Shown in pieces: positions 1 through 64,000 of a stretch of 64,000 nt of DNA. Under the pieces are notes generated by a model. The model had not been told where the DNA came from and ran no database searches. It worked only from the letters and a program-made list of their open reading frames with translations. The DNA lies in the NCBI GenBank assembly GCA_022508885.1, contig JAFLUG010000002.1, forward strand, positions 6,816 through 70,815. The letters run 5' to 3'. The stretch's first letter is position 1; each line of letters starts with the position of its first letter. The translations under genes were made by a program, and so were the position numbers. This DNA is from Oscillospiraceae bacterium. Lineage in GTDB: Bacteria > Bacillota > Clostridia > Oscillospirales > Ruminococcaceae.

Positions 1-970
1 TTTCCATTGCCGCAAGTCGGTCGCATTCTTTGATCCTCAGCCTCGCGGCGTTTGTAATACGGCTTGTTCCATGACAGAAACAAGCTAAAACCGACATTAT
101 CGGAACTAAATCGGGAATATCCGAGCAGTCGATCTCGAACGCTTTTCCATTCTTGGCGTTTTTGCAGATGTCAACGATCTTTTTATCTCCCTGCAGGGAG
201 TTTTCGTTAAGACCGTTTATCTCAATTTCTGAACCGAGCGCATTTGCTACATAGAAGAACGCCGCCTGAGAGTAATCCCCTTCAACATCTCCCGAAAACG
301 ATTTGAATTTTTCCGTTCCATTTACGGAATATCCGGTTTCATTTTCGGATATATCACAACCGAAATCGTGCAGAACTCCAAGAGTGATATCAACATACGG
401 TTTGGATTGCAGGGGAGAGGTGAGAAAAATTTCGCTGTCTCCCGACAACAGCGGGAGTGCAAACAAAAGCCCTGTGATGAACTGTGAGGAAATTCCGCCG
501 TCAATCTCAAACTTTCCGCCGCTTAATTTTCCGCTGAGCCTACATGGCAAGTTAGTATTGCTCAAAAAATAGAACGAAACATTATGTTTTGGAAATTCGC
601 TGATAAACGGTGTTATCGGTCTTTCCGGAAGCTTTCCTCTGCCTTGAAACTCAGCGTTTACGCCGAGCGCCGCGGCCACGGGTATCAGAAACCGAAGCGT
701 TGAACCCGATTCACAACAGTCTAAAACCGCTTTATCGGGAATATTTTTTATTCCTTCAATTACAGCCTTATTGCCGTCGTATTCGATCTCCGCGCCGAGA
801 GCTTTCATACAGCCGAGAGTAGCTTTTATATCAACAGAAGGGGAGAGGTTTGAAATTTCTGACCTGCCTTTTGAAAGAGCGGCCGCGATAATCATTCTGT
901 GAGCGACGCTTTTTGAAGGCGGAACATTAACGCTTCCGCGAAGCTTGTTTGGAGTAATTTTTATATCCAT
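1..970 (-). CDS. aroA: 3-phosphoshikimate 1-carboxyvinyltransferase (EPSP synthase), first ~323 codons; 3' end lies beyond the left edge
   Basis: Own translation of the minus strand from ATG at 970-968: MDIKITPNKLRGSVNVPPSKSVAHRMIIAAALS...CCESGSTLRFLIPVAAAL...GGISSQFITGLLFALPLL...DIPDLVPIMSVLACF...RLRIKECDRL. The frame is open to base 1. It is missing from the ORF track only because no stop codon lies inside the window. It starts 2 nt after the aroB stop (operon). Confidence 0.9.
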   Translation of the reverse strand, partial: MDIKITPNKLRGSVNVPPSKSVAHRMIIAAALSKGRSEISNLSPSVDIKATLGCMKALGAEIEYDGNKAVIEGIKNIPDKAVLDCCESGSTLRFLIPVAAALGVNAEFQGRGKLPERPITPFISEFPKHNVSFYFLSNTNLPCRLSGKLSGGKFEIDGGISSQFITGLLFALPLLSGDSEIFLTSPLQSKPYVDITLGVLHDFGCDISENETGYSVNGTEKFKSFSGDVEGDYSQAAFFYVANALGSEIEINGLNENSLQGDKKIVDICKNAKNGKAFEIDCSDIPDLVPIMSVLACFCHGTSRITNAARLRIKECDRLAAME

Positions 971-972
971 AT

Positions 973-2025
973 TCAACTTTCCAAGAATTCTTTGTATTCT
1001 TCAACTGACATTTTAACAACTTCACTTTTGCCTATATCCGAGCAAATTATGATATTCATACCGTTTGAAAGATGTTTTTTATCGTGAAGCGAAAGCTCGT
1101 AAAGTTTATCGAGCGGTGCGCTGTCTTTGATAGGCAGACCGCATTTTACCAAAAGCTCGTCCAATTTGTCGCCAACGCCTTTTTTGCACATTCCACGGCG
1201 CTCGGCAATATGTGTGAAAACGCTCATGCCCACCGCAACAGCGTTTCCGTGGGTAATGCCCGTGTAATTGTAGTATTTTTCAAGCGCGTGAGCAAGCGTA
1301 TGTCCGAAATTCAAGAGCATTCTTTCGCCCTTTTCCCGCTCGTCATTTTCAACGACCTGACCCTTGATAGTCACATTTCTTCTCATAATATCAACAAGAT
1401 TCTCGTTGATATCTTCATTTGACAGAATTTCAAACAGCTCGGGAGATTTGATCATTCCGTGCTTTATGACTTCCGCCATTCCGTCCGAGAAAAACTCTGG
1501 AGTAAGTGTCTTAAGAGTATCGGTGTCACAAATAACAAGCTTGGGCTGATGAAAAGCCCCAACAAGATTCTTTCCCGAATTAATGTTTACGGCAGTCTTA
1601 CCTCCTACAGAGCTGTCCGCCTGCGAAACAACTGTTGTCGGAATTTGAACAAAATTAATGCCGCGCATGTATGTCGCCGCGGCATATCCCGCCGTATCTC
1701 CTACAACACCGCCGCCGAGCGCAACAATAAAATCAGAGCGTGTATATCCGTTTTCCGCCATAAAATCATAGATCCCGAGCAGGGTGGAGTGATTTTTAGA
1801 AGCCTCGCCGTGGGGAAACACAAACTTTTTCGCCTCAATTCCTGCTGCATCCAGCGACTTCATCATGCGTTCGCCATAATACTTGTCAACATTGTCGTCT
1901 GTAACAACACAAGCCTTTGTTTTTGGCTTCATTACATGAGATATAAGTTCTCCCGATTTGTCAAGTAGACCCCTGTCAAGCAGAATTTCATAACTTGTGC
2001 TTGCGTTTACCAAAACTTTTTCCAT
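973..2025 (-). CDS. aroB: 3-dehydroquinate synthase
   Basis: 350-aa ORF with the GGGVVGDTAGYAAATYMRGINFVQIPTT nucleotide-binding motif and downstream HxxxH metal ligands typical of AroB. Adjacent to aroA. Confidence 0.93.
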   Translation of the reverse strand: MEKVLVNASTSYEILLDRGLLDKSGELISHVMKPKTKACVVTDDNVDKYYGERMMKSLDAAGIEAKKFVFPHGEASKNHSTLLGIYDFMAENGYTRSDFIVALGGGVVGDTAGYAAATYMRGINFVQIPTTVVSQADSSVGGKTAVNINSGKNLVGAFHQPKLVICDTDTLKTLTPEFFSDGMAEVIKHGMIKSPELFEILSNEDINENLVDIMRRNVTIKGQVVENDEREKGERMLLNFGHTLAHALEKYYNYTGITHGNAVAVGMSVFTHIAERRGMCKKGVGDKLDELLVKCGLPIKDSAPLDKLYELSLHDKKHLSNGMNIIICSDIGKSEVVKMSVEEYKEFLES

Positions 2026-2054
2026 AATAATCCTCCACCGAAATATCTCATATT

Positions 2055-2083
2055 ATTATACAATACTATAATTGATTTGTCAA
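2055..2083 (-). promoter_or_regulatory. sigma-70-type promoter for aroB-aroA
   Basis: On the minus strand: TTGACA (2083-2078), 17-nt spacer, TATAAT (2060-2055), about 30 nt upstream of the aroB ATG. Confidence 0.6.
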
Positions 2084-2135
2084 GAGTTAAGACTGCACGG
2101 CGGACTTTTTACAAAATTTATTTATTCGTAAATTT

Positions 2136-2248
2136 ACCCCCGATAAGGCGAGCCGCCTTTGGCAATACGTTCCACATGTGAAACGCTGTCAAAGGCTGAT
2201 GCTCGAAGATGCGACACTTCTATATCGCACTTTCCTTAACTCGGGGGT
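2136..2248. other. ~113-nt highly structured intergenic element (multi-stem; unknown class)
   Basis: The closing helix ACCCCCGAtAAGG (2136-2148) pairs with CCTTAaCTCGGGGGT (2234-2248). Nested inside are helices CGAGC/GCTCG, GCCTTTG/CAAAGGC and a GTGCGA/TCGCA(T) hairpin. The element lies between the SCP2-gene stop and the aroB promoter. Confidence 0.4.
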
Positions 2249-2282
2249 AACAATTTTTTAAGAGATGATCAGTAAGAAAAAA

Positions 2283-2786
2283 TCAGAAAATTGAAGCGAT
2301 CATAACTGCAGCAGGGATATTTCCGTTTGCATTAAGAGCACCGGTAGAAACAGCATCCTTTAGCGTAAGTTTTCCATCAAGAAGTTTCATCATATTTTCA
2401 TAGTTGATATATGCCTCAAAGCTGCAGTTGTCATAACGATAGGGCTGGACATCAACTTTACCATTCTTGACCTCAACATAAAGGTGGCAACTTGTATCGT
2501 TTTCCAAGCCCCATACCTCGATATCGACCGCTGCATCCGATTTAACATTCTTAGCGTTTTTAATGAGCTTTCTGAGTTTAGCACACATTTCATCTGCTGT
2601 GGCAAACTTGGGCTTTCTAACTACTTTTTTCTTAGCAGCCACAGATTTAGCAGGCGTCTTTGCCGAAGTCTTAGCAGTTTTAGCAGGTGTCGTTTTCTTG
2701 GCCGATGTCGATTTTACCGCAGCTTTTGCTGTTGCAGTTTTGGTTGTCGCGGTTTTCTTTGCCGGTTTTTTCTCAGATTTGGTCAT
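2283..2786 (-). CDS. SCP2 (sterol-carrier-like) domain protein with a Lys/Ala/Thr-rich N-terminal tail
   Basis: The C-terminal ...LYVEVKNGKVDVQPY...KLLDGKLTLKDAVSTGALNANGNIPAAVMIASIF fits the SCP2 fold signature. The N-terminus is a KKPAKKTATTKTATAKAAVKSTSAKKTTPAKTAK repeat-like tail. I prefer the ATG at 2786 (RBS GAAAGGA upstream) over the ORF-track start at 2804. Confidence 0.65.
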   Translation of the reverse strand: MTKSEKKPAKKTATTKTATAKAAVKSTSAKKTTPAKTAKTSAKTPAKSVAAKKKVVRKPKFATADEMCAKLRKLIKNAKNVKSDAAVDIEVWGLENDTSCHLYVEVKNGKVDVQPYRYDNCSFEAYINYENMMKLLDGKLTLKDAVSTGALNANGNIPAAVMIASIF

Positions 2787-2923
2787 ATCAAAATATCCTT
2801 TCAACTATTCCGCTGGATACGGAAATTTTTACTACAATAATATAATAACATATTATTTCAAAAAATTCAACTGATTTTTTATATTGTATAAATATTTTTA
2901 CAAATTTTATTAACACTGATATA

Positions 2924-2952
2924 TTGACTTAACAGCATATGAATGATATAAT
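2924..2952 (+). promoter_or_regulatory. sigma-70-type promoter reading into the left prophage junction (putative original promoter of the recombinase gene)
   Basis: TTGACT (2924-2929), 17-nt spacer, TATAAT (2947-2952). It has the same layout as the promoter at 10996-11024 and is followed by the same CAGTAGGG leader. Confidence 0.55.
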
Positions 2953-2957
2953 AACCA

Positions 2958-3006
2958 CAGTAGGGAAAAATATTGCTTATTGCGTAAAATAGAAATGTTA
3001 TGGTAG
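2958..3006 (+). repeat. Left copy of the junction direct repeat (attL-like): intact left arm and centre of the recombinase core site, with a degenerate right arm
   Basis: 2958-2995 (cagtagggaaaaatattgcttATTGCGTAAAATAGAAA) matches 11030-11067 at 33 of 38 positions. The last 18 bp, ATTGCGTAAAATAGAAAT (2979-2996), are identical to 11051-11068. The right arm here is TGTTATGGTAG(CAAT) instead of TTTTACGCAAT. Confidence 0.75.
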
Positions 3007-3014
3007 CAATTTTA

Positions 3015-3046
3015 GTGCGGTTTTCACAAACCGCACTTCTTTTTTT
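3015..3046 (+). terminator. Rho-independent terminator just inside the left prophage end
   Basis: GTGCGGTTT (3015-3023), loop TCAC, AAACCGCAC (3028-3036), followed by TTCTTTTTTT. Confidence 0.75.
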
Positions 3047-3145
3047 GTGTCAACTTTCCGGCTCTGTTCGTCATGACTTTTTTCATCATTTTTGCGCGAC
3101 TCAGCTCGTCATAATTATATAAACGGTATTCGCGCCTTCGATAGC

Positions 3146-3395
3146 CCGCGCCCGCAGGCGCGGAACTCTCTTAGTGTTATCTTCTAAAAAACTCATGAGC
3201 CGAAATAAGTTTTTCCTCTATTTAGGACTTTTAACGCGCCCGCCTCGATAATAAATTGAACAAATCAAGGTTATATTTGCGGTATGACAACTTTCGGTTT
3301 CTTGAAAGAAGAACAGCGCAGCCTCGCGCGGGGTGGGCTTCAGCCCTCCGCGCGAGGCGTTCGGGGAAACCCCGTCTTGGTAATACGGGGTTTCC
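3146..3395. other. Cluster of GC-rich perfect hairpins (candidate phage intergenic region: ssDNA origin or packaging signal)
   Basis: Three hairpins: CCGCGCC-cgca-GGCGCGG (3146-3163); GCCTCGCGCGG...CCGCGCGAGGC (3321-3358, with inner GGGCT/AGCCC); GGAAACCCCGT-cttggtaat-ACGGGGTTTCC (3365-3395). The three overlapping ORF-track ORFs here lack RBSs and recognisable motifs. Confidence 0.5.
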
Positions 3396-3472
3396 ATTAC
3401 AAGCACCCCTGACCGGGGCGGAAATCTCGGTCTGGATGAAGAATAAAAAATCCAAAATTTACCATTTTCCCG

Positions 3473-3506
3473 CGGTGAAAAAATATCCCCCGACCGAGGT
3501 CGGGGG
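3473..3506 (-). terminator. Rho-independent terminator of the leftward lysogeny operon
   Basis: Plus-strand hairpin CCCCCGACC-ga-GGTCGGGGG (3487-3506). On the minus strand it is followed by ATATTTTTTT. It lies directly after the stop of the 50-aa gene. Confidence 0.7.
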
Positions 3507-3510
3507 GGGT

Positions 3511-3663
3511 TTATTCAGCTTTTTCAATGTATTTTTCTTTCATTTCATTTAAATCTGAATTTACTCTTTCAATAAAATCTTCTTTACTTTCTGCATTATC
3601 TGAATTAAAGTTTAACATTTCTATAATTTCTTCAAATATCTCTTCAATTATTTCTTTTTTCAT
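3511..3663 (-). CDS. Small acidic helical protein (50 aa), translationally coupled to the XRE repressor
   Basis: Own translation: MKKEIIEEIFEEIIEMLNFNSDNAESKEDFIERVNSDLNEMKEKYIEKAE. Its ATG (3663-3661) overlaps the repressor TGA (ATGA). Below the ORF-track size cutoff. Confidence 0.5.
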   Translation of the reverse strand: MKKEIIEEIFEEIIEMLNFNSDNAESKEDFIERVNSDLNEMKEKYIEKAE

Positions 3664-3890
3664 TTTCTCATCTCCTTTTTTTTATATGGTTTTTCTTCAT
3701 CTGTAATATTTGCTATATAATCTATCGAAACATTGTATATTTTTGCGAATTGTACTGCTACATCTAATGGTACTATTCTTTTCCCGTGTTCGTATCTTAT
3801 ATAACTATTCAATGATATAAAGGCTTTCTTTGCACATTCGTTTTGTGAATAGCCTTCTCTTTCTCTTAATTCGCTTAATCTTGTGTACAT
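3660..3890 (-). CDS. XRE-family helix-turn-helix repressor (cI-like), 76 aa
   Basis: LSELREREGYSQNECAKKAFISLNSYIRYEHGKR is a typical HTH_3 motif. The gene is divergent from the rightward phage operon, with three operators in between. Confidence 0.85.
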   Translation of the reverse strand: MYTRLSELREREGYSQNECAKKAFISLNSYIRYEHGKRIVPLDVAVQFAKIYNVSIDYIANITDEEKPYKKKEMRK

Positions 3891-3930
3891 TCATTATACC
3901 ACCTTTCTTTCTTTTATTATAAAAAAAAAT

Positions 3931-3991
3931 CTCCAAATGGAGTTGACAATTCACTCCAAATGGAGTATAATGATTATAACTCCAAATGGAG
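3931..3991 (+). promoter_or_regulatory. Rightward phage promoter interleaved with three identical operators
   Basis: CTCCAAATGGAG (arms CTCCA/TGGAG) occurs at 3931-3942, 3954-3965 and 3980-3991. TTGACA (3943-3948) directly follows O1. TATAAT (3966-3971) directly follows O2, with an exact 17-nt spacer. Confidence 0.75.
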
Positions 3992-4032
3992 TTAAATTTT
4001 ATTTCTCATTAAAAGAGAAGAAAGGTGTTTTT

Positions 4033-4392
4033 ATGAGTTTATTAGAAAGTATTTTTGAAGTCAAAAAAAGACAAGTTTTTTCAAGCGATCAAGCAAGATG
4101 TGAAGAATTCCTTCAATATTTTGATGATCCGGATAGGCTCATTGATTATTTTAAATGTAGCATTTTTTTCCAACCTGAGCTTGATTTTTATTATCAGTTA
4201 GCCTCATTTATTACTATGCTTGATTATGCCGAAGACCTTTTTTGTTATCTAATTTATTATGGATTTCCTTTTGAGATGGCAAAAAATATTCTTCTTCCTT
4301 TTTATTACAATGATGAGGCTTTAGTTAAATCGTGGTTTTATAATTGTATGTCTCGCGCTTCTGATGATATAAGAAAAAAACATGGTATTTAA
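4033..4392 (+). CDS. Hypothetical phage protein, 119 aa (first gene of the rightward operon)
   Basis: The ATG at 4033 is preceded by AGAAAGG. The ORF-track start at 3883 would overlap the repressor start and the operators. No motif recognised. Confidence 0.5.
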   Translation: MSLLESIFEVKKRQVFSSDQARCEEFLQYFDDPDRLIDYFKCSIFFQPELDFYYQLASFITMLDYAEDLFCYLIYYGFPFEMAKNILLPFYYNDEALVKSWFYNCMSRASDDIRKKHGI

Positions 4393-4430
4393 ATTTATCG
4401 CTCACCAAAAGAGCAGAAAGGTTTATAAAA

Positions 4431-4574
4431 ATGGAAAATCAAGAAACTAATGAAAAGTCCCTTGAACATTTAGAAATGGAAGCTTTTGAGGATTGGTTCT
4501 GGAAAACCTATGAATCTACAAAAAATCTTTCTTCTGAACAATTTCTTGATTATTATGATTATGAATTTCCTTAA
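4431..4574 (+). CDS. Hypothetical small acidic protein, 47 aa
   Basis: Own translation: MENQETNEKSLEHLEMEAFEDWFWKTYESTKNLSSEQFLDYYDYEFP. RBS-like AGAAAGG upstream. Confidence 0.4.
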   Translation: MENQETNEKSLEHLEMEAFEDWFWKTYESTKNLSSEQFLDYYDYEFP

Positions 4575-4577
4575 ATT

Positions 4578-4609
4578 CCGTTGGTCGTCCGGATCACGAC
4601 GACCACCAA
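4578..4609 (+). repeat. Conserved hairpin motif, copy 1
   Basis: CCGTT-GGTCGTC-cggatcac-GACGACC-ACCAA. See copy 2 at 5491-5520, which has a compensatory base-pair change. Confidence 0.6.
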
Positions 4610-4671
4610 GAGCAATAACGCTCTATAAATTTTATAGCTCTATAAAAGAGCGGAAAGAAGAGGTAAAAATT

Positions 4672-4932
4672 ATGTTGGTACAGTTGATTGGTGTTCAGGA
4701 TTTAAATTTTGACACGGACGACAACAAGCACATCGAGGGTCTTAAGCTGCACATCGCTTATGAGAATCCGCACGTTACCGGGCTGAAGGTCGACAGTAAG
4801 TTTATCAATGCAGACCTTTGCAAGAAGCTTAATCTGACGGCTTCAACCCTTGCCGGATATATCGACGCTGTTGTAGATATTGCAACGGATATCAACGGTA
4901 AGATCATCGGCGTTACACCTTGTAAGGAGTGA
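4672..4932 (+). CDS. Hypothetical 86-aa protein; position and size compatible with an ssDNA-binding (gene V-like) protein
   Basis: ATG at 4672 is preceded by AAGAGG. MLVQLIGVQDLNFDTDDNKHIEGLKLHIAYENPHVTGLKVDSKF... looks beta-rich and has no TM segment. The functional guess rests only on size and synteny. Confidence 0.45.
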   Translation: MLVQLIGVQDLNFDTDDNKHIEGLKLHIAYENPHVTGLKVDSKFINADLCKKLNLTASTLAGYIDAVVDIATDINGKIIGVTPCKE

Positions 4933-4938
4933 TTTTAC

Positions 4939-5034
4939 ATGCTCGAGTTTCTTCAGTGGGCTTGCCTCGGAAGCGGAATAATCTTTGCAGTTCTGCTTGT
5001 GATTTATTTCGTAACACGCAAGCGGGGGGATTAA
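4939..5034 (+). CDS. 31-aa single-TM protein with a basic C-terminus (coat or minor-coat candidate)
   Basis: Own translation: MLEFLQWACLGSGIIFAVLLVIYFVTRKRGD. RBS AAGGAG lies 8 nt upstream. Confidence 0.5.
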   Translation: MLEFLQWACLGSGIIFAVLLVIYFVTRKRGD

Positions 5035-5037
5035 TGT

Positions 5038-5283
5038 ATGTTGGAAATTCTTTTGAGTGAAGTTACAGAAACCTTGCCGGTACAGGCTATTGAGCTTGAA
5101 GAACAGATAAATCATTATTGGGCGCAGCTTGGCTCTTCTGTATTTCAGCCCGGTTTGATTATTGACCTTCTTTCGGATATGACAAAAAATCCTCTCTGTC
5201 TTTCTGTAACTGGCGCTTTGCTTGTAGTTTTTGGTTTTAAAATCTTCTCTCAAATGATATTCGCTCATCTTGAAAGGAGGTGA
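5038..5283 (+). CDS. Hypothetical 81-aa protein with a C-terminal TM segment
   Basis: ORF-track ORF. The hydrophobic LCLSVTGALLVVFGFKIF lies near the C-terminus. The gene is tightly packed between its neighbours. Confidence 0.5.
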   Translation: MLEILLSEVTETLPVQAIELEEQINHYWAQLGSSVFQPGLIIDLLSDMTKNPLCLSVTGALLVVFGFKIFSQMIFAHLERR

Positions 5284-5287
5284 TATT

Positions 5288-5479
5288 ATGGAAGGTTCAA
5301 GTACAACCGTTTTGCAGACCGTTGCAGGTAATTCAAAGGATTTTCTTGGCTTGGTAACAGATATCGGGAGTACATGTATGCAGAATGAGGTTTGCATGGC
5401 ATTTCTGACTGTTACTTTCCTTTCTTTGGCTGTACGTCTGTTTAAGAAGGTTGTCCGTGCTCTCGGTCGCGGAAGATAA
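5288..5479 (+). CDS. 63-aa major-coat-protein candidate (pVIII-like architecture)
   Basis: ATG at 5288 is preceded by AAAGGAGG. It has a polar N-terminal part, then the hydrophobic core MAFLTVTFLSLAV, then the basic tail RLFKKVVRALGRGR. Hairpins and a terminator follow, as after coat genes of known filamentous phages. Confidence 0.5.
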   Translation: MEGSSTTVLQTVAGNSKDFLGLVTDIGSTCMQNEVCMAFLTVTFLSLAVRLFKKVVRALGRGR

Positions 5480-5490
5480 CCTTCGTCAAC

Positions 5491-5520
5491 CCGTTGGTCG
5501 TTCGGGTCACAACGACCTCC
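5491..5520 (+). repeat. Conserved hairpin motif, copy 2
   Basis: CGTT-GGTCGTT-cgggtcac-AACGACC-TCCA. Relative to copy 1 the innermost stem pair changes from C:G to T:A (covariation). The flanks CCGTT...CCAA are conserved. Confidence 0.6.
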
Positions 5521-5560
5521 AAAAAAATCCGCCTTTCGGCGGGAATAGTTTATTTTTCAT
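5521..5560. terminator. Short bidirectional terminator between convergent phage genes
   Basis: An A-run, then CCGCC-tttc-GGCGG (5529-5542), then T-rich sequence. It sits between the coat-candidate stop and the stop of the minus-strand 47-aa gene. Confidence 0.45.
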
Positions 5561-5693
5561 TATCGTTTAATTTCTTAAGTATTTCGTCAAGCTTTTTTTC
5601 TATTGGTTTCATCAAAACGTGATACATTGTTATTATTATAATTACTAATCTTATGAAATCTAATGTTATTAATAGCCATATTTGATTTTCCAT
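5550..5693 (-). CDS. 47-aa single-TM protein encoded antisense to the structural operon
   Basis: Own codon-by-codon translation: MENQIWLLITLDFIRLVIIIITMYHVLMKPIEKKLDEILKKLNDNEK. RBS AAGGAG lies 8 nt upstream on the minus strand. Confidence 0.5.
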   Translation of the reverse strand: MENQIWLLITLDFIRLVIIIITMYHVLMKPIEKKLDEILKKLNDNEK

Positions 5694-5757
5694 TTTTAAC
5701 CACTCCTTTCAATTTGATTATATCAAATCGAGATTATTTTGTCAATGAGGTGATTTT

Positions 5758-7530
5758 GTGAAAAAGGTTTCTTCGGTTTTAATGGCTGTTGTAATATTTC
5801 TTGTTTGCGTTCTCTCTTGCTCGCTTACTGTCTTTGCCATTGGCGAGTTTTTGATTGATTATTCTGTATCTTATGTTTTAGATTACTTTTCGGATAATCT
5901 TTTAAATTCTCTTAATTCCGGTCAGGCAAAAATTGAAGCTGCTCGAAGCTATTATTTTTATAAGCTTGTAAATAACGAATATAACTATAATGGTTCTGTT
6001 TTTTCTTCCGATGGTACTCGTTTTACTGATGATTATTTAAATCATTGTTGGGACTATTATTTTGAAGTTGTTTCTGCAAATCGTAACGAATATGACAGTT
6101 CTGGAGATGTATTTTTGACAGCTGCAGGTTTTGACGGTTCTTCTTGGAAGTTGTCTATGATTGCTTTTGAAGATTTCGGTAATGAAAGCGGTAACACTAA
6201 TAATGAAAATACTTGGCGTTCTGACTATAAGAATTATTATCAAACCTATCTCGCCCGTTACATATTAGACCAAGGTGGCACAGCTTCCGACCCTAACCCC
6301 GGAAAAAGTGGTCTGGATATCGCTCCCGGATATGTAAGTTCCGACGATCTTAAGGAGCATATCAATAAGGAAAATACACTTTACAGTCCCAAAGGCAAAG
6401 ACCTTTTCTTAAATTCCTATCGTACCGATAAGAACTATCATAGAGAAAAAATTCCTTCCGGTTATACGGATAGCCTTTACTATGTCACATTGTTTCAAAA
6501 TCCTCAGACTATGGAGTGTTTGAGGGATTTGTATTGTCTGCCGTTCTATAAAGCTGAGGACGGCACAATGTACTATTGTGACTATATGTTCCATTATTAT
6601 TGGGTTGCTAATGATGATCCAAATTCAGATATTGCCTTTCGTGCTGACGTTTATCAGTTCAATCAGACTTTAGGCTATATTTATCATGACGAGTATTCCG
6701 GAATTATTTATGAGGGTTTAAGTTATTCTATGCCTTATCAGATAAGGACAGCCGCTTTTACTTATTCCGGCTCGGGTCATTATAATGATTCACCTTATTT
6801 TTCTTTCGTTTCAGATTTAACTGAATATGACGACTGTAAAGCTACTATATATCAAACTGTTCCATATCTTGCCTTGAAATTTTCGTATTTCTTGCCCGAC
6901 TATTCAGCTTCCTATCTTTTTTATAGATACAGTACTAATTCCTCGTATATTACAATTTACAAGAATTTTTTTAATTCAAGTCTTTCCGGTTATCCTTACA
7001 GCAAAAACCCTAACACTAACAATGATTATGGTTTCATCTGCTCCGAAAGCATGATTTCAACCGTTTACAATATAGACAGCTCTCGCATTCCTTCCGGTCA
7101 GATCATTCAGATCACCGGAGATAGTAACGTATATAACTATTATATGACTGATCCCGAAACAGGGCATAGCAGTACTGTAAACGAGTTTGTAGAAAACAAT
7201 TATACATATATCACCAATAACAACGGGGGAGAGGGAAGCGGATCCGGCGGAGCTGGCGGAGATATAAACGTCAGCGGTAAAGTTGATGTTGAAGGAGATA
7301 TCCACGTTGGTGTTGACGTTAATATAAATCAGGGCGGAACCGGAGTAAATCCCGATGATTTCATACAAGGCGATTTAGATCTTGGCGGTTATTATGACGA
7401 TGCTGTAGATATGGCTTCCGGCGTTAATAATTTTATGCAGCTTTTCTTCTCGTTTCTTCCTGCTGAAATTTTATCGCTTCTTGGTATTCTTATAGCTGTC
7501 GCAATAGTCTGTCGGCTTCTTGGGCGGTGA
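5758..7530 (+). CDS. pIII-like adsorption / minor coat protein, 590 aa
   Basis: GTG start after GAGGTG. Signal peptide MKKVSSVLMAVVIFLVCVLSCSLTVFA. Long Tyr/Asn/Ser-rich ectodomain. Gly-rich linker NNNGGEGSGSGGAGGD. C-terminal membrane anchor LSLLGILIAVAIVCRLLGR. Confidence 0.65.
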   Translation: MKKVSSVLMAVVIFLVCVLSCSLTVFAIGEFLIDYSVSYVLDYFSDNLLNSLNSGQAKIEAARSYYFYKLVNNEYNYNGSVFSSDGTRFTDDYLNHCWDYYFEVVSANRNEYDSSGDVFLTAAGFDGSSWKLSMIAFEDFGNESGNTNNENTWRSDYKNYYQTYLARYILDQGGTASDPNPGKSGLDIAPGYVSSDDLKEHINKENTLYSPKGKDLFLNSYRTDKNYHREKIPSGYTDSLYYVTLFQNPQTMECLRDLYCLPFYKAEDGTMYYCDYMFHYYWVANDDPNSDIAFRADVYQFNQTLGYIYHDEYSGIIYEGLSYSMPYQIRTAAFTYSGSGHYNDSPYFSFVSDLTEYDDCKATIYQTVPYLALKFSYFLPDYSASYLFYRYSTNSSYITIYKNFFNSSLSGYPYSKNPNTNNDYGFICSESMISTVYNIDSSRIPSGQIIQITGDSNVYNYYMTDPETGHSSTVNEFVENNYTYITNNNGGEGSGSGGAGGDINVSGKVDVEGDIHVGVDVNINQGGTGVNPDDFIQGDLDLGGYYDDAVDMASGVNNFMQLFFSFLPAEILSLLGILIAVAIVCRLLGR

Positions 7531-7534
7531 GTAT

Positions 7535-7714
7535 ATGACGTTTGATTTAAGCGGCTTCGTTGAGCTTGGCACATGGCTTTTTTCTATCGGAAAATCTATA
7601 TTTGAAAGCTTCGTTTTTGATTTCGGCGATTTCCAAATTAATGGCTTTGCTTTGATGATTGGAATAGCTGTATTTTGCATTATATGTTATCTTTTAGGGA
7701 GAATTACTGAATAA
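7535..7714 (+). CDS. 59-aa membrane protein (pVI-like position)
   Basis: The ATG at 7535 lies 4 nt after the pIII-like stop. Sequence MTFDLSGFVELGTWLFSIGKS...GFALMIGIAVFCIICYLLGRITE. Its stop overlaps the next ATG (TAATG). Confidence 0.55.
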   Translation: MTFDLSGFVELGTWLFSIGKSIFESFVFDFGDFQINGFALMIGIAVFCIICYLLGRITE

Positions 7715-8391
7715 TGGGAATAGCAGAAATAATTGAAATAATTGAAATTGTCAATTTTGCTTTGGAGCTTTCCGAAGCTATTGAAAACGGTGTAAATTAC
7801 ATAATTGAGAAGTTTGTAGATTCTTCCGGTAATGTATGTACACGGATTGTATATCGTTATGACAGTACGGGCGACGGTGTAGAGGACAGCGAGGAGATTA
7901 TTTATACTCTTCAGCAGACTATTCCTAAACTTTATGATGGTTATTGCCTTGTAAATAAAGGAAATGAAATTGGCTTGGGTCAGCCTTCTTTAAAGCTTGT
8001 AGACGCTTCCGAGCTTCTTCCTATACTCGGTGATACTTATTCCGTTATATCTGATGGAGAAGGTATTAAAATAGATTTTGATGATGACGGCTTCATTGAT
8101 GATATTTTTTTTCCTGCTCCATACGATTTTTCCGGTGACGGTATAAACGATTGGTATCAGATAGTCGATGATGACGATAACGGACTTCCGGATTGCGCTC
8201 CCGGTACTCCTTTTTATTCTGTCGGAAGTGACGAGTATAACTACATAATCGAAACGCAGTCAGATACCGAAGTTCCGGCTCTGGATAAGAGCTTTGCAAA
8301 CTATACCGTTACCGAGGCTCTTTTGTTCCTTATATTTGTAGCCGGAGCGATCGGCGTAGGTGCTAAATTTTTCAAGCGGAGGAATATTTAA
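7714..8391 (+). CDS. Acidic 225-aa protein with DxDG-type loops and a C-terminal TM anchor
   Basis: DDDGFIDD, SGDGINDW and DDDNGLPD resemble calcium-binding loops. The C-terminal ALLFLIFVAGAIGVGAKFFKRRNI is an anchor. Confidence 0.5.
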   Translation: MGIAEIIEIIEIVNFALELSEAIENGVNYIIEKFVDSSGNVCTRIVYRYDSTGDGVEDSEEIIYTLQQTIPKLYDGYCLVNKGNEIGLGQPSLKLVDASELLPILGDTYSVISDGEGIKIDFDDDGFIDDIFFPAPYDFSGDGINDWYQIVDDDDNGLPDCAPGTPFYSVGSDEYNYIIETQSDTEVPALDKSFANYTVTEALLFLIFVAGAIGVGAKFFKRRNI

Positions 8392-8392
8392 T

Positions 8393-8539
8393 ATGAGCTT
8401 AGATAATATCTGGTTTGGCAGTTTCGAGGACGTTGTTTCTTGGCTCTGTTCCGCTGTTCCTTACGCTTTCGTATCTGTCTTTGTTCTTTCATGCGTATTC
8501 TCTGTTTTTGAAACTGTTTCGAATTGGGGTAGAAAATGA
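8393..8539 (+). CDS. 48-aa single-TM protein
   Basis: Own translation: MSLDNIWFGSFEDVVSWLCSAVPYAFVSVFVLSCVFSVFETVSNWGRK. RBS GGAGG upstream. Confidence 0.45.
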   Translation: MSLDNIWFGSFEDVVSWLCSAVPYAFVSVFVLSCVFSVFETVSNWGRK

Positions 8540-8658
8540 TGTTTGAGCTTTCTAATCTTCGGGAATTTTTCTATTGGCTTACCGGCTTGGGTCCTGTTCT
8601 TTTCTTCTTTTTCATCGCTAAGAATTTCATTATTTTCTTCAGAAAGGACGGAAAGTAA
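8536..8658 (+). CDS. 40-aa single-TM protein
   Basis: Own translation: MMFELSNLREFFYWLTGLGPVLFFFFIAKNFIIFFRKDGK. ATGA overlap with the previous gene. Its stop abuts the next ATG (TAAATG). Confidence 0.45.
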   Translation: MMFELSNLREFFYWLTGLGPVLFFFFIAKNFIIFFRKDGK

Positions 8659-9462
8659 ATGTTTTCTGCTATAATCAGCGCTATAAAATGCGCTCCGAGG
8701 TTCTGGGCTTTTTTCTTCAAGGACTTTTATTATTACATAAAATACAAGAAGTGGAGCGATTTCAATTATTGGGGGCTTCATTTGTTCCTCGGTAAGTTTG
8801 GTTCCGGTAAGACTATTTCGGCTGTCCGGTACGCATATAACATCTGTAAGAACCATAAGGGCGTTACCGTTCTTACTAACCTTACGCTTACCAATTTTCC
8901 TAAGGATACCACTATTATTAAGTTGGTTAATTCCAATCAGATTAAGGAACTGCCTAATAATTCTATTGTTCTTATTGATGAAATAGGTACCATTTTCAAT
9001 TCTCGCGACTTTGCCTCTTCAAAAAAGTCCGTTCCGAAGCCTGTTTATCAGATAATTTTACAGTGCCGTCACAGGCGTATTATCATGATCGGCACTGTCC
9101 AGCGCTGGAATCTGTTGGATAAGCAGCTTAGAGATATCGCCGACACCGTCACTGAGTGCCGTAGTTTTTTCGGCGATCCTTTTTCCCGGTATACTACTTG
9201 TGCCAATTATGACGCTTACGAGTATGATAAGTGGTTCAATAATCCTCTTATTCCTCGCACTCTTCGTCGTTATTACGGATATATTCAGACCGACAAGCTG
9301 CGCAGTAAGTATGATACTATTGAAATGGTCGAGGGTATGCTCGATGCTGAATATATCCCCGATGAGCAGATCATACAGAACAGGGAAGGAACTTCCTTTT
9401 CTCCTGCTGAGTTTGAGAGCAAGTCCGCAAAAAAATCTATAAGAAAGGCGCTTAAGAGATGA
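8659..9462 (+). CDS. Zot/pI-like P-loop NTPase (filamentous-phage morphogenesis ATPase)
   Basis: Walker A GKFGSGKT and Walker B IVLIDEIG, with a hydrophobic N-terminal segment. It lies in the canonical position after the structural genes. Confidence 0.6.
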   Translation: MFSAIISAIKCAPRFWAFFFKDFYYYIKYKKWSDFNYWGLHLFLGKFGSGKTISAVRYAYNICKNHKGVTVLTNLTLTNFPKDTTIIKLVNSNQIKELPNNSIVLIDEIGTIFNSRDFASSKKSVPKPVYQIILQCRHRRIIMIGTVQRWNLLDKQLRDIADTVTECRSFFGDPFSRYTTCANYDAYEYDKWFNNPLIPRTLRRYYGYIQTDKLRSKYDTIEMVEGMLDAEYIPDEQIIQNREGTSFSPAEFESKSAKKSIRKALKR

Positions 9463-10715
9463 TTACCTGTAAGCCCAGCGATTATTTGACTATATCCCTT
9501 ATTCCGGATAAGGATAATAATATAGATTTGGCAGATTTTATTACTCTTTTGCTCGATACTATGCATCTTTCTGATATGCTCCCTCTCATGCGCTTTATGT
9601 GCTCAACCTCTAAATATGAGCAGATTTTGCGGTATGAGGATATCCAGATAAAAATTCCTTATGCCGAAAACTATAAGAAGCAGGGTATTTGCCTTGAATT
9701 TTCGGGAAATGGTGTAAATTATTATATCGAGTGGCTTAAAAGTAAATATAATACGAGCTTGCGCTCTGCGTGCAGACGTTTTTACGCGCTTGTGACAAAA
9801 GGCTTCAAGCCTAATTGTTCCCGCTTTGACGTGGCTTTTGATGAAAAAATACTTAATTCCGGAGAAGAGAAGTATCTCGATCTCGATGTTATAGAAAGTA
9901 CGCTTCGCTCTCGCTGTTTTGTTTCTTGTTTTCGGAAGGGCGATCCTGATCATAGCTCCGGAGAATTTTCTTCCGTGCTTATTGATTTATCCAAAGCTGA
10001 TGAAAAGCTCCATTGTGATTTCATCAGCTCCATGAACCTTTCAAACGGTGTTGTCGGTAAAACAATTCAGCTCGGCAAGCGTAATAGTTCTTCAGTTGTA
10101 CGCTTTTACGATAAAAGAGCTGAGCAAGAGGTAAAAGGGGTAGAGCTGCCTAATAATCTTTCTTCTTGGGTTCGTTGTGAGTGCGAGTTTAAGAAACTTA
10201 ACGCTAATTCTGTTATGATGAAATTTGTTGAACTTTCGGAAAAGGATTTTGTTACATACTGCTCCGGTGTGCTTCTTAACCTTATTCGTTTCATCAATCT
10301 TGACCGCTCACGCCGCTCAAATTGTACTGTCTGCGATTGGTGGCTTGGTTTCCTCAAACACGCTAAGCGCGCGAAATTGGTGCATTTCAAGCCTCAGCGT
10401 AATAAATATATCCGTGCTGTAGCTTACCAAAAGAAAAGCGTTTCAGCTTGTCTTACCGCAATTTCTATGTGTGATCCTCGCGAAATACGCAGTATTTACG
10501 AATCCGGTCTTGATATGGTTGCCGACAGTAAATCCGCTCAGGCTATAATCGCGGACTATAACGCTTTGAAGAATTTAAGCCCTTACGAGTTTGATAAAGA
10601 ATGTCACCGTTCATTGGATCCGTTGACCGGGGTTCAGTTTTTGCGCCTGTTTACGGCTAAATCTGATGACGAGTTCAATCAATTCCTTTCCGAGCTTAAA
10701 AAGGAGATAGCTTGA
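9459..10715 (+). CDS. Rolling-circle replication initiator (Rep_trans / replication initiation factor family)
   Basis: RFDVAFDE, VRFYDKRAEQE and WVRCECEFK match my recollection of the Rep_trans (pT181 RepC / phage RCR initiator) conserved blocks. ATGA overlap with the ATPase gene. Confidence 0.7.
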   Translation: MITCKPSDYLTISLIPDKDNNIDLADFITLLLDTMHLSDMLPLMRFMCSTSKYEQILRYEDIQIKIPYAENYKKQGICLEFSGNGVNYYIEWLKSKYNTSLRSACRRFYALVTKGFKPNCSRFDVAFDEKILNSGEEKYLDLDVIESTLRSRCFVSCFRKGDPDHSSGEFSSVLIDLSKADEKLHCDFISSMNLSNGVVGKTIQLGKRNSSSVVRFYDKRAEQEVKGVELPNNLSSWVRCECEFKKLNANSVMMKFVELSEKDFVTYCSGVLLNLIRFINLDRSRRSNCTVCDWWLGFLKHAKRAKLVHFKPQRNKYIRAVAYQKKSVSACLTAISMCDPREIRSIYESGLDMVADSKSAQAIIADYNALKNLSPYEFDKECHRSLDPLTGVQFLRLFTAKSDDEFNQFLSELKKEIA

Positions 10716-10987
10716 TAGTGTGTGATTGGTGGAGCTGCGCACATTTTGAGGACTGTAAAGCTCGTTGCATTTTCTCCGGTTCTAAATATCCGGCTTGCTA
10801 TATGTGCGTACATTTTGATATGTGTGATGTTTGCACTGAGTATGTCAATTGTGCCGATCTGGTTACTCGTTATCTTCCGAATATGTTCCGTAGACTTGTA
10901 AGAGATATCCGGCTTGGGGAAGATACCGAACGGACAAATCAGTTTATACGCCGTAATACTCTCGGCGGTCAGAAGCGTGATGTCTGA
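10712..10987 (+). CDS. Cys-rich 91-aa protein (11 Cys in the first 47 residues)
   Basis: MIVCDWWSCAHFEDCKARCIFSGSKYPACYMCVHFDMCDVCTEYVNC... TTG start 5 nt after AAGGAG, overlapping the Rep stop. Confidence 0.45.
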   Translation: MIVCDWWSCAHFEDCKARCIFSGSKYPACYMCVHFDMCDVCTEYVNCADLVTRYLPNMFRRLVRDIRLGEDTERTNQFIRRNTLGGQKRDV

Positions 10988-10995
10988 CCGCTTAC

Positions 10996-11024
10996 TTGAC
11001 ATATTCTGGTCATAATGGTATAAT
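10996..11024 (+). promoter_or_regulatory. Consensus sigma-70 promoter (phage side of the right junction) now driving the recombinase gene
   Basis: TTGACA (10996-11001), 17-nt spacer, TATAAT (11019-11024). Confidence 0.6.
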
Positions 11025-11029
11025 GTCCT

Positions 11030-11078
11030 CAGTAGGGCAAAATATGAGCTATTGCGTAAAATAGAAATTTTACGCAAT
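11030..11078 (+). repeat. Right copy of the junction repeat, containing a perfect 28-bp palindromic tyrosine-recombinase core site
   Basis: ATTGCGTAAAA-TAGAAA-TTTTACGCAAT (11051-11078) reads as 11-6-11, or equally as 12-bp perfect arms around AGAA. It lies between the -10 box and the RBS (AGGGGGA) of the recombinase gene. Confidence 0.75.
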
Positions 11079-11091
11079 ATAGGGGGATAGT

Positions 11092-12138
11092 ATGACAGAA
11101 AATAAAAATTACAATAACGCGCCTCAGTCTATCAGGGATTTTATTTATTACGAGCAAATTGTAAAGGGTCGTTCAGAGCTTACTGTAAAAAACTATTTTA
11201 ACGATTTAAAAAGTTTTTTCAGATTTTATAAAATCAAAAACGGTCTTGCGAACGAAAAGGATTTCTCAACAATTGATATTTCGGATATTTCTGATGATGA
11301 TATTAAATCCGTTGATTTACAGTATGCTCAGGAATTTCTGATATTTATGCAAACTAAAATGGCTAATCAGCAAAAAGCCCGCTATCGTAAGGCTGTGACA
11401 CTTCGTCAGTTTTACAAATTTCTTACTAACAACAAAAACATGTTCGAAGTCAGTCCTATGGCAAATTTGGAGCTTCCAAGCCCAAAACCGGCACTTCCGA
11501 AATATCTTACACTTGAGCAGTCTCTTGAATTGCTGGTTAATGTAGATACTCCTGATACAAAGCGCGATTATTGTATAATCGTATTCTTTCTCAACTGCGG
11601 AATGCGTTTATCGGAGCTTGTGGGAATAAATATGAGCGATATACGGAAAACACGCGATAAGGACGGAAACGAAATTTACTCGATGAAAGTCCTCGGAAAA
11701 GGCAGTAAAGAGCGAATTATTTATCTCAACGACGCTTGTGTTAATGCTTACTATGATTATATCTCGCCTGAGATAACCGATCCCGATATTCGAAATGAAA
11801 AAGGTCTGCGCGATATGTCCGCACAGACAGACGCTTTGTTTTTGAGCCGCAGACGTACAAGAATATCAAACCGCCGTGTTCAGCAAATCGTTGAGGATTG
11901 TCTGAAGAAAAGCGGGCTTGACAATATGGGGCTTTCGGTACATAAGCTGCGTCATACAGCGGCTACGCTGATGTATCAGAACGGCGTTGACGTTCGTGTG
12001 CTTAAAGATGTTCTCGGACACGAAAATCTCAATACAACACAAATCTACACCCATGTTTCAAATGCTCAGATGGAAAACGCTATGAAGAAAAATCCGCTTG
12101 CGTCGGTAAATAATAAATCAAAAAATGATAAAGGGTGA
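11092..12138 (+). CDS. Xer/phage-integrase-family tyrosine recombinase, 348 aa
   Basis: N-terminal SAM-like core-binding domain (TVKNYFNDLKSFFRFY). Catalytic signature GMRLSEL ... KGSKER ... HKLRHTAAT ... LGHENLNTTQIYTHV (R-K-HxxR-H-Y). Confidence 0.88.
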   Translation: MTENKNYNNAPQSIRDFIYYEQIVKGRSELTVKNYFNDLKSFFRFYKIKNGLANEKDFSTIDISDISDDDIKSVDLQYAQEFLIFMQTKMANQQKARYRKAVTLRQFYKFLTNNKNMFEVSPMANLELPSPKPALPKYLTLEQSLELLVNVDTPDTKRDYCIIVFFLNCGMRLSELVGINMSDIRKTRDKDGNEIYSMKVLGKGSKERIIYLNDACVNAYYDYISPEITDPDIRNEKGLRDMSAQTDALFLSRRRTRISNRRVQQIVEDCLKKSGLDNMGLSVHKLRHTAATLMYQNGVDVRVLKDVLGHENLNTTQIYTHVSNAQMENAMKKNPLASVNNKSKNDKG

Positions 12139-12143
12139 CATGA

Positions 12144-12914
12144 TTAGTCTCCTGTATTAAGCTTTTTCTTGAATATTAAAATTGTTAAAATGAGTATGCA
12201 TCCTATTAAAACAACATTATATTTTACAGGCGCTATAAAACAAATGTTAAAAATCATATGTGATAAAGAAACTATTAATATACTTTTATATCTATAAAAA
12301 AGTATTCCTAAAATAAATGAAATTAAAATTGTCCATACAAAATATATAAGTATCTCCCTAAATCCTAAGGAATTTCTTATTGCCCACATAGGAATATGCC
12401 AAATTGGCCAAACAATTCCAACATATACCAAAGAAGTTTTATTCCCTTTTTCATTTGCTATTTTATTCAGCAAAAAACCTCTCCATGCGATTTCCTCAAC
12501 CAATGCTGTCACAAATAAATAGATACAGTTGATTAAGACTGCTAAAACATTTGGATAAGTGTTTGTGAATAAATCTTTATCGTCTGTAATCAAGCAATAT
12601 ATAATTGAAAAAGATAATCCAACACTTCCCAAGATTACACAATAAAATATTGCTTGACATTTTACTTTTTCTGCAAATAAACCAAAAAACCATTTTTTAA
12701 AGATTCTATCTTTTAAGGAAAATAATATGGATACCACAAGTGGTATGGTAACAAATAAGTATTTAGCATTAAGTATCACTTGGGAGATATGAATATCGTT
12801 TTTTTCCAAAAACATAGGGAGATAGCATAAATAAGAAAGTATTAGAACCAAAGATGTCCACAACAATACTTTCATATCCGGTTTTTTCGTACTCATTTCA
12901 TTTTCCTCGTTCAT
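12144..12914 (-). CDS. CPBP (CAAX/Abi) family intramembrane metalloprotease
   Basis: Multi-TM protein with the EEIAWRGFL motif and a distal SHMIFN motif. It starts 8 nt downstream of the znuB stop, so it is the last gene of that operon. Start codon uncertain. Confidence 0.75.
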   Translation of the reverse strand: MNEENEMSTKKPDMKVLLWTSLVLILSYLCYLPMFLEKNDIHISQVILNAKYLFVTIPLVVSILFSLKDRIFKKWFFGLFAEKVKCQAIFYCVILGSVGLSFSIIYCLITDDKDLFTNTYPNVLAVLINCIYLFVTALVEEIAWRGFLLNKIANEKGNKTSLVYVGIVWPIWHIPMWAIRNSLGFREILIYFVWTILISFILGILFYRYKSILIVSLSHMIFNICFIAPVKYNVVLIGCILILTILIFKKKLNTGD

Positions 12915-12922
12915 AGTATCAG

Positions 12923-13741
12923 CTATTTATTCAAAATCTTCCCTACAGCAAAAAATCCCGCAAATGCCGCAATATTTACGCACACGATGCTTGCTCCGCA
13001 CGGAGTATCAAAAGCATAGGAAATTATCATGCCAATTATGAATGTTACCACGGAAACTACCGCAGAGCTTACAGTTACGGAAAGAAAACTTTTGAAAACA
13101 CGCATGGAACAAAGCGCCGGAAAAATTATGAGGCTTGAAATAAGCATACTGCCCATAAGCCGCATTCCTATAACGATCGTTATTGCCGTAAGCAGAGCGA
13201 TTAGCATATTATAGACGTTTACCGCGCCGCCTGTGGCTTTCGCAAAGCTTTCGTCGAATGTGATAGCAAAAATTTTCGTGTATAGAAATATAAACATAAA
13301 CAGCACGATAGAAGCTAAAATCACGCTGATTATAACATCGCTCCGGCTTACGGAAATAATACTTCCGAAAAGATAGCTGTTTATATCAACATTCGACCCG
13401 CTTGAGAGCGAAACGGCCATAACGCCTATCCCAAGCGCGCCTGTTGATATAAGCGCAATAGCCGCGTCGCCCTTGATCTTGCCGTTTGAGGACAACCTCA
13501 ACAGCAGAAACGCCGCGACGATTACAACGGGGATCGCAACTGCCATTGGCGCCAGATTCAACACCGTTGCAACCGCAAGAGCGCCGAATCCAACGTGTGA
13601 GAGCCCGTCTCCGATCATTGAAAAGCGCTTTAAAACCAGACTTACTCCGAGAAGCGCCGCGCAAAGCGATACTAAGATGCCCACAATAAGCGCTCTTACA
13701 AGCACGGGAGTACCGAGAATATCGGTTATTATTTCAGTCAA
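12923..13741 (-). CDS. znuB: Metal (zinc-type) ABC transporter permease, ABC-3 family
   Basis: 272-aa polytopic membrane protein with ABC-3-like sequence (GDGLSHVGFGALA). Part of an operon with the ATPase, the binding protein and Zur. Confidence 0.8.
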   Translation of the reverse strand: MTEIITDILGTPVLVRALIVGILVSLCAALLGVSLVLKRFSMIGDGLSHVGFGALAVATVLNLAPMAVAIPVVIVAAFLLLRLSSNGKIKGDAAIALISTGALGIGVMAVSLSSGSNVDINSYLFGSIISVSRSDVIISVILASIVLFMFIFLYTKIFAITFDESFAKATGGAVNVYNMLIALLTAITIVIGMRLMGSMLISSLIIFPALCSMRVFKSFLSVTVSSAVVSVVTFIIGMIISYAFDTPCGASIVCVNIAAFAGFFAVGKILNK

Positions 13742-14471
13742 GGCTCACACCGCCTTTCACGATGTCCGCAAAATCACTGTTTTTAAATTCCTCAAGACTG
13801 CCGAAAAAGAAGCTGTCCTCGCGCATACAAAGCACGCGGTTGGCGTATTTAAGCGCGGCGGATATATCGTGAGTGACCATTATTACGGTAATTCCCTCTT
13901 TGTTTATCCGGGAGATCAGCTCGTAAAATTCCGCTGTTATTATCGGGTCGAGTCCCGTTACGGGCTCGTCAAGAAGCAGCAGTTTTTTTGTCGCGCAAAG
14001 CGCTCTCGCCAACAATACGCGCTGCTGCTGTCCGCCCGACAATTCGCGGTAGCTTCTATTTTTTAGCTCGGTTATGCCGAGCTTTTCGATGTTTTCAGCA
14101 GCGGTCTTGCGCTCCTTTGAAGAATAAAACGGACGCATTCCGCGGGAGTTAAGACAGCCCGAGATAACGACCTCAGACACACTCGCGGGAAAGCTTTTCT
14201 GCGCGCTTGTCTGCTGAGGAAGATAACCTATCTCGTTCTTTTGCAGTCCCTCGCCGAATTCTATCGTTCCGTTTTCGGGCTTTTTAAGCGACAGCAGAGC
14301 CTTTACAAGCGTGCTTTTTCCCGAGCCGTTTTCTCCGACAATGCACAGATAATCGCCGCTGCTTATCTCAAAGCTTAGATTTTCAATTACTGTCATATTC
14401 TCATACGACAGGCAAAGATTCTCTGTTTTAATTAAAGCCATTTTTTCCTCTGTTTCAATATAATCAACCAT
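13734..14471 (-). CDS. znuC: Metal ABC transporter ATP-binding protein
   Basis: Walker A GENGSGKST, signature LSGGQQQR, Walker B LLLLDEP. An alternative start at 14441 (after GAGGA) is equally plausible. Confidence 0.85.
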   Translation of the reverse strand: MVDYIETEEKMALIKTENLCLSYENMTVIENLSFEISSGDYLCIVGENGSGKSTLVKALLSLKKPENGTIEFGEGLQKNEIGYLPQQTSAQKSFPASVSEVVISGCLNSRGMRPFYSSKERKTAAENIEKLGITELKNRSYRELSGGQQQRVLLARALCATKKLLLLDEPVTGLDPIITAEFYELISRINKEGITVIMVTHDISAALKYANRVLCMREDSFFFGSLEEFKNSDFADIVKGGVSLD

Positions 14472-15435
14472 TATAATGGGTTATAAATGTTCTGTATTTC
14501 ATAGCATTTTCAATCACATCATAATTCCGTTCCATAAGCGAAACGTAGCTCTCCCCTGCCTCAAAATCATCGGCAGTTATGTTGTGACAGGAGTGAAATT
14601 CCGCAATCAGATCACTGTTTTCATTTGTCAGCGTCCGAGCGAGCTTAGTGTCAGAAAGTTCGATATGAAATACAACAGGTATTGTATCGCTGTCATTGAG
14701 TTTCTCAGTTAAAAACGCGATAGTCCTTGCTGAAGGCTCGGTTTCATCTCCGCAGCCCGGAAACGCAGCGTAATAATTAAGTCCGTATTCCTTGAAAAAG
14801 TACAAAAGCGGAAATCTGTCCGCGAAAACGAAATACCGCTTCTCCCCTGCCAATAATTCCTCAAAGCGTTTGTCAAGAGCGTTTATCTTTTCAATATAAC
14901 TCTTTGCGTTTTGTTCGTAAAACTCCGCTTTTTCGGGAGCGATATCCACAGCCGCGTTTTTTATGTTCTCAACAATTTTTACGGCGTTTTTGGGAGAAGT
15001 CCAGATATGCTCGTCATACTCGTCATACTCGTCTTCCCCGCTGTCGCTTTCCGCGATATTTTCATTTTCCTCCGTGAGTACCTCTACAGAGTCCATCATT
15101 CGCAGAGAATTTATTTCATCTAAGCCGCTGAGTATATTTTCGACCCACTGGTCGGATTCTCCGCCGTTATAAATAAACAGATCGCAGTTATTTATCTTTA
15201 CGATATCCTTTGCGGATGGGTCATAGCTGTGGCTTTCCGTTCTGGGCTTAAGCAAAAGAGTAACCTCTGCGGTGTCACCGAAAACCTGCCGCGCGAAGTC
15301 ATAAGCGGGAAAAATCGCGGTTACAATTCTAAGCTTGCCGTTTTCATCATCTTCGCTTTTACAGCCGCAGAATATCACCGCAGATAATGCCGCGACAAGT
15401 ATAAGTGCAATAAGTCTTCTAAGCATTGCTCTCAC
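14464..15435 (-). CDS. znuA: Metal (zinc) ABC transporter substrate-binding lipoprotein
   Basis: Lipobox VIFCGC. Cluster-9 SBP-like sequence with an acidic/His loop ESDSGEDEYDEYDEHIW, as in ZnuA-type proteins. Confidence 0.8.
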   Translation of the reverse strand: MRAMLRRLIALILVAALSAVIFCGCKSEDDENGKLRIVTAIFPAYDFARQVFGDTAEVTLLLKPRTESHSYDPSAKDIVKINNCDLFIYNGGESDQWVENILSGLDEINSLRMMDSVEVLTEENENIAESDSGEDEYDEYDEHIWTSPKNAVKIVENIKNAAVDIAPEKAEFYEQNAKSYIEKINALDKRFEELLAGEKRYFVFADRFPLLYFFKEYGLNYYAAFPGCGDETEPSARTIAFLTEKLNDSDTIPVVFHIELSDTKLARTLTNENSDLIAEFHSCHNITADDFEAGESYVSLMERNYDVIENAMKYRTFITHYNG

Positions 15436-15823
15436 CCTTCGCGCATTCGCCGCACAGTCCGTAAAATACGGTTTTTCCGATATCCACGAAAAAATCGTGC
15501 TTGGCTTTTATGTGGTTTTGTACTTCGTTTATAAAATCACAGTCAAGGTGTATAAGCCTACCGCATTTATCACAGCGCAGATGGAAATGCGAGGCGCATT
15601 CGTTGGAATCAGCAAGCTGATAGCACGAGGAATTCCCGTCTGTAAAGCGCTTTAAAATACCGCTTTCGGTGAGCTTTGAAAGCGTTCTGTATACCGTGGC
15701 TTCTCCAGAGGTTATTTCTCCGCTTTTGATTATATCCTTTGCGGAAAAGCATTTTCCGCGGCGTTTTGTGAAGAAATCGACGATCTCGTCGCGTTGTTTG
15801 GTTTTGTAACTGTTATCGCTCAT
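15419..15823 (-). CDS. zur: Fur-family metalloregulator (Zur-like)
   Basis: 134 aa, winged-helix N-terminus, Cys pairs CDKCG and CGEC. Embedded in the znu operon. Confidence 0.8.
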   Translation of the reverse strand: MSDNSYKTKQRDEIVDFFTKRRGKCFSAKDIIKSGEITSGEATVYRTLSKLTESGILKRFTDGNSSCYQLADSNECASHFHLRCDKCGRLIHLDCDFINEVQNHIKAKHDFFVDIGKTVFYGLCGECAKGESNA

Positions 15824-16353
15824 TTCGTCCTCACTTTCATCATTTCGAGTGCTGTCTCAATCGAAACACAATCGGCATATCTATCTTTCCAAATAAACTC
15901 GTTATAATATTTGTAGCTTTTTTCGGCGGACATAAAATCGTTGTCAAAGGTAGAGTTGCAATATTCGGGAACTATCATTTTAAAGTTGTGTTCAAATCCA
16001 CATTTTACGGTTGCATCAATACAGTAATCGGTTTGCAGTCCAACAATCATTATCTCTTTACTTTCAAGCGATTTGAGATACTCAAGCAGACCCGTCTGGT
16101 AAAACGCGCTGTTAGCGGTCTTGTCAAATATTTTTTCGCCGCTCAAGGGTTTAAATCCGCTGTAAATCTCAAAGCCCTCCGTACCTTTTGTTAGCGCTTT
16201 TCCTTCACCATCGTCGTGGCGAATAAATATCACTTCGATACAATTCTCTCTTGCGACTTTGATAAATTTTTTCACGTTTTCCTCAAACCTATCAAACATA
16301 TATAATTTATCATTTGTTATGAGTATTTGTGTATCAACTACCAAAAGAACCAT
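15820..16353 (-). CDS. Isochorismatase-family (cysteine hydrolase) protein
   Basis: 177 aa. VLLVVDTQ ... IVGLQTDYCIDATV matches the isochorismatase-like hydrolase catalytic Cys region. ATGA overlap with zur. Confidence 0.75.
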   Translation of the reverse strand: MVLLVVDTQILITNDKLYMFDRFEENVKKFIKVARENCIEVIFIRHDDGEGKALTKGTEGFEIYSGFKPLSGEKIFDKTANSAFYQTGLLEYLKSLESKEIMIVGLQTDYCIDATVKCGFEHNFKMIVPEYCNSTFDNDFMSAEKSYKYYNEFIWKDRYADCVSIETALEMMKVRTK

Positions 16354-16395
16354 TTTTGTTCTCCTTAAAATTTATATCTCTTGATTCTATAATTT

Positions 16396-16425
16396 GATAT
16401 TGACTATCATTTTCAAATTATAACA
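16396..16425 (-). promoter_or_regulatory. Extended -10 promoter element plus Fur/Zur-type box for the isochorismatase-zur-znu operon
   Basis: On the minus strand: TGTTATAAT (16425-16417), followed 2 nt later by GAAAATGATAGTCAATATC (16414-16396). The box matches the classical 19-bp Fur box GATAATGATAATCATTATC at 16 of 19 positions. Confidence 0.5.
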
Positions 16426-16535
16426 TATTTTTTTTAAAATTTCAATAGTTTTACTTGATTTTTTCTGAAAAAAGTAGTATAATTAAAGTGTAAATTTCGG
16501 GCAGAACGCCCTAAAAAACTATGGAGGAAAATAAT

Positions 16536-17114
16536 ATGGCAGAAATTCTCGTTGAAACATCGGCAAGACATGTACATGTTACAAAGGAAACTCTCGAGGT
16601 TCTTTTCGGAAAGGGCGCTGAGCTTACCAAGAAAAAGGATCTTTCCCAGCCCGGTCAGTACGCGAGTGAGCAGAGAGTTACGGTTGTAGGTCCTAAAAAG
16701 GAGCTTGCAAACGTTTCTATCCTCGGTCCTTGCCGCAATGCCGACCAGGTTGAGCTTTCGGCTACAGACGCACGTTCTATCGGAGTAGATATCGCAATCC
16801 GCGAGAGCGGCGACACCGCAGGTACGCCCGGATGCACCCTTAAAGGTCCCGCAGGCGAGGTTACTATCAAAGAGGGGGTTATTGTAGCTAAGCGCCACAT
16901 ACATCTTACTCCCGAAACAGCCGACAAGCTCGGCGTTAAAAACAAGGACACAGTCTGGGTAAAGTGCAAGACAAACGGCAGAGAGGCTATTCTCGGCGAT
17001 GTTGTCGTAAGAGTAAGCGATCAGTTTGCTGACGCTATGCACATCGATACAGACGAGAGCAACGCCATTTCCGCAACGCCCAATCTTATGGGCGAAATAA
17101 TTAAAAGCATTTAA
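16536..17114 (+). CDS. pduL: Phosphate propanoyltransferase (PduL family)
   Basis: ARHVHVTKETLEVLFG ... AKRHIHLTPE duplicated PduL motifs. I prefer the ATG at 16536 (GGAGG 6 nt upstream) over 16521. Confidence 0.85.
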   Translation: MAEILVETSARHVHVTKETLEVLFGKGAELTKKKDLSQPGQYASEQRVTVVGPKKELANVSILGPCRNADQVELSATDARSIGVDIAIRESGDTAGTPGCTLKGPAGEVTIKEGVIVAKRHIHLTPETADKLGVKNKDTVWVKCKTNGREAILGDVVVRVSDQFADAMHIDTDESNAISATPNLMGEIIKSI

Positions 17115-17130
17115 CAATACTTAAAGAAAA

Positions 17131-17166
17131 ACGGCTTGACTAAACTGTCAGGCCGTTATTTTTTTC
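17131..17166 (+). terminator. Rho-independent terminator after pduL
   Basis: ACGGCTTGAC-taaact-GTCAGGCCGT followed by TATTTTTTTC. It overlaps the 3' end of the convergent gene. Confidence 0.7.
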
Positions 17167-17604
17167 TTCAAGCATTTTTTCCGCCAAATCCGCCGCGTAT
17201 TTACAGAGCATAGGACAAGGGCGTTTTTTGTAGTACTCGGGCGTTCGAGCCTCAGGCTCTGCGGAAGCCTCCATCTTTTCAAGCCCCAAAAGCTCCCGGC
17301 AGATCATGCTTTTGTTGTCCTTGCGAAATTCCTCGGCGGCGGCGCGTATCTTTTCGTAAAGCGCCTTTTTGGCTTCAATATTCTTCGGCTCGGAATAGCC
17401 GTAAACCTCGCTTAATATCATCACCAAACCCAGAAAGGTCCCGCATACCTCTCTCATTCTGCCTACTCCCCCGCCGAAACCGCCGGAAATTCTCGCAAGC
17501 TTTTTTTCGTCAAGTCCGAAAATATCGGAAAATGCGACGGTTACAGCCTGAGTGCAGTTATATCCCTTAAGAAAATTTTCGTAGGCAATATCTCCGCGGC
17601 TCAT
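17140..17604 (-). CDS. C_GCAxxG_C_C family redox-active protein
   Basis: GYNCTQAV near the N-terminus, CGTFLG in the centre, C-terminal RPCPMLC. Confidence 0.7.
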   Translation of the reverse strand: MSRGDIAYENFLKGYNCTQAVTVAFSDIFGLDEKKLARISGGFGGGVGRMREVCGTFLGLVMILSEVYGYSEPKNIEAKKALYEKIRAAAEEFRKDNKSMICRELLGLEKMEASAEPEARTPEYYKKRPCPMLCKYAADLAEKMLEEKNNGLTV

Positions 17605-18428
17605 TTGCAGAATTCCTCAACAGCGTCCGCAATCGGATCAGCGGCGGTTGTTTCCATAAGCTCCAGCAATCCGGTGTCAACAAGCTTAGCAAGCTCCGCG
17701 TCGATCGGCAGCTTAGCAATGACCTTAAGATTAAATTTACCTGCGGTTTCTTCAATATGACTCTCACCGAAAACGCTTATGCGCTTTTTGCAGTCGGGGC
17801 ACTCAATATAGCTCATATTTTCAACCAGACCTATTATCGGAATGTTCATCATTTCAGCCATTTTCACGGCTTTTCCGACGATCATTGAAACAAGCTCCTG
17901 CGGAGACGTTACGACAATTATTCCGTCAAGCGGAATGGACTGAAACACCGTAAGCGGCACATCGCCCGTTCCCGGAGGCATATCCACAAACATATAGTCC
18001 ACATCGTCCCAGATAACGTCAGTCCAGAACTGCTTCGCCGTACCCGCGATTATCGGTCCGCGCCACACAACAGGGTCGGTATCGTCGGGTAGAAGCAGAT
18101 TTACGCTCATAACGCGTATTCCCTTCTTGGTCACAACGGGAAAAATCGCGGTCTCGGTTCCCTGAGCCTTTTCTTTTAATCCAAACGCCTTCGGAACGGA
18201 AGGTCCGGTAATATCCGCGTCAAGTATAGCTGTGCTGAAGCCTCTCCGGTTCATAAGAACAGCGCTCATACATGTTACGAGGGATTTTCCCACTCCTCCC
18301 TTTCCGCTGACAATTCCGATGACCTTTTTGATGTGTGAAAGCTCGTGAGGCTTTTCGATAAAGCTTTTAGGGTCGCGCTCCGCGCAATTTTCGGAGCACC
18401 CCGAACAATCGTGACTGCATTCGCTCAT
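17601..18428 (-). CDS. Mrp/NBP35 (ApbC) family iron-sulfur cluster carrier ATPase
   Basis: Cys-rich N-terminus, deviant Walker A GKGGVGKS, and the CPDC motif. Confidence 0.85.
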   Translation of the reverse strand: MSECSHDCSGCSENCAERDPKSFIEKPHELSHIKKVIGIVSGKGGVGKSLVTCMSAVLMNRRGFSTAILDADITGPSVPKAFGLKEKAQGTETAIFPVVTKKGIRVMSVNLLLPDDTDPVVWRGPIIAGTAKQFWTDVIWDDVDYMFVDMPPGTGDVPLTVFQSIPLDGIIVVTSPQELVSMIVGKAVKMAEMMNIPIIGLVENMSYIECPDCKKRISVFGESHIEETAGKFNLKVIAKLPIDAELAKLVDTGLLELMETTAADPIADAVEEFCK

Positions 18429-18465
18429 TTGTATAATTTCCTTTCATATCTATTATCACAAAAGA

Positions 18466-18912
18466 CTAAAGCTGCTTTCTGTATATCTGCGAGTTTTCAT
18501 CTTTTATGTATCCCAGACGTTTCAGCAAGTTTTCCTTGATTTCATCATCCGCGCAAAACCTCATCTCACCGCAAAGCATCTGCGAGGCCCACTGTTCAAC
18601 CGCTCTCAGCAGATACTCATCCGCGCCGTTTTTTCGGTAATATTCAACAGTGACAAAATCAACCACCTCTGCGTAATGCCCGAATCTCAGGGATAAGATC
18701 TCTTTTACATAAGCGTAGCCCGCAACGCGGTTTCCGTGGTTTACTGTCAGAAAAATGCTTTTGCTGTCCTTTATAATATCCTCAAAAATAAGCCTGCTGT
18801 TATATTCGGACAAACAACTCTCACCGAGCAATCTGCTGTTTATCAGATAAATATATTTAAAATCCTCGGGCAGCGCTCTTTTCAGATAGAAATTAAACAT
18901 CCGCTTCCTCAA
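18466..18912 (-). CDS. GNAT family N-acetyltransferase
   Basis: 148 aa. An acetyl-CoA-binding-like YRKNGADEYLL segment. Confidence 0.6.
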   Translation of the reverse strand: MRKRMFNFYLKRALPEDFKYIYLINSRLLGESCLSEYNSRLIFEDIIKDSKSIFLTVNHGNRVAGYAYVKEILSLRFGHYAEVVDFVTVEYYRKNGADEYLLRAVEQWASQMLCGEMRFCADDEIKENLLKRLGYIKDENSQIYRKQL

Positions 18913-20068
18913 TTATCTTGTCGGCAAAACCTTTTCCGTCTACCTTATCATCAACGCCCAATAGTTTTAAAACCGTTCCGGCAATTTCACAAAAGCCCGA
19001 CATTGTTCCCAGATTGACGGGTTTTATTTGCTTTCCGTAAATCAACACGGGGATATATTCCCGTGTGTGGTCTGTACCGCTGTGGCAAGGATCACAGCCA
19101 TGGTCGGCGGTCAGTATCAGAACATCGTCGGGACGCATATTCCGCATGAAATCACCTAACCATACATCAAACTCGTTCAGGGCATTTGTATATCCATCGG
19201 GATCGCGGCGATGACCGTACTGCATATCAAAATCCACAAGATTTGTAAAGCAAAGCCCATTCCAGTCATTTTCCTGATACTTTGAGGTTATCCTCATATC
19301 GTTGGCGTTTCCGATTTCACGCTCGGCAGTTGTAACACCCTTCCCCGCGAAAATGTCGTAGATTTTTCCTACTCCTATAGCTTCAAAGCCACTTCTGCTG
19401 AGAATATCAAGCATTGTGTCCTTTGGCGGAACAAGCGAAAAATCATGTCTGCGGGGAGTTCTTGTAAAAGGAAATTCATCTTCAAACGGACGGGCGATAA
19501 CTCTCCCGACGGCATAATCGCCGGTGAGAATATCGCGCGCAGTTTTGCAGTACTCGTAAAGCGTTTCTACCGGAACAATATCCTCGTGCGCGGCTATCTG
19601 AAAAACGCTGTCCGCCGATGTGTAGACTATAAGCGCGCCCGTCATCATATGCTCTTCGCCGTAGTCCGCGATTACCTTAGTTCCCGAATACGGAAGGTTG
19701 CACAATGTTTTCCTGCCTGTCCGACGTTCAAATTCACCGATGATCTCTTTCGGAAATCCGTTTGGAAAGACAGGAAACGGTTTTTCACTTATCATTCCCG
19801 CGATCTCCCAATGTCCGGTCGTTGTGTCCTTGCCTTTTGAAATCTCGGACAAACGCAAAAACGCGCCGCGCGGAACATTTTCTTTCTCTCCGAAATCAAC
19901 GCCGTCAATATTAAACAATCCAAGCCTCGTCAGATTAGGCACGCTCAGCTTTCCCGTATTATAGCATGAGCGCAAAGTATTTGCCCCCTCATCGCCGAAA
20001 TCAGCCGCATCGGGCATTTCGCCTATGCCAAAGCTGTCCAAAACCGTAAGAAATACGCGTTTAGTCAT
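18893..20068 (-). CDS. deoB: Phosphopentomutase
   Basis: 391 aa. LDSFGIG...PDA, TTGHWE and TADHGCDP motifs. Confidence 0.92.
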   Translation of the reverse strand: MTKRVFLTVLDSFGIGEMPDAADFGDEGANTLRSCYNTGKLSVPNLTRLGLFNIDGVDFGEKENVPRGAFLRLSEISKGKDTTTGHWEIAGMISEKPFPVFPNGFPKEIIGEFERRTGRKTLCNLPYSGTKVIADYGEEHMMTGALIVYTSADSVFQIAAHEDIVPVETLYEYCKTARDILTGDYAVGRVIARPFEDEFPFTRTPRRHDFSLVPPKDTMLDILSRSGFEAIGVGKIYDIFAGKGVTTAEREIGNANDMRITSKYQENDWNGLCFTNLVDFDMQYGHRRDPDGYTNALNEFDVWLGDFMRNMRPDDVLILTADHGCDPCHSGTDHTREYIPVLIYGKQIKPVNLGTMSGFCEIAGTVLKLLGVDDKVDGKGFADKIIEEADV

Positions 20069-20725
20069 TCAATCACCTTCAATTAAAAGCTTAACTGCCG
20101 AACTTGTGCCTATTCTGTCGCAGCCCGCGTTCAAAAACATTTCTATCTGCTCTTTGGTTTTAATTCCGCCCGCGGCCTTAATTTTAATATCGTCGCCGAT
20201 ATGCTTTCTGAAAAGCTCGACGTCACGGATATCCGCTCCCGCAGAACCAAAGCCCGTAGAGGTCTTGATATAATCAGCTCCCGCGCTTGTAACAACTCTG
20301 CACATCTCAACCTTTTCCTGCTCTGTAAGATTACAGGTTTCAACAATTACTTTCAGGATATTGAATTCACAGGCTTCTTTTATCAGCGCTATTTCCCTTT
20401 CAATAAGCGAAAATCTGCCGTTTTTTACGTCGGTCTGATTAACGACCATATCAATTTCGTTCGCGCCGCATTCTATCGCGTCTTTTGTTTCAAACCACTT
20501 TACGTTGGTCGTAGAATAGCCGAGGGGAAAACCGATAACGGTACATATGTTGAGCTCAGGGAAATTCTTGCGGGCACGCCTTATAAAACATGGCGGAATA
20601 CATACGGACGCGGTGTGATATTTAAGCGCCTCACGGCAAAGCGCGGCAATTTGCTTTGATGTCGCCGCGGGATTTAATAATGTATGGTCGATATGCGTAA
20701 AAATCTCAGAATTTTCCATAAGCAT
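20069..20725 (-). CDS. deoC: Deoxyribose-phosphate aldolase
   Basis: 218 aa. IDHTLL ... VIGFPLG ... ADYIKTSTGF (Schiff-base Lys). Confidence 0.92.
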   Translation of the reverse strand: MLMENSEIFTHIDHTLLNPAATSKQIAALCREALKYHTASVCIPPCFIRRARKNFPELNICTVIGFPLGYSTTNVKWFETKDAIECGANEIDMVVNQTDVKNGRFSLIEREIALIKEACEFNILKVIVETCNLTEQEKVEMCRVVTSAGADYIKTSTGFGSAGADIRDVELFRKHIGDDIKIKAAGGIKTKEQIEMFLNAGCDRIGTSSAVKLLIEGD

Positions 20726-20732
20726 CCCCTCT

Positions 20733-21983
20733 TTAAGAAAGTTTGCGCCTTAACAGTGAACGCGGCGGCGCGACAATGTCGGTTATTATCGCGATCTGCT
20801 CCATAGGATGATTTGCAACGGTAATCTTCTCACCGTTTTTGTCAAGCATTGTCTTTGGAGCAAATTTAATCGGCTCTTTTCCGGCAATCAACAGCTCAAG
20901 CTCGTCGGACAGCTCGAAATAATTACGAACAGTAAGTTTCATGACCCCGTTTTCACACCCGTCAACAGCCCCTACAAAATCATAATCGCGGATATACCCG
21001 CTGTCCGCAAAATATTGACCGCCATTTGTTATTTCCGACGGATTTTGTGAACAGCTTCCGTCCCGCGGACTTCCGTAGAAAAAACCGGTGCAATACGGAC
21101 GGTGGCTTATTTTATCCATTTCTCTGACGACCCATTCGGGCAGACTTTCGCCTCTTAGCACATAGTCTAACGCCGTTCGGTAGGCATTTGTAGTAAGCGC
21201 GGTATAATACGCAGATTTTGCCCTGCCTTCTATTTTAAGACTGTCGATCCCGACATCAAGCAAGTCGTTAATATGCTCTATCATGCACATATCCCGAGCG
21301 TTTAGGATAAAACTCCCGCGCTCGTCCTCAAAAATTTTGTAAAACTCTCCGGGACGCTTTTGCTCCATCAGATAATACTCCCAACGGCATGGCTGAGCGC
21401 ACTCGCCGCGGTTGGCGTTTCTTCCCGTGAGATACTCGGAGATAAGACATCTGCCTGAAAACGAAACACACATCGCGCCGTGTACAAAGGCTTCGATCTC
21501 CATATCCTCGGGAATATTCTTTCTGATTTTCCTTATTTCCGCAAGATTTAATTCGCGCGCCAAAACCGCGCGTTTTACTCCCATTTTGTAAAGCTCGGAA
21601 GCTGTCCGGTAGTTTACGATCCCCGTCTGAGTGGACGCGTGTATTTCCAGCTTAGGCTGAGTTTCACGAATTAGCGAGATTATCCCTATATCCGCGGCAA
21701 TAACCGCGTCAACGCCGGCGTTAGCGGCAGCCGAAATAAATTCGGGAAAACGCTCGATCTCATCATTGCTCGGAACAATGTTGCAGGTAATGTAGACTTT
21801 CACGCCTTTCTTATGCGCTGTCTCCACGGCTGAACAAAGTTCTTCCTCTGTGAAATTTTTCGCGCCCGCCCTCATTCCATAGGATTTTCCTCCGAGATAA
21901 ACAGCGTCCGCGCCGTAATCGAGAGCATAAAGCAGACTTTCAAAATCCCCTGTTGGAGAAAGAAGTTCGGGTTTTCTGTTCAA
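20733..21983 (-). CDS. Peptidase U32 family protein
   Basis: 416 aa. N-terminal PELLSPTGDFESLLYALDYGADAVYLGG is typical of U32/PrtC-like proteins. Confidence 0.85.
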   Translation of the reverse strand: MNRKPELLSPTGDFESLLYALDYGADAVYLGGKSYGMRAGAKNFTEEELCSAVETAHKKGVKVYITCNIVPSNDEIERFPEFISAAANAGVDAVIAADIGIISLIRETQPKLEIHASTQTGIVNYRTASELYKMGVKRAVLARELNLAEIRKIRKNIPEDMEIEAFVHGAMCVSFSGRCLISEYLTGRNANRGECAQPCRWEYYLMEQKRPGEFYKIFEDERGSFILNARDMCMIEHINDLLDVGIDSLKIEGRAKSAYYTALTTNAYRTALDYVLRGESLPEWVVREMDKISHRPYCTGFFYGSPRDGSCSQNPSEITNGGQYFADSGYIRDYDFVGAVDGCENGVMKLTVRNYFELSDELELLIAGKEPIKFAPKTMLDKNGEKITVANHPMEQIAIITDIVAPPRSLLRRKLS

Positions 21984-21989
21984 TGTTGT

Positions 21990-23411
21990 TTACCTCTCGT
22001 CATTTTCCTCCCTGAGAGCAGCGTCGATTATATTCTGCTCGTGTTCTTCCCGTGTTCTTGCCCAGTAGAAGGTTCCGTCCTTGCTCGCAAGGAAGAAGTA
22101 ATAATTTGTTTTTGACGGATACAGAGCCGCGTCTATTTCAGCAAGTCCCGGATTGCAGATAGCTCCCGCGGGCAGTCCCTCGCAATTATAGGTGTCGTAA
22201 GCGTTGATGATCTCCTGCATTTTAGCGTTGTTGGCGGCAGTTACCGATGGCTTGATCGACTTGTTGATATAGGTGTAGGTAGTATCCGACTCAAGTCTCG
22301 GGAATGTTTCGGAATCGTTTAGTCGATTGTGGAATACCGAGGAAATTCCCTTCATATTGTCTTCGTCGGTTCCCTCCCAACATATGAGAGAAGCAAGACG
22401 TATGACCTCGTCGAGCGTCATACCGAGTTCTTCCATTCTTTCTCTCATAGACTTTGTAATTTTGCTTTCAAAGTTTTCATACATTTTTTCCGCGGCAATT
22501 TCAGCATAATGCGTCGTATCGAAATTGGGATTGTTCTTCAGATCATCGATAACATAAAACTCGTAGGTGTCAGGGAACAAATATCCCTCGAGCATATTAA
22601 GGCGATTTGGATCGTTTTCTATGACCTCTTCAAAGTCGTATTTGTTCAATTTATGTTTGTAGTAATTTTCGAAGTCAACTGCCCTGCATACATAATTTGA
22701 CTCGAGAAGCTCTCCGATTTCCTTGGCTGTATAGCCCTCCGGAATAGTGACCTTAATGGTCTGAGTATACTGCTTCGGTGATTTCAGAGTATCAATAAGA
22801 CTTCCGTAAGACATATTTGAATAAAGCGTATAACTGCCGGTTAAGAACGGCTTTTCTTTGTCGCCTACAAGATTTATATATGCTTTCATAAAAAACGGCA
22901 TATTTATTATTCCGTTTTTATACAGCTCATCAACGATCTTATCCGAAGGCATACTGCTGTCAATTGTAACTTCTGCCGTACGGATCGTCTTTGCCATTCC
23001 CGTAAAATCACGCAGACCGTTTATTGAAAGAATCGCGAGAAGTACCCCTATTACAATCGAAGCCGCGGAAAGGAGAACTCCGAGAAAAACCTGTCCCATT
23101 GTCCTCGTGTGATTTATCTGAGTCTTTTTCTTGCGCTTTTTACGGCGTTTAACACTGTTTTCAGGCGAAGTATTACGTGCGGAATTATCCGAAACGGAGT
23201 CCATAAGTCTGGTCTGCTGCAAGTCGTCGGGTGAATTAAGCTCCGTAAACTCTTCCCTCGAGCGGATAGGCCTGTTCTCTTCCGAATAGTCCGTAATGCT
23301 CGACATTTCCTGAGTCTTTTCTATATCGCTTTCATCGCCAAGCAGCGACAGCTCACCCGAGTTTTCCGTATCTTCTGATTTAAATTCATCTCTAAATTGA
23401 TTTTCGTCCAT
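21990..23411 (-). CDS. mltG: Endolytic murein transglycosylase (YceG/MltG family)
   Basis: TM anchor, YceG-like domain, C-terminal GLPAGAICNPGLAEIDAALYP...YYFFLA. I prefer the start at 23411 (MDENQF, GGAGG upstream) over 23483. Confidence 0.85.
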   Translation of the reverse strand: MDENQFRDEFKSEDTENSGELSLLGDESDIEKTQEMSSITDYSEENRPIRSREEFTELNSPDDLQQTRLMDSVSDNSARNTSPENSVKRRKKRKKKTQINHTRTMGQVFLGVLLSAASIVIGVLLAILSINGLRDFTGMAKTIRTAEVTIDSSMPSDKIVDELYKNGIINMPFFMKAYINLVGDKEKPFLTGSYTLYSNMSYGSLIDTLKSPKQYTQTIKVTIPEGYTAKEIGELLESNYVCRAVDFENYYKHKLNKYDFEEVIENDPNRLNMLEGYLFPDTYEFYVIDDLKNNPNFDTTHYAEIAAEKMYENFESKITKSMRERMEELGMTLDEVIRLASLICWEGTDEDNMKGISSVFHNRLNDSETFPRLESDTTYTYINKSIKPSVTAANNAKMQEIINAYDTYNCEGLPAGAICNPGLAEIDAALYPSKTNYYFFLASKDGTFYWARTREEHEQNIIDAALREENDER

Positions 23412-23424
23412 TGCCGACCTCCGA

Positions 23425-23955
23425 TTATTTGTCAAAAACCGTAAACGTTGTCCGCATATCAAAAGGCTCCGTTGGAACCTCACGCTTAAAATCCTTATAG
23501 CATATTGTTATGCTTGTACCCTTGAAATTCCTTAAAAACCGGTCGTAATAGCCCTTTCCGTAGCCCAGCCGAAATCCGTTTCCGTCCGCGCATAGCGCGG
23601 GAACAACGCACAGCGTTTTTTCGTCAGCCAAAGCGGGTCTTATTTTCGGCGGTTCGTCAATATTGTACCTTCCTTTAGAAAGTTCATCAATGCTTTCAAT
23701 ATAGTAGAATGAAAGCTCCTTATCGCCGCTTACGGGCAGAGCGACAGAAATTCCCTTTTTCAAGCAGTGATCAATAAACCGTCTTGTATCAACCTCTATT
23801 TCCATAGAAGCATAGCAGAAAACCGAGCCCGCGTTATCAAGAAACGGCAGAAGCTGTTGGAAAATGCTCTCGTCCGCGTCCGACTTTTCCGCTTTGGTCA
23901 TAGCTTTTCTTTGTTTGATCAACTCGCGTCTGAGGTTTATCTTTATTTCGCGCAT
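23425..23955 (-). CDS. 5-formyltetrahydrofolate cyclo-ligase
   Basis: 176 aa. The GYGKGYYDRFL motif. Confidence 0.85.
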   Translation of the reverse strand: MREIKINLRRELIKQRKAMTKAEKSDADESIFQQLLPFLDNAGSVFCYASMEIEVDTRRFIDHCLKKGISVALPVSGDKELSFYYIESIDELSKGRYNIDEPPKIRPALADEKTLCVVPALCADGNGFRLGYGKGYYDRFLRNFKGTSITICYKDFKREVPTEPFDMRTTFTVFDK

Positions 23956-24488
23956 TGGATAGTGTTTCTGATTTCGTCGCTGAGCTGCTGACCTTTAAGT
24001 ACCTTTACAAGCTCTAAGCCGAAATCAACCGAAACTCCAGCGCCTGCGGCGGTAGTGAAAAGCCCGTCTGTAATTACGTTTTGCTCAGCAATTTCAGCTC
24101 CATCGAGATATTTTCTGTAATCGGGGAACGCTGTCGCCTTTAATCCTTTAAGCAAGCCTTTTTTCCCGTAAACAGACGGTGCAGCGCAAATCGCTCCCAT
24201 AGGTATCTTGTTATTTACGCAAAAATCAACAGCCGACTGAACCTCGGGCGATTTATCGAGATTTTCCGTGCCGAGAGAACCTCCGGGCAGAACTATCATT
24301 TCAAGTTTATCCGAAAGCTCGATTTCCTTGTCTGAAATATCTGCTTTCATGGGTATCCCGTGTGAGCTTGTTACTTCAACACCGCCGATTCCGACGGTTT
24401 TAACGTCAAGTTTAGCGCGCCTGAGCATATCTATGGGCGCAATCGCCTCAGTCTCTTCAAAGCCGTTAGCTAAAAACACATAAACCAT
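23943..24488 (-). CDS. DJ-1/PfpI family protein
   Basis: 181 aa. The AICAAP nucleophile-elbow motif. Confidence 0.8.
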   Translation of the reverse strand: MVYVFLANGFEETEAIAPIDMLRRAKLDVKTVGIGGVEVTSSHGIPMKADISDKEIELSDKLEMIVLPGGSLGTENLDKSPEVQSAVDFCVNNKIPMGAICAAPSVYGKKGLLKGLKATAFPDYRKYLDGAEIAEQNVITDGLFTTAAGAGVSVDFGLELVKVLKGQQLSDEIRNTIQCAK

Positions 24489-24522
24489 TTAGATCTTCCT
24501 TTCAAATCACACTGTCAAGATA

Positions 24523-25191
24523 TCAAGATATCAAGATATCGAGCTGTTTGCATATTTGCTCATGAATTTCCTCAACAGAAAGCGGATTTCCGTCTATTGC
24601 GCATTTGATAACGCTCCAGTCGCCGTTTTCCGCTGCGAACACCGCGCTATTCCGGCATTCTTCAAGAAATTCAACATTTCTTTCATGAATGTCCTTTTTG
24701 CTTTCATCGCCGTCATAACGCTTTTTCAGCAGTTCCTGAGAAACCTCGACCGGCATATCGAGAAAAATCACCTTATCCGGCTCGGGAAGTCCGAGCTTAT
24801 TGTACTCAAAGTCATACAGCCAGTCCAAAAAGCAATTATATTCTTCCCTCGGCATTTTTGTAAGCTGATAGATAGCGTTTGAGGTGGTATAACGTCCTGT
24901 GATGATTAGTCCGCCGTTTTGGTAAAATTCTTTCCAATCGGTCGCGTAGCTTACATATCTGTCAACAGCGTAAATTGCCGAAGCGGAATACGCGCCGTTT
25001 TTTCCCTCGCATTTTACCGTTCCGTCAAGATACTGCCGAACGAGCTGACCGCTTAAGGTGTCATAATTCGGAAAGCTTACCGCGCGGAAGTTTACGCCAA
25101 GACTTTTAAGATAGTCTGCCGCAAGTTCAAGCTGCGTTGATTTTCCGCTTCCGTCCAGTCCGTCAAGCACAATAAGTTTTCCTTTTGTCAT
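24523..25191 (-). CDS. tmk: Thymidylate kinase (dTMP kinase-like)
   Basis: P-loop LDGLDGSGKSTQ at the N-terminus. 222 aa. Confidence 0.75.
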   Translation of the reverse strand: MTKGKLIVLDGLDGSGKSTQLELAADYLKSLGVNFRAVSFPNYDTLSGQLVRQYLDGTVKCEGKNGAYSASAIYAVDRYVSYATDWKEFYQNGGLIITGRYTTSNAIYQLTKMPREEYNCFLDWLYDFEYNKLGLPEPDKVIFLDMPVEVSQELLKKRYDGDESKKDIHERNVEFLEECRNSAVFAAENGDWSVIKCAIDGNPLSVEEIHEQICKQLDILIS

Positions 25192-25262
25192 AAACTCACT
25201 TCCGGAATATCAATATATAGTATATTGTACCACATTTTTACAATTTAGTCAATATGTATGGA

Positions 25263-25673
25263 CTAATTTTTTGAAAATTGGAAATCAACAAATTCTTGAG
25301 CAGAATTTCTGATTTCTTTTTCAATATCTTCCCTGTTGACAATTTCTTTCATAAGGCTTAAATATTCATCTTTCTTGGAAGTGGCATTGATACAGCGGTT
25401 AAACATCCAGACTGTATGAAGTGTGGGTCTGCGTTTCAGTGATTCTATCAAATAGGGTTCGTAGCTTGGATAAAAGGTTTCAATAAAATGAACCATAGCT
25501 CCGGGCATTCCGAAATCATCTAAAGGGTGACGCTCCATGATCTGAAGAAGCGGCGTTACGGTTTCAATGCCCGCGCCTTCATCTTTTATAAGTGACATTT
25601 TTTCTTCCATAGCATATATAAAATCATCTGAACCTACCAGTTCTTCGATTTCCCGTAAAAGCTTATCAATCAT
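25263..25673 (-). CDS. Hypothetical protein, 136 aa
   Basis: ORF-track ORF with its own intergenic spacing. No motif recognised. Its size and helical character resemble small immunity-type proteins (a guess). Confidence 0.4.
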   Translation of the reverse strand: MIDKLLREIEELVGSDDFIYAMEEKMSLIKDEGAGIETVTPLLQIMERHPLDDFGMPGAMVHFIETFYPSYEPYLIESLKRRPTLHTVWMFNRCINATSKKDEYLSLMKEIVNREDIEKEIRNSAQEFVDFQFSKN

Positions 25674-25694
25674 TTATTCCTCCCTAAATTCTAA

Positions 25695-26402
25695 TTACTC
25701 TCTTGAAAGCTCATATTTTATTCCGCACTGCTCAAACCCAACTTTTCTGTAAAAATCCAAAAGTTTATCCTCACAGAGCAGGAACACATCGCTTGGACTT
25801 AACATTCGGCACACCGTAGTAATCAAGCTTGATGCGTTTCCCCTGTTTCGCATCTCGGGGAACGTCGCTATCTGCGACAAAAGAGCTTGTCCGCATAAAT
25901 TGTGCTGAACGCAAAGCACCGAGCCGTTAAAGCCGTAAAACCGCGAAATGCCGTGACGTACTCTGTGCGACATATCGAGATACCACGGTTCATAATCAAT
26001 TTCAAATGATGTTTTCAAAATACTGTATGCTTCGGAAAGCGAAAGCTCCGATACTTTTTCGGGAGCTTCGCATAAATTTCCCGAAAATCGCATTATATTA
26101 AGACTTTCGCGGTTAAGCCTCAGTTTTTCGGACAACAGCTTTCCCGATTCCTCCGAACAGAAAAGCTTTGAAAATCCGCTGAAACTCAGGAATTCACACA
26201 GTTCTTCAAAGTCACCATTGCCGAACGTGCAGATGACAAATTCATCGTAAAACCGAGCTATAATCAAGTCTTCCGCGGAATAAAACCGGCAAAAGTCATA
26301 TCCTGTCCCGTAGGCTTGCAAAAGGGCACGTATCTTCTGCGCTTCAATCCCGATTTTCGGCAGCTCAGAAAGCTCATCGGGTGAATATACGCGTTTTATC
26401 AT
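25695..26402 (-). CDS. Hypothetical protein with a GNAT-like C-terminal domain
   Basis: 235 aa. FPEMRNRGNASSL resembles the R-x-x-G-x-A acetyl-CoA loop. ATGA overlap with the upstream M42 gene. Confidence 0.5.
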   Translation of the reverse strand: MIKRVYSPDELSELPKIGIEAQKIRALLQAYGTGYDFCRFYSAEDLIIARFYDEFVICTFGNGDFEELCEFLSFSGFSKLFCSEESGKLLSEKLRLNRESLNIMRFSGNLCEAPEKVSELSLSEAYSILKTSFEIDYEPWYLDMSHRVRHGISRFYGFNGSVLCVQHNLCGQALLSQIATFPEMRNRGNASSLITTVCRMLSPSDVFLLCEDKLLDFYRKVGFEQCGIKYELSRE

Positions 26403-27412
26403 ATATCCGCCGCGGCTGAGAGCATTTTTTCGGCAAGCGCGCTTACCGCGTCAAAATCGCTTGTTTTTATTACGCAGGACGACGAATGAAGATATCTGCA
26501 TGGAACGGAAATAGCGCAGGTCCTTACTCCCGAACGGCTTATGTGAATGGCTCTGCTGTCGTTTCCACCGGCTATAAGTGTTTTTGTCTGAACGGGAATA
26601 TTATTTTCTTCTGCGGTTTTCATCGCGAGAGAATACAAGCCGCGGTCATACAGCGTACCGCCGTCCATATAGGAAACCACCGCGCCTTTTCCAAGCTCGC
26701 AGACTTTTTTCTCGCCCGATACGCCCGCAATATCGCAGGCTGTAGTGGTTTCAAGAACGAACGCGATATCCGGCGCGACCGTAAACGCCGCCGCGGCAGC
26801 CCCGCGAGTTCCTATTTCCTCCTGAACCGTAAAAGCATACCACGCGTCGTACTCCGGCTGTCCGTTTATCATGTTCATCATGACCAGACACCCCGCGCGG
26901 TCGTCGATTGCCTTACCCTTCAAAAATCCGTCGCCGAACTCAAAGAAGTCCGCGTCAAAATAAGCGTAGCTTCCAAGAGGAGCTTTCTTCTCGGCCTCTT
27001 CACGGGAATTTACTCCGATGTCAAGGTAAAGCTCACTTATTTCGGGTATCTTCTTTCGTTCGTCACTGCTTTGCTGGTGAATTGCCTTTGTAGCACAAAC
27101 GCCGTATGCGCCGCTTTCGAGCTTAATGCCTCTTCCGAGCAAGACCTCGGGATTTATTCCTCCGACCGCTCCGAAGCGCAGAAAACCTTCGCTATCCGCA
27201 TAAGTTATCATAAGACCGACCTCGTCCATATGAGCGGCAAACATTATCTTGTTTTTAGGCGTTTTTCTGCCTTTTTTAAACACGATCAGATTTCCGAGAT
27301 TATCGGTGAAAATCTCGTCGGCAGTAATTTTTTCCCGAATAAAATTGCGGATACTTTTCTCATCGCCCGAAGCGCCGTTTACCTCACATAATTCCTTAAG
27401 CATTTCGTTCAT
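26399..27412 (-). CDS. M42 family metallopeptidase (glutamyl aminopeptidase / CelM-like)
   Basis: 337 aa. HMDEVG and DDRAGC metal-ligand motifs. Confidence 0.85.
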   Translation of the reverse strand: MNEMLKELCEVNGASGDEKSIRNFIREKITADEIFTDNLGNLIVFKKGRKTPKNKIMFAAHMDEVGLMITYADSEGFLRFGAVGGINPEVLLGRGIKLESGAYGVCATKAIHQQSSDERKKIPEISELYLDIGVNSREEAEKKAPLGSYAYFDADFFEFGDGFLKGKAIDDRAGCLVMMNMINGQPEYDAWYAFTVQEEIGTRGAAAAAFTVAPDIAFVLETTTACDIAGVSGEKKVCELGKGAVVSYMDGGTLYDRGLYSLAMKTAEENNIPVQTKTLIAGGNDSRAIHISRSGVRTCAISVPCRYLHSSSCVIKTSDFDAVSALAEKMLSAAADI

Positions 27413-27413
27413 T

Positions 27414-28433
27414 TCACTTTTCCTCCGCGTATTCGCAAATCAACGAAGCTACCGCTTCGATATCGCGAATATCCGCTGTTTCGACGGCAGTGTGCATATA
27501 TCTTATCGGAAGCGACAGCGTACAGCATTTCACGCCGCGTCCGCTTACTCCGATAGCGTCGGCGTTTGTTCCTGTGGAACCCGGCATGATCTCACGGGTG
27601 AACGGAATGTTGGCGTTATTCGCGAGTGTACACAGCTTGTTTGACATTTCCTTGTCAAGACCTGCGGAAAATCCTATCATAGCACCGCTTCCAAGTTTTG
27701 CGGTATCCTTTTCGGAACTGTCGGGAGTATTGCCGAAAGAAACGTCGATGACTATCGCCTCGTCGGGCTGAATTTTAAATCCGTTCATTTTCGCTCCGCT
27801 CTCGCCAGTCTCCTCGCGGCAGGAAAAGCACACGGCAATATTGTAAGCTGTTTTCTTGCCCTTAAGCATTTCAAGAGCGCGTAAAACCGCACATACTCCG
27901 CTTCTGTTGTCAATAGCGGGAGCGGAAACCTTTGTTTCGGATAATTCGCGGAATGCCGAGTTTACCGTAATTCTGTCACCAAGGGAAATAAGCTCCTCTG
28001 CTTTATCTTTTGAAAGACCGATATCAATAAAAATATCTCCGATCTCGGGCGCGGTTCTTTCCTTTGACGATTTTGACACATGGGGAGGAAGAGTTGAAAT
28101 TACTCCCAAAACATCTTTCTTTCCGTGAATCGTTACCGACTGAGCCAAAAGCGTTTTTAAGTCCGGAGAACCGCACGCGCCGACGCCAATAAATCCATTT
28201 TCGTTAATAAATGTTACGATAAGCCCTACTTGGTCGATATGCGCGTCAAGCAAGAGTGTTTTTGCGTTTGGATCTTCGGATTTAACGAAACCCAAAACAC
28301 TTCCGAACGCGTCAACACTTACATTATCTGCGTATTCCCGAAGATATTCCGCAGCTTTTTCCGAAGCGGAGAACTCGTCTCCGGAAACCCCGACGCATTC
28401 TGTAAGCGCCTTTAAAACTGTTTTTATCTCCAT
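27414..28433 (-). CDS. M42 family metallopeptidase (paralogue)
   Basis: 339 aa. HIDQVG and IDNRSG motifs. In tandem with the previous gene. Confidence 0.85.
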   Translation of the reverse strand: MEIKTVLKALTECVGVSGDEFSASEKAAEYLREYADNVSVDAFGSVLGFVKSEDPNAKTLLLDAHIDQVGLIVTFINENGFIGVGACGSPDLKTLLAQSVTIHGKKDVLGVISTLPPHVSKSSKERTAPEIGDIFIDIGLSKDKAEELISLGDRITVNSAFRELSETKVSAPAIDNRSGVCAVLRALEMLKGKKTAYNIAVCFSCREETGESGAKMNGFKIQPDEAIVIDVSFGNTPDSSEKDTAKLGSGAMIGFSAGLDKEMSNKLCTLANNANIPFTREIMPGSTGTNADAIGVSGRGVKCCTLSLPIRYMHTAVETADIRDIEAVASLICEYAEEK

Positions 28434-28439
28434 TTTATA

Positions 28440-28937
28440 TCATTCCTTTAAAAAGTCGTTTTTTATATCGGGAATATTAAATTTACAACCCTCAATATTC
28501 AAAGCCTCAAGCTTGTAAGCAACAATTTCACGCGGAAACCCTAACTTAGCCGAGAGAGCCTCAAGCGAGTTTTCATTTTCCAGCTCGGACAAGATCTCAT
28601 CATCGGATATAAGTACGCTTGCCGCAAACAAATTTGCTTCCCGCTCGGTTTTGCTGTTTTCAAGAAACAGTGTGGTTTCACGTATTTTTCCATCGGAAAG
28701 ATCTTTGTGAAGCAAATCGTGGCCAAGCTCGTGCGCGCAGACAACAGATTTAAGTATTTCATCAAGTTCTTCATTGATCACAATATACCTTATATTGTTT
28801 TCACGCAAATAAAAACCTTTAAGCGAGCCGAGCTTTCTGAACCACACTTTTATGCCCGCATTCTCAGCGGTTTCAAATATATCGGCGCCGCCGTATCTTT
28901 CAACTATCTCTTTCGCAAGCTCAACAATACGCAGCAT
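28440..28937 (-). CDS. ImmA/IrrE family metallo-endopeptidase
   Basis: 165 aa. The HELGHDLLH zinc motif. Immediately downstream of an XRE regulator. Confidence 0.8.
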   Translation of the reverse strand: MLRIVELAKEIVERYGGADIFETAENAGIKVWFRKLGSLKGFYLRENNIRYIVINEELDEILKSVVCAHELGHDLLHKDLSDGKIRETTLFLENSKTEREANLFAASVLISDDEILSELENENSLEALSAKLGFPREIVAYKLEALNIEGCKFNIPDIKNDFLKE

Positions 28938-28940
28938 TCA

Positions 28941-29357
28941 TTATTCCCCGTTTTTATTGTTTTTACGGCTGTCAAGATAAATTTCATTAAGAGTTCTTAT
29001 CAGAAACTCCTTATCCTCGTCGGAAATGGAATTTCCCGCGAAAAGTCCTTTGCTTTCCTCAAGGAATTTTATTGCGCCCGCGCTTGTTTTCCCGCTGTCC
29101 AAAAGGGTTTTAATAAATTTTTCGTCGGCGGATAACTCAAGATCTGCGTTGTCGTCCGAAAGAAACTCGGCTGTAACGCCAAGCTCGTCTGCCATCCTTT
29201 TGAGAATATCTTTTCTCGGACGGCGGTTTTCCGTAATGTAATAATTAAACGCACGATATGTTATTCCGACAGACTTTGCAAATTCCGTCTTACTGATACG
29301 TTTTCTTGTAAGAAGATATTCCAGCTTTTCGCTTAGTTTCACGTCAGTTTCCTCCAT
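28941..29357 (-). CDS. XRE-family HTH transcriptional regulator, 138 aa
   Basis: RKRISKTEFAKSVGITYRAFNYYITENRRP is an HTH_3 motif, followed by a C-terminal extension. Confidence 0.8.
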   Translation of the reverse strand: MEETDVKLSEKLEYLLTRKRISKTEFAKSVGITYRAFNYYITENRRPRKDILKRMADELGVTAEFLSDDNADLELSADEKFIKTLLDSGKTSAGAIKFLEESKGLFAGNSISDEDKEFLIRTLNEIYLDSRKNNKNGE

Positions 29358-29423
29358 TATTGTATTACCTTATTATTATAGCAGTCATAATCTTTTTTGT
29401 CAAGTATTGGAAACAAGCATAAT

Positions 29424-29549
29424 CAATGAATATTATTCATTGCTATTCAAAATTTCTTAAAATTTATTTGAAAAAATAATGAGATTATTGAATAATATTA
29501 TGTATTATGAATATTAGCACTTGACAAAACATCAGGATGATTGTAAAAT
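29424..29549 (+). promoter_or_regulatory. ARG-box-like operators and the argG promoter
   Basis: A perfect 19-bp palindrome CAATGAATATTATTCATTG (29424-29442). Tandem TGAATAATATTATG / TGAATATTAGCA boxes (29487-29522) abut TTGACA (29521-29526), then a 17-nt spacer and TAAAAT (29544-29549). Confidence 0.55.
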
Positions 29550-29592
29550 AATATTCGTAAAATAATTTTCTAACATAAAGGAGATTTTAATT

Positions 29593-30816
29593 ATGGCTGA
29601 TCAGATTAAAAAGGTTGTTCTGGCATACTCGGGCGGTCTTGATACTTCGATTATTATCCCGTGGCTTAAAGAAACATATCCCGGCTGCGAGGTTATCTGC
29701 GTTGCGGGAAACGTAGGTCAGGACGCAGAGCTTACGGGTCTTGAGGAAAGAGCTAAGAAAACGGGCGCTTCAAAGCTTTATATCGAGGACATTCAGGACG
29801 AGTTTGTCAATGATTTCGTGTTCCCCACTCTTAAGGCAGGCGCCAAGTATGAGGGATATCTGCTCGGAACTTCTTTTGCGCGTCCGCCTATTGCTAAGAG
29901 GATCGTTGAGATCGCTAAGAAAGAGGGCGCGGACGCTATCTGCCACGGCTGTACCGGTAAGGGCAACGACCAGGTCCGTTTTGAGCTTACGATAAAGGCT
30001 CTTGCTCCCAATATGAAGATAATCGCTCCGTGGAGAGTATGGGACATCAAGTCGCGTGACCAGGAAATTGACTACGCCGAGGCGCACAATGTTCCCATTA
30101 AAATTACACGCGAAACAAACTACTCAAAGGATATGAACCTCTGGCATCTTTCTCACGAGGGACTTGACCTTGAGGATCCCGCAAACGAGCCTCAGTACAA
30201 CAAAGAAGGCTTCCTTGAGCTCGGAGTTTCTCCCGAGCAGGCTCCCGACAAGCCTACTTATGTTACGATCCATTTTGAAAAGGGCGTTCCCGTCTCTCTC
30301 AACGGCGAGAATATGGACGGCGTAAAGCTTATTAAGACGCTCAACAAGATCGGCGGAGAAAACGGTATCGGTTTGTTCGATGTTGTGGAAAACAGACTTG
30401 TCGGTATGAAGTCGCGCGGAGTTTACGAAACTCCCGGAGGAACCATTCTTTATCACGCGCACGAGGTTCTCGAAACTATCTGCCTTGACAAGGAGACTCA
30501 GCATTATAAATACGGTCTTGCTCAGAAATACGCCGACCTTGTTTACAACGGTCAGTGGTATACTCCCCTTCGCGAGGCTATGGACGCTTTTGTCAACAAG
30601 ACGCAGGAAACCGTTACGGGCGACGTAAAGCTCAAACTCTATAAGGGCAACATCATAAACGCGGGCGTTACCTCACCGTATACTCTTTACAGCGAGGACT
30701 TTGCTTCTTTCGGCGAGGACGATGTTTACAACCAGATGGACAGTGCGGGCTTTATCAACCTGTTCGGTCTGCCTATCAAGGTAAAGGCAATGCTTGACGC
30801 TGAGAGGAACAAATAA
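29593..30816 (+). CDS. argG: Argininosuccinate synthase
   Basis: 407 aa. The AYSGGLDTS motif. Confidence 0.95.
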
Positions 30817-30833
30817 TTACATTTAATTCAAAC

Positions 30834-30868
30834 CGCAAAGCGTGCAGATCCACGCTTTGCGCATTTTC
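30834..30868 (+). terminator. Intergenic hairpin/terminator between argG and argH
   Basis: CGCAAAGCGTG-cagatc-CACGCTTTGCG followed by CATTTTC (a short T-run, so possibly only an attenuating or stabilising hairpin). Confidence 0.5.
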
Positions 30869-30887
30869 AAACGGGAGATAATACATT

Positions 30888-32273
30888 ATGGCAATGTGGG
30901 CTGGAAGATTTTCCAAAGAGGTCGATAAGGGCGTAAACGCTTTTAATTCTTCTATTTCTTTTGACGCGAGAATGTATAAGCAGGATATTGCGGGCAGTAT
31001 CGCTCACGCGACGATGCTTGGAGAACAGGGCATTATAAGCATGAGCGACAGCCTTGAGATTATCGGCGGATTAAAGGAAATTCTCGGCGATATTGAGAGC
31101 GGAAAGCTTCAATTTGACCCGAATGCGGAGGATATTCACATGTTTATCGAGGCGGAGCTTACAAGCCGCCTTGGCGACGTGGGAAAAAGACTGCATACCT
31201 CGCGTTCGAGAAACGACCAGGTCGCGCTTGACATCAGACTTTATCTCCGTGATGAAATAAAGGAAATAAAAGAGCTTCTGGTAAAGCTTATCGAAACGCT
31301 GTGTGAGATCGCCGAGAAAAATTACGACACTATCATGCCGGGATATACCCATTTACAGCGTGCCCAGCCTATCACATTCGGTCATCATCTTATGGCATAC
31401 GCGCAGATGCTTTTAAGGGATATTGACAGGCTAAAGGATACGGAAAAACGAATGAACGTAAATCCTCTCGGAAGCTGTGCGCTTGCGGGAACGACCTACA
31501 ACATTGACAGACAGCGCACCACTTCCCTGCTCAATATGTACGAACCTATGGAAAATTCTCTTGACGGAGTTTCGGACAGGGATTTCTGCATGGAACTTGC
31601 TTCCGCGCTCTCTATCTGTATGGTTCATCTTTCAAGGTTTTCCGAGGAGATCATTATGTGGTGCAGTTGGGAGTTTAAATTCATTGAGCTTGACGACGCG
31701 TTTTCTACAGGCTCGAGCATAATGCCGCAGAAGAAAAATCCCGACGTTACCGAGCTTATCAGAGGAAAGACTGCGCGTGTTATCGGCGACAATATGACGC
31801 TTCTTACGATGATGAAGGGACTTCCGCTTGCATATAACAAGGATATGCAGGAGGACAAGGAAGCAATTTTCGACGCGGTTGATAATATTAAGCTCTGTAT
31901 ATCCACATTTACACCAATGCTTGCGACGATGACGGTATTGCGCGAGAATATGCGCAGCGCTGCCGCAAGAGGCTTTATAAACGCTACGGACTGCGCGGAT
32001 TATCTGGTTAAAAAAGGAATGCCGTTCAGAACTGCGTATAAGATAACCGGCGGACTTGTTGCACTATGTATAAGCAAAAACACCACTTTAGAGGAGCTTC
32101 CGCTTGACGAATACAAAAACGCAAGCGAGCTTTTCGATGAAGATATATATAACGCAATAAGTCTTGATACCTGCGTAAAAGAACGCAAGTCGTTCGGCGG
32201 GCCTTCTCCCGAAAGCGTTCTGGCACAGATTAAATCGGTAAAGAAAAAGCTTGAGGAGCAAAAAAATGGTTAA
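30888..32273 (+). CDS. argH: Argininosuccinate lyase
   Basis: 461 aa. The GSSIMPQKKNPD signature. Confidence 0.95.
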   Translation: MAMWAGRFSKEVDKGVNAFNSSISFDARMYKQDIAGSIAHATMLGEQGIISMSDSLEIIGGLKEILGDIESGKLQFDPNAEDIHMFIEAELTSRLGDVGKRLHTSRSRNDQVALDIRLYLRDEIKEIKELLVKLIETLCEIAEKNYDTIMPGYTHLQRAQPITFGHHLMAYAQMLLRDIDRLKDTEKRMNVNPLGSCALAGTTYNIDRQRTTSLLNMYEPMENSLDGVSDRDFCMELASALSICMVHLSRFSEEIIMWCSWEFKFIELDDAFSTGSSIMPQKKNPDVTELIRGKTARVIGDNMTLLTMMKGLPLAYNKDMQEDKEAIFDAVDNIKLCISTFTPMLATMTVLRENMRSAAARGFINATDCADYLVKKGMPFRTAYKITGGLVALCISKNTTLEELPLDEYKNASELFDEDIYNAISLDTCVKERKSFGGPSPESVLAQIKSVKKKLEEQKNG

Positions 32274-33204
32274 GGTTTACATTGACGGACAGGAAGGAAC
32301 TACGGGTCTTAAGATCCTCGAAAGATTTGAAGGCAGAAACGACATCGAGCTTCTGAAAATCGACGAATCCAAGCGAAAGGACAATGACGAGCGCAGAAAG
32401 ATGATAAATTCCGCCGATTTTGTTTTCCTGTGTCTTCCGGATGACGCCGCGAGAGAGGCTGTCGCTATGGCCGACGATAAAGTAAGAATTATTGACGCTT
32501 CTACCGCGCACAGGACAAATTCCGAATGGGCGTACGGATTTCCCGAGCTCGGCGCGGATTTCAGAAACAAAATCGAAAACAGCAGCAGGACCGCTGTTCC
32601 GGGTTGTTACGCGAGCGGATTTATTTCAATGGTATATCCGCTTGTTAAGCTCGGAATTATGCCGAAAGACTATCCCATAGTCTGCCACGCGGTTTCGGGA
32701 TACAGCGGGGCCGGAAAAAAAGCTATTGCCGTATACAAGGGAGAAAACCGTCCGGCGGATTTAGACAGTCCGCGTCAGTACGCGCTTTCACAACAGCACA
32801 AGCACCTTCCCGAAATGCAGAAGATATGCGGGCTTGATTACGCTCCCGCGTTTAATCCGCTTGTATGCGATTATTATTCGGGAATGGTCGTGTCGCTCCC
32901 GATTTTTACGAGAATGCTGACGAAAAAGTATTCTTTAAGCGATGTGAGAAAAGCGCTTAAAGAGTTTTATGAGGAAAACGGCTCTTATTTTGTAAAGGTG
33001 ATGCCCGAGGGCGAGCCCGAGGACGGCTTTATCGGCGCTAATAATATAAGCGGCACGAATATGATGCAGATTTTCGTAAACGGAAACGACGAGAGGCTTA
33101 TTCTCTGCTCGAGACTTGACAATCTCGGAAAGGGCGCGTCGGGAGCGGCGGTTCAGTGTCTTAACATAATGATGGGAATCGACGAGAAAACGGGGCTTAT
33201 CTGA
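32266..33204 (+). CDS. argC: N-acetyl-gamma-glutamyl-phosphate reductase (short type)
   Basis: MVKVYIDGQEGTTGL ... PGCYASG (catalytic Cys). The ATG at 32266 follows GAGGAG and overlaps the argH stop. Confidence 0.9.
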   Translation: MVKVYIDGQEGTTGLKILERFEGRNDIELLKIDESKRKDNDERRKMINSADFVFLCLPDDAAREAVAMADDKVRIIDASTAHRTNSEWAYGFPELGADFRNKIENSSRTAVPGCYASGFISMVYPLVKLGIMPKDYPIVCHAVSGYSGAGKKAIAVYKGENRPADLDSPRQYALSQQHKHLPEMQKICGLDYAPAFNPLVCDYYSGMVVSLPIFTRMLTKKYSLSDVRKALKEFYEENGSYFVKVMPEGEPEDGFIGANNISGTNMMQIFVNGNDERLILCSRLDNLGKGASGAAVQCLNIMMGIDEKTGLI

Positions 33205-33215
33205 TAGGTGATTTT

Positions 33216-33638
33216 ATGTACTATAAGGAAATAAGAGTGTGGGTTCCGGACGAGGAAGTTTTGGATATCCGTTTTTTAAAGCATGAAAAATTCTTTGTAT
33301 ATAATTTCCTTAATAAGCCGTATATAATTACGGCAGAAATTGTTGATACAAGAAATTATATCGGATTTGGAGCAGATGGAAAGATTTATCTTCTCGACAT
33401 AGAAAACAACCGCGAAGTCTATGCCTCGAGCGCGCTTGCAGTTTTCGGCAGACAGCTTAAGTTATATCGAGATTTAACTGCTATTACCGAACAAACTGAC
33501 GATGAAAAAACACAATCCGAAGATTTTGCAACGGAAATACAAAAGCTGGACAATAACGCGTTTTCAAATGAAAACAATTTCTGGTCTGAGGTTTTGAAAC
33601 AAATAGAGCTTGACTCAATACATGAGGTAAAGATATGA
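33216..33638 (+). CDS. Hypothetical 140-aa protein embedded in the arg operon
   Basis: ORF-track ORF packed between argC and argJ (ATGA overlap with argJ). No arginine-pathway motif recognised. Confidence 0.5.
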   Translation: MYYKEIRVWVPDEEVLDIRFLKHEKFFVYNFLNKPYIITAEIVDTRNYIGFGADGKIYLLDIENNREVYASSALAVFGRQLKLYRDLTAITEQTDDEKTQSEDFATEIQKLDNNAFSNENNFWSEVLKQIELDSIHEVKI

Positions 33639-34870
33639 TAAAAATAAATGGATTTGATTTTATAGACGGCGGTGTTTGTGCCGCAAAGGGCTTTACGGCT
33701 TCGGGAGTTATCGCAGGAATCAAGGCGGGAAACACAACAAAACGCGATCTTGCTCTTATCAAAAGCTCGGTTAGGTGTAAAACCGCGGCGCTGTTTACAA
33801 GAAACAAGGTTAAGGGCGCGCCAATTCTTGTATGCAAGGAACATTTAAACGATGGCTATGCGCAGGCTGTAATTGTAAACAGCGGAAACGCAAATACCTG
33901 TAACTCAAACGGGATCGAAATAGCCGAACAGATGTGCAGTTTAGCGGCAGAAGCTCTCGGACTTGATAAGGACGATATTCTCGTTGGTTCTACCGGCGTT
34001 ATCGGTCAGAAGCTGAGTATTGAACCTATAAAGGCTGTTATTCCCGAGCTTGCCGCTTCGCTCAGCGAAAACGGCAGTCCCCTTGCCTGCGAGGCTATTA
34101 TGACAACCGATACGCGCAAAAAAGAATTTGCGGTTGAGTTTGAGCTTGACGGAAAGAAATGCCGCGTTGGCGGTATCTCAAAAGGCAGCGGAATGATAAA
34201 CCCGAATATGGCTACAATGCTTGCGTTTATCACAACCGATGTGGCGATCAACGGCGAGCTGCTTGAAATGGCTCTGAGAAAGGTATGCGGAGTGACCTAC
34301 AATATGGTAAGCGTAGACGGAGATACTTCTACAAACGATACGCTTATTCTCATGTCCTCGGGTCTTGCTGAAAACAAGGAAATTATCTGCGAGGACGAAA
34401 GCTATGAGATTTTCGTAAACGCGCTTTATGCGGTTATGATGAATCTTGCCCGTGAGACAGCACGCGACGGAGAGGGCGCGACAAAGCTTATAGAATGTGT
34501 TGTAAGCGGCGCTCCCGATGAAAACACCGCGAAAACCGTCGCGAAGTCTGTTATTTCCTCGAGTCTTGTAAAAGCCGCGCTGTTTGCGGCTGACGCAAAT
34601 TGGGGAAGGATTCTGTGCGCGATCGGCTATGCCGACGCCGAGTTTGACATAAGCAAAACCGCGGTTGACCTCGCGAGTGAAAAGGGTGAGATCGCCGTAT
34701 GTGAAAACGGTGCGGGGGTTGATTTTTCGGAAGACAAGGCAAAGGAGATACTTTCCGAAGAGGAAATAAAAATTCTTGTAAATCTCAACAGCGGCGATTC
34801 CTCGGCAATCGCGTGGGGCTGTGATCTTACATTCGATTATGTAAAAATAAATGCTGAGTACAGAACATAA
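33635..34870 (+). CDS. argJ: Bifunctional ornithine acetyltransferase / N-acetylglutamate synthase
   Basis: 411 aa. The autoprocessing region MATMLAFITTD. Confidence 0.93.
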   Translation: MIKINGFDFIDGGVCAAKGFTASGVIAGIKAGNTTKRDLALIKSSVRCKTAALFTRNKVKGAPILVCKEHLNDGYAQAVIVNSGNANTCNSNGIEIAEQMCSLAAEALGLDKDDILVGSTGVIGQKLSIEPIKAVIPELAASLSENGSPLACEAIMTTDTRKKEFAVEFELDGKKCRVGGISKGSGMINPNMATMLAFITTDVAINGELLEMALRKVCGVTYNMVSVDGDTSTNDTLILMSSGLAENKEIICEDESYEIFVNALYAVMMNLARETARDGEGATKLIECVVSGAPDENTAKTVAKSVISSSLVKAALFAADANWGRILCAIGYADAEFDISKTAVDLASEKGEIAVCENGAGVDFSEDKAKEILSEEEIKILVNLNSGDSSAIAWGCDLTFDYVKINAEYRT

Positions 34871-34914
34871 TTTCACTAAAACCATTGTATATTGTTAAAT
34901 TAAGAGGTTTAAAA

Positions 34915-35769
34915 ATGGAAATTGATTACGATATCCGGGCTAACGTGATGGTAGAGGCTCTGCCCTACCTTCAGAAATACAACAACAAGGTAGTTGTGGT
35001 TAAATACGGTGGAAACGCCATGACAAACGAAAGGCTGAAACAAGCGGTAATGCAGGATATCGTCCTGCTTTCGCTGGTTGGTATAAAGGTCGTTCTGGTC
35101 CATGGCGGCGGTCCCGAGATAAACGAAATGCTGAATAAGATCGGCAAGGAAAGCAAGTTTGTAAACGGGCTGAGATATACCGATGAGGAAACGATAGATA
35201 TAGTTCAGATGGTTCTCGCGGGAAAGGTGAACAAGGACTTAGTTTCGATGCTTGAAAGCCACGAGGGCAAGGCGATAGGACTCTGCGGTCTGGACGGAAA
35301 TATGATCGAGGCAAAGACGCTTAATCCCGATCTGGGCTATGTCGGCGAAATAACCGACGTACATCCCGAAATAATCCAGAACGCGCTTGACAATGGATAT
35401 ATTCCCGTAATTTCGACGATAGGACGCGGCAAGGACGGGACAGTCTACAATATAAACGCCGATACTGCCGCCGCGAGAATAGCGGCGGAAATGAAAGCTC
35501 CGAGCCTTATACTTCTGACCGATATCAAGGGACTTTTGGAGGATAAGGACGACGAAAATACAATTATCAGAACCGTCGGCGTAAGCGAGGTCCCGTATCT
35601 CAAAAAACAGGGAATTATTTCGGGAGGAATGATCCCGAAGATAGAGTGCTGTGTTGAGGCTGTACGCCGAGGAGTCAAGCAGGCGAATATAATTGACGGA
35701 AGAATACCGCATTCGATCCTGATTGAGCTTCTTACGGATATCGGCGCGGGAACGATGATAATTGCGTGA
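34915..35769 (+). CDS. argB: Acetylglutamate kinase
   Basis: VVVKYGGNAM ... VLVHGGGP motifs. The ATG at 34915 follows AAGAGG. Confidence 0.93.
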   Translation: MEIDYDIRANVMVEALPYLQKYNNKVVVVKYGGNAMTNERLKQAVMQDIVLLSLVGIKVVLVHGGGPEINEMLNKIGKESKFVNGLRYTDEETIDIVQMVLAGKVNKDLVSMLESHEGKAIGLCGLDGNMIEAKTLNPDLGYVGEITDVHPEIIQNALDNGYIPVISTIGRGKDGTVYNINADTAAARIAAEMKAPSLILLTDIKGLLEDKDDENTIIRTVGVSEVPYLKKQGIISGGMIPKIECCVEAVRRGVKQANIIDGRIPHSILIELLTDIGAGTMIIA

Positions 35770-35776
35770 GGTAAAA

Positions 35777-36940
35777 ATGAAAACGATTGAACAATTCAAC
35801 AAATATGTCATGCATTCTTACGGCAGGTATGACCTCGTTTTGGACAGCGGCGGGGACGTGACCTCTGTTGATGAAGAAGGCAAAAGCTATATTGATTTCG
35901 GCTCGGGAATAGGTGTAAATTCTCTGGGCTACTGTAACGACGAGTGGGTTGAAGCGGTTTGCTCTCAGGCAAAAAGACTTCAGCATACGTCAAATTATTA
36001 TTATACAAAAGTTCAGGCTGATTTTGCTAAGGCGCTTTGTGAAACCGCGGGTTATACAAATTTATTTTTCGGAAACTCGGGTGCTGAGGCAAATGAATGT
36101 GCTATCAAAATCGCGCGTAAGTACAGTTTTGATAAATACGGAAAAGGCCGTCACAACATAATAACCCTAAAAAACTCGTTTCACGGAAGAACGATAGCCA
36201 CGCTTTCAGCAACAGGTCAGGACGTTTTTCACAACTACTTCTTCCCTTTTGTAGAGGGCTTTGTAAACGTTGAGGCAAATAATATCGCTGATTTGCGCGA
36301 AAAGCTTGACGATACGGTCTGCGCGGTCATGTTTGAATATATTCAGGGTGAGGGCGGAGTAAATCGGCTTGAACAGGAGTTTGTTGATGAGATTTTTAAA
36401 CTCTGTGCCGAAAACGATGTTATTACAATTGCGGACGAGGTTCAGACCGGCGTCGGAAGAACGGGAAAGTTTCTCTGCGGAGATCATTACGGTCACAAGG
36501 CTGATCTTACGACGCTTGCCAAGGGACTTGCGGGAGGAATACCGATAGGCGCTTGTCTTTCGGGAGAAAAATGCGCGAATGTGCTTGTTCCAGGAACGCA
36601 CGGTTCTACTTTCGGCGGAAATCCCATCGCGTGCGCGGGCGGTCTTGCGGTCTTAAACAAATTAAACACTGCCGGATTTCTTGATGAGGTTTCAAAAAAG
36701 GGCAAGTATTTTTGCGATAAGCTGAATGAAATTCCCGAGGTGAAATCGCTTTCGGGTCTCGGGCTGATGATAGGTATTGAATTAAAAACAAAGAACGCGC
36801 ATAATGCCGCAAAGGAAGCGCTTGAAAACGGACTATTAGTCCTTACTGCTAAGGAAAAACTGAGGTTTTTGCCGCCTCTTACAATTTCCTATAAGGAAAT
36901 CGACGAGGGGATGAAAATACTTGCAGGTCTTTTGAAATAG
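35777..36940 (+). CDS. argD: Acetylornithine aminotransferase
   Basis: Class-III aminotransferase with GNSGAEANE ... ADEVQTGVGRTG ... TFGGNP. The ATG at 35777 follows GAGG. Confidence 0.9.
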   Translation: MKTIEQFNKYVMHSYGRYDLVLDSGGDVTSVDEEGKSYIDFGSGIGVNSLGYCNDEWVEAVCSQAKRLQHTSNYYYTKVQADFAKALCETAGYTNLFFGNSGAEANECAIKIARKYSFDKYGKGRHNIITLKNSFHGRTIATLSATGQDVFHNYFFPFVEGFVNVEANNIADLREKLDDTVCAVMFEYIQGEGGVNRLEQEFVDEIFKLCAENDVITIADEVQTGVGRTGKFLCGDHYGHKADLTTLAKGLAGGIPIGACLSGEKCANVLVPGTHGSTFGGNPIACAGGLAVLNKLNTAGFLDEVSKKGKYFCDKLNEIPEVKSLSGLGLMIGIELKTKNAHNAAKEALENGLLVLTAKEKLRFLPPLTISYKEIDEGMKILAGLLK

Positions 36941-36953
36941 GAAGGGAGCGAAG

Positions 36954-37358
36954 ATGAAAAGAATAACACAGATCATATCGGTTATCAGCATTCTTATCGC
37001 GGCTATTGCTTTGATATTTAACTTTCAGGTTCTTTCCGGTAAAAGCTATTTTATAAGATTTGCTATTTTCTCCACCATCCGCAGAGGCGATATTATGGGT
37101 TTTCTCGGAAATCTTCTCGGACTTCTGATAACATCGTTCGCTTTTGCGGCAATGGGCATTTACGGAGCTATGCTGTCGATCTTCAACAGAGAAAAAGCGC
37201 GCAAGCCTGCTCTGATTTCGGGAATCTGCGTCACGGTATTGGCTCTTGTTTCCTTGTTTTTCAGCTTTAATAACAATTTCAATATCGGCGATATATTTAT
37301 TATTCTCTTCCCTGCCGCGTTTACGTTTTGCGTGATACAGACAACTGATGTTAAATAA
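36954..37358 (+). CDS. Hypothetical membrane protein, 134 aa, between argD and argF
   Basis: Four predicted hydrophobic segments. No motif recognised. Confidence 0.5.
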   Translation: MKRITQIISVISILIAAIALIFNFQVLSGKSYFIRFAIFSTIRRGDIMGFLGNLLGLLITSFAFAAMGIYGAMLSIFNREKARKPALISGICVTVLALVSLFFSFNNNFNIGDIFIILFPAAFTFCVIQTTDVK

Positions 37359-37379
37359 AACTTGAAAGGAATTGATCTA

Positions 37380-38291
37380 ATGAAACATTTATTGAAACTT
37401 CTCGATTTAAGCACAGAGGAGATCATTGATATCCTTAACCTCGCGGATCAGCTTAAATACGAGCAGAAGCACGGTATTCCCCACAACATTTTAAAGGGAA
37501 TGACACTCGGAATGATTTTCCAGAAGGCGTCTACAAGAACTCGTGTTTCTTTTGAAACGGGAATGTACCAGCTTGGCGGAAACGCGCTGTTTCTTTCTTC
37601 AAAAGAGCTTCAGATAGGACGCGGAGAGCCTGTACAGGATACGGCGCGTGTTCTGTCACGGTATCTTAACGGAATAATGATAAGAACATTTGAGCAGGCT
37701 GAAGTTGAAAACCTCGCAGAATACGGCTCTATACCGATCATAAACGGACTTACCGATTTCTGCCATCCTTGTCAGGTGCTTGCCGATCTGCAGACTATCC
37801 GCGAATACAAGAACAAGCTCGAGGGTCTTAATTTCTGCTATATCGGTGACGGGAACAATATGGCGAATTCTCTGACAGTCGGCTGTCTCAAAGTAGGAAT
37901 GAATGTAACTCTCGCCTGCCCCGAGGGATATTACCCTGACAAGCAGATCCTTGATTTCACAAGGGACTATGAAAACTTCAAGATCATAAACGATCCTGTT
38001 GAGGCAGCCGCGGACGCCGATGTTCTTTATACCGACGTATGGGCTTCAATGGGAATGGAAGATGAGGTTGAAAAGCGCAAAGCAGCGTTTAAGGGCTATC
38101 AGATAAACGACAGCGTTATGGCTTCGGCAAAGTCCGACGCGATAGTTATGCACTGCCTGCCTGCTCACCGTGAAGAGGAAATAACCTCAAAGGTATTTGA
38201 ACAGCACGCAAAGGAGATTTTTGACGAGGCTGAAAACCGTCTTCACGCGCAAAAAGCTGTAATGGTAAGGCTAATGGCTAACGAAGGCTGA
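37380..38291 (+). CDS. argF: Ornithine carbamoyltransferase
   Basis: STRTRVSFE ... HPCQ ... HCLPA motifs. I prefer the ATG at 37380 over the upstream TTG at 37362. Confidence 0.93.
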   Translation: MKHLLKLLDLSTEEIIDILNLADQLKYEQKHGIPHNILKGMTLGMIFQKASTRTRVSFETGMYQLGGNALFLSSKELQIGRGEPVQDTARVLSRYLNGIMIRTFEQAEVENLAEYGSIPIINGLTDFCHPCQVLADLQTIREYKNKLEGLNFCYIGDGNNMANSLTVGCLKVGMNVTLACPEGYYPDKQILDFTRDYENFKIINDPVEAAADADVLYTDVWASMGMEDEVEKRKAAFKGYQINDSVMASAKSDAIVMHCLPAHREEEITSKVFEQHAKEIFDEAENRLHAQKAVMVRLMANEG

Positions 38292-38305
38292 TTATTGGCA
38301 TAATA

Positions 38306-38340
38306 ACCGACACTGTTTAAATACAGTGTCGGTTTTATTT
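38306..38340. terminator. Rho-independent (bidirectional) terminator after argF
   Basis: ACCGACACTGT-ttaaat-ACAGTGTCGGT followed by TTTATTT. Confidence 0.8.
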
Positions 38341-38527
38341 ATGTATTCAACTCGGAAATCAGCTTTTCGATTATATATTTTTTTTCCTCTGCGCTGATAT
38401 TAAGGTTTTCAAGATATTTTTGTACGGTATGAGCAAACAGTCTGTTAGTTTCCTCCTTTAAATTAAATAGTGCGGTATCGTTTGTAAAATGTACTACCGC
38501 GTTTATTTTTTTCTGCATTTTCGGCAT
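38339..38527 (-). CDS. Hypothetical 62-aa protein divergent from the serine recombinase gene
   Basis: ORF-track ORF. A small helical protein. No motif recognised. Confidence 0.4.
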   Translation of the reverse strand: MPKMQKKINAVVHFTNDTALFNLKEETNRLFAHTVQKYLENLNISAEEKKYIIEKLISELNT

Positions 38528-38609
38528 ACGGTCAACCCCCTTTAGAGTAATATTATGACGGCGTACTTGTACAAGATTACGCGTAATTCAACTAAAAGGG
38601 AGCGTTTGC

Positions 38610-40220
38610 ATGAAAATCGCTGTTTATTCCCGAAAATCAAAATTTACCGGCAAGGGAGAAAGTATCGAAAACCAGATAGCGCTATGCAAAGAGTACATTA
38701 AAACGCATATTCCCAATGCAGCCGAAGATGACGTTTCTATTTATGAGGACGAGGGATTTTCCGGAAAAAATTTTGACCGTCCGCAGTTTAAAAAAATGAT
38801 GAAAACAGCAGAAAATGCTCCTTTCGACTATATCGTTGTTTACCGTCTTGACAGGATAAGCAGAAGCGTAGGAGATTTCGCGAATCTTATCGAAAAGCTG
38901 AATGAAATGAAAACCGCTTTTGTATGCATTAAAGAGCAGTTTGATACATCAACGCCCATGGGACGCGCAATGATGAATATTTCGGCGGTTTTCGCGCAGC
39001 TTGAGCGCGAAACAATAGCCGAGCGAATTCGAGACAATATAGTTCTCCTTGCTAAAACGGGACGTTGGCTCGGAGGAGTAACTCCTCTCGGATTTACAGG
39101 CGAAAAGGTTGAAATAAAAGATCCGGAGAATAAAAGACGTTTTGCGTTTAAACTTTCCCCGATCAAGAGTGAAATATTTACGGTAAAAACAATTTACGCG
39201 AGATTTCTCGAATCTCATTCTTTGACCAAAACGGTAACGTGGCTGATATCTCACGGTATAAAAACTCGTAAGAAAAACGATTTCAGAGCAAGGACAGTAA
39301 AGGATATTCTTAAAAATCCTGTATACTGCACAGCAGACGGCGACGCATTTGAATATTTTGAAGAACTTGGCTGTGATATATGCTTTACAAAGGAGGAAGC
39401 CGACGGAAAGCAAGGTATAATGCCGTTTTTAAGGACTTCTCAAAGCGGCAAGAAAACTCGACGAAACACGCCCGAGGAATGGATAATTGCTATTGGAAAG
39501 CATAAGGGAATCATTTCTTCGGAAGATTGGATCAAGACTCAGAACCTGCTTGGAAAAAATTCCTCTAAAACCTTCTATAAGCCGTCAAGAAACAGTACGG
39601 CAATATTTACGGGACTTGTAAAATGCGGTGAATGCGGACACAATATGCGTCCGCGACTATCAGGCCAAAATAAAGGCAACGATCCGCGAAAATTTACATA
39701 CATGTGCGAATATAAGGAACGTTCGAGAAGATCAAAATGTCGTATGCGCAACGCAAGCGGCAATATGCTTGATGAGAGCGTCATCACAGAAATACTTAAG
39801 CTCGGACAACTCAACGATCTAACCCAAAAGGAATTAACTGCCCTGCTGAATTCTGTCAAGAATGAAAAATTATCCGAAAATATAAACGAGATGAAAAAAC
39901 AAATCTCTGAAAAGGAAAAAATGATTTCAAAGCTTATGAACAGCTTTGCGGCTTCAGAAAACAGCTCATCATACGAATATGTAAAGCGTGAAACAGAGAA
40001 GATCGACAACGAGATAAAATGCCTTAGGGAAGAGCTTATGCACATTAATAATTCTGAAAAACAAACTGAAATCTTGAATATTGAATGTATTGTAAATGAG
40101 TTAATGGATTTCAAAAAAAGCTTTACGGGACTTTCGATCATTGAAAAACGGGATTTTGTAAATAAAGTTATTGAAAAAATTGTTTGGGACGGAGAAAAAG
40201 CAAATGTATATCTTAAGTAG
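38610..40220 (+). CDS. Large serine recombinase (SpoIVCA/phage-integrase type), 536 aa
   Basis: Resolvase catalytic domain (VYSRKSKFTGKGESIENQ ... VVYRLDRISRS), recombinase domain, Cys-rich zinc ribbon (CGECGHNM...CEYKERSRRSKC) and a C-terminal coiled coil. Confidence 0.9.
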   Translation: MKIAVYSRKSKFTGKGESIENQIALCKEYIKTHIPNAAEDDVSIYEDEGFSGKNFDRPQFKKMMKTAENAPFDYIVVYRLDRISRSVGDFANLIEKLNEMKTAFVCIKEQFDTSTPMGRAMMNISAVFAQLERETIAERIRDNIVLLAKTGRWLGGVTPLGFTGEKVEIKDPENKRRFAFKLSPIKSEIFTVKTIYARFLESHSLTKTVTWLISHGIKTRKKNDFRARTVKDILKNPVYCTADGDAFEYFEELGCDICFTKEEADGKQGIMPFLRTSQSGKKTRRNTPEEWIIAIGKHKGIISSEDWIKTQNLLGKNSSKTFYKPSRNSTAIFTGLVKCGECGHNMRPRLSGQNKGNDPRKFTYMCEYKERSRRSKCRMRNASGNMLDESVITEILKLGQLNDLTQKELTALLNSVKNEKLSENINEMKKQISEKEKMISKLMNSFAASENSSSYEYVKRETEKIDNEIKCLREELMHINNSEKQTEILNIECIVNELMDFKKSFTGLSIIEKRDFVNKVIEKIVWDGEKANVYLK

Positions 40221-40235
40221 TTTAAACCAAAACAG

Positions 40236-40296
40236 TTGACATTTTAATGAATTAATGTTATAATTGTATACGAAAATAATTGAAGAGGTATACAAT
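40236..40296 (+). promoter_or_regulatory. birA promoter with a BirA-operator-like inverted repeat
   Basis: TTGACA (40236-40241), 17-nt spacer, TATAAT (40259-40264). This overlaps the perfect inverted repeat ATTGTATAC-N16-GTATACAAT (40263-40296), which also spans the RBS. Confidence 0.5.
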
Positions 40297-40297
40297 T

Positions 40298-41269
40298 TTG
40301 ACTATCAAAGAGCAGCTTTACGGTCTTCTCGAGGAAAACCGAGGTAATTTTATTTCCGGCGAAGATATTGCAAAACAGCTTTACTGTACACGCGGAGCTG
40401 TTTGGAAAGCAATAAAAGCTCTGAGAAACGAGGGTTTTGAAATAAAGGCGGTTACAAACCGCGGATATTGTCTGTGTGACAGCGGAGATATTCTCAGTGC
40501 AGCAGGAATAAAACGTTATTTAAACAGAAAATGCAGTATAACCGTTCTCAAAACCATCAGCTCAACAAACGCTTACCTGCGGGAATTGGCCCAGAATGGC
40601 GCGAACGAGGGCGCCTTGGTTGTTTCCTGCGAGCAGACAAGCGGTTATGGAAGACGCAAAAGAAACTTCTTCTCTCCTGCCGATACAGGACTTTATATGA
40701 GTATTTTACTGCGCCCGCCGTTTTCCGCGCAGGAATCCGTAAAAATCACCGCGGCAGGCGCGGCGGCGGTTTGTATTGCGATAGAAAATGTTACGGGAGT
40801 ATATTCGGGCATAAAATGGGTAAACGACATCTTTGTTCAGAATAAAAAGGTTGCGGGCATTTTAACGGAAGCGTCGCTTAACATTGAAAACGGATTGCTT
40901 GATTATGCTATTATCGGCATAGGAATTAATGTTTATAAACCCGAAAACGGTTTTCCGTCTGAAATATCGGAAATAGCCGGGGCGTTGATTGACAAACGTA
41001 CGTCAGATGTACGAAATAAGCTTGTAGTTGAAATATACGATCATTTTATGAAGTTCTACGAAAAGTTTCCCGAATGTGATTATGTCCGTGAATACCAAAA
41101 ACGGCTTATGTGGCTGGGCGAGCGTATTTATATTCATTCGGGAGCAGACGGACATATTAAAACCCCCGCCGTTCTACTCGGAACAGATGAGAGCTGTGCG
41201 CTTAGGATCCGATATGATGATGGCACAGAGGATATTATTTATTCGGGGGAAATCAGTATCAACAGATAG
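40298..41269 (+). CDS. birA: Bifunctional biotin-[acetyl-CoA-carboxylase] ligase / biotin operon repressor
   Basis: N-terminal winged HTH (SGEDIAKQLYCTRGAVWKAIKALRNEGFEI), GRGRR-like loop GYGRRKRNF, and KWVNDI. I prefer the TTG at 40298 (after GAAGAGG). The ORF-track start is 40280. Confidence 0.88.
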   Translation: MTIKEQLYGLLEENRGNFISGEDIAKQLYCTRGAVWKAIKALRNEGFEIKAVTNRGYCLCDSGDILSAAGIKRYLNRKCSITVLKTISSTNAYLRELAQNGANEGALVVSCEQTSGYGRRKRNFFSPADTGLYMSILLRPPFSAQESVKITAAGAAAVCIAIENVTGVYSGIKWVNDIFVQNKKVAGILTEASLNIENGLLDYAIIGIGINVYKPENGFPSEISEIAGALIDKRTSDVRNKLVVEIYDHFMKFYEKFPECDYVREYQKRLMWLGERIYIHSGADGHIKTPAVLLGTDESCALRIRYDDGTEDIIYSGEISINR

Positions 41270-41652
41270 AAATATTTTATTTTCCGAGATTGTGTAATTG
41301 CATTATCAATACATCTGGAAGCGTAAGTGGAAAATTTGTTGTTTTTATTGAGGTCAAAGGTTTCTGCGGCACGAATGAGACCTATCGTTCCGATTGATAC
41401 AAGGTCGTCCGCGTCCGGAAAATCGGGATACTTTTTATTTACAATGTACGCGACAAGTCTGAGGTTATGTATGATAAGCCTGTCACGCGCTGTTTTAATT
41501 TCAATTTCCGTGCTTTCCGGATTTGACATTATTTTGAGACATTGTGCTTCTTCCTTTGATGAAAGCTGCTTTGGGAAATTATTTTTCCCATCGAAATGAA
41601 GTCCGAACAGCAAAAAGTTTTCAAGCGCGAGTTTTAATATCAGCCAAAACAT
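41239..41652 (-). pseudogene. sigK: 5' segment of the sporulation sigma factor gene sigK (pro-sequence and region 2 only; spoIVCB-like fragment)
   Basis: NNFPKQLSSKEE ... IIHNLRLVAYIV ... DLVSIGTIGLIRAAETF ... STYASRCIDNAI parallels B. subtilis pro-SigK up to ATYAARCIENEI. The sequence then diverges (TQSRKIKYFYLLILISPE*) and the tail runs into the birA 3' end. Regions 3 and 4 are absent. Confidence 0.75.
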
Positions 41653-41732
41653 AGTAAGTTCCTTTCGTTATTTTTTTGTGTGGATTTATTTTATTACTCT
41701 GCGCTTGTTTAATATTCATAATATACTGTAAA

Positions 41733-41760
41733 GCGCGGACAAATATATTTTTGTCCGCGC
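41733..41760 (-). terminator. Terminator hairpin after the histidine kinase gene
   Basis: GCGCGGACAAA-tatatt-TTTGTCCGCGC, 11-bp stem. Weak T-run on the minus strand. Confidence 0.5.
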
Positions 41761-41765
41761 ATCGA

Positions 41766-43247
41766 TTATTGTTTTTTCTGCAGCTTAAGCTCAAGCTTAT
41801 GCTTTTGAGGTTCTTCCGGTTGTTTTTCAATCAGATCCGACAGTTCGGGAGCTTCAAACCAGAATTTACTTCCCTGCCCCAAACTGCTCTCAGCGCCGTA
41901 TTTAAAGCCGTGCTGCTCAAGTACGCTTTTTACGATTGAAAGCCCTATACCGCTTCCCATTTTCGCGCGCTTGTGTGTAGCAGAGCGCTCGCTTACCTTG
42001 TAGTATCTGTCCCAGATATACGGAAGATTTTCGGGAGAAATACCCTCTCCGTGATCCTCAACCTCAAATCTTACCATTCCCTTATCATTTTTGAAAAGTC
42101 TTACAAATACCTTCTTATCGTCTCCGGCGTATGTTACCGCGTTGTTTATAAGATTGTATACTACCTGGTCGAGCTTTGATATATCGCCGGATATGCGGAT
42201 ATTATCTTCCGCCTGCAAATCAACGGTAATTCCATCATTGTATTTTACAATATCAAATCTTGAAACAACACCCGATATATTTTCTGAGAGATTAAAAGCT
42301 TCTATATTTAACTCCGTAACCCCCGCCTGAAGTTTAGACAAATCAAGAATGTCCGTTACAAGCGATGAAAGCCTGTCTGTTTCATCTATTATAACTTTAA
42401 TATGCTTTTCGCGTTTTTCAGGGTTATCACCCGAAATATCGCGTATCATCTCGGCATAAGCCTTTATCATTGTAAGAGGAGTTCGCAAATCGTGTGAGAT
42501 GTTTGACATAAGCTCACGCCTGAGATCATCGGATTTTGCTATTTCTTTTGAAGCTTGGGAAAGTGTTCCAGCAAGCTGTTTTATCTCCTCATAATCCCGC
42601 TTTCCTATTTTAGCGTCAAATTTTCCTTGCGGAAGAGTCTTTGCCGAATTGTTTATCCTGATGATAGGTTCGGATATCTTATTTGAAAATAACGCGGAAA
42701 TGAAAATTGTCAATATCATCATCAACAACCCGACGATATAAAACTGCCTTTGGAAAATCTGAACGGTCGTTCCGATAGGCTGGAGATAGTTGAAAATAAA
42801 AATATAAGCCTCGGGACTGTTCCTGTCACTTCCGATGTAGCTTCCCATCATAAGAATAGAGTTGTTTTCCTTTTCATCGCGGAAAGTCTTGTAAATAGTG
42901 CCTGAATCGGAATTGTTTACGCTGTTTATAAAGCTTGATTTGGAAATCATCCTGATTGAAAGACTTCCGCCGAGCATATCGACAAAATACGATCTGTTAT
43001 CGGGATAGATAATCTCGATAAACATTTTCTTGTCAAATGCCTGACTTTCGACTATCTGCTTGATGTCGTCGCTGTACCAATTCGTGCGGATATCTTCATA
43101 AACCTCGCTTATCTCATAGGTTTTCATCCAACCGTAAAACATCGGAAACATAGCGATAAGAAAAATGTAAGTAAACGCAAGCATCGCGATAACGACCACT
43201 TCAAATCTCGCCCAGACGCGAACCTTTATGCTTCGGAAAAAATTCAT
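41766..43247 (-). CDS. Sensor histidine kinase (two TM segments, HAMP, HisKA, HATPase_c)
   Basis: H-box SHDLRTPLT, N-box NLINNAVTY, G-boxes DHGEGI and GSGIGLSIV. Confidence 0.9.
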   Translation of the reverse strand: MNFFRSIKVRVWARFEVVVIAMLAFTYIFLIAMFPMFYGWMKTYEISEVYEDIRTNWYSDDIKQIVESQAFDKKMFIEIIYPDNRSYFVDMLGGSLSIRMISKSSFINSVNNSDSGTIYKTFRDEKENNSILMMGSYIGSDRNSPEAYIFIFNYLQPIGTTVQIFQRQFYIVGLLMMILTIFISALFSNKISEPIIRINNSAKTLPQGKFDAKIGKRDYEEIKQLAGTLSQASKEIAKSDDLRRELMSNISHDLRTPLTMIKAYAEMIRDISGDNPEKREKHIKVIIDETDRLSSLVTDILDLSKLQAGVTELNIEAFNLSENISGVVSRFDIVKYNDGITVDLQAEDNIRISGDISKLDQVVYNLINNAVTYAGDDKKVFVRLFKNDKGMVRFEVEDHGEGISPENLPYIWDRYYKVSERSATHKRAKMGSGIGLSIVKSVLEQHGFKYGAESSLGQGSKFWFEAPELSDLIEKQPEEPQKHKLELKLQKKQ

Positions 43248-43249
43248 TA

Positions 43250-43927
43250 TTAAACCTCGAATTTATACCCCAATCCGCGAAGTGTCACGATAAACTTCCT
43301 GTAAGGACCCAAATTGTTTCTAAGCATTTTTATGTGGGTATCAATGGTTCTGTCATCACCGAAAAAATCATATCCCCAGACCTCTTCGAGCAGCTTGTTT
43401 CTTGTAAGCGCGATATTTTTGTTTCTCACAAGGTAAAATAGCAGGTCATACTCTTTCGGCGTTAGATTCGCCTTTTCACCGTCAATATAAACGTTTCTGG
43501 AAACAAAATTAATCTCAAGCCCCTCAAATTTTTCGATTTCGATCTGAGACGTCTGAGCAGAGGCTGCTGAATTTCGCTTTACGATCGCGTTTATTCTTGC
43601 CATAACCTCCTTGGGAGAAAACGGTTTTACCACATAATCGTCTATGCCTATCTCAAAGCCAAACAGCTTGTCGTATTCTTCACCTCTCGCGGAAAGCATC
43701 ATCATTGGTGTTTGCTTGTATTTTCTTATCTCTTTGCAGGCTGAATATCCGTCGAGTCTCGGCATCATGATATCCATTACGATTATATCATAATCCTTTG
43801 CTTTTGCCATTTCAATAGCCTGCATTCCGTCGTTCGCTTCTTCGACCTCATGTCCTTCGAACTCAGCGTATTCCTTAAGCACCTCACGAATATGCTCTTC
43901 GTCATCTACCACAAGAATTTTATACAT
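43250..43927 (-). CDS. OmpR-family response regulator
   Basis: Receiver domain (ILVVDDE...DIIVMDIMMPRLDG) plus a winged-helix output domain (LTPKEYDLLFYL...RGLGYKF). Confidence 0.92.
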   Translation of the reverse strand: MYKILVVDDEEHIREVLKEYAEFEGHEVEEANDGMQAIEMAKAKDYDIIVMDIMMPRLDGYSACKEIRKYKQTPMMMLSARGEEYDKLFGFEIGIDDYVVKPFSPKEVMARINAIVKRNSAASAQTSQIEIEKFEGLEINFVSRNVYIDGEKANLTPKEYDLLFYLVRNKNIALTRNKLLEEVWGYDFFGDDRTIDTHIKMLRNNLGPYRKFIVTLRGLGYKFEV

Positions 43928-44121
43928 TTTTATCGCACCTCTTTTTATCTAAAGTATATTTTCAGCAAAAGCGGGCGTCCTTTGTTATTAAAAGAACGCC
44001 CAAAATAATAAAGAGAAAACTATGAACATTGCCGTCACTTACCGGTACGGGTACTGCTTGTACCGACAAACAAATAATACAAAATCATTATGTAAACAAC
44101 GTGAAAAGAAACTGAAATTTA

Positions 44122-45204
44122 TTAAAAAACGTCTTCTTTAAACAAATCAATAACCTCTCGCATTTTAAAATCAAGATAATCGGGAATACCGGTTTCAAAG
44201 TAAGTATACTCGTCACATTCAAGGATTATAGCATCATTTTTACATTCTTTAAGAGCCGGCATCTTCATTATTGTTATAACTCTTCCGTCTACCTCTTCAA
44301 GTGTAAATTCTCCGTCAGCCTCTTCCATCAGGCGCTTTATTATTGGTATTCCACATCCGATCTTATGCTTTGAAAAATCGTTTTCGGATAATTCATTTTG
44401 TTTTTCGCTATAATAGCTGTTTTCATTTACGATTTTCAATACAACATAATCTTTTTTGTCAATAACGCATTTCTGAAGTGTAACAATAGGTACACTGTCC
44501 TTTGGAGAATACAAAAGCGAATTCTGCAACGCGTTTATAATCGCACAGATGGCATGACGCCTATCGGCGTGAATATAGCAGGCGTCATATACCTTAACAT
44601 AATCGATATATCTGCCGCATTTTGAAAGAAAGGTATTACAGCGATTTATTATTCTTTCCAACAGCTCGCCGCAGTCAATTCTGACATAGTTCGGCTTCTT
44701 TAAAATAATATCGACATACTCGATTATGTTCTGTGAAACAAGATTTGTCTTAACCAGATATTCTTCCATATCCGCGGCGATTTTACTGTTTCCCATATCT
44801 CTTAGCTTGACCATGATATCCCATAGGTGAACGAGATTATACTGGAAAACATCTATGGTAGGAAGAAGTCTGCTGAAAAAATCCGTATTTCTCGCGATCC
44901 TTCCGAGCTCGTGACTGTCAAACAGCCCGCATATATAAAACCTGTCTGTTTTTATAATTTTTGCACAGTACTGAACGCCCTTAACAACAAAAATCGTGGA
45001 TGTAAATGTCTCGCTTGTAAACAGCTCGTCACGGTCTGAATATAAATTTACCTTTGTTTTAAGCGGTATAATTCCTTTCTTACTGTAAACGCATTCCAGG
45101 CTGTTGTTAAAAATCGCGGTAGGAAAGTCAACGGCTTCACAGAAACCTACTAAGTTTTTCAGCTCGTCGGCTTCAGAAACAGATTTATCTTTAATCTCAA
45201 CCAA
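44122..45204 (-). CDS. Hypothetical cytoplasmic protein with a GHKL/HATPase_c-like C-terminal domain
   Basis: 360 aa, no TM segment. AICAIINALQNSLLYS (N-box-like) and GCGIPIIKRLMEEADGEF (G2-like). No clear H-box. Confidence 0.45.
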   Translation of the reverse strand: MVEIKDKSVSEADELKNLVGFCEAVDFPTAIFNNSLECVYSKKGIIPLKTKVNLYSDRDELFTSETFTSTIFVVKGVQYCAKIIKTDRFYICGLFDSHELGRIARNTDFFSRLLPTIDVFQYNLVHLWDIMVKLRDMGNSKIAADMEEYLVKTNLVSQNIIEYVDIILKKPNYVRIDCGELLERIINRCNTFLSKCGRYIDYVKVYDACYIHADRRHAICAIINALQNSLLYSPKDSVPIVTLQKCVIDKKDYVVLKIVNENSYYSEKQNELSENDFSKHKIGCGIPIIKRLMEEADGEFTLEEVDGRVITIMKMPALKECKNDAIILECDEYTYFETGIPDYLDFKMREVIDLFKEDVF

Positions 45205-46993
45205 TCAGATCACTCATTTCATCAAGAAGTCGGTTAAAAAGTTTCATGGCGTTTCTGGCGGGTTCTTCCGATGTCATATCAACGCCCGCGTCCTTTAAAA
45301 GCGAGATAGGATCCTTTGAACAGCCTCCGCTTAAAAAGCCGATATAATCCTTTACGGCGCTTGCTCCCTCATTCAAAATACTTTCAGAAAGGGCTATTGC
45401 CGCCAAAAATCCCGTCGCGTACTGATAAACATAATAGTTATAATAGAAATGCGGGATCCTTGCCCATTCGACATCAAGCTCACTGTCAACTATAAAATCT
45501 TCTCCGTAATAATCAACATTCAGCTGATGATACACTTCACAAAGCTTATCTGCGGTAAGACTGCCGCCGTTTTCTACAATTTCATTTATCGCAAGCTCAA
45601 ACTCAGCAAACATCGCCTGACGGTAGAAGGTCGTTCTGAACTGCTCTAAGAAATAATTTACCAGATATGCTCTCAGCTTTTTATCTGAGCAATTCTTAAG
45701 CAAATGGCGCATAAGCAGGCTTTCGTTGCAGGTAGAAGCGACCTCCGCGACAAAAATAACATAATCTGAATAAACTACGGGCTGGTTTTTATTGGACAGA
45801 TAGGAATGGATAGCATGTCCCATTTCGTGCGCAAGAGTAAACTCACAGTTTAACGTATCTTTGTGATTAAGCAAAACAAACGGATGGATTCGTGCTCCCG
45901 CAGAATAAGCTCCGCTTCGTTTTCCGACATTTTCGTACACATCTATCCAGCGCTCGTCAATGGCCTTCTTAAAAATCGCGCGGTATTCCTCGCCCATAGG
46001 CTCAAGAGATGCATAAACCTCTTCTACTGCTTTTTCAAACGGAATTTTAAGGTCTATGTCATTTATACAAGGCGCGGACAGATCATAAGCGTGAAACTCG
46101 TCTGTTCCGAGAGCTTTTTTATGGATCTTAATATACCTATGCAGCGGTTCTAAATTCTCGCGGACGGACTTTATAAGCCGACGGTAAACCTCCGTATCCA
46201 CCTCATTTGCAGATAGAGCTGCCTCAAGTGTAGAGGAATATTTTCTCGCTCTCGCGTTGAACACAAGCGACTTGATCTGAGAAGAAAGCGTAGCCGCGCA
46301 GGTGTTTTTGAATTTACTGTATGTCTGATGTACGGACTCAAACGACGACTTTCTTAACACTCTGTCGGAACTGCGCATATACGCAACATGGCTTTCGTGA
46401 GTGACCTGATGAATATTTCCGTCTTTATCGACAGCATCGGGAAAGATAAGATCCGCGTCGTTGAACATCGAGAATATCGTATCTGGAGACTCCGCCATCT
46501 CGCCCGCAAGCGCAAGTATCTTCTCCTCATTTTCGGATAGGATATGTCCGCGTTTTATCCTTACGCGTTCAAGCGCTCTCTTGTATAATTTCAGTTCGGG
46601 AAGCTTGTCAAAAAAATCCGAAAGAGTTTCATCGGAAATGGAAAGTATCTCAGGAGAAGCAAATGCCGCCGCGTCAGACAAAGAAACATAAAGCATTCCA
46701 AGACGGTTTGACATATCCTGATACTTGGAAACACGCGTGTCCTCGTCACTTTTACGCTGAGAATAGTTAATAAGCTTATCCAGCAAAACGGTAAGCTCAT
46801 CGTCCAACCGGCAATAATCTAACAGATCTTCTGCGGAGCTACAGAGCTTTCCTTTAAATCCCGCAATTTTTTCCGCGTAACCCATTGCCTTCTTATAATC
46901 ATCTTCCCAAAGCTCGTCGTTTTTGTAGATGTCATTTATTGACCAACGGCTTTTCTCGGGAATATCAGCGCGCTCGGGTATTCTATCCGACAT
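45197..46993 (-). CDS. pepF: Oligoendopeptidase F (M3B family)
   Basis: The HEMGHAIH zinc motif. I prefer the start at 46993 (AAAGGAG upstream). The ORF-track start is 47011. Confidence 0.9.
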   Translation of the reverse strand: MSDRIPERADIPEKSRWSINDIYKNDELWEDDYKKAMGYAEKIAGFKGKLCSSAEDLLDYCRLDDELTVLLDKLINYSQRKSDEDTRVSKYQDMSNRLGMLYVSLSDAAAFASPEILSISDETLSDFFDKLPELKLYKRALERVRIKRGHILSENEEKILALAGEMAESPDTIFSMFNDADLIFPDAVDKDGNIHQVTHESHVAYMRSSDRVLRKSSFESVHQTYSKFKNTCAATLSSQIKSLVFNARARKYSSTLEAALSANEVDTEVYRRLIKSVRENLEPLHRYIKIHKKALGTDEFHAYDLSAPCINDIDLKIPFEKAVEEVYASLEPMGEEYRAIFKKAIDERWIDVYENVGKRSGAYSAGARIHPFVLLNHKDTLNCEFTLAHEMGHAIHSYLSNKNQPVVYSDYVIFVAEVASTCNESLLMRHLLKNCSDKKLRAYLVNYFLEQFRTTFYRQAMFAEFELAINEIVENGGSLTADKLCEVYHQLNVDYYGEDFIVDSELDVEWARIPHFYYNYYVYQYATGFLAAIALSESILNEGASAVKDYIGFLSGGCSKDPISLLKDAGVDMTSEEPARNAMKLFNRLLDEMSDLIG

Positions 46994-47013
46994 ATGATCT
47001 CCTTTCGTCAATC

Positions 47014-47604
47014 CTAATCATTGCGGCGTTCAGCCAAATAAATTCCCCAATCCTTAAACATTTCGGGGATATCATAAATCATTTTGCCGTTGATATTTAC
47101 GGCGAAACACTTTCCCGGATTTTCATACGAAAAAGTATCCCACGCGGTAACAAGCTTTTCCGTTCTCGGAATATCATGCTTTTTGAAGAGAGGATAATAC
47201 TTTTCGATTTCCTTGCTGAAAACGATGATCTCGTTGTACTTTACCGACATTATCTCGTCTCCGCTTTCATGACAGCCGAATCCAAACATCGCGAGTCCGT
47301 CCGCATAAAGCATCTCGCCTGCTATTTCAAGAATTCTTTCAGCATTTTTACTGTCAAGCGCGTCAATATAATAAACGTCATTGTGCTGAGCTTCTGAAAG
47401 GTCGTGCTCGTCGTTAGCGTTAGTGGGAAGTTCCAGGATAAAGAACAGCGGCTCTTCGTGCATTCTGATAAAACCGGTCATCATATCACCAAGCTTATCG
47501 GCGCTGACATTTGCGAAAATACGGTTTTCTCCGGGCGTATAGCTCTCAAAGAGCTTCTCCGGGAAAGGCACCGCACAGCCTGCCCTCATTTTCAACTGTT
47601 CCAT
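47014..47604 (-). CDS. Hypothetical protein, 196 aa
   Basis: ORF-track ORF in an operon-like position. No motif recognised. Confidence 0.45.
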   Translation of the reverse strand: MEQLKMRAGCAVPFPEKLFESYTPGENRIFANVSADKLGDMMTGFIRMHEEPLFFILELPTNANDEHDLSEAQHNDVYYIDALDSKNAERILEIAGEMLYADGLAMFGFGCHESGDEIMSVKYNEIIVFSKEIEKYYPLFKKHDIPRTEKLVTAWDTFSYENPGKCFAVNINGKMIYDIPEMFKDWGIYLAERRND

Positions 47605-47623
47605 AAATTCTTACAATACTTAA

Positions 47624-48178
47624 TCAATGCATTCTCTTACGGATCTTCGGCTTTAAAAGCTTTTCGTAAAAAAACTTTAAATAACCGAGGAAAATGTCGT
47701 AAGCTGCAAACGCAAACATTGCCAAAGAAGCAAGAATGATAGCGCTGTATTTTCCAAAATCATTTGCGTCTTCCAAAAGCTGCGTCATTCCGAAAGCAAA
47801 AATCAGGATCGAATAACAGCCCGCAATCGCTACCGCGGCAACAGCCAACTTTACAAGACCCCTCAACAGGAAAAACCTGAGTTTCTGAAAATACTCTCTG
47901 AGGATCGGATAATATCCAAACAGGAAAATAAACAGAAAAGCCACCTCATAGTTTGAGGTGATGAGCAAACATAAAAGCCCTACGGCAATGTAGCTTACAA
48001 GTCCGTATTTTACACCAAGTTCTTCTCTTATTACATAGATAAGAACACCTGCAAACGCGGGAGTTATATACTCAAACATAGGTACAAACCCGAAAACAAA
48101 CATCACCGCAAGCGCAAGCGCGCTCATGATACCACAAAGAGCAACGATATAGCCTATGCGCTGAGGCTTTTGTGACAT
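47624..48178 (-). CDS. Hypothetical polytopic membrane protein, 184 aa
   Basis: Five to six hydrophobic segments. Family not recognised (possibly an ECF S-component-like protein; a guess). Confidence 0.45.
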   Translation of the reverse strand: MSQKPQRIGYIVALCGIMSALALAVMFVFGFVPMFEYITPAFAGVLIYVIREELGVKYGLVSYIAVGLLCLLITSNYEVAFLFIFLFGYYPILREYFQKLRFFLLRGLVKLAVAAVAIAGCYSILIFAFGMTQLLEDANDFGKYSAIILASLAMFAFAAYDIFLGYLKFFYEKLLKPKIRKRMH

Positions 48179-48179
48179 A

Positions 48180-49034
48180 TTATCTGCGCCCCTGTCCGTA
48201 AAATTCCATACTCTTTTCCTTTTGTATTCTTCCGTCCCTCAAAAGACTGCGCAGCGTGTCGATATCATCATTTTCCATAGCGTCACGGTATTCCGTAAGC
48301 GACCGGATGATGTTGTTCACCTCAAATAAAAGCGCATCCTTGTTGCACATAAAAAGACCCGACCACATTTCCTCATTAAGGTACGCTACTCTTGTCAGAT
48401 CAAGAAAGCTTCCCGCCGAAAAACCGTCAGCCTTTAACAACGATGGACTTTTAACATAAGCGTTTGAAACAACATGGGCAAGCTGAGAGGTATAAGCGAT
48501 ATTTCTGTCGTGCTGTTCGGGAGTCGCTATAACCACCTGTCCGAAATTCATACAAGCTCCGAGGGTGGAAACAAGGTCAACAGCGATCTGCGGAGTTTTT
48601 TCAGTAGGCGTTACGATAAAGCTCGCCTTGTTAAAAAGCTCCGCGCTCGAATAGTCAAAGCCCGAATGTTCCGTTCCGGCCATAGGATGGGTCCCGATAA
48701 AGATAACGCCCTTTTCCTCAAGAATAGGTGTGCAGTTATTTACAATGTATCCCTTTACACCGCAAATATCCATTACTATCGAGCCTTTTTTGAACTTGTC
48801 CGCGTTTTCTTTAACGAACTTAACGATAGCCATCGGATAAAGCGCTATCACGGTAAGATTAGCCTCGCAGAGCTTCTCAACGCTTATTTCCTCGTCGATT
48901 GCGCCCGCTTCGAGAGCTTTTTTTACCGTTTCATTGTCCGAATCTATTCCCATGATATGGTGGAATGTGTTGGCTTTAAGGGCTTTACAGATAGAACCTC
49001 CGATAAGTCCCAAGCCCACTACTGCTATGTTCAT
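48180..49034 (-). CDS. tyrA: Prephenate dehydrogenase
   Basis: Rossmann IAVVGLGLIGGS and the GTHPMAG motif. Confidence 0.88.
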   Translation of the reverse strand: MNIAVVGLGLIGGSICKALKANTFHHIMGIDSDNETVKKALEAGAIDEEISVEKLCEANLTVIALYPMAIVKFVKENADKFKKGSIVMDICGVKGYIVNNCTPILEEKGVIFIGTHPMAGTEHSGFDYSSAELFNKASFIVTPTEKTPQIAVDLVSTLGACMNFGQVVIATPEQHDRNIAYTSQLAHVVSNAYVKSPSLLKADGFSAGSFLDLTRVAYLNEEMWSGLFMCNKDALLFEVNNIIRSLTEYRDAMENDDIDTLRSLLRDGRIQKEKSMEFYGQGRR

Positions 49035-49113
49035 TTACACTTCTCCCGATAATCCAATATAATGTTATTATACCATAATATCTAAAAAAATGCAATAGCT
49101 TTTGTTAAAATTC

Positions 49114-49147
49114 CCAAAAATAACAAGGACGCCGAAACGTCCTTGTT
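49114..49147 (-). terminator. Rho-independent terminator after fba
   Basis: On the minus strand: AACAAGGACG-tttcgg-CGTCCTTGTT followed by ATTTTTGGG. Confidence 0.75.
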
Positions 49148-49167
49148 AAAAGATAAAATTACTTGAA

Positions 49168-50031
49168 TCAAGCCTTGCCGACAGAGCCGAACAGCTCCAT
49201 TTTTTCCTTTACGGTAGCCTTTATTGCTTCCGCACCGGGAGCAAGCAGCTTTCTCGGATCAAAGCCCTTACCCTGCTGATCCTTGCCTGCTTCGATGTAC
49301 TTTCTCGTAGCGTCGGCAAACGAGAGCTGGCACTCGGTATTAACGTTGATCTTCGCAACGCCGAGCGAAATAGCCTTCTTGATCATATCCTCGGGGATAC
49401 CTGTACCGCCGTGAAGTACGAGAGGCATATCGCCGACTTCCTTCTTTACAGCCTCGAGAGTTTCAAAGGAAAGACCCGGCCAGTTTTCGGGGTATTTACC
49501 GTGAATGTTTCCGATTCCCGCGGCAAGCATTGTTACGCCAAGATCTGCAATCGCCTTGCACTCCTTGGGATCAGCGCACTCGCCGAGACCTACGACTCCG
49601 TCCTCTTCACCGCCGATTGAGCCGACCTCCGCTTCGATCGAAACGCCAAGAACATCGCAGGTGTTTACAAGTATTTTGGTCTTCTCAATGTTTTCAGCGA
49701 TAGGATAGTGAGAACCGTCAAACATTATGGAAGAAAAGCCTGCTCTGATGCACTTCTGCGCGCCCTCAAACGTACCGTGATCAAGATGAAGGGCTACGGG
49801 GACGGTTATATTCATTTCCTCGAGCATTCCGTTTACCATTCCCACAACGGTCTTAAAGCCCGTCATATACTTGCCCGCGCCTTCGGATACGCCGAGAATA
49901 ACGGGTGACTTCAATTCCTCAGCAACGGTCAGAACGGACTTTGTCCATTCGAGGTTGTTGATGTTGAACTGACCGACAGCGTACTTCCCGTCGCGAGCCT
50001 TATTGAGCATTTCTTTAGCGGAAACCAACAT
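49168..50031 (-). CDS. fba: Class II fructose-1,6-bisphosphate aldolase
   Basis: 287 aa. LHLDHG ... HGGTG motifs. Confidence 0.93.
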   Translation of the reverse strand: MLVSAKEMLNKARDGKYAVGQFNINNLEWTKSVLTVAEELKSPVILGVSEGAGKYMTGFKTVVGMVNGMLEEMNITVPVALHLDHGTFEGAQKCIRAGFSSIMFDGSHYPIAENIEKTKILVNTCDVLGVSIEAEVGSIGGEEDGVVGLGECADPKECKAIADLGVTMLAAGIGNIHGKYPENWPGLSFETLEAVKKEVGDMPLVLHGGTGIPEDMIKKAISLGVAKINVNTECQLSFADATRKYIEAGKDQQGKGFDPRKLLAPGAEAIKATVKEKMELFGSVGKA

Positions 50032-50169
50032 AAATATTTTCTCCTTTATGATTGAATTTCGGATTATAAATCCATAAAGTAATTATATCACATTTTCCAC
50101 AAAATTGCAATATATTTTGAAAAATTTTCTACAATTTCACCAAATGTATATTTCTGTTTATATCCCCTA

Positions 50170-50496
50170 TCAGCTATTGTGATCGCTGTTGTGGAACTGC
50201 TTAAGGTTTCCGATTTTTTTCGCTCTTTCACTCATTATCTCGTCAACTCTTTCAACAGAAAGCCCGCGCTCTGCCATAAGCACGGCGACGTGATAAAACA
50301 AATCGTTTATTTCGTTTGCAAGCTCTTCGTTGTCAGCATTTTTCGCAGCGATAACCATTTCGGTGCATTCCTCGCCGCACTTCTTTAAAATTTTATCAAG
50401 ACCCTTGTCGAAAAGATAGCAGGTGTAGCTGCCCTCCTGCGGATTGTCTCTGCGGTTTAAAATAACCTCGTACATTTCCTTGAACGCGTCTGTCAT
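50170..50496 (-). CDS. hisE: Phosphoribosyl-ATP pyrophosphatase
   Basis: 108 aa. The GEECTEMVIAAKN...LANEINDLFYHVAVLM MazG-like helices. Confidence 0.88.
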   Translation of the reverse strand: MTDAFKEMYEVILNRRDNPQEGSYTCYLFDKGLDKILKKCGEECTEMVIAAKNADNEELANEINDLFYHVAVLMAERGLSVERVDEIMSERAKKIGNLKQFHNSDHNS

Positions 50497-51155
50497 AGTT
50501 TTTCCTCCTGTGTTTCAAACTCCTCGTGTTTTATGAATTGCCCGAGAGAAGCAAGATTTTTCGGTGTCGCTTTAAATTTACAAAGCTCCTGCTCTTTACC
50601 GGTAAGGTCAACGACCTTAATTTTTATCCGATTTTTAAAATTGTCGATTTCCGCGTAAACGGGGATGGCGTCCTTCAATCCTCTTATCCTGTACCCGTTT
50701 TCCGTAATTACAATAAAGTGACCTAACATGCCTACTATCGAATCGATTCCAATCAAAAGCAAATAAACGCCTAATTGATTATATAAGTTCTCATTGTTTT
50801 TGCAGGTTGAAATATAATCCTCATAATACTTATAGGGGTCTAATATTATAATTCCTTTTTTATTTTCTTGAATTTTTGCAAATTCTTCAACAAATGCCGT
50901 TCCTCTTCCCGGCTCTAAAAGAGCGACAGTCTCCTTATATCCGTTTGCGGTCTCAAACTGCTGAGCCGAAAAGAAAAACATAGCTGTGATCATAACAAAA
51001 AGAATAACAGTAAAAACAGTACACTTGTATTTGACCGCAACAATCCCCTCTCTCGAAGAAAGAACAAACAATTTGACAAAACGAAAAATTCCAAACGCCG
51101 CGGAAAAAGCAAAAAAAGAATACAAAAAAATTCTAAAAATAAATAAAAAGTCCAT
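50493..51155 (-). CDS. Hypothetical membrane protein (220 aa) inserted between hisI and hisE
   Basis: Two to three N-terminal TM segments, then a soluble domain. ATGA overlap with hisE. No his-pathway motif. Confidence 0.5.
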   Translation of the reverse strand: MDFLFIFRIFLYSFFAFSAAFGIFRFVKLFVLSSREGIVAVKYKCTVFTVILFVMITAMFFFSAQQFETANGYKETVALLEPGRGTAFVEEFAKIQENKKGIIILDPYKYYEDYISTCKNNENLYNQLGVYLLLIGIDSIVGMLGHFIVITENGYRIRGLKDAIPVYAEIDNFKNRIKIKVVDLTGKEQELCKFKATPKNLASLGQFIKHEEFETQEEKL

Positions 51156-51161
51156 AATACC

Positions 51162-51476
51162 TCACTTTATCCTGTTGAAAAAGCAGGTACGGTTACCCGT
51201 ATGGCAGGCTGCGCCTGTCTGCTCTACTTTGACCAACAGCGTATCGTCGTCGCAGTCGCCGTAAATTTCGATAACGCGCTGAACGTGTCCAGAGGTAGCG
51301 CCCTTGTTCCAAAGCTCCTGTCTTGACCTGCTCCAGAACCAGGTGTAGCCCGTTTCAAGTGTTTTTTGCAGACTTTCTTCGTTCATATACGCGAGCATAA
51401 GAACCTCGCCCGTTTCATTATCCTGAACTATCGCGGGTATCAGCTCGGATTTTTTAAAGTATTTTTTTACGTCCAT
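51162..51476 (-). CDS. hisI: Phosphoribosyl-AMP cyclohydrolase
   Basis: 104 aa. ...[10 protein letters not shown]...[12 protein letters not shown]...GDCDDDTLL...ACHTG. Confidence 0.92.
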
Positions 51477-51516
51477 AAATCTCCCTATTACTGTGTACTG
51501 TCAACTGTCCACTGTT

Positions 51517-52230
51517 TCAATCCCACCAGAAATACCATGTTGACGACTTAGTGAGTATATCCGCAAGTCTTCCGACCGTTTCAACTCCCTGATCGACGAT
51601 ATCAGTGCAGAACATATACTGCTCGAGCGCAAGATCCATAGCCGCGGTCTTGTCCTTTATGGGGTGCGCTTTGAACTCAAGCACGTCGTGAGTCATCAGC
51701 GCGGGTATCGCACCGTATTTTTCATACCAATATTTTCCTATCCAGAACATCTCCTCAGGATTAGGACACTCGTTCCAGCCGCCGAAAGGAAACCAAGCGA
51801 ATATCTCCCACGGGTTTGTAACGGGAATTTTAGCGATAACGCACTCTAAACTTTTTCCCGTATGAAAATCGCGCATTCCCGAAAAGCCATTCATTTCCTC
51901 GCCGTCCTCAACCTCGCCGATAAGCTCGTCCCAATACTCGCTCATTTCCTCTTTTTCATTTTCAAGAGCATCATCGAACCACTTTTTCGCGTCGATCTCG
52001 GGAGCCGCAAACACCTCTTTCTGAAGGTCAGTCGAGCGGCTGCTTCCGTCAAGCTCCATATAGTCCTCAATTCCGAAAATTATCGGAGTATAACCGCCCT
52101 CCGTCCTTTTGGCAAACAATTCTTCATAAATTTCGTTTACTTCTAAAAGCTCTGTTCCTTTCGGTATGTGTACATACTCACAACCTAAATAATTAATTAT
52201 TTTCTGTGCCTTTTCGCTGATGTTTGACAC
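51517..52230 (-). CDS. Hypothetical 237-aa protein inserted between hisF and hisI (possibly DUF4253-like)
   Basis: The WFPFGGWNECP segment resembles what I recall of the DUF4253 family (memory only). No his-pathway motif. Confidence 0.45.
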   Translation of the reverse strand: MSNISEKAQKIINYLGCEYVHIPKGTELLEVNEIYEELFAKRTEGGYTPIIFGIEDYMELDGSSRSTDLQKEVFAAPEIDAKKWFDDALENEKEEMSEYWDELIGEVEDGEEMNGFSGMRDFHTGKSLECVIAKIPVTNPWEIFAWFPFGGWNECPNPEEMFWIGKYWYEKYGAIPALMTHDVLEFKAHPIKDKTAAMDLALEQYMFCTDIVDQGVETVGRLADILTKSSTWYFWWD

Positions 52231-52245
52231 TATTATTTCCTCCTT

Positions 52246-53001
52246 TTATCTTGCCGGAATATTATGCTCTCTCAAATGTGTTTTAATTTCACCTACGGTA
52301 AGCTCCTTAAAATGGAACAGCGAAGCCGCCAATGCCGCCGAGGAATTTGTTTTCTCAAAAACCTCACTGAAATGCCCGATCGCTCCGCAGCCTCCGCTTG
52401 CGATCACGGGTATGGAAACACGCTCGCAAACGAAATTGAGCATATCAATGTCAAACCCGCCGCGTACTCCGTCGGTATCGATTGAATTAAGGCAGATCTC
52501 GCCCGCGCCGCGCTCGGAAATTTCCTTTACCCAATCGCCCAGATCAAGGTTCATATCAACTCTTCCGCCGTTTATAAACACCGAATATCCGCCTTTGTCG
52601 TTGCGCTTTGCGTCAATTCCCACAACAACGCACTGACTTCCGAAGATCTCCGCGGCGTCGCTTATCAGCTTAGGATTCTTGACCGCCTGAGAGTTTACCG
52701 AGACCTTATCCGCGCCTGCTCTCAGAACCTCGCGAAAATCATCGACCGAGGAAATTCCGCCGCCAACACAAAGCGGAACAAAGACCTGCTGTGCTGTTCT
52801 CCTCACAACGTCGAGCATCACTCCGCGTCCCTCATAAGAAGCGGTTATATCGTAGAATACTATCTCGTCGGCGCCCTGTCTGTTGTATTCGACAGCAAGC
52901 TCTACGGGGTCGCCTACATCCTTTACGCCTTCAAAATTTACTCCCTTTACAACTTTTCCGTTCCTCACATCAAGACAGGGGATTATTCTTTTCGCAAGCA
53001 T
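52246..53001 (-). CDS. hisF: Imidazole glycerol phosphate synthase, cyclase subunit
   Basis: 251 aa. RIIPCLDV ... GADKVS motifs. Confidence 0.95.
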
Positions 53002-53010
53002 ACCTTCATC

Positions 53011-53733
53011 TTACTCCTCATTGTGTGCAATCTTTATCGCCTCGGAAAGGTCAAGACTTCCCGAATAAAGTGACTTTCCGCAAATCGCGCCGTAAAGCCC
53101 GAGCTTTTTGCAAATTCTAATGTCATCGACCGAGCGCACTCCTCCGCTTGCGATTATATTCGCGGAGCAGCTTGTATTTATCTGCTCCAATTGCTCGGCG
53201 TTTACTCCCGAAAGAGTTCCGTCCTTTGAGATATCCGTAAAGATTATGTACTCAACGCCGATTCCGCTCATCTCTCGCGCAAGCGCTGTAAAATAAACGT
53301 CCGAGGTTTCGAGCCAGCCTTCTGTCGCCACACAACCGTTTTTAGCGTCTATTCCCACGGCAATTCTTCCGCCGAATTCCCTTACGGCGTCTTTTACCAA
53401 CTGAGGATCCTTCACGGCGGCAGAACCGATAATAACGCGTGAAATTCCGCTTTGCAGATACATCTCTACAGTGTCGAGAGAACGTATTCCCCCGCCGACT
53501 TCAACCTTCAAACCGGTATTTTTCGCAACATCAATTAAGATTTCTTTATTCTGTTGCGAAGCATCCTTAGCTCCATCAAGATCGACCATATGTATCCATT
53601 CAGCGCCGGCTTGTTCAAACGCTTTCGCGGTGTCCATATAGCTGTCGGCGACCTTCTGAACAGTGCTGTAATCGCCCTTGAACAGTCTTACACACTGCCC
53701 GTCCTTTATATCTATCGCAGGTAATATAATCAT
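53011..53733 (-). CDS. hisA: ProFAR isomerase
   Basis: 240 aa. [16 protein letters not shown] ... HMVDLDGA. Confidence 0.95.
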
Positions 53734-53812
53734 AAAATCACCTCATATTCAAGCGTAAATTCAATTTAATTGCGTAAAAGTTTTCTTTTGCGCAGTATAT
53801 CCCCGTCTTGCC

Positions 53813-54403
53813 TTAAAGTTTCGCAAATCTCTGCAAAATGTTAAGTCCCGTTTCTCCGCTTTTTTCGGGATGGAACTGGGCGCCGTAAACATTCCCGCTG
53901 AACACCAGCGCAGGGACCTTCATTCCATAGTCACAGTATGCCGAAACATTTTCGCTTGGGCATTCCGCTGCGTAAGAATGAACGAAATACACATATTCCC
54001 CGCCCTTATCGAGCAGTCCGCATGAATTGTTAAGTTCAAGCTCGTTCCAACCGATATGCGGTATCGGAAGATTTTCGGGAGTCATAAGTCTCACACTTCC
54101 GCGGATAAGACCCAGACCGTCGGTTTCCTCAAACTCGTAACCCTTTTCAAAGAGCATCTGCATTCCGAGGCATATACCGAGCAGCGGCTTCTTCTCCGCT
54201 TCTTCCTTTATAACATTGACCAGTCCGCTTTCTCTGAGCATTCTCATCGCGTCGGGAAACGCTCCTACCCCCGGCAGGATGAGCCTGTCCGCACTGCGAA
54301 GATCATCAGCATTATTTGTTATTTTATTTTCAATTTTAAGATATTCGAGCGCGTTTTTTACGCTGAACAGATTTCCCGCGCCGTAGTCGATAATTGCGAT
54401 CAT
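53813..54403 (-). CDS. hisH: Imidazole glycerol phosphate synthase, glutaminase subunit
   Basis: 196 aa. ILPGVGAF ... GICLGMQ ... FHPEKS triad motifs. Confidence 0.95.
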   Translation of the reverse strand: MIAIIDYGAGNLFSVKNALEYLKIENKITNNADDLRSADRLILPGVGAFPDAMRMLRESGLVNVIKEEAEKKPLLGICLGMQMLFEKGYEFEETDGLGLIRGSVRLMTPENLPIPHIGWNELELNNSCGLLDKGGEYVYFVHSYAAECPSENVSAYCDYGMKVPALVFSGNVYGAQFHPEKSGETGLNILQRFAKL

Positions 54404-54415
54404 TTTTGACCTCTT

Positions 54416-54940
54416 TCAATAAGTTAAGCAAAACAGCTTGTGATATTTATCAAGCCCTTTGTTAAAACTAACAGTAAACCTTTTCAGCCGCTGAAACTCC
54501 TTTTCGGGAAACACATCCCAGTGTCTGTTGTAGACAGCCAGTCCGTTTCCGTTCTCATACAACGAAAATTCGACAATCACATCGTCAAGCAGTTCCATGA
54601 TATCAAATGAATTACCATACTCGAATTCCTTTTCCGCCGAAGCAAGCTCCGCACCTCTGTACGGCAGTTCCATCGAATCGGGAGCAAGAAATATCTCCAC
54701 AGCAACTTTTCCGTTTTCAAGCGCGAGCCGTAAAATATAAGCTCCCGGTTCGTCCTGCCAGCACAGCCATTCTTCGCCGGATTTCTCTTCAAGAATATTC
54801 GCCAGCGCGTCAAGAAAATACTTAGGCGCGTCACATTGCAGATAATCCGAGTTTGTAAGCCAGCCCTGCTTTTCACTGTGCGGGGTAAAGCAGACCTCAA
54901 ACCACCCGTAACGAATGCCGTGTATCTCAAACGTGTTCAT
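54416..54940 (-). CDS. Hypothetical 174-aa protein inserted between hisB and hisH
   Basis: I prefer the start at 54940 (MNTFEIHG, GGAG upstream). The ORF-track start is 55006. No motif recognised. Confidence 0.45.
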   Translation of the reverse strand: MNTFEIHGIRYGWFEVCFTPHSEKQGWLTNSDYLQCDAPKYFLDALANILEEKSGEEWLCWQDEPGAYILRLALENGKVAVEIFLAPDSMELPYRGAELASAEKEFEYGNSFDIMELLDDVIVEFSLYENGNGLAVYNRHWDVFPEKEFQRLKRFTVSFNKGLDKYHKLFCLTY

Positions 54941-55349
54941 CAAATATCTCCGACCAATGCAGTTTGATATGCTCCATAATATGCCCGATATTGCCCTCTC
55001 CCGCAAACTCGCTCATATCGAAAAAATTTTTGTCCGTGTTTATCCACAAAAGCGGATTTTTCTCCTCACACAGCGTTACTTCACGATTAAGACCGCCCGC
55101 GTATACCTCAACGTATTCATTGCAAAGCGGATACGAAAAGTCCATTAAATGCACAAGTCTGATATCCGCTTTCGTTATCCCTGTTTCCTCGGACAATTCG
55201 CGGTAAGCCGCCGTATAACCGTCCTCTCCCTGCTCGATCTTGCCGCCTACCATGTTATAAAGTCCTTTGTACGGGTCTTTTACTCGTCTGCACATCAACA
55301 TTTGACTTTTGTCGGGCGAGAAAACAGCAATGACGTTGTAGCCCTGCAT
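54927..55349 (-). CDS. NUDIX hydrolase
   Basis: Nudix box GGKIEQGEDGYTAAYRELSEETG. Confidence 0.85.
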   Translation of the reverse strand: MQGYNVIAVFSPDKSQMLMCRRVKDPYKGLYNMVGGKIEQGEDGYTAAYRELSEETGITKADIRLVHLMDFSYPLCNEYVEVYAGGLNREVTLCEEKNPLLWINTDKNFFDMSEFAGEGNIGHIMEHIKLHWSEIFDEHV

Positions 55350-55930
55350 TAAAGTGTACCTTTCGTGGAAACTGCCATGCCGTTTGCGTTTATTTTTACT
55401 GCCGCTTTCATGGCGTAAGCAAGCGCCTTGAACAGAGCTTCTATCTTGTGGTGGTCGTTCTTGCCGTATTCACAGCGCAAGTGGAGAGTAATTCCCGCGT
55501 TAAAGGCAAAAGCTCTCATAAACTCCTCTACAAGACAAGTATCAAGCTCGCCCGCCTTTTCTCCCTCAAACTCCGCGTCAAACACAAGAAACGGTCTTCC
55601 GCTTATATCGACAGCACAAAAGCCGAGCGCTTCGTCCATAGGAATAAACGCGCTTCCATAGCGGACAATTCCCGATTTGTCGCCGAGAGCCTCGCTGAAA
55701 GCTTTTCCAAGAACTATCCCTACATCCTCGGCGGTGTGGTGAGCGTCAACCTGTAGATCTCCCCTGGCATTCAGAATCAATCCAAACTCTCCGTGAACCG
55801 CGAACGAGTTAAGCATATGGTCAAGAAACCCAATGCCTGTGCTTATATCCGCCTCTCCGCCGTCTAAATTCAGAACAAGCTTTATGTCGGTTTCCTTTGT
55901 TGTTCTGGTAATCTGAGCTTTTCTGTTCAT
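55349..55930 (-). CDS. hisB: Imidazoleglycerol-phosphate dehydratase
   Basis: 193 aa. GIGFLDHML ... DAHHTAED motifs. Confidence 0.95.
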
Positions 55931-55955
55931 AACATTTCCTCCGATTTTTCAGAAA

Positions 55956-57254
55956 TCAAGCGTTGTTTTTTCTGACAGCAATTGAATTTGAGTGCGCCGT
56001 GAGCTGTTCACGATTTGCGATAAGAATTATGTCGTCCGCCGCGTCAAGAAGCGCGTCCTTGGTATAACAGATGTAGCTCGAGCGCTTTATAAAGCTATCC
56101 ACACCGAGCGGAGAATAAAATCTCGCCGTTCCGCTTGTGGGAAGAACGTGGTTTGGTCCCGCGTAATAATCGCCGAGAGGCTCGGGAGAATACTGTCCCA
56201 AAAACAGCGATCCGACGTTGTCAAGCCGTCCGATGTATTCCATAGGTTCTCTGACAATGCACTCCAGGTGCTCGGGCGCGATCTTATTAGCTATCTCAAC
56301 AGCATAATCCATATCATCGCAGACAATGATCCCGCCGTAATTGTTCAGCGATTCCTCAATTATTTCCTTACGCGACAGATACGCTGTCTGTCGCTCGATC
56401 TCCGCCTTTGTTTGTTCGGCGATCTCCATGCTTGTCGTGATCATGATCGAGCTTGCGAGTCTGTCATGCTCTGCCTGTGAAAGCAGATCTGCCGCAAGAT
56501 AAACAGGGTTTGCCGAGTCGTCGGCGAGTACAAGAATCTCACTCGGACCCGCTACCATATCTATATCTACAGTTCCGTAAACAAGCTTTTTCGCTGTCGC
56601 GACAAAAATATTTCCTGGGCCAACTATTTTTGATACACGCGGTATCTCTTCCGTTCCATACGCAAGAGCCGCTATTGCCTGCGCTCCTCCCGCAAGATAT
56701 ATTCTGTCAACTCCGCAAAGCGCCGCCGCGACAAGAATATCCTTGTTTGCGGAGCCGTCCTTAAGCGGAGGAGTTACCATTATAACTTCCTTTACTCCGG
56801 CAATTTTCGCGGGGATGGCGTTCATAAGTACAGACGAAGGATAAGCCGCAGTGCCCCCCGGAACATACAGTCCGACTTTATCGAGTCCGCGAATGCGCTG
56901 TCCCATAATAACGCCGTTTTCTTCGGTTACGCAAAAGCCCTCGTGCTTTTGTCTCGTGTGAAAAGCGGTGATGTTCTCAACGGCATTTAGCATTGCGTTT
57001 ACAAAATCAGGAGAGTTTTCGTTAGCCTCCGTCAGAGCGTCTTGTATAGCCTCATCGGGCACGCGGTAATACTGCGCGTTCGGGCTGTCAAACTTTGCGG
57101 TATACGCTTTTACAGCCTTATCGCCGTTTGCTTTTACATCGGCTAAAATTTCCCTGACCGTTTTTTCTACTTCTGCGTTTACTTCTCCCGCGCGCTTTTC
57201 TACATCCTCGAGAAAACGCTTTTCATCGCCGTTTGCTTTTATTATCCTTATCAT
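55956..57254 (-). CDS. hisD: Histidinol dehydrogenase
   Basis: 432 aa. AGPSE ... QAEHD motifs. Confidence 0.95.
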   Translation of the reverse strand: MIRIIKANGDEKRFLEDVEKRAGEVNAEVEKTVREILADVKANGDKAVKAYTAKFDSPNAQYYRVPDEAIQDALTEANENSPDFVNAMLNAVENITAFHTRQKHEGFCVTEENGVIMGQRIRGLDKVGLYVPGGTAAYPSSVLMNAIPAKIAGVKEVIMVTPPLKDGSANKDILVAAALCGVDRIYLAGGAQAIAALAYGTEEIPRVSKIVGPGNIFVATAKKLVYGTVDIDMVAGPSEILVLADDSANPVYLAADLLSQAEHDRLASSIMITTSMEIAEQTKAEIERQTAYLSRKEIIEESLNNYGGIIVCDDMDYAVEIANKIAPEHLECIVREPMEYIGRLDNVGSLFLGQYSPEPLGDYYAGPNHVLPTSGTARFYSPLGVDSFIKRSSYICYTKDALLDAADDIILIANREQLTAHSNSIAVRKNNA

Positions 57255-57886
57255 TTCAAATTCTCCTCAATAAGTCTTACAATCTCCTGAATGCGCTCCT
57301 GCTTAAGCTTTATGCTGACAGTATTTGCGATAAGACGCGCGGAAATCGGAGCAACGTCTTCATAAACCTCGAGTCCGTTTTCTTTAAGTGTGGTACCTGT
57401 TTCGACAATGTCAACTATCCCATCCGCAAGTCCGACAAGAGGAGCAAGCTCAACCGAGCCTTCTATTTTAACTATATCAACGTCGATCCCCTTTGCCTCA
57501 AAAAAAGTTCTTGTCACCTCGGGATATTTTGTCGCTACGGTCTTTACCCCATAACCCTCATAGAAATTTACGCCGTTTTTGACCGCAAGAGCAAATTTGC
57601 ATTTTCCAAAACCAAGATCAGCTATCTCGAAAAACCTGCCGCCATGCTCCATGATAGTGTCCTTTCCGACAACTCCCAAGTCGCAGACGCCGTGTTCTAC
57701 ATAAGTAATAACGTCTGCTGCCTTAGCCAGAACGACCTCGATTTCTTCGTCCGGAATTGATAAAATAAGCCGTCTTCCCTTTTCACGAAGATCTGTTACA
57801 TCATATCCGATTTTTTCAAGCAGGTCAACCGCCTTGTTTTCTATTCTGCCTTTTGTCAGCGCAATTCTGACTTTTCTGTTTTCCAA
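57251..57886 (-). CDS. hisG: ATP phosphoribosyltransferase (short form)
   Basis: 211 aa, the short HisG type that pairs with HisZ. DLGVVGKD motif. Confidence 0.93.
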   Translation of the reverse strand: MENRKVRIALTKGRIENKAVDLLEKIGYDVTDLREKGRRLILSIPDEEIEVVLAKAADVITYVEHGVCDLGVVGKDTIMEHGGRFFEIADLGFGKCKFALAVKNGVNFYEGYGVKTVATKYPEVTRTFFEAKGIDVDIVKIEGSVELAPLVGLADGIVDIVETGTTLKENGLEVYEDVAPISARLIANTVSIKLKQERIQEIVRLIEENLK

Positions 57887-57888
57887 GA

Positions 57889-59085
57889 CTACACCTCCCT
57901 GCTTTGAATATTGCCGTTTTCATCAATCAAAACAAGCTTTGGTATATTATTTTCACGCGCAAACTTCAAAGCTTTTTCGAGGCTTTCTTCTTCAAAAATT
58001 TTTACCCGCAAGCCGTTTTTGTAAAGCTCGTCACAGTACTTTAACGCCTCGATCTTGTTTTTGGAATATACAAGCACGTCTGTACTCTGCTCAAATTCCT
58101 CGGTATCAAAGGTTCTGATAAGCACCCTCGCCGCGGCTTCGACATTTACCGCAAAGCCTACAGCTTTTTCGTCCTTCCCAAACTCTTTAAGCAGATTGTC
58201 ATACCGTCCGCCGGACAGAATGGGCTGACCATACCCCTCTATATATCCGCGAAAGATAATGCCCGTATAATAACTTTTCTTATGAACAAGCCCTAAATCC
58301 ACACGAATTATATCGGGTGGAATTATTTTAGACAGATCCTCGCAGATACACTTCAGGTGTAAAAGCTTTGAACCAAGCTTACCTACATTAAGGTATTTTT
58401 GCGCTTCATCAAACACTTCCATTCCACCGAAAAGATGCGGAAGCGCTTTAAGCGCTTTTGCAACATTATCATCCGAGTCAGTAAGAATACTCTCCAAAAG
58501 CGGATAATTTTTGGTTTCAATGCCATTTCTAATAAGTTCGGCTTGCTGTTCATCACAATCATACTGCGAAATAAGCTCACGAAAAATTCCGCTGTCGCCT
58601 ATTTCAAAACGAAATCCCTTGTTTGAGCAGGACTTAAGCGCCTGATACCCGAGATAAAGCGCTTCATAGTCCATAGACTCCTCATTGCCGCCGATTATTT
58701 CTAATCCGCACTGAGAGATCTCGTCATCTCTGCCGCTGTCCTTTGGATTTACAAGAAATATGCTCTGATTGTAAAACAGCTTAAGCGGAAGCTGTTCTTT
58801 ATACAATCTTGTCGCGTAAAGTCTTGCAATCGGAAGAGTACTGTCGGGGCGAAGAACCATAAGCCGATTTTTCCCGTCAACAAGCTTGTACATTGATTCT
58901 TGAGGAAAACTGCGCTCGTTTCCGTTAAACACATCGTAAAACTCAATTCCAGGTGTGATAACGTCGGAATAACCGAAGCTATCAAAGATATTTGTTATCC
59001 GTCTTGAAATAATACGCTTTGCGGCCGCCTCTCTAAACAGATAGTCCCGTGTACCCTCCGGTGTAAGCAAATCGTTTCTTTTCAA
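57889..59085 (-). CDS. hisZ: ATP phosphoribosyltransferase regulatory subunit
   Basis: 398 aa. HisRS-like catalytic core without an anticodon-binding function. TTG start after AGAGGAG. Directly upstream of hisG. Confidence 0.88.
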   Translation of the reverse strand: MKRNDLLTPEGTRDYLFREAAAKRIISRRITNIFDSFGYSDVITPGIEFYDVFNGNERSFPQESMYKLVDGKNRLMVLRPDSTLPIARLYATRLYKEQLPLKLFYNQSIFLVNPKDSGRDDEISQCGLEIIGGNEESMDYEALYLGYQALKSCSNKGFRFEIGDSGIFRELISQYDCDEQQAELIRNGIETKNYPLLESILTDSDDNVAKALKALPHLFGGMEVFDEAQKYLNVGKLGSKLLHLKCICEDLSKIIPPDIIRVDLGLVHKKSYYTGIIFRGYIEGYGQPILSGGRYDNLLKEFGKDEKAVGFAVNVEAAARVLIRTFDTEEFEQSTDVLVYSKNKIEALKYCDELYKNGLRVKIFEEESLEKALKFARENNIPKLVLIDENGNIQSREV

Positions 59086-59157
59086 ATCTTCTACTCCTCT
59101 TTTTATGCGGCGTATATCTTCGCTCGCTTTAATGTATTAACATGATATCACACTAAT

Positions 59158-59186
59158 ATAATACCACAAGAACATTCATTTGTCAA
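59158..59186 (-). promoter_or_regulatory. sigma-70-type promoter of the his operon
   Basis: On the minus strand: TTGACA (59186-59181), 17-nt spacer, TATTAT (59163-59158). The ~70-nt leader has no obvious T-box or attenuator. Confidence 0.55.
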
Positions 59187-59239
59187 TAACACATAAACAT
59201 TTCATCAAAACCAACTGTAATTTTCAACAATGTGGAAAA

Positions 59240-62200
59240 TTACATATCAAAAAGCGTAAACTGTGCCGACTGTTGAAATCCGTTAAACGCTCCCATATCC
59301 TTAAGCTTTTCAATAACTGTAGAATTTACTCCGCTTGCAGCCTGAATATCGTCTATACATGCGTTTTCATCTCTGTCAATCGCCTCCCGAAGTTTTATAG
59401 CCGCGTTTTCTCCGCAGCCTGAAACCGCCAAAAACGGCATTCTAAGGTTTCCGTCTTCAATAGAATATGTAAGCGCGTGTGATTTTTTCGCATCTACAGG
59501 CAGAGCCTCTATTCCGCGTGACAGCATCTCCAGCACAAGCAAAAGCGCGTCAAGGGTCTCTGACTCTTTTGCTGAAGGCTTTGGAATTGACTTGATTTCC
59601 TGGATCCTCTGTTTAACCGCGTTTTTGCCTTTAAGTATTGTTTCCAGCTCAAGATTGTTTGTGTGCTTTGTAAGCGTAGCGGCGTAAAACTCGGCTGGTT
59701 TGTTTATTTTAAACCATGCCAGCTTTACCGCAGCCATTACATAAGCCGCGGCGTGAGCTTTGGGGAACATATACTTTATTTTCTTGCAGCTTTCAATATA
59801 CCATTTAGGAATACTGTTATCCTCAAACGCTTTATAGATCTCATCGTCAAATTTCTTTTCAGCATTACCCTTTCGCGTTATCTCCATTATCTTAAACGCG
59901 AGACCGGGCTCCACTCCCTTTTGCATAAGATACACCATGATATTATCGCGCGTTCCTATAACGTCGGAAATTGTACAGGTTCCGTTTTTGATAAGATCCT
60001 GCGCGTTTCCAAGCCATACGTCCGTCCCGTGTGAAAGTCCCGATATCTGAAGCAAGTCAGAAAAGTTTTTCGGCTGCGCGTCCTGAAGCATCTGCATAGC
60101 AAAACCGGTCCCAAACTCCGGTATACCAAATGTTCCGCTGCTTACGCCGATATCCTCGTCAAGATTTAAAGGCTCCGTTGAAACAAACAGCTTATATACA
60201 TCGGGGTCGGTAGTCGGAACATCAGCAATTTTTATGCCCGTCATATCCTCAAGATGCTTGTAAAGCGTAGGAACATCGTGTCCAAGCTCGTCAAGCTTTA
60301 AAATCGTATCATGGAGAGCGTGAAAATCGAAATGCGTGGTTATCATATCGCTTTCCGTTTTATCGGCGGGATGCTGAACCGGAGTGAAATCGTAAACCTC
60401 ATAGTCATTCGGCACGACTACCATTCCGCCCGGGTGCTGAGAGGTCGTTCTTTTCACGCCTGTGCAGCCGACCGTTAGTCTGTCAATTTCCGCGTCATTG
60501 ATATTAAGTCCCCGCTCCTCACTGTATTTTTTTACAAAACCGTACGCGGTCTTATCCTGCACCGCGGAAATCGTTCCTGCCTTGAAAACATGGTCTTTTC
60601 CGAACAGGTCTTCGGTGTATCTGTGAACCTTTGCCTGAACCTCGCCGGAGAAATTTAAGTCGATATCCGGAGCCTTATCGCCCTTAAAGCCCAAGAACGT
60701 TTCAAATGGGATATCATGTCCGTCGCGTATCATGTCAGTGCCACAGTTCGGACAGCTTTTCGGAGGCAGATCATATCCCGAGCCTACAGAACCGTCAGTT
60801 ATAAACTCCGAATGGCGGCATTTCGAACAGCGATAATGCGGAGCCAACGGGTTTACCTCTGAAATACCCGCCATGATAGCTACAAACGAAGAACCCACCG
60901 AGCCTCTTGAACCGACAAGATAGCCATTGTCCTCCGAGTATTTCACAAGTTTTTGCGCAATCATATAAAGCACCGAAAATCCGTATGTTATAATTGCCTC
61001 AAGCTCACGTTTAAGACGTTTTTCAACAATTTCGGGAAGCTCCTTTCCATCTTCCTTATACCAGGCGTTCGCCCTGCTCCAGCACAGATCCTGAAGTTCC
61101 TGCTCTGCCCCGTCGATTGAGGGAGTATATGTTCCTTTTGGAATAGGCCTTACGTCACCGTCTATCATTTCCGCTATTTTATTTGTGTTTGTTACCACGA
61201 CCTCAAACGCTTTTTCTTCGCCGAGATAATCAAATTCCTTAAGCATTTCATCGGTTGTCCTGAAATAAAGATCAGCCTGATTATCATAATCCTTATAACC
61301 CTGACCTGCCTGAAGGATTTTTCGGAAAATACCGTCCTCCTTATCTTTGAAGTGAACATCGCAGGTAGCGACGCAAAGCTTTCCGTGCTTGTCCGCAAGA
61401 TTTACGATCTCGCGGTTCAGATTTTTAAGCTCCTCGTCGTTCTCGACCTTTCCGTCGCGCACGAGAAATCTGTTGTTGCAGATAGGCTGAATTTCATAAT
61501 AATCGTAGACCGAAGCGATTTTTTCGATTTCCTTTTCAGACTTTTTTTCGAGAATAGCTTTAAATAGCTCTCCTGCCTCGCACGCGGAACCGATTATAAG
61601 ACCCTCACGGTGTTTCTGCAGCTCGGAAAGCGGTATTCTCGGTTTTTTGTAAAAATAATTTAGATTTGAATATGAAACTAACTTGTACAGATTTTTGAGT
61701 CCGATCTTATTTTTGACAAGAATGATCATATGATATGTCGGCAGCTTTTTTACCTCATCCGACTCGCTGTCATTTACAAAATAAGCCTCAACTCCGTAAA
61801 TCATCTTCATTTTAGAGCCTTTGGCATTAAGCGCTTCAATAGTATTCATTGCTTCGGGATAGCATTGGAGATTTCCATGGTCTGTTATAGCAACTGCGGA
61901 ATGTCCCCATTCATTTGCCTGTGTAATAAGCTCTTTGGCGGTAGAGACCGCGTCCATATCGGACATCTTTGTATGCATATGAAGCTCTACCCGCTTTTGC
62001 ACAGCATTATCCGTTCTGCCATGCGGACTGATTTCAGCAATTGAGCTCGGTCGGAAATTCACCTTATGTGTAAAGCTGTCCTGCTCAAATTTACCTGTCG
62101 CTATGATTGATTTTCCAACAGCAATGTTATTTGTAACAGCTTTTTTATTTTCAACTCCTGTAACTATTTTGATAATCGCGGATGAAGTCTTATCCGAAAA

Positions 62201-62998
62201 GCAGGCGGAGTAGATAAATGTTTTACCGTCACGTGAAGTCTTTTCATCGGATATCTTGAAAATAGTTCCCCATAGTGTAGTTTCATCTGCCTCTGAAAAA
62301 TTTTCGGACATATTCTCGGGATAACCGAAATTTCCCTTTCCATAAAAAAGCAGAGCCTTATTGCCGAATTTTTCATGCTCAAAGGAAAGCTCAATTTCTG
62401 TCGGATTTTCGGAAAACTGAGTTTTTTTGGAATAACCCCCGCGATAACCGTTCTTTTCCTTCGGCTTTTCCTCAACGGGAGCAATTGATATTTGTTCCGC
62501 AGGCACACTGTTTTCTTGTTTGATATATTTGTCTACATCAAGCTCGTTGTCTGATGACAAGACAACATTTATTTGTTTGTCAAAAAATCCGCGAACGTAG
62601 TTTTGTATCCTGTTTTCAACTCCAAGACCCATCAAAACTTTTTTTCCGCCGTTTTTAAGCGTTATTTCATAGGTCGAACCGTCATCGCTGATCTCGGCCC
62701 CGTCAAAATACCCGTTTACCGAGATCATCTTTCGTTTCATAAGTTCAATGATCTCGTATATGTATTCCACAGAAAACAAACTCTCATGGTATTTAGGGTA
62801 AATCATAGCCTCGGCGCTGATCGCCTCGGAAATAATCTCGGACGCGGAAAAAATCTCTGACATAGGCACAAGAGAGTCAAGCGCGAGGTTAATCTTTAAA
62901 TCGGTTTTCTCCCTGTTGCACGCAAGCTTCAGAACCGTACCGTCGCAAATAGTTTCGGGAAGCTCCACATTCTCAATTAAATCCAACAGCTTTGCCAT
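59240..62998 (-). CDS. polC: DNA polymerase III alpha subunit, PolC type, lacking the internal 3'-5' exonuclease domain
   Basis: 1252 aa. PolC N-terminal domain, OB fold, PHP motif (VELHMHTKMSDMDAV), zinc module (CSKCRHSEF...CPNCG), GSRGSVGSSFVA, PDIDLNF, KYMFPKAHAAAYV. The PHP halves join directly (GVEAYFVNDSESDEVKKLPTYHMIILVKN) where the DEDD exonuclease is normally inserted. Confidence 0.9.
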   Translation of the reverse strand: MAKLLDLIENVELPETICDGTVLKLACNREKTDLKINLALDSLVPMSEIFSASEIISEAISAEAMIYPKYHESLFSVEYIYEIIELMKRKMISVNGYFDGAEISDDGSTYEITLKNGGKKVLMGLGVENRIQNYVRGFFDKQINVVLSSDNELDVDKYIKQENSVPAEQISIAPVEEKPKEKNGYRGGYSKKTQFSENPTEIELSFEHEKFGNKALLFYGKGNFGYPENMSENFSEADETTLWGTIFKISDEKTSRDGKTFIYSACFSDKTSSAIIKIVTGVENKKAVTNNIAVGKSIIATGKFEQDSFTHKVNFRPSSIAEISPHGRTDNAVQKRVELHMHTKMSDMDAVSTAKELITQANEWGHSAVAITDHGNLQCYPEAMNTIEALNAKGSKMKMIYGVEAYFVNDSESDEVKKLPTYHMIILVKNKIGLKNLYKLVSYSNLNYFYKKPRIPLSELQKHREGLIIGSACEAGELFKAILEKKSEKEIEKIASVYDYYEIQPICNNRFLVRDGKVENDEELKNLNREIVNLADKHGKLCVATCDVHFKDKEDGIFRKILQAGQGYKDYDNQADLYFRTTDEMLKEFDYLGEEKAFEVVVTNTNKIAEMIDGDVRPIPKGTYTPSIDGAEQELQDLCWSRANAWYKEDGKELPEIVEKRLKRELEAIITYGFSVLYMIAQKLVKYSEDNGYLVGSRGSVGSSFVAIMAGISEVNPLAPHYRCSKCRHSEFITDGSVGSGYDLPPKSCPNCGTDMIRDGHDIPFETFLGFKGDKAPDIDLNFSGEVQAKVHRYTEDLFGKDHVFKAGTISAVQDKTAYGFVKKYSEERGLNINDAEIDRLTVGCTGVKRTTSQHPGGMVVVPNDYEVYDFTPVQHPADKTESDMITTHFDFHALHDTILKLDELGHDVPTLYKHLEDMTGIKIADVPTTDPDVYKLFVSTEPLNLDEDIGVSSGTFGIPEFGTGFAMQMLQDAQPKNFSDLLQISGLSHGTDVWLGNAQDLIKNGTCTISDVIGTRDNIMVYLMQKGVEPGLAFKIMEITRKGNAEKKFDDEIYKAFEDNSIPKWYIESCKKIKYMFPKAHAAAYVMAAVKLAWFKINKPAEFYAATLTKHTNNLELETILKGKNAVKQRIQEIKSIPKPSAKESETLDALLLVLEMLSRGIEALPVDAKKSHALTYSIEDGNLRMPFLAVSGCGENAAIKLREAIDRDENACIDDIQAASGVNSTVIEKLKDMGAFNGFQQSAQFTLFDM

Positions 62999-63010
62999 TT
63001 CTATCTTCCT

Positions 63011-64000
63011 TTACAGTTTTTCTATTTCCTTTTTCAGCTCTTCAAGAAGCTTGTCCTCCGGAACTTTGCGGACAATCTGACCTTTTCTGAAAATCAGACC
63101 TTCTCCGATACCACCGGCTATTCCTATATCAGCCTCCCGCGCCTCTCCCGGCCCGTTTACCGCACACCCCATAACAGCAACCTTTATCGGCTTATCTACG
63201 GTTTTAAGCATTTCTTCGACACGGTTAGCAAGGGTTATCAAGTCTATCTGAGTTCTTCCGCAGGTAGGACAGGAAACAATTTCCGTTCCTCCTCCCAAAC
63301 CGCAGGCTTTAAGAATATCCTTTCCGGCGTATACCTCTTGTATCGGGTCGGCTGTAAGTGAAACGCGTATAGTAGCCCCTATTCCGTCGCATAAAAGCGA
63401 GCCTATTCCAACAGCGGATTTTATAAGACCCATTCGCTCGGTTCCCGCTTCGGTAACTCCGAGGTGCAGCGGGTAATCCGTCTGCTCGGCAAGACGTCTG
63501 TACGCGTTTATCATCAACTTTACATTTGAAGATTTTAAACTTATTACAATATCGTCAAAATCAAATTTATTAAGCAGTCTCACATGATTTAACGCGCTTT
63601 CTGCGAGCGCCTCAGCAGTTGGACTGCCGTATTTTTCGAGCAGATCTTTTTCAAGAGAACCCGAATTTACCCCTATTCTTATCGGTATCTGTTTTGCTCT
63701 GCACGCGTCCGCGACGGTCTTTATCCTGTCTTCGTCACCGATATTTCCCGGATTTATGCGGATTTTATCAACTCCCGCTTCAATGCATTCAAGCGCGATC
63801 TTATAGTCAAAATGGATATCTGCCACGATCGGAACATCGACCGATTTTTTTAGCTCGGATATAAGTCTTGCGTTCTCGATTTTCGGCACAGCCGCACGAA
63901 TTATCTCACATCCGGCTTTTTCAAGCTCTATCGCCTGCTTTACACTATTTTCAATATCGTCTGCGGGAACGTTTAGCATTGACTGAATGTAAATCTTTCC
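63011..64000 (-). CDS. ispG: 4-hydroxy-3-methylbut-2-enyl diphosphate synthase (partial; start lies beyond the right edge)
   Basis: AGCEIIRAAVP, INPGNIG and the C-terminal [4Fe-4S] motif SCPTCGRT ... GCAVNGPGE. The reading frame stays open upstream of the ORF-track Met to base 64000. Confidence 0.9.
   Translation of the reverse strand, partial: GKIYIQSMLNVPADDIENSVKQAIELEKAGCEIIRAAVPKIENARLISELKKSVDVPIVADIHFDYKIALECIEAGVDKIRINPGNIGDEDRIKTVADACRAKQIPIRIGVNSGSLEKDLLEKYGSPTAEALAESALNHVRLLNKFDFDDIVISLKSSNVKLMINAYRRLAEQTDYPLHLGVTEAGTERMGLIKSAVGIGSLLCDGIGATIRVSLTADPIQEVYAGKDILKACGLGGGTEIVSCPTCGRTQIDLITLANRVEEMLKTVDKPIKVAVMGCAVNGPGEAREADIGIAGGIGEGLIFRKGQIVRKVPEDKLLEELKKEIEKL

What the first reader, a model, noticed from the sequence alone, without database searches (positions are those of the whole stretch)
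38339..41652. sigK truncated after region 2 with a large serine recombinase 1 kb away: skin-like split gene, but the 'element' side is housekeeping DNA
The ORF at 41652-41239 matches pro-SigK through ...STYASRCIDNAI and then loses similarity. Regions 3 and 4 are missing. In Bacillus subtilis and some Clostridia, sigK is split by an intervening (skin) element. It is rejoined in the mother cell by a large serine recombinase (SpoIVCA) encoded at the element end. Here a 536-aa large serine recombinase (38610-40220) sits close to the break. A divergent 62-aa gene and a CTTGTACAAG palindrome (38566-38575) lie upstream of it.

The oddity is what lies beyond the break (~41296 and below). It is birA, with its own promoter and operator, then the recombinase, then the complete arg cluster and further essential genes. 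No sigK 3' half is found on either strand anywhere in the 41 kb to the left. The possibilities are:
- An exceptionally large or unusual intervening segment.
- Reconstitution by inversion rather than excision.
- A relic of a past rearrangement, with an intact sigK elsewhere.
- An assembly chimera.
Basis: partly seen in the sequence, partly recalled or inferred. Interest (0 to 1): 0.75.

Follow-up and report, generated by a model that had tools for sequence, protein, structure and literature searches.

The report
Split sigK with its halves in swapped order
The sporulation sigma-factor gene sigK is split in this gut Oscillospiraceae genome, but its 3' half lies 46.8 kb upstream of its 5' half, so the neighbouring serine recombinase is predicted to rebuild the gene on an excised DNA circle rather than on the chromosome, a layout I could not find described.

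Summary
The window has a sigK 5' half (41652-41303, minus strand), a 536-aa large serine recombinase (38610-40220), a divergent 62-aa gene, and birA between the recombinase and the break.

The missing 3' half is on the same 244,645-bp contig, 23.7 kb beyond the window's right end. It is on the same strand but upstream of the 5' half.

The two junctions are partner recombination sites. Both share a TAA core. The non-sigK arms are exact 11-bp reverse complements (TGTGTAATTGC / GCAATTACACA). Joining at the core gives an in-frame 241-aa pro-SigK.

Because the sites are direct repeats in swapped order, recombination should circularise the 46,773 bp between them. That circle would carry the intact sigK together with PolC-like polymerase, ispG, the his operon and alr. 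The chromosome would keep def-attP-birA-recombinase.

The same order appears in a sister strain and three other species-level genomes. A more distant relative has the classical 58-kb element.

Both halves and the recombinase are under strong purifying selection (dN/dS 0.03-0.13). Chimera, inversion and dead relic are rejected.

Recombination in sporulating cells is inferred, not shown. This is a new variant of the skin-type rearrangement.

The parts
41303..41652 (-). sigK 5' half: pro-sequence and sigma regions 1.2-2, up to and including the TAA crossover core (41305-41303).
   Evidence: tblastn against B. subtilis SigK. Pfam Sigma70_r2. Homology to the intact sigK of HAN071 ends at 41302.
41239..41302 (-). 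Non-sigK tail of the ORF (AITQSRKIKYFYLLILISPE*). It is read from the P' arm of the att site and the antisense of the end of birA. It is not part of SigK.
   Evidence: Alignment A1. att comparison.
41275..41330 (-). attL-type site. B arm ...AGATGTATTGA, core TAA (41305-41303), P' arm TGCAATTACACA (11-mer GCAATTACACA at 41301-41291), and outer motif CGGAAA (41286-41281). The outer limits of the site are approximate.
   Evidence: The P' arm is the exact reverse complement of the P arm next to the 3' half, 46.8 kb away. The 11-mer occurs once in the window. The same architecture is found in the classical relative L006/L007.
41684..41717 (-). Conserved promoter-like block upstream of sigK: GAATATT-N14-TAATAAAAT, containing TAAACAAGC. 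It is preceded by the terminator hairpin of the histidine kinase gene (41760-41733).
   Evidence: Alignment of eight relatives, including the intact-sigK species. Coordinates. Resemblance to sigma-E and SpoIIID consensus sequences is from memory and was not tested.
40280..41269 (+). birA (biotin ligase/repressor), lying between attL and the recombinase. It ends 5 bp before the start of the attL annotation (41275).
   Evidence: Pfam and NCBIfam. Perfect sigma-70 promoter at 40236-40264. The rabbit-MAG relatives have bioB-bioY-birA here.
38610..40220 (+). Large serine recombinase (SpoIVCA-like), the predicted catalyst of the attL x attR reaction.
   Evidence: Pfam Resolvase + Recombinase + Zn_ribbon_recom. 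PHROG integrase, E = 9e-117. N-terminal YSRKS motif. 57% identical to the recombinase that abuts the sigK 5' half in the classical relative L006. dN/dS 0.10-0.13.
38528..38609 (.). Divergent control region between the 62-aa gene and the recombinase, containing the conserved palindrome CTTGTACAAG (38566-38575). No sigma-70 match.
   Evidence: Classical relatives have TTGACG-17-TATAAT here instead.
38339..38527 (-). 62-aa protein, a candidate recombination directionality factor or regulator.
   Evidence: Conserved and divergently placed next to the recombinase in all genomes with the swapped layout. Homologues occur in the classical element L006 and beside a recombinase remnant in L101. No Pfam, PHROG, NCBIfam or PDB match.
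41303..64000 (.). Window part of the 46,773-bp segment predicted to be circularised. It continues about 24 kb beyond the window to attR. Window genes: two-component system, pepF, tyrA, fba, his genes, PolC-like DNA polymerase III alpha (59240-62998) and ispG (63011-63979).
   Evidence: Coordinate mapping. Annotations.
1..41302 (.). Window part of the arc that would stay with the recombinase after recombination: birA, recombinase, arg cluster, tmk, mltG-like, znuABC, an inovirus-like element and aroB.

Best explanation
sigK is a developmentally rearranged gene of the skin type, but with an inside-out layout.

Germline order along the direction of transcription: ...def - attR - sigK 3' half - MatE - SpoVT - ... 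46.8 kb ... - response regulator - histidine kinase - sigK 5' half - attL - birA - recombinase - 62-aa gene - arg cluster...

Proposed mechanism:
1. In the mother cell, the large serine recombinase pairs attL with attR. It probably needs the 62-aa protein as its directionality factor.
2. It exchanges strands at the central dinucleotide of the shared TAA core.
3. Because the sites are direct repeats and the 3' half lies upstream, the 46,773 bp between them are released as a circle.
4. On that circle the end of the 5' half is fused in frame to the start of the 3' half. This gives a 241-aa pro-sigma-K behind its native promoter.
5. The chromosome is resealed as def-attP-birA-recombinase.

This is topologically the same as a classical skin excision in which the 'element' has become the rest of the chromosome.

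What is shown: the arrangement, the partner att sites, the in-frame junction, and conservation under purifying selection.

What is inferred: that recombination happens, that it is confined to the mother cell, that the 62-aa protein is the directionality factor, and that sigK is expressed from the circle.

A likely consequence is that the split cannot be undone by germline excision. The circle carries PolC-like polymerase, ispG, fba, alr and the his operon, so the recombinase has become a fixed host gene.
For: Location of the two halves
- The window maps to ENA contig k141_553606 (244,645 bp) in reverse. Window 973-2025 (minus) equals record 181,605-182,657 (plus). L014 is 100% identical to window 12025-1.
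- The 5' half is therefore at record 141,978-142,391 (plus).
- The 3' half (P0194) is at record 95,565-95,930 (plus).

Independent assemblies with the same order and strand
- Sister strain k141_96055: 3' half at 102,289 and 5' half at 147,936.
- Three other species-level MAG contigs: CANRDI010000001.1, CANQVE010000002.1 and CANQFZ010000002.1.

The att sites
- attL: ...TTGATAA|TGCAATTACACAATCTCGGAAA.
- attR: TTTCCAAAGGTGTGTAATTGCTAA|CCAAATC...
- The reconstructed attP has a perfect 11-bp inverted repeat plus outer TTTCC/GGAAA motifs.
- The 11-mer occurs once in the 64-kb window and once in the 20-kb locus L010.
- The same site architecture flanks a classical 57.8-kb element in a relative whose recombinase is 57% identical.

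The rejoined gene
- Joining at the core gives an in-frame 241-aa protein reading ...CIDNQIKMYFRKIKH....
- It matches intact SigK of the closest unsplit species, HAN071, at 90% identity, and P0267 from another short contig. Both sit in the same HK-sigK-MatE context.
- Its best NCBIfam families are SigK.
- Homology to the unsplit genome breaks exactly at the att core.

Evidence of function
- dN/dS against the rabbit-MAG species, at saturated dS: 5' half 0.05-0.06, 3' half 0.03. The recombinase gives about 0.10 against one of these species and 0.13 against the sister strain.
- No additional intact sigK locus in these genomes among the 80 best loci of the species-representative scan.
- The sigK promoter block is conserved, including in the unsplit species.
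Against: - No recombination product was observed. The exact rejoined protein is not in the 15-billion-protein collection. An attP-junction pattern found nothing in viral or JGI metagenome contigs.
- All genomes are MAG or metagenome contigs. The size of the large arc and the position of oriC are unknown.
- The rejoined protein scores below NCBIfam's curated SigK cut-offs (231.9 against 252; 219 against 298.65).
- The role of the 62-aa protein rests only on co-occurrence.
- The route from an unsplit ancestor to this layout needs more than one rearrangement and is unresolved.
Confidence: 0.72

Rival explanations
1. Dead relic. A past rearrangement separated the halves, sigK is no longer reconstituted, and the organism has lost sporulation or uses another sigma factor.
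For: No rejoined product was detected in public assemblies. Many Oscillospiraceae are not known to form spores (general knowledge).
Against: - Both halves, the recombinase and the att arms are intact in at least four species-level genomes.
- dN/dS is 0.03-0.13 although synonymous sites are saturated.
- The attP arms remain perfectly complementary.
- The promoter block is conserved.
- SpoVT and other sporulation-type genes are retained.
Confidence: 0.08
2. The two halves work without DNA rearrangement. They are expressed as separate polypeptides (regions 1.2-2 and regions 3-4) that assemble into a split sigma factor. The recombinase is a bystander.
For: The 3' half is an ATG-initiated ORF of 121 aa that gene callers pick up in many genomes.
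Against: - The break sits exactly at a conserved serine-recombinase site whose partner arms flank the two halves.
- The recombinase and its small partner gene are conserved beside the 5' half in every split genome examined.
- The same site and recombinase family form a classical excisable element in a relative.
- No natural split sigma factor of this kind is known to me (from memory).
Confidence: 0.06
3. Assembly or binning artefact. The true genome has a classical small element, and the swapped order is a misjoin.
For: All data are short-read metagenome assemblies. In the NCBI MAG of the sister strain the halves are on separate contigs.
Against: - Five contigs place the 3' half 46-59 kb upstream of the 5' half on the same strand. 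They come from different samples, from assemblies with two different contig-naming styles (k141_... and NODE_...), and from four species.
- Both local junctions are reproduced in Logan assemblies of other runs.
- The contig extends 95 kb and 102 kb beyond the two sites without closing.
Confidence: 0.03
4. Reconstitution takes more than one step. For example, the circle is re-inserted elsewhere, or a second recombination event follows, as in the episome model proposed for Calothrix nif genes. In that case sigK ends up on the chromosome.
For: An episome-mediated multi-step model has been proposed for nifH restoration in Calothrix NIES-4101 (PMC11249958).
Against: - One attL x attR event already yields an intact gene with its promoter.
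- No further copies of the att arm exist in the 64-kb window or in the 20-kb loci L010 and L014.
- No second recombinase lies near either junction in this genome.
Confidence: 0.05

Closest known systems
B. subtilis skin element with SpoIVCA (sigK = spoIVCB + spoIIIC)
   Same: - sigK is split inside the coding region.
- A large serine recombinase is encoded next to a junction.
- attL and attR are direct repeats.
- Joining is precise and in frame, and gives a pro-sigma-K with an N-terminal pro-sequence (46% identity to B. subtilis SigK over the 5' half).
   Different: - In B. subtilis, and in all 15 elements surveyed by Galperin et al. (bioRxiv 10.1101/2022.02.25.481979), the 5' half precedes the 3' half. 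A discrete 2.6-48 kb element with the recombinase at its edge lies between them, and the element leaves as the circle.
- Here the 3' half precedes the 5' half, and the DNA on the recombinase side is housekeeping chromosome.
- Here birA separates the att site from the recombinase.
- Here the circle is predicted to carry sigK.
C. difficile skinCd (serine recombinase CD1231 with directionality factor CD1234; PMC5025042)
   Same: A clostridial sigK split served by a serine recombinase whose excision activity depends on a small directionality factor. A small conserved ORF lies beside the recombinase here too.
   Different: - skinCd is a 14.6-kb classical insertion.
- According, its sigK encodes a mature sigma-K that needs no proteolytic activation, whereas this one has a pro-sequence.
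- The 62-aa protein has no detectable similarity to any annotated family. It was not compared directly with CD1234.
gin element in B. cereus gerE (GirC + GirX; PMC5595907)
   Same: An intervening DNA without phage genes, where a recombinase plus a small accessory factor are the only functional element genes. This is conceptually the closest case to a recombination unit stripped of its mobile element.
   Different: gin is still a discrete insertion between a 5' and a 3' half in the normal order. It interrupts gerE, not sigK.
Heterocyst nif/fdxN/hupL rearrangements, especially Calothrix NIES-4101 (PMC11249958)
   Same: - Developmental, terminal-cell DNA rearrangements that restore genes.
- XisF of the fdxN element is a serine recombinase, and it is one of the top NCBIfam hits for this recombinase.
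- The Calothrix paper proposes an excised 58.6-kb episome carrying a restored gene fragment.
   Different: - Different phylum, genes and recombinases.
- The Calothrix episome is a hypothetical intermediate that is re-inserted.
- Here the circle would be the final carrier of the restored gene.

Membership tests
skin-type sigK-intervening rearrangement | sigK is interrupted within its coding sequence into a 5' (spoIVCB-like) and a 3' (spoIIIC-like) fragment. | tested here: met
   5' half in the window. 3' half P0194 on the same contig.
skin-type sigK-intervening rearrangement | A SpoIVCA-like large serine recombinase is encoded at the edge of the intervening DNA, next to a junction. | tested here: met
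   The recombinase at 38610-40220 lies about 1.1 kb from attL, with birA between them. In the classical relative L006 it abuts the junction directly.
skin-type sigK-intervening rearrangement | The 5' half lies upstream of the 3' half, with a discrete element (2.6-58 kb) between them, so that excision restores sigK on the chromosome. | tested here: not met
   The 3' half lies 46.8 kb upstream of the 5' half on the same strand in five assemblies. The arc from the 5' break to the 3' half is more than 197 kb of housekeeping DNA.
skin-type sigK-intervening rearrangement | The junctions are attL and attR of one recombinase. They share a core, their element-side arms form an inverted repeat (attP), and joining is in frame. 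| tested here: met
   Shared TAA core. Perfect 11-bp inverted arms plus outer TTTCC/GGAAA motifs. In-frame 241-aa product.
skin-type sigK-intervening rearrangement | The intervening DNA is prophage-like or otherwise foreign. | tested here: not met
   Both flanks on the recombinase side are housekeeping genes: def, NUDIX and MBOAT on one side; birA, the arg cluster, tmk and aro genes on the other. Only the recombinase and the 62-aa gene look element-derived.
skin-type sigK-intervening rearrangement | Recombination is sporulation-specific and confined to the mother cell. | not testable with these tools
   Needs cultures or read-level data. No product was found in assemblies.
skin-type sigK-intervening rearrangement | A recombination directionality factor is required for attL x attR. 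| tested here: inconclusive
   A conserved 59-66-aa family co-occurs with this recombinase family in both swapped and classical loci. It has no family or structure match.
Large serine recombinase (integrase) family | N-terminal resolvase catalytic domain with a serine nucleophile, followed by a recombinase domain and a zinc-ribbon domain. | tested here: met
   Pfam PF00239 (residues 3-153), PF07508 and PF13408. YSRKS motif at residues 6-10. PDB sequence hits to TP901-1 integrase and SprA/YokA.
SigK (NCBIfam NF004471 / TIGR02846) | The full-length protein scores above the curated family cut-off. | tested here: inconclusive
   For the rejoined protein, SigK models are the best hits (231.9 and 219 bits, against SigE at 175). 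Both are below the cut-offs of 252 and 298.65. The pro-sequence and regions 2-4 align with B. subtilis SigK.
Invertible DNA switch (reconstitution by inversion) | Recombination sites are in inverted orientation. | tested here: not met
   Both halves and both cores are on the same strand.

The most novel reading that the evidence does not exclude
In a clade of gut Oscillospiraceae, sporulation splits the mother-cell chromosome into two circles. Sigma-K is made from a 46-59 kb extrachromosomal circle that also carries essential genes (PolC-like polymerase, ispG, fba, alr, the his operon). The former skin recombinase and its small partner have become fixed host developmental genes, because germline excision would delete those essential genes. 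This would be an evolutionary ratchet that turns a selfish element into an irreversible part of the sporulation programme.
Probability: 0.6. Interest if true: 0.8.

Novelty: new variant of a known kind. Interest (0 to 1): 0.72.

Why it matters
Skin-type elements are usually seen as dispensable, strain-specific prophage remnants. Whether they are parasites or regulators of sigma-K timing is an old question.

Here the mobile element has shrunk to a recombinase, a small ORF and two half-sites embedded in housekeeping DNA. The layout is conserved across several species and under purifying selection. It cannot be reversed by simple excision.

If confirmed, three things follow:
- A developmental site-specific recombination can be fully taken over by the host.
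- An essential late sigma factor can be expressed from an excised circle.
- Terminal differentiation places no constraint on which product of the recombination carries the gene.

There is also a practical point. Genome annotation, and searches for split sporulation genes that assume a 5'-element-3' order, will miss such cases. NCBI named this 5' half 'FliA'.

Tried and rejected
Leads that were wrong or biased
- A weak tblastn hit to SigK residues 131-165 at 29910-29788 (E = 1.8) lies antisense inside argG. It is chance.
- GC-skew flips at about 29 kb and 42 kb suggested a recent 12-kb inversion with the 3' half at about 29 kb. No 3' half is there, and the flips follow gene orientation.
- The homologue search with the 5' half listed almost only truncated proteins. 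This is biased: it missed the intact HAN071 protein (87% identical to the 5' half). The species-representative scan shows many intact sigK genes. I therefore do not claim that most relatives are split.

Searches that found nothing
- Direct evidence of the products. Exact look-up of the rejoined proteins of both strains: absent. Degenerate attP-junction pattern in viral contigs and JGI metagenome contigs: no hits.
- The 62-aa protein has no hit in Pfam, NCBIfam, PHROGs or PDB profiles. The only PDB matches are designed helical repeats and are spurious.

- Filling the 13.7-kb gap of the circle (record 105,931-119,629) failed, because the ispG ORF as I delimited it is not on record.
It succeeded through a cluster id.

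Unresolved
- Reconstructing the evolutionary path. The closest unsplit genome (HAN071) has U-sigK-MatE-SpoVT-[MBOAT..def]-inverted aro cluster.
  - At least two breakpoints besides the att sites separate the two genomes.
  - No attP remnant follows def in HAN071.
  - No repeats explain the extra junctions.

Full report
**1. The observation**

The ORF at 41652-41239 (minus strand, 137 aa) contains only sigma-70 region 2 (Pfam E = 3.7e-15). It aligns with B. subtilis SigK residues 16-115 at 46% identity, including the pro-sequence, and stops at ...CIDNAI.

No sequence resembling regions 3-4 exists anywhere in the 64 kb. The only weak hit (29910-29788, E = 1.8) is antisense inside argG.

- 38610-40220 (+) encodes a 536-aa large serine recombinase with Resolvase + Recombinase + Zn_ribbon_recom domains and a PHROG integrase match at E = 9e-117.
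- A 62-aa ORF diverges from it at 38339-38527.
- CTTGTACAAG is at 38566-38575.
- birA (40280-41269) lies between the recombinase and the break and has a perfect TTGACA-17-TATAAT promoter.
- To the left are the arg cluster and ordinary housekeeping genes.

A Logan contig from another run is 100% identical across 31836-49226. The local structure is therefore not an assembly chimera.

**2. Where the 3' half is**

Exact-sequence look-ups show that the window's 5' half and recombinase sit on a 244,645-bp contig. A 121-aa SigK 3' half (P0194, MYFRKIKHRREEV...GISRSYISRIEKKALEKL...) sits on a contig of the same length.

That contig is ENA ERZ27293307 k141_553606, and the 3' half is at 95,565-95,930 on its plus strand.

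Window ORF 973-2025 (minus) is at record 181,605-182,657 (plus). L014 is 100% identical to window 12025-1. The mapping is therefore record position = 183,630 minus window position, and the window is record 119,630-183,629 reversed.

The 5' half is thus at record 141,978-142,391 on the plus strand. Both halves are on the same strand, but the 3' half lies upstream of the 5' half. In window terms it would be at about 88,065-87,700 (minus strand), 23.7 kb beyond the right end.

The 3' half is flanked by def (ending 40 bp upstream) and by MatE and SpoVT downstream. This junction is reproduced in three other assemblies (L011-L013).

**3. The junctions are partner att sites**

In sigK sense, the 5' junction reads AGATGTATTGATAA|TGCAATTACACAATCTCGGAAA. 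The 3' junction reads TTTCCAAAGGTGTGTAATTGCTAA|CCAAATCAAAATGTAC.

- They share the core TAA.
- The non-sigK arm of one (GCAATTACACA) is the exact reverse complement of the non-sigK arm of the other (TGTGTAATTGC).
- Both arms carry an outer TTTCC/GGAAA motif.
- The reconstructed attP is therefore a near-perfect 50-bp palindrome centred on AA.
- The 11-mer occurs once in the window and once in L010.
- Joining the sigK arms at the core gives an in-frame 241-aa protein reading ...CIDNQIKMYFRKIKH....
- The conserved 'NAI...RK' tail seen in many truncated homologues (alignment A1) is simply the translated P' arm.

For the rejoined protein, the best NCBIfam models are SigK (231.9 and 219 bits, against SigE at 175). 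Both scores are below the curated cut-offs.

The distance between the two cores is 46,773 bp.

**4. Consequence of the layout**

The sites are direct repeats, so recombination deletes the DNA between them as a circle. Because the 3' half is upstream, the two ends of that segment are the start of the 3' half and the end of the 5' half.

The intact gene, still behind its own promoter, therefore forms on the circle. The chromosome is resealed as def-attP-birA-recombinase.

On a circular chromosome this is topologically identical to a classical skin excision in which the 'element' arc has become the rest of the chromosome. That arc is at least 95.5 + 102.3 kb on this contig alone.

The segment to be circularised carries:
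- MatE, SpoVT, a GHL10 protein, an amidase and alr;
- the two-component system, pepF, tyrA, fba and his genes;
- a PolC-like DNA polymerase III alpha (59240-62998) and ispG (63011-63979).

Excision in a vegetative or germline cell would therefore delete essential genes. This is an inference from gene content.

**5. Independent support and distribution**

A sister strain (ENA ERZ27293329 k141_96055, 198,113 bp) has the 3' half at 102,289 and the 5' half at 147,936, both on the plus strand, with 46,007 bp between cores.

In the scan of species-representative genomes, three further species-level MAGs carry both halves on one contig, in the same order and on the same strand:

| Contig | 3' half | 5' half |
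|---|---|---|
| CANRDI010000001.1 | 135,414 | 194,206 |
| CANQVE010000002.1 | 37,234 | 85,148 |
| CANQFZ010000002.1 | 54,089 | 103,083 |

These genomes, and three more with only the 5' junction available, have RR-HK-5' half-bioB-bioY-birA-recombinase-small ORF. No second sigK locus from these genomes was among the 80 loci returned, out of 99 found.

A more distant relative has the classical order on scaffold_27 (192 kb): 5' half at 102,334, then a recombinase abutting it, then a 57.8-kb island, then the 3' half at 160,508. Its att arms are homologous and its recombinase is 57% identical.

The swapped layout is therefore a derivative of an ordinary skin-like system.

**6. Evidence that it is functional**

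Against the rabbit-MAG species, synonymous sites are saturated (dS 1.6-3.3). dN/dS values are:
- 0.05-0.06 for the 5' half;
- 0.03 for the 3' half;
- about 0.10 for the recombinase against one rabbit-MAG species, and 0.13 against the sister strain.

A block upstream of sigK (GAATATT-N14-TAATAAAAT with TAAACAAGC, window 41717-41684) is conserved in all relatives, including the unsplit species. From memory it resembles sigma-E and SpoIIID consensus sequences. That is a lead, not a test.

Upstream of the recombinase, genomes with the swapped layout share the CTTGTACAAG palindrome and lack a sigma-70 match. Classical relatives have TTGACG-17-TATAAT there.

The small ORF (59-66 aa) is conserved beside the recombinase. 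Homologues also occur in the classical element and beside a recombinase remnant in L101. It has no family or structure match. Its role as a directionality factor is inferred from co-occurrence and from the known need of serine integrases for such a factor in attL x attR reactions (PMC5025042, PMC5499854, PMC12286644).

**7. The closest unsplit genome**

HAN071 has an intact sigK that is 90% identical to the rejoined protein. Its order is pepF-361aa-RR-HK-sigK-MatE-SpoVT-HTH-130aa-[MBOAT...def]-inverted DUF4364-aroC-aroA-aroB.

Homology to the window genome breaks exactly at the att core (window 41302; L010 9983) and at the def stop codon. This confirms that HK and MatE are the native flanks of sigK. 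A 1.9-kb Logan contig shows the same HK-sigK-MatE junction.

Compared with the window genome, the block ending in def and the aro cluster are placed differently. At least two breakpoints besides the att sites separate the two genomes. No attP remnant or explanatory repeat was found. The evolutionary route is unresolved.

**8. What was not found**

- The exact rejoined proteins are absent from the protein collection.
- A degenerate attP-junction pattern gave no hit in viral contigs or JGI metagenome contigs.
- Recombination in vivo is therefore inferred, not observed.

**9. Comparison with what is known**

Galperin et al. surveyed 15 skin elements of 2.6-48 kb. All are discrete insertions with spoIVCA at the edge. 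Literature searches found no report of a swapped order or of a circle-borne sigK. Those searches cover open-access papers and bioRxiv only.

The nearest concepts are:
- the non-prophage gin element of B. cereus gerE, which depends on a recombinase (GirC) and an accessory factor (GirX);
- the hypothetical 58.6-kb episome in the Calothrix nif model.

I classify this as a new variant of a known kind. It uses the same chemistry and logic as skin. It fails two usual defining features: the 5'-element-3' order, and foreign intervening DNA.

**10. Verdict**

- The best explanation is a recombinase-mediated circularisation of 46.8 kb, specific to the mother cell, that rebuilds sigK on the circle (confidence about 0.7).
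- Interest is 0.72.

Noticed in passing
window 3250-12140: Low-GC (35-39%) integrated element with inovirus-like genes. It has Zot (8659-9462), Rep_trans (9459-10715), a tyrosine integrase (11092-12138), a 590-aa ORF (5758-7530) and an HTH repressor (3660-3890). It lies between the aro cluster and an Rce1-like gene.
   Followed up: no
window 28440-29357 (minus strand): ImmA/IrrE-type metalloprotease plus XRE repressor pair (PHROG metallo-protease, E = 5e-24). It sits exactly where gene orientation and GC skew flip, next to argG. It could be a remnant of a mobile-element regulatory module.
   Followed up: partly
window 33216-33638 and 36954-37358: Two non-arg ORFs embedded in the arg cluster: a 140-aa SUKH-4-like (immunity-type) protein between argC and argJ, and a 134-aa membrane protein between argD and argF. 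Both are conserved in the sister strain.
   Followed up: no
window 38339-41269 compared with L100 (sister strain HAN072): The birA-recombinase-62-aa block is clearly more diverged between the two strains than the flanking genes. Amino-acid identities are 92%, 90% and 84% for the block, against 96-99% for pepF, RR, HK and argF. This suggests faster evolution or a recombinational exchange of this block.
   Followed up: no
L091 (CANDVA010000004.1), locus positions about 6019 and 9900: Two sigK 3'-half copies (76% and 68% identical to the query) lie 3.9 kb apart on the same strand in one MAG contig.
   Followed up: no
L101 (JAMPFE010000005.1) 5929-8579: An intact sigK is abutted at its stop codon by a truncated 138-aa remnant of the same recombinase family. 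A relaxase-like ORF and a homologue of the 62-aa protein lie nearby. This looks like a decayed element beside an unsplit gene.
   Followed up: partly
L016 12709-13116 and L017 12680-12930 (spacer between SpoVT and the GHL10 gene): A strain-variable tandem repeat that reads as an (S)LTSFVLT(N/S)S-type repeat ORF occupies this spacer in the sister strain. It is absent from the window strain. The same spacer is a synteny breakpoint relative to HAN071.
   Followed up: no
L077 950-5830 and L076 900-6040 (upstream of attR in the rabbit MAGs): The DNA between def and attR is variable. It holds a GntR-ABC transporter module, plus a permease and a cytidylate-kinase-like gene in one species, and a 741-aa hybrid histidine kinase in another. 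Accessory genes seem to accumulate at the att edge even though no phage genes are present.
   Followed up: partly
one search compared: The word-indexed homologue search with the 119-aa 5' half returned almost only truncated proteins. It missed the intact HAN071 SigK, whose 5' portion is 87% identical to the query. Its hit list over-represents split genes and should not be used to estimate how common they are.
   Followed up: yes
(protein names given by NCBI): The sister strain's sigK 5' half is annotated as 'flagellar biosynthesis protein FliA', and the 3' halves as generic sigma-70 family proteins. Split sigK genes of this kind are invisible to name-based surveys.
   Followed up: no
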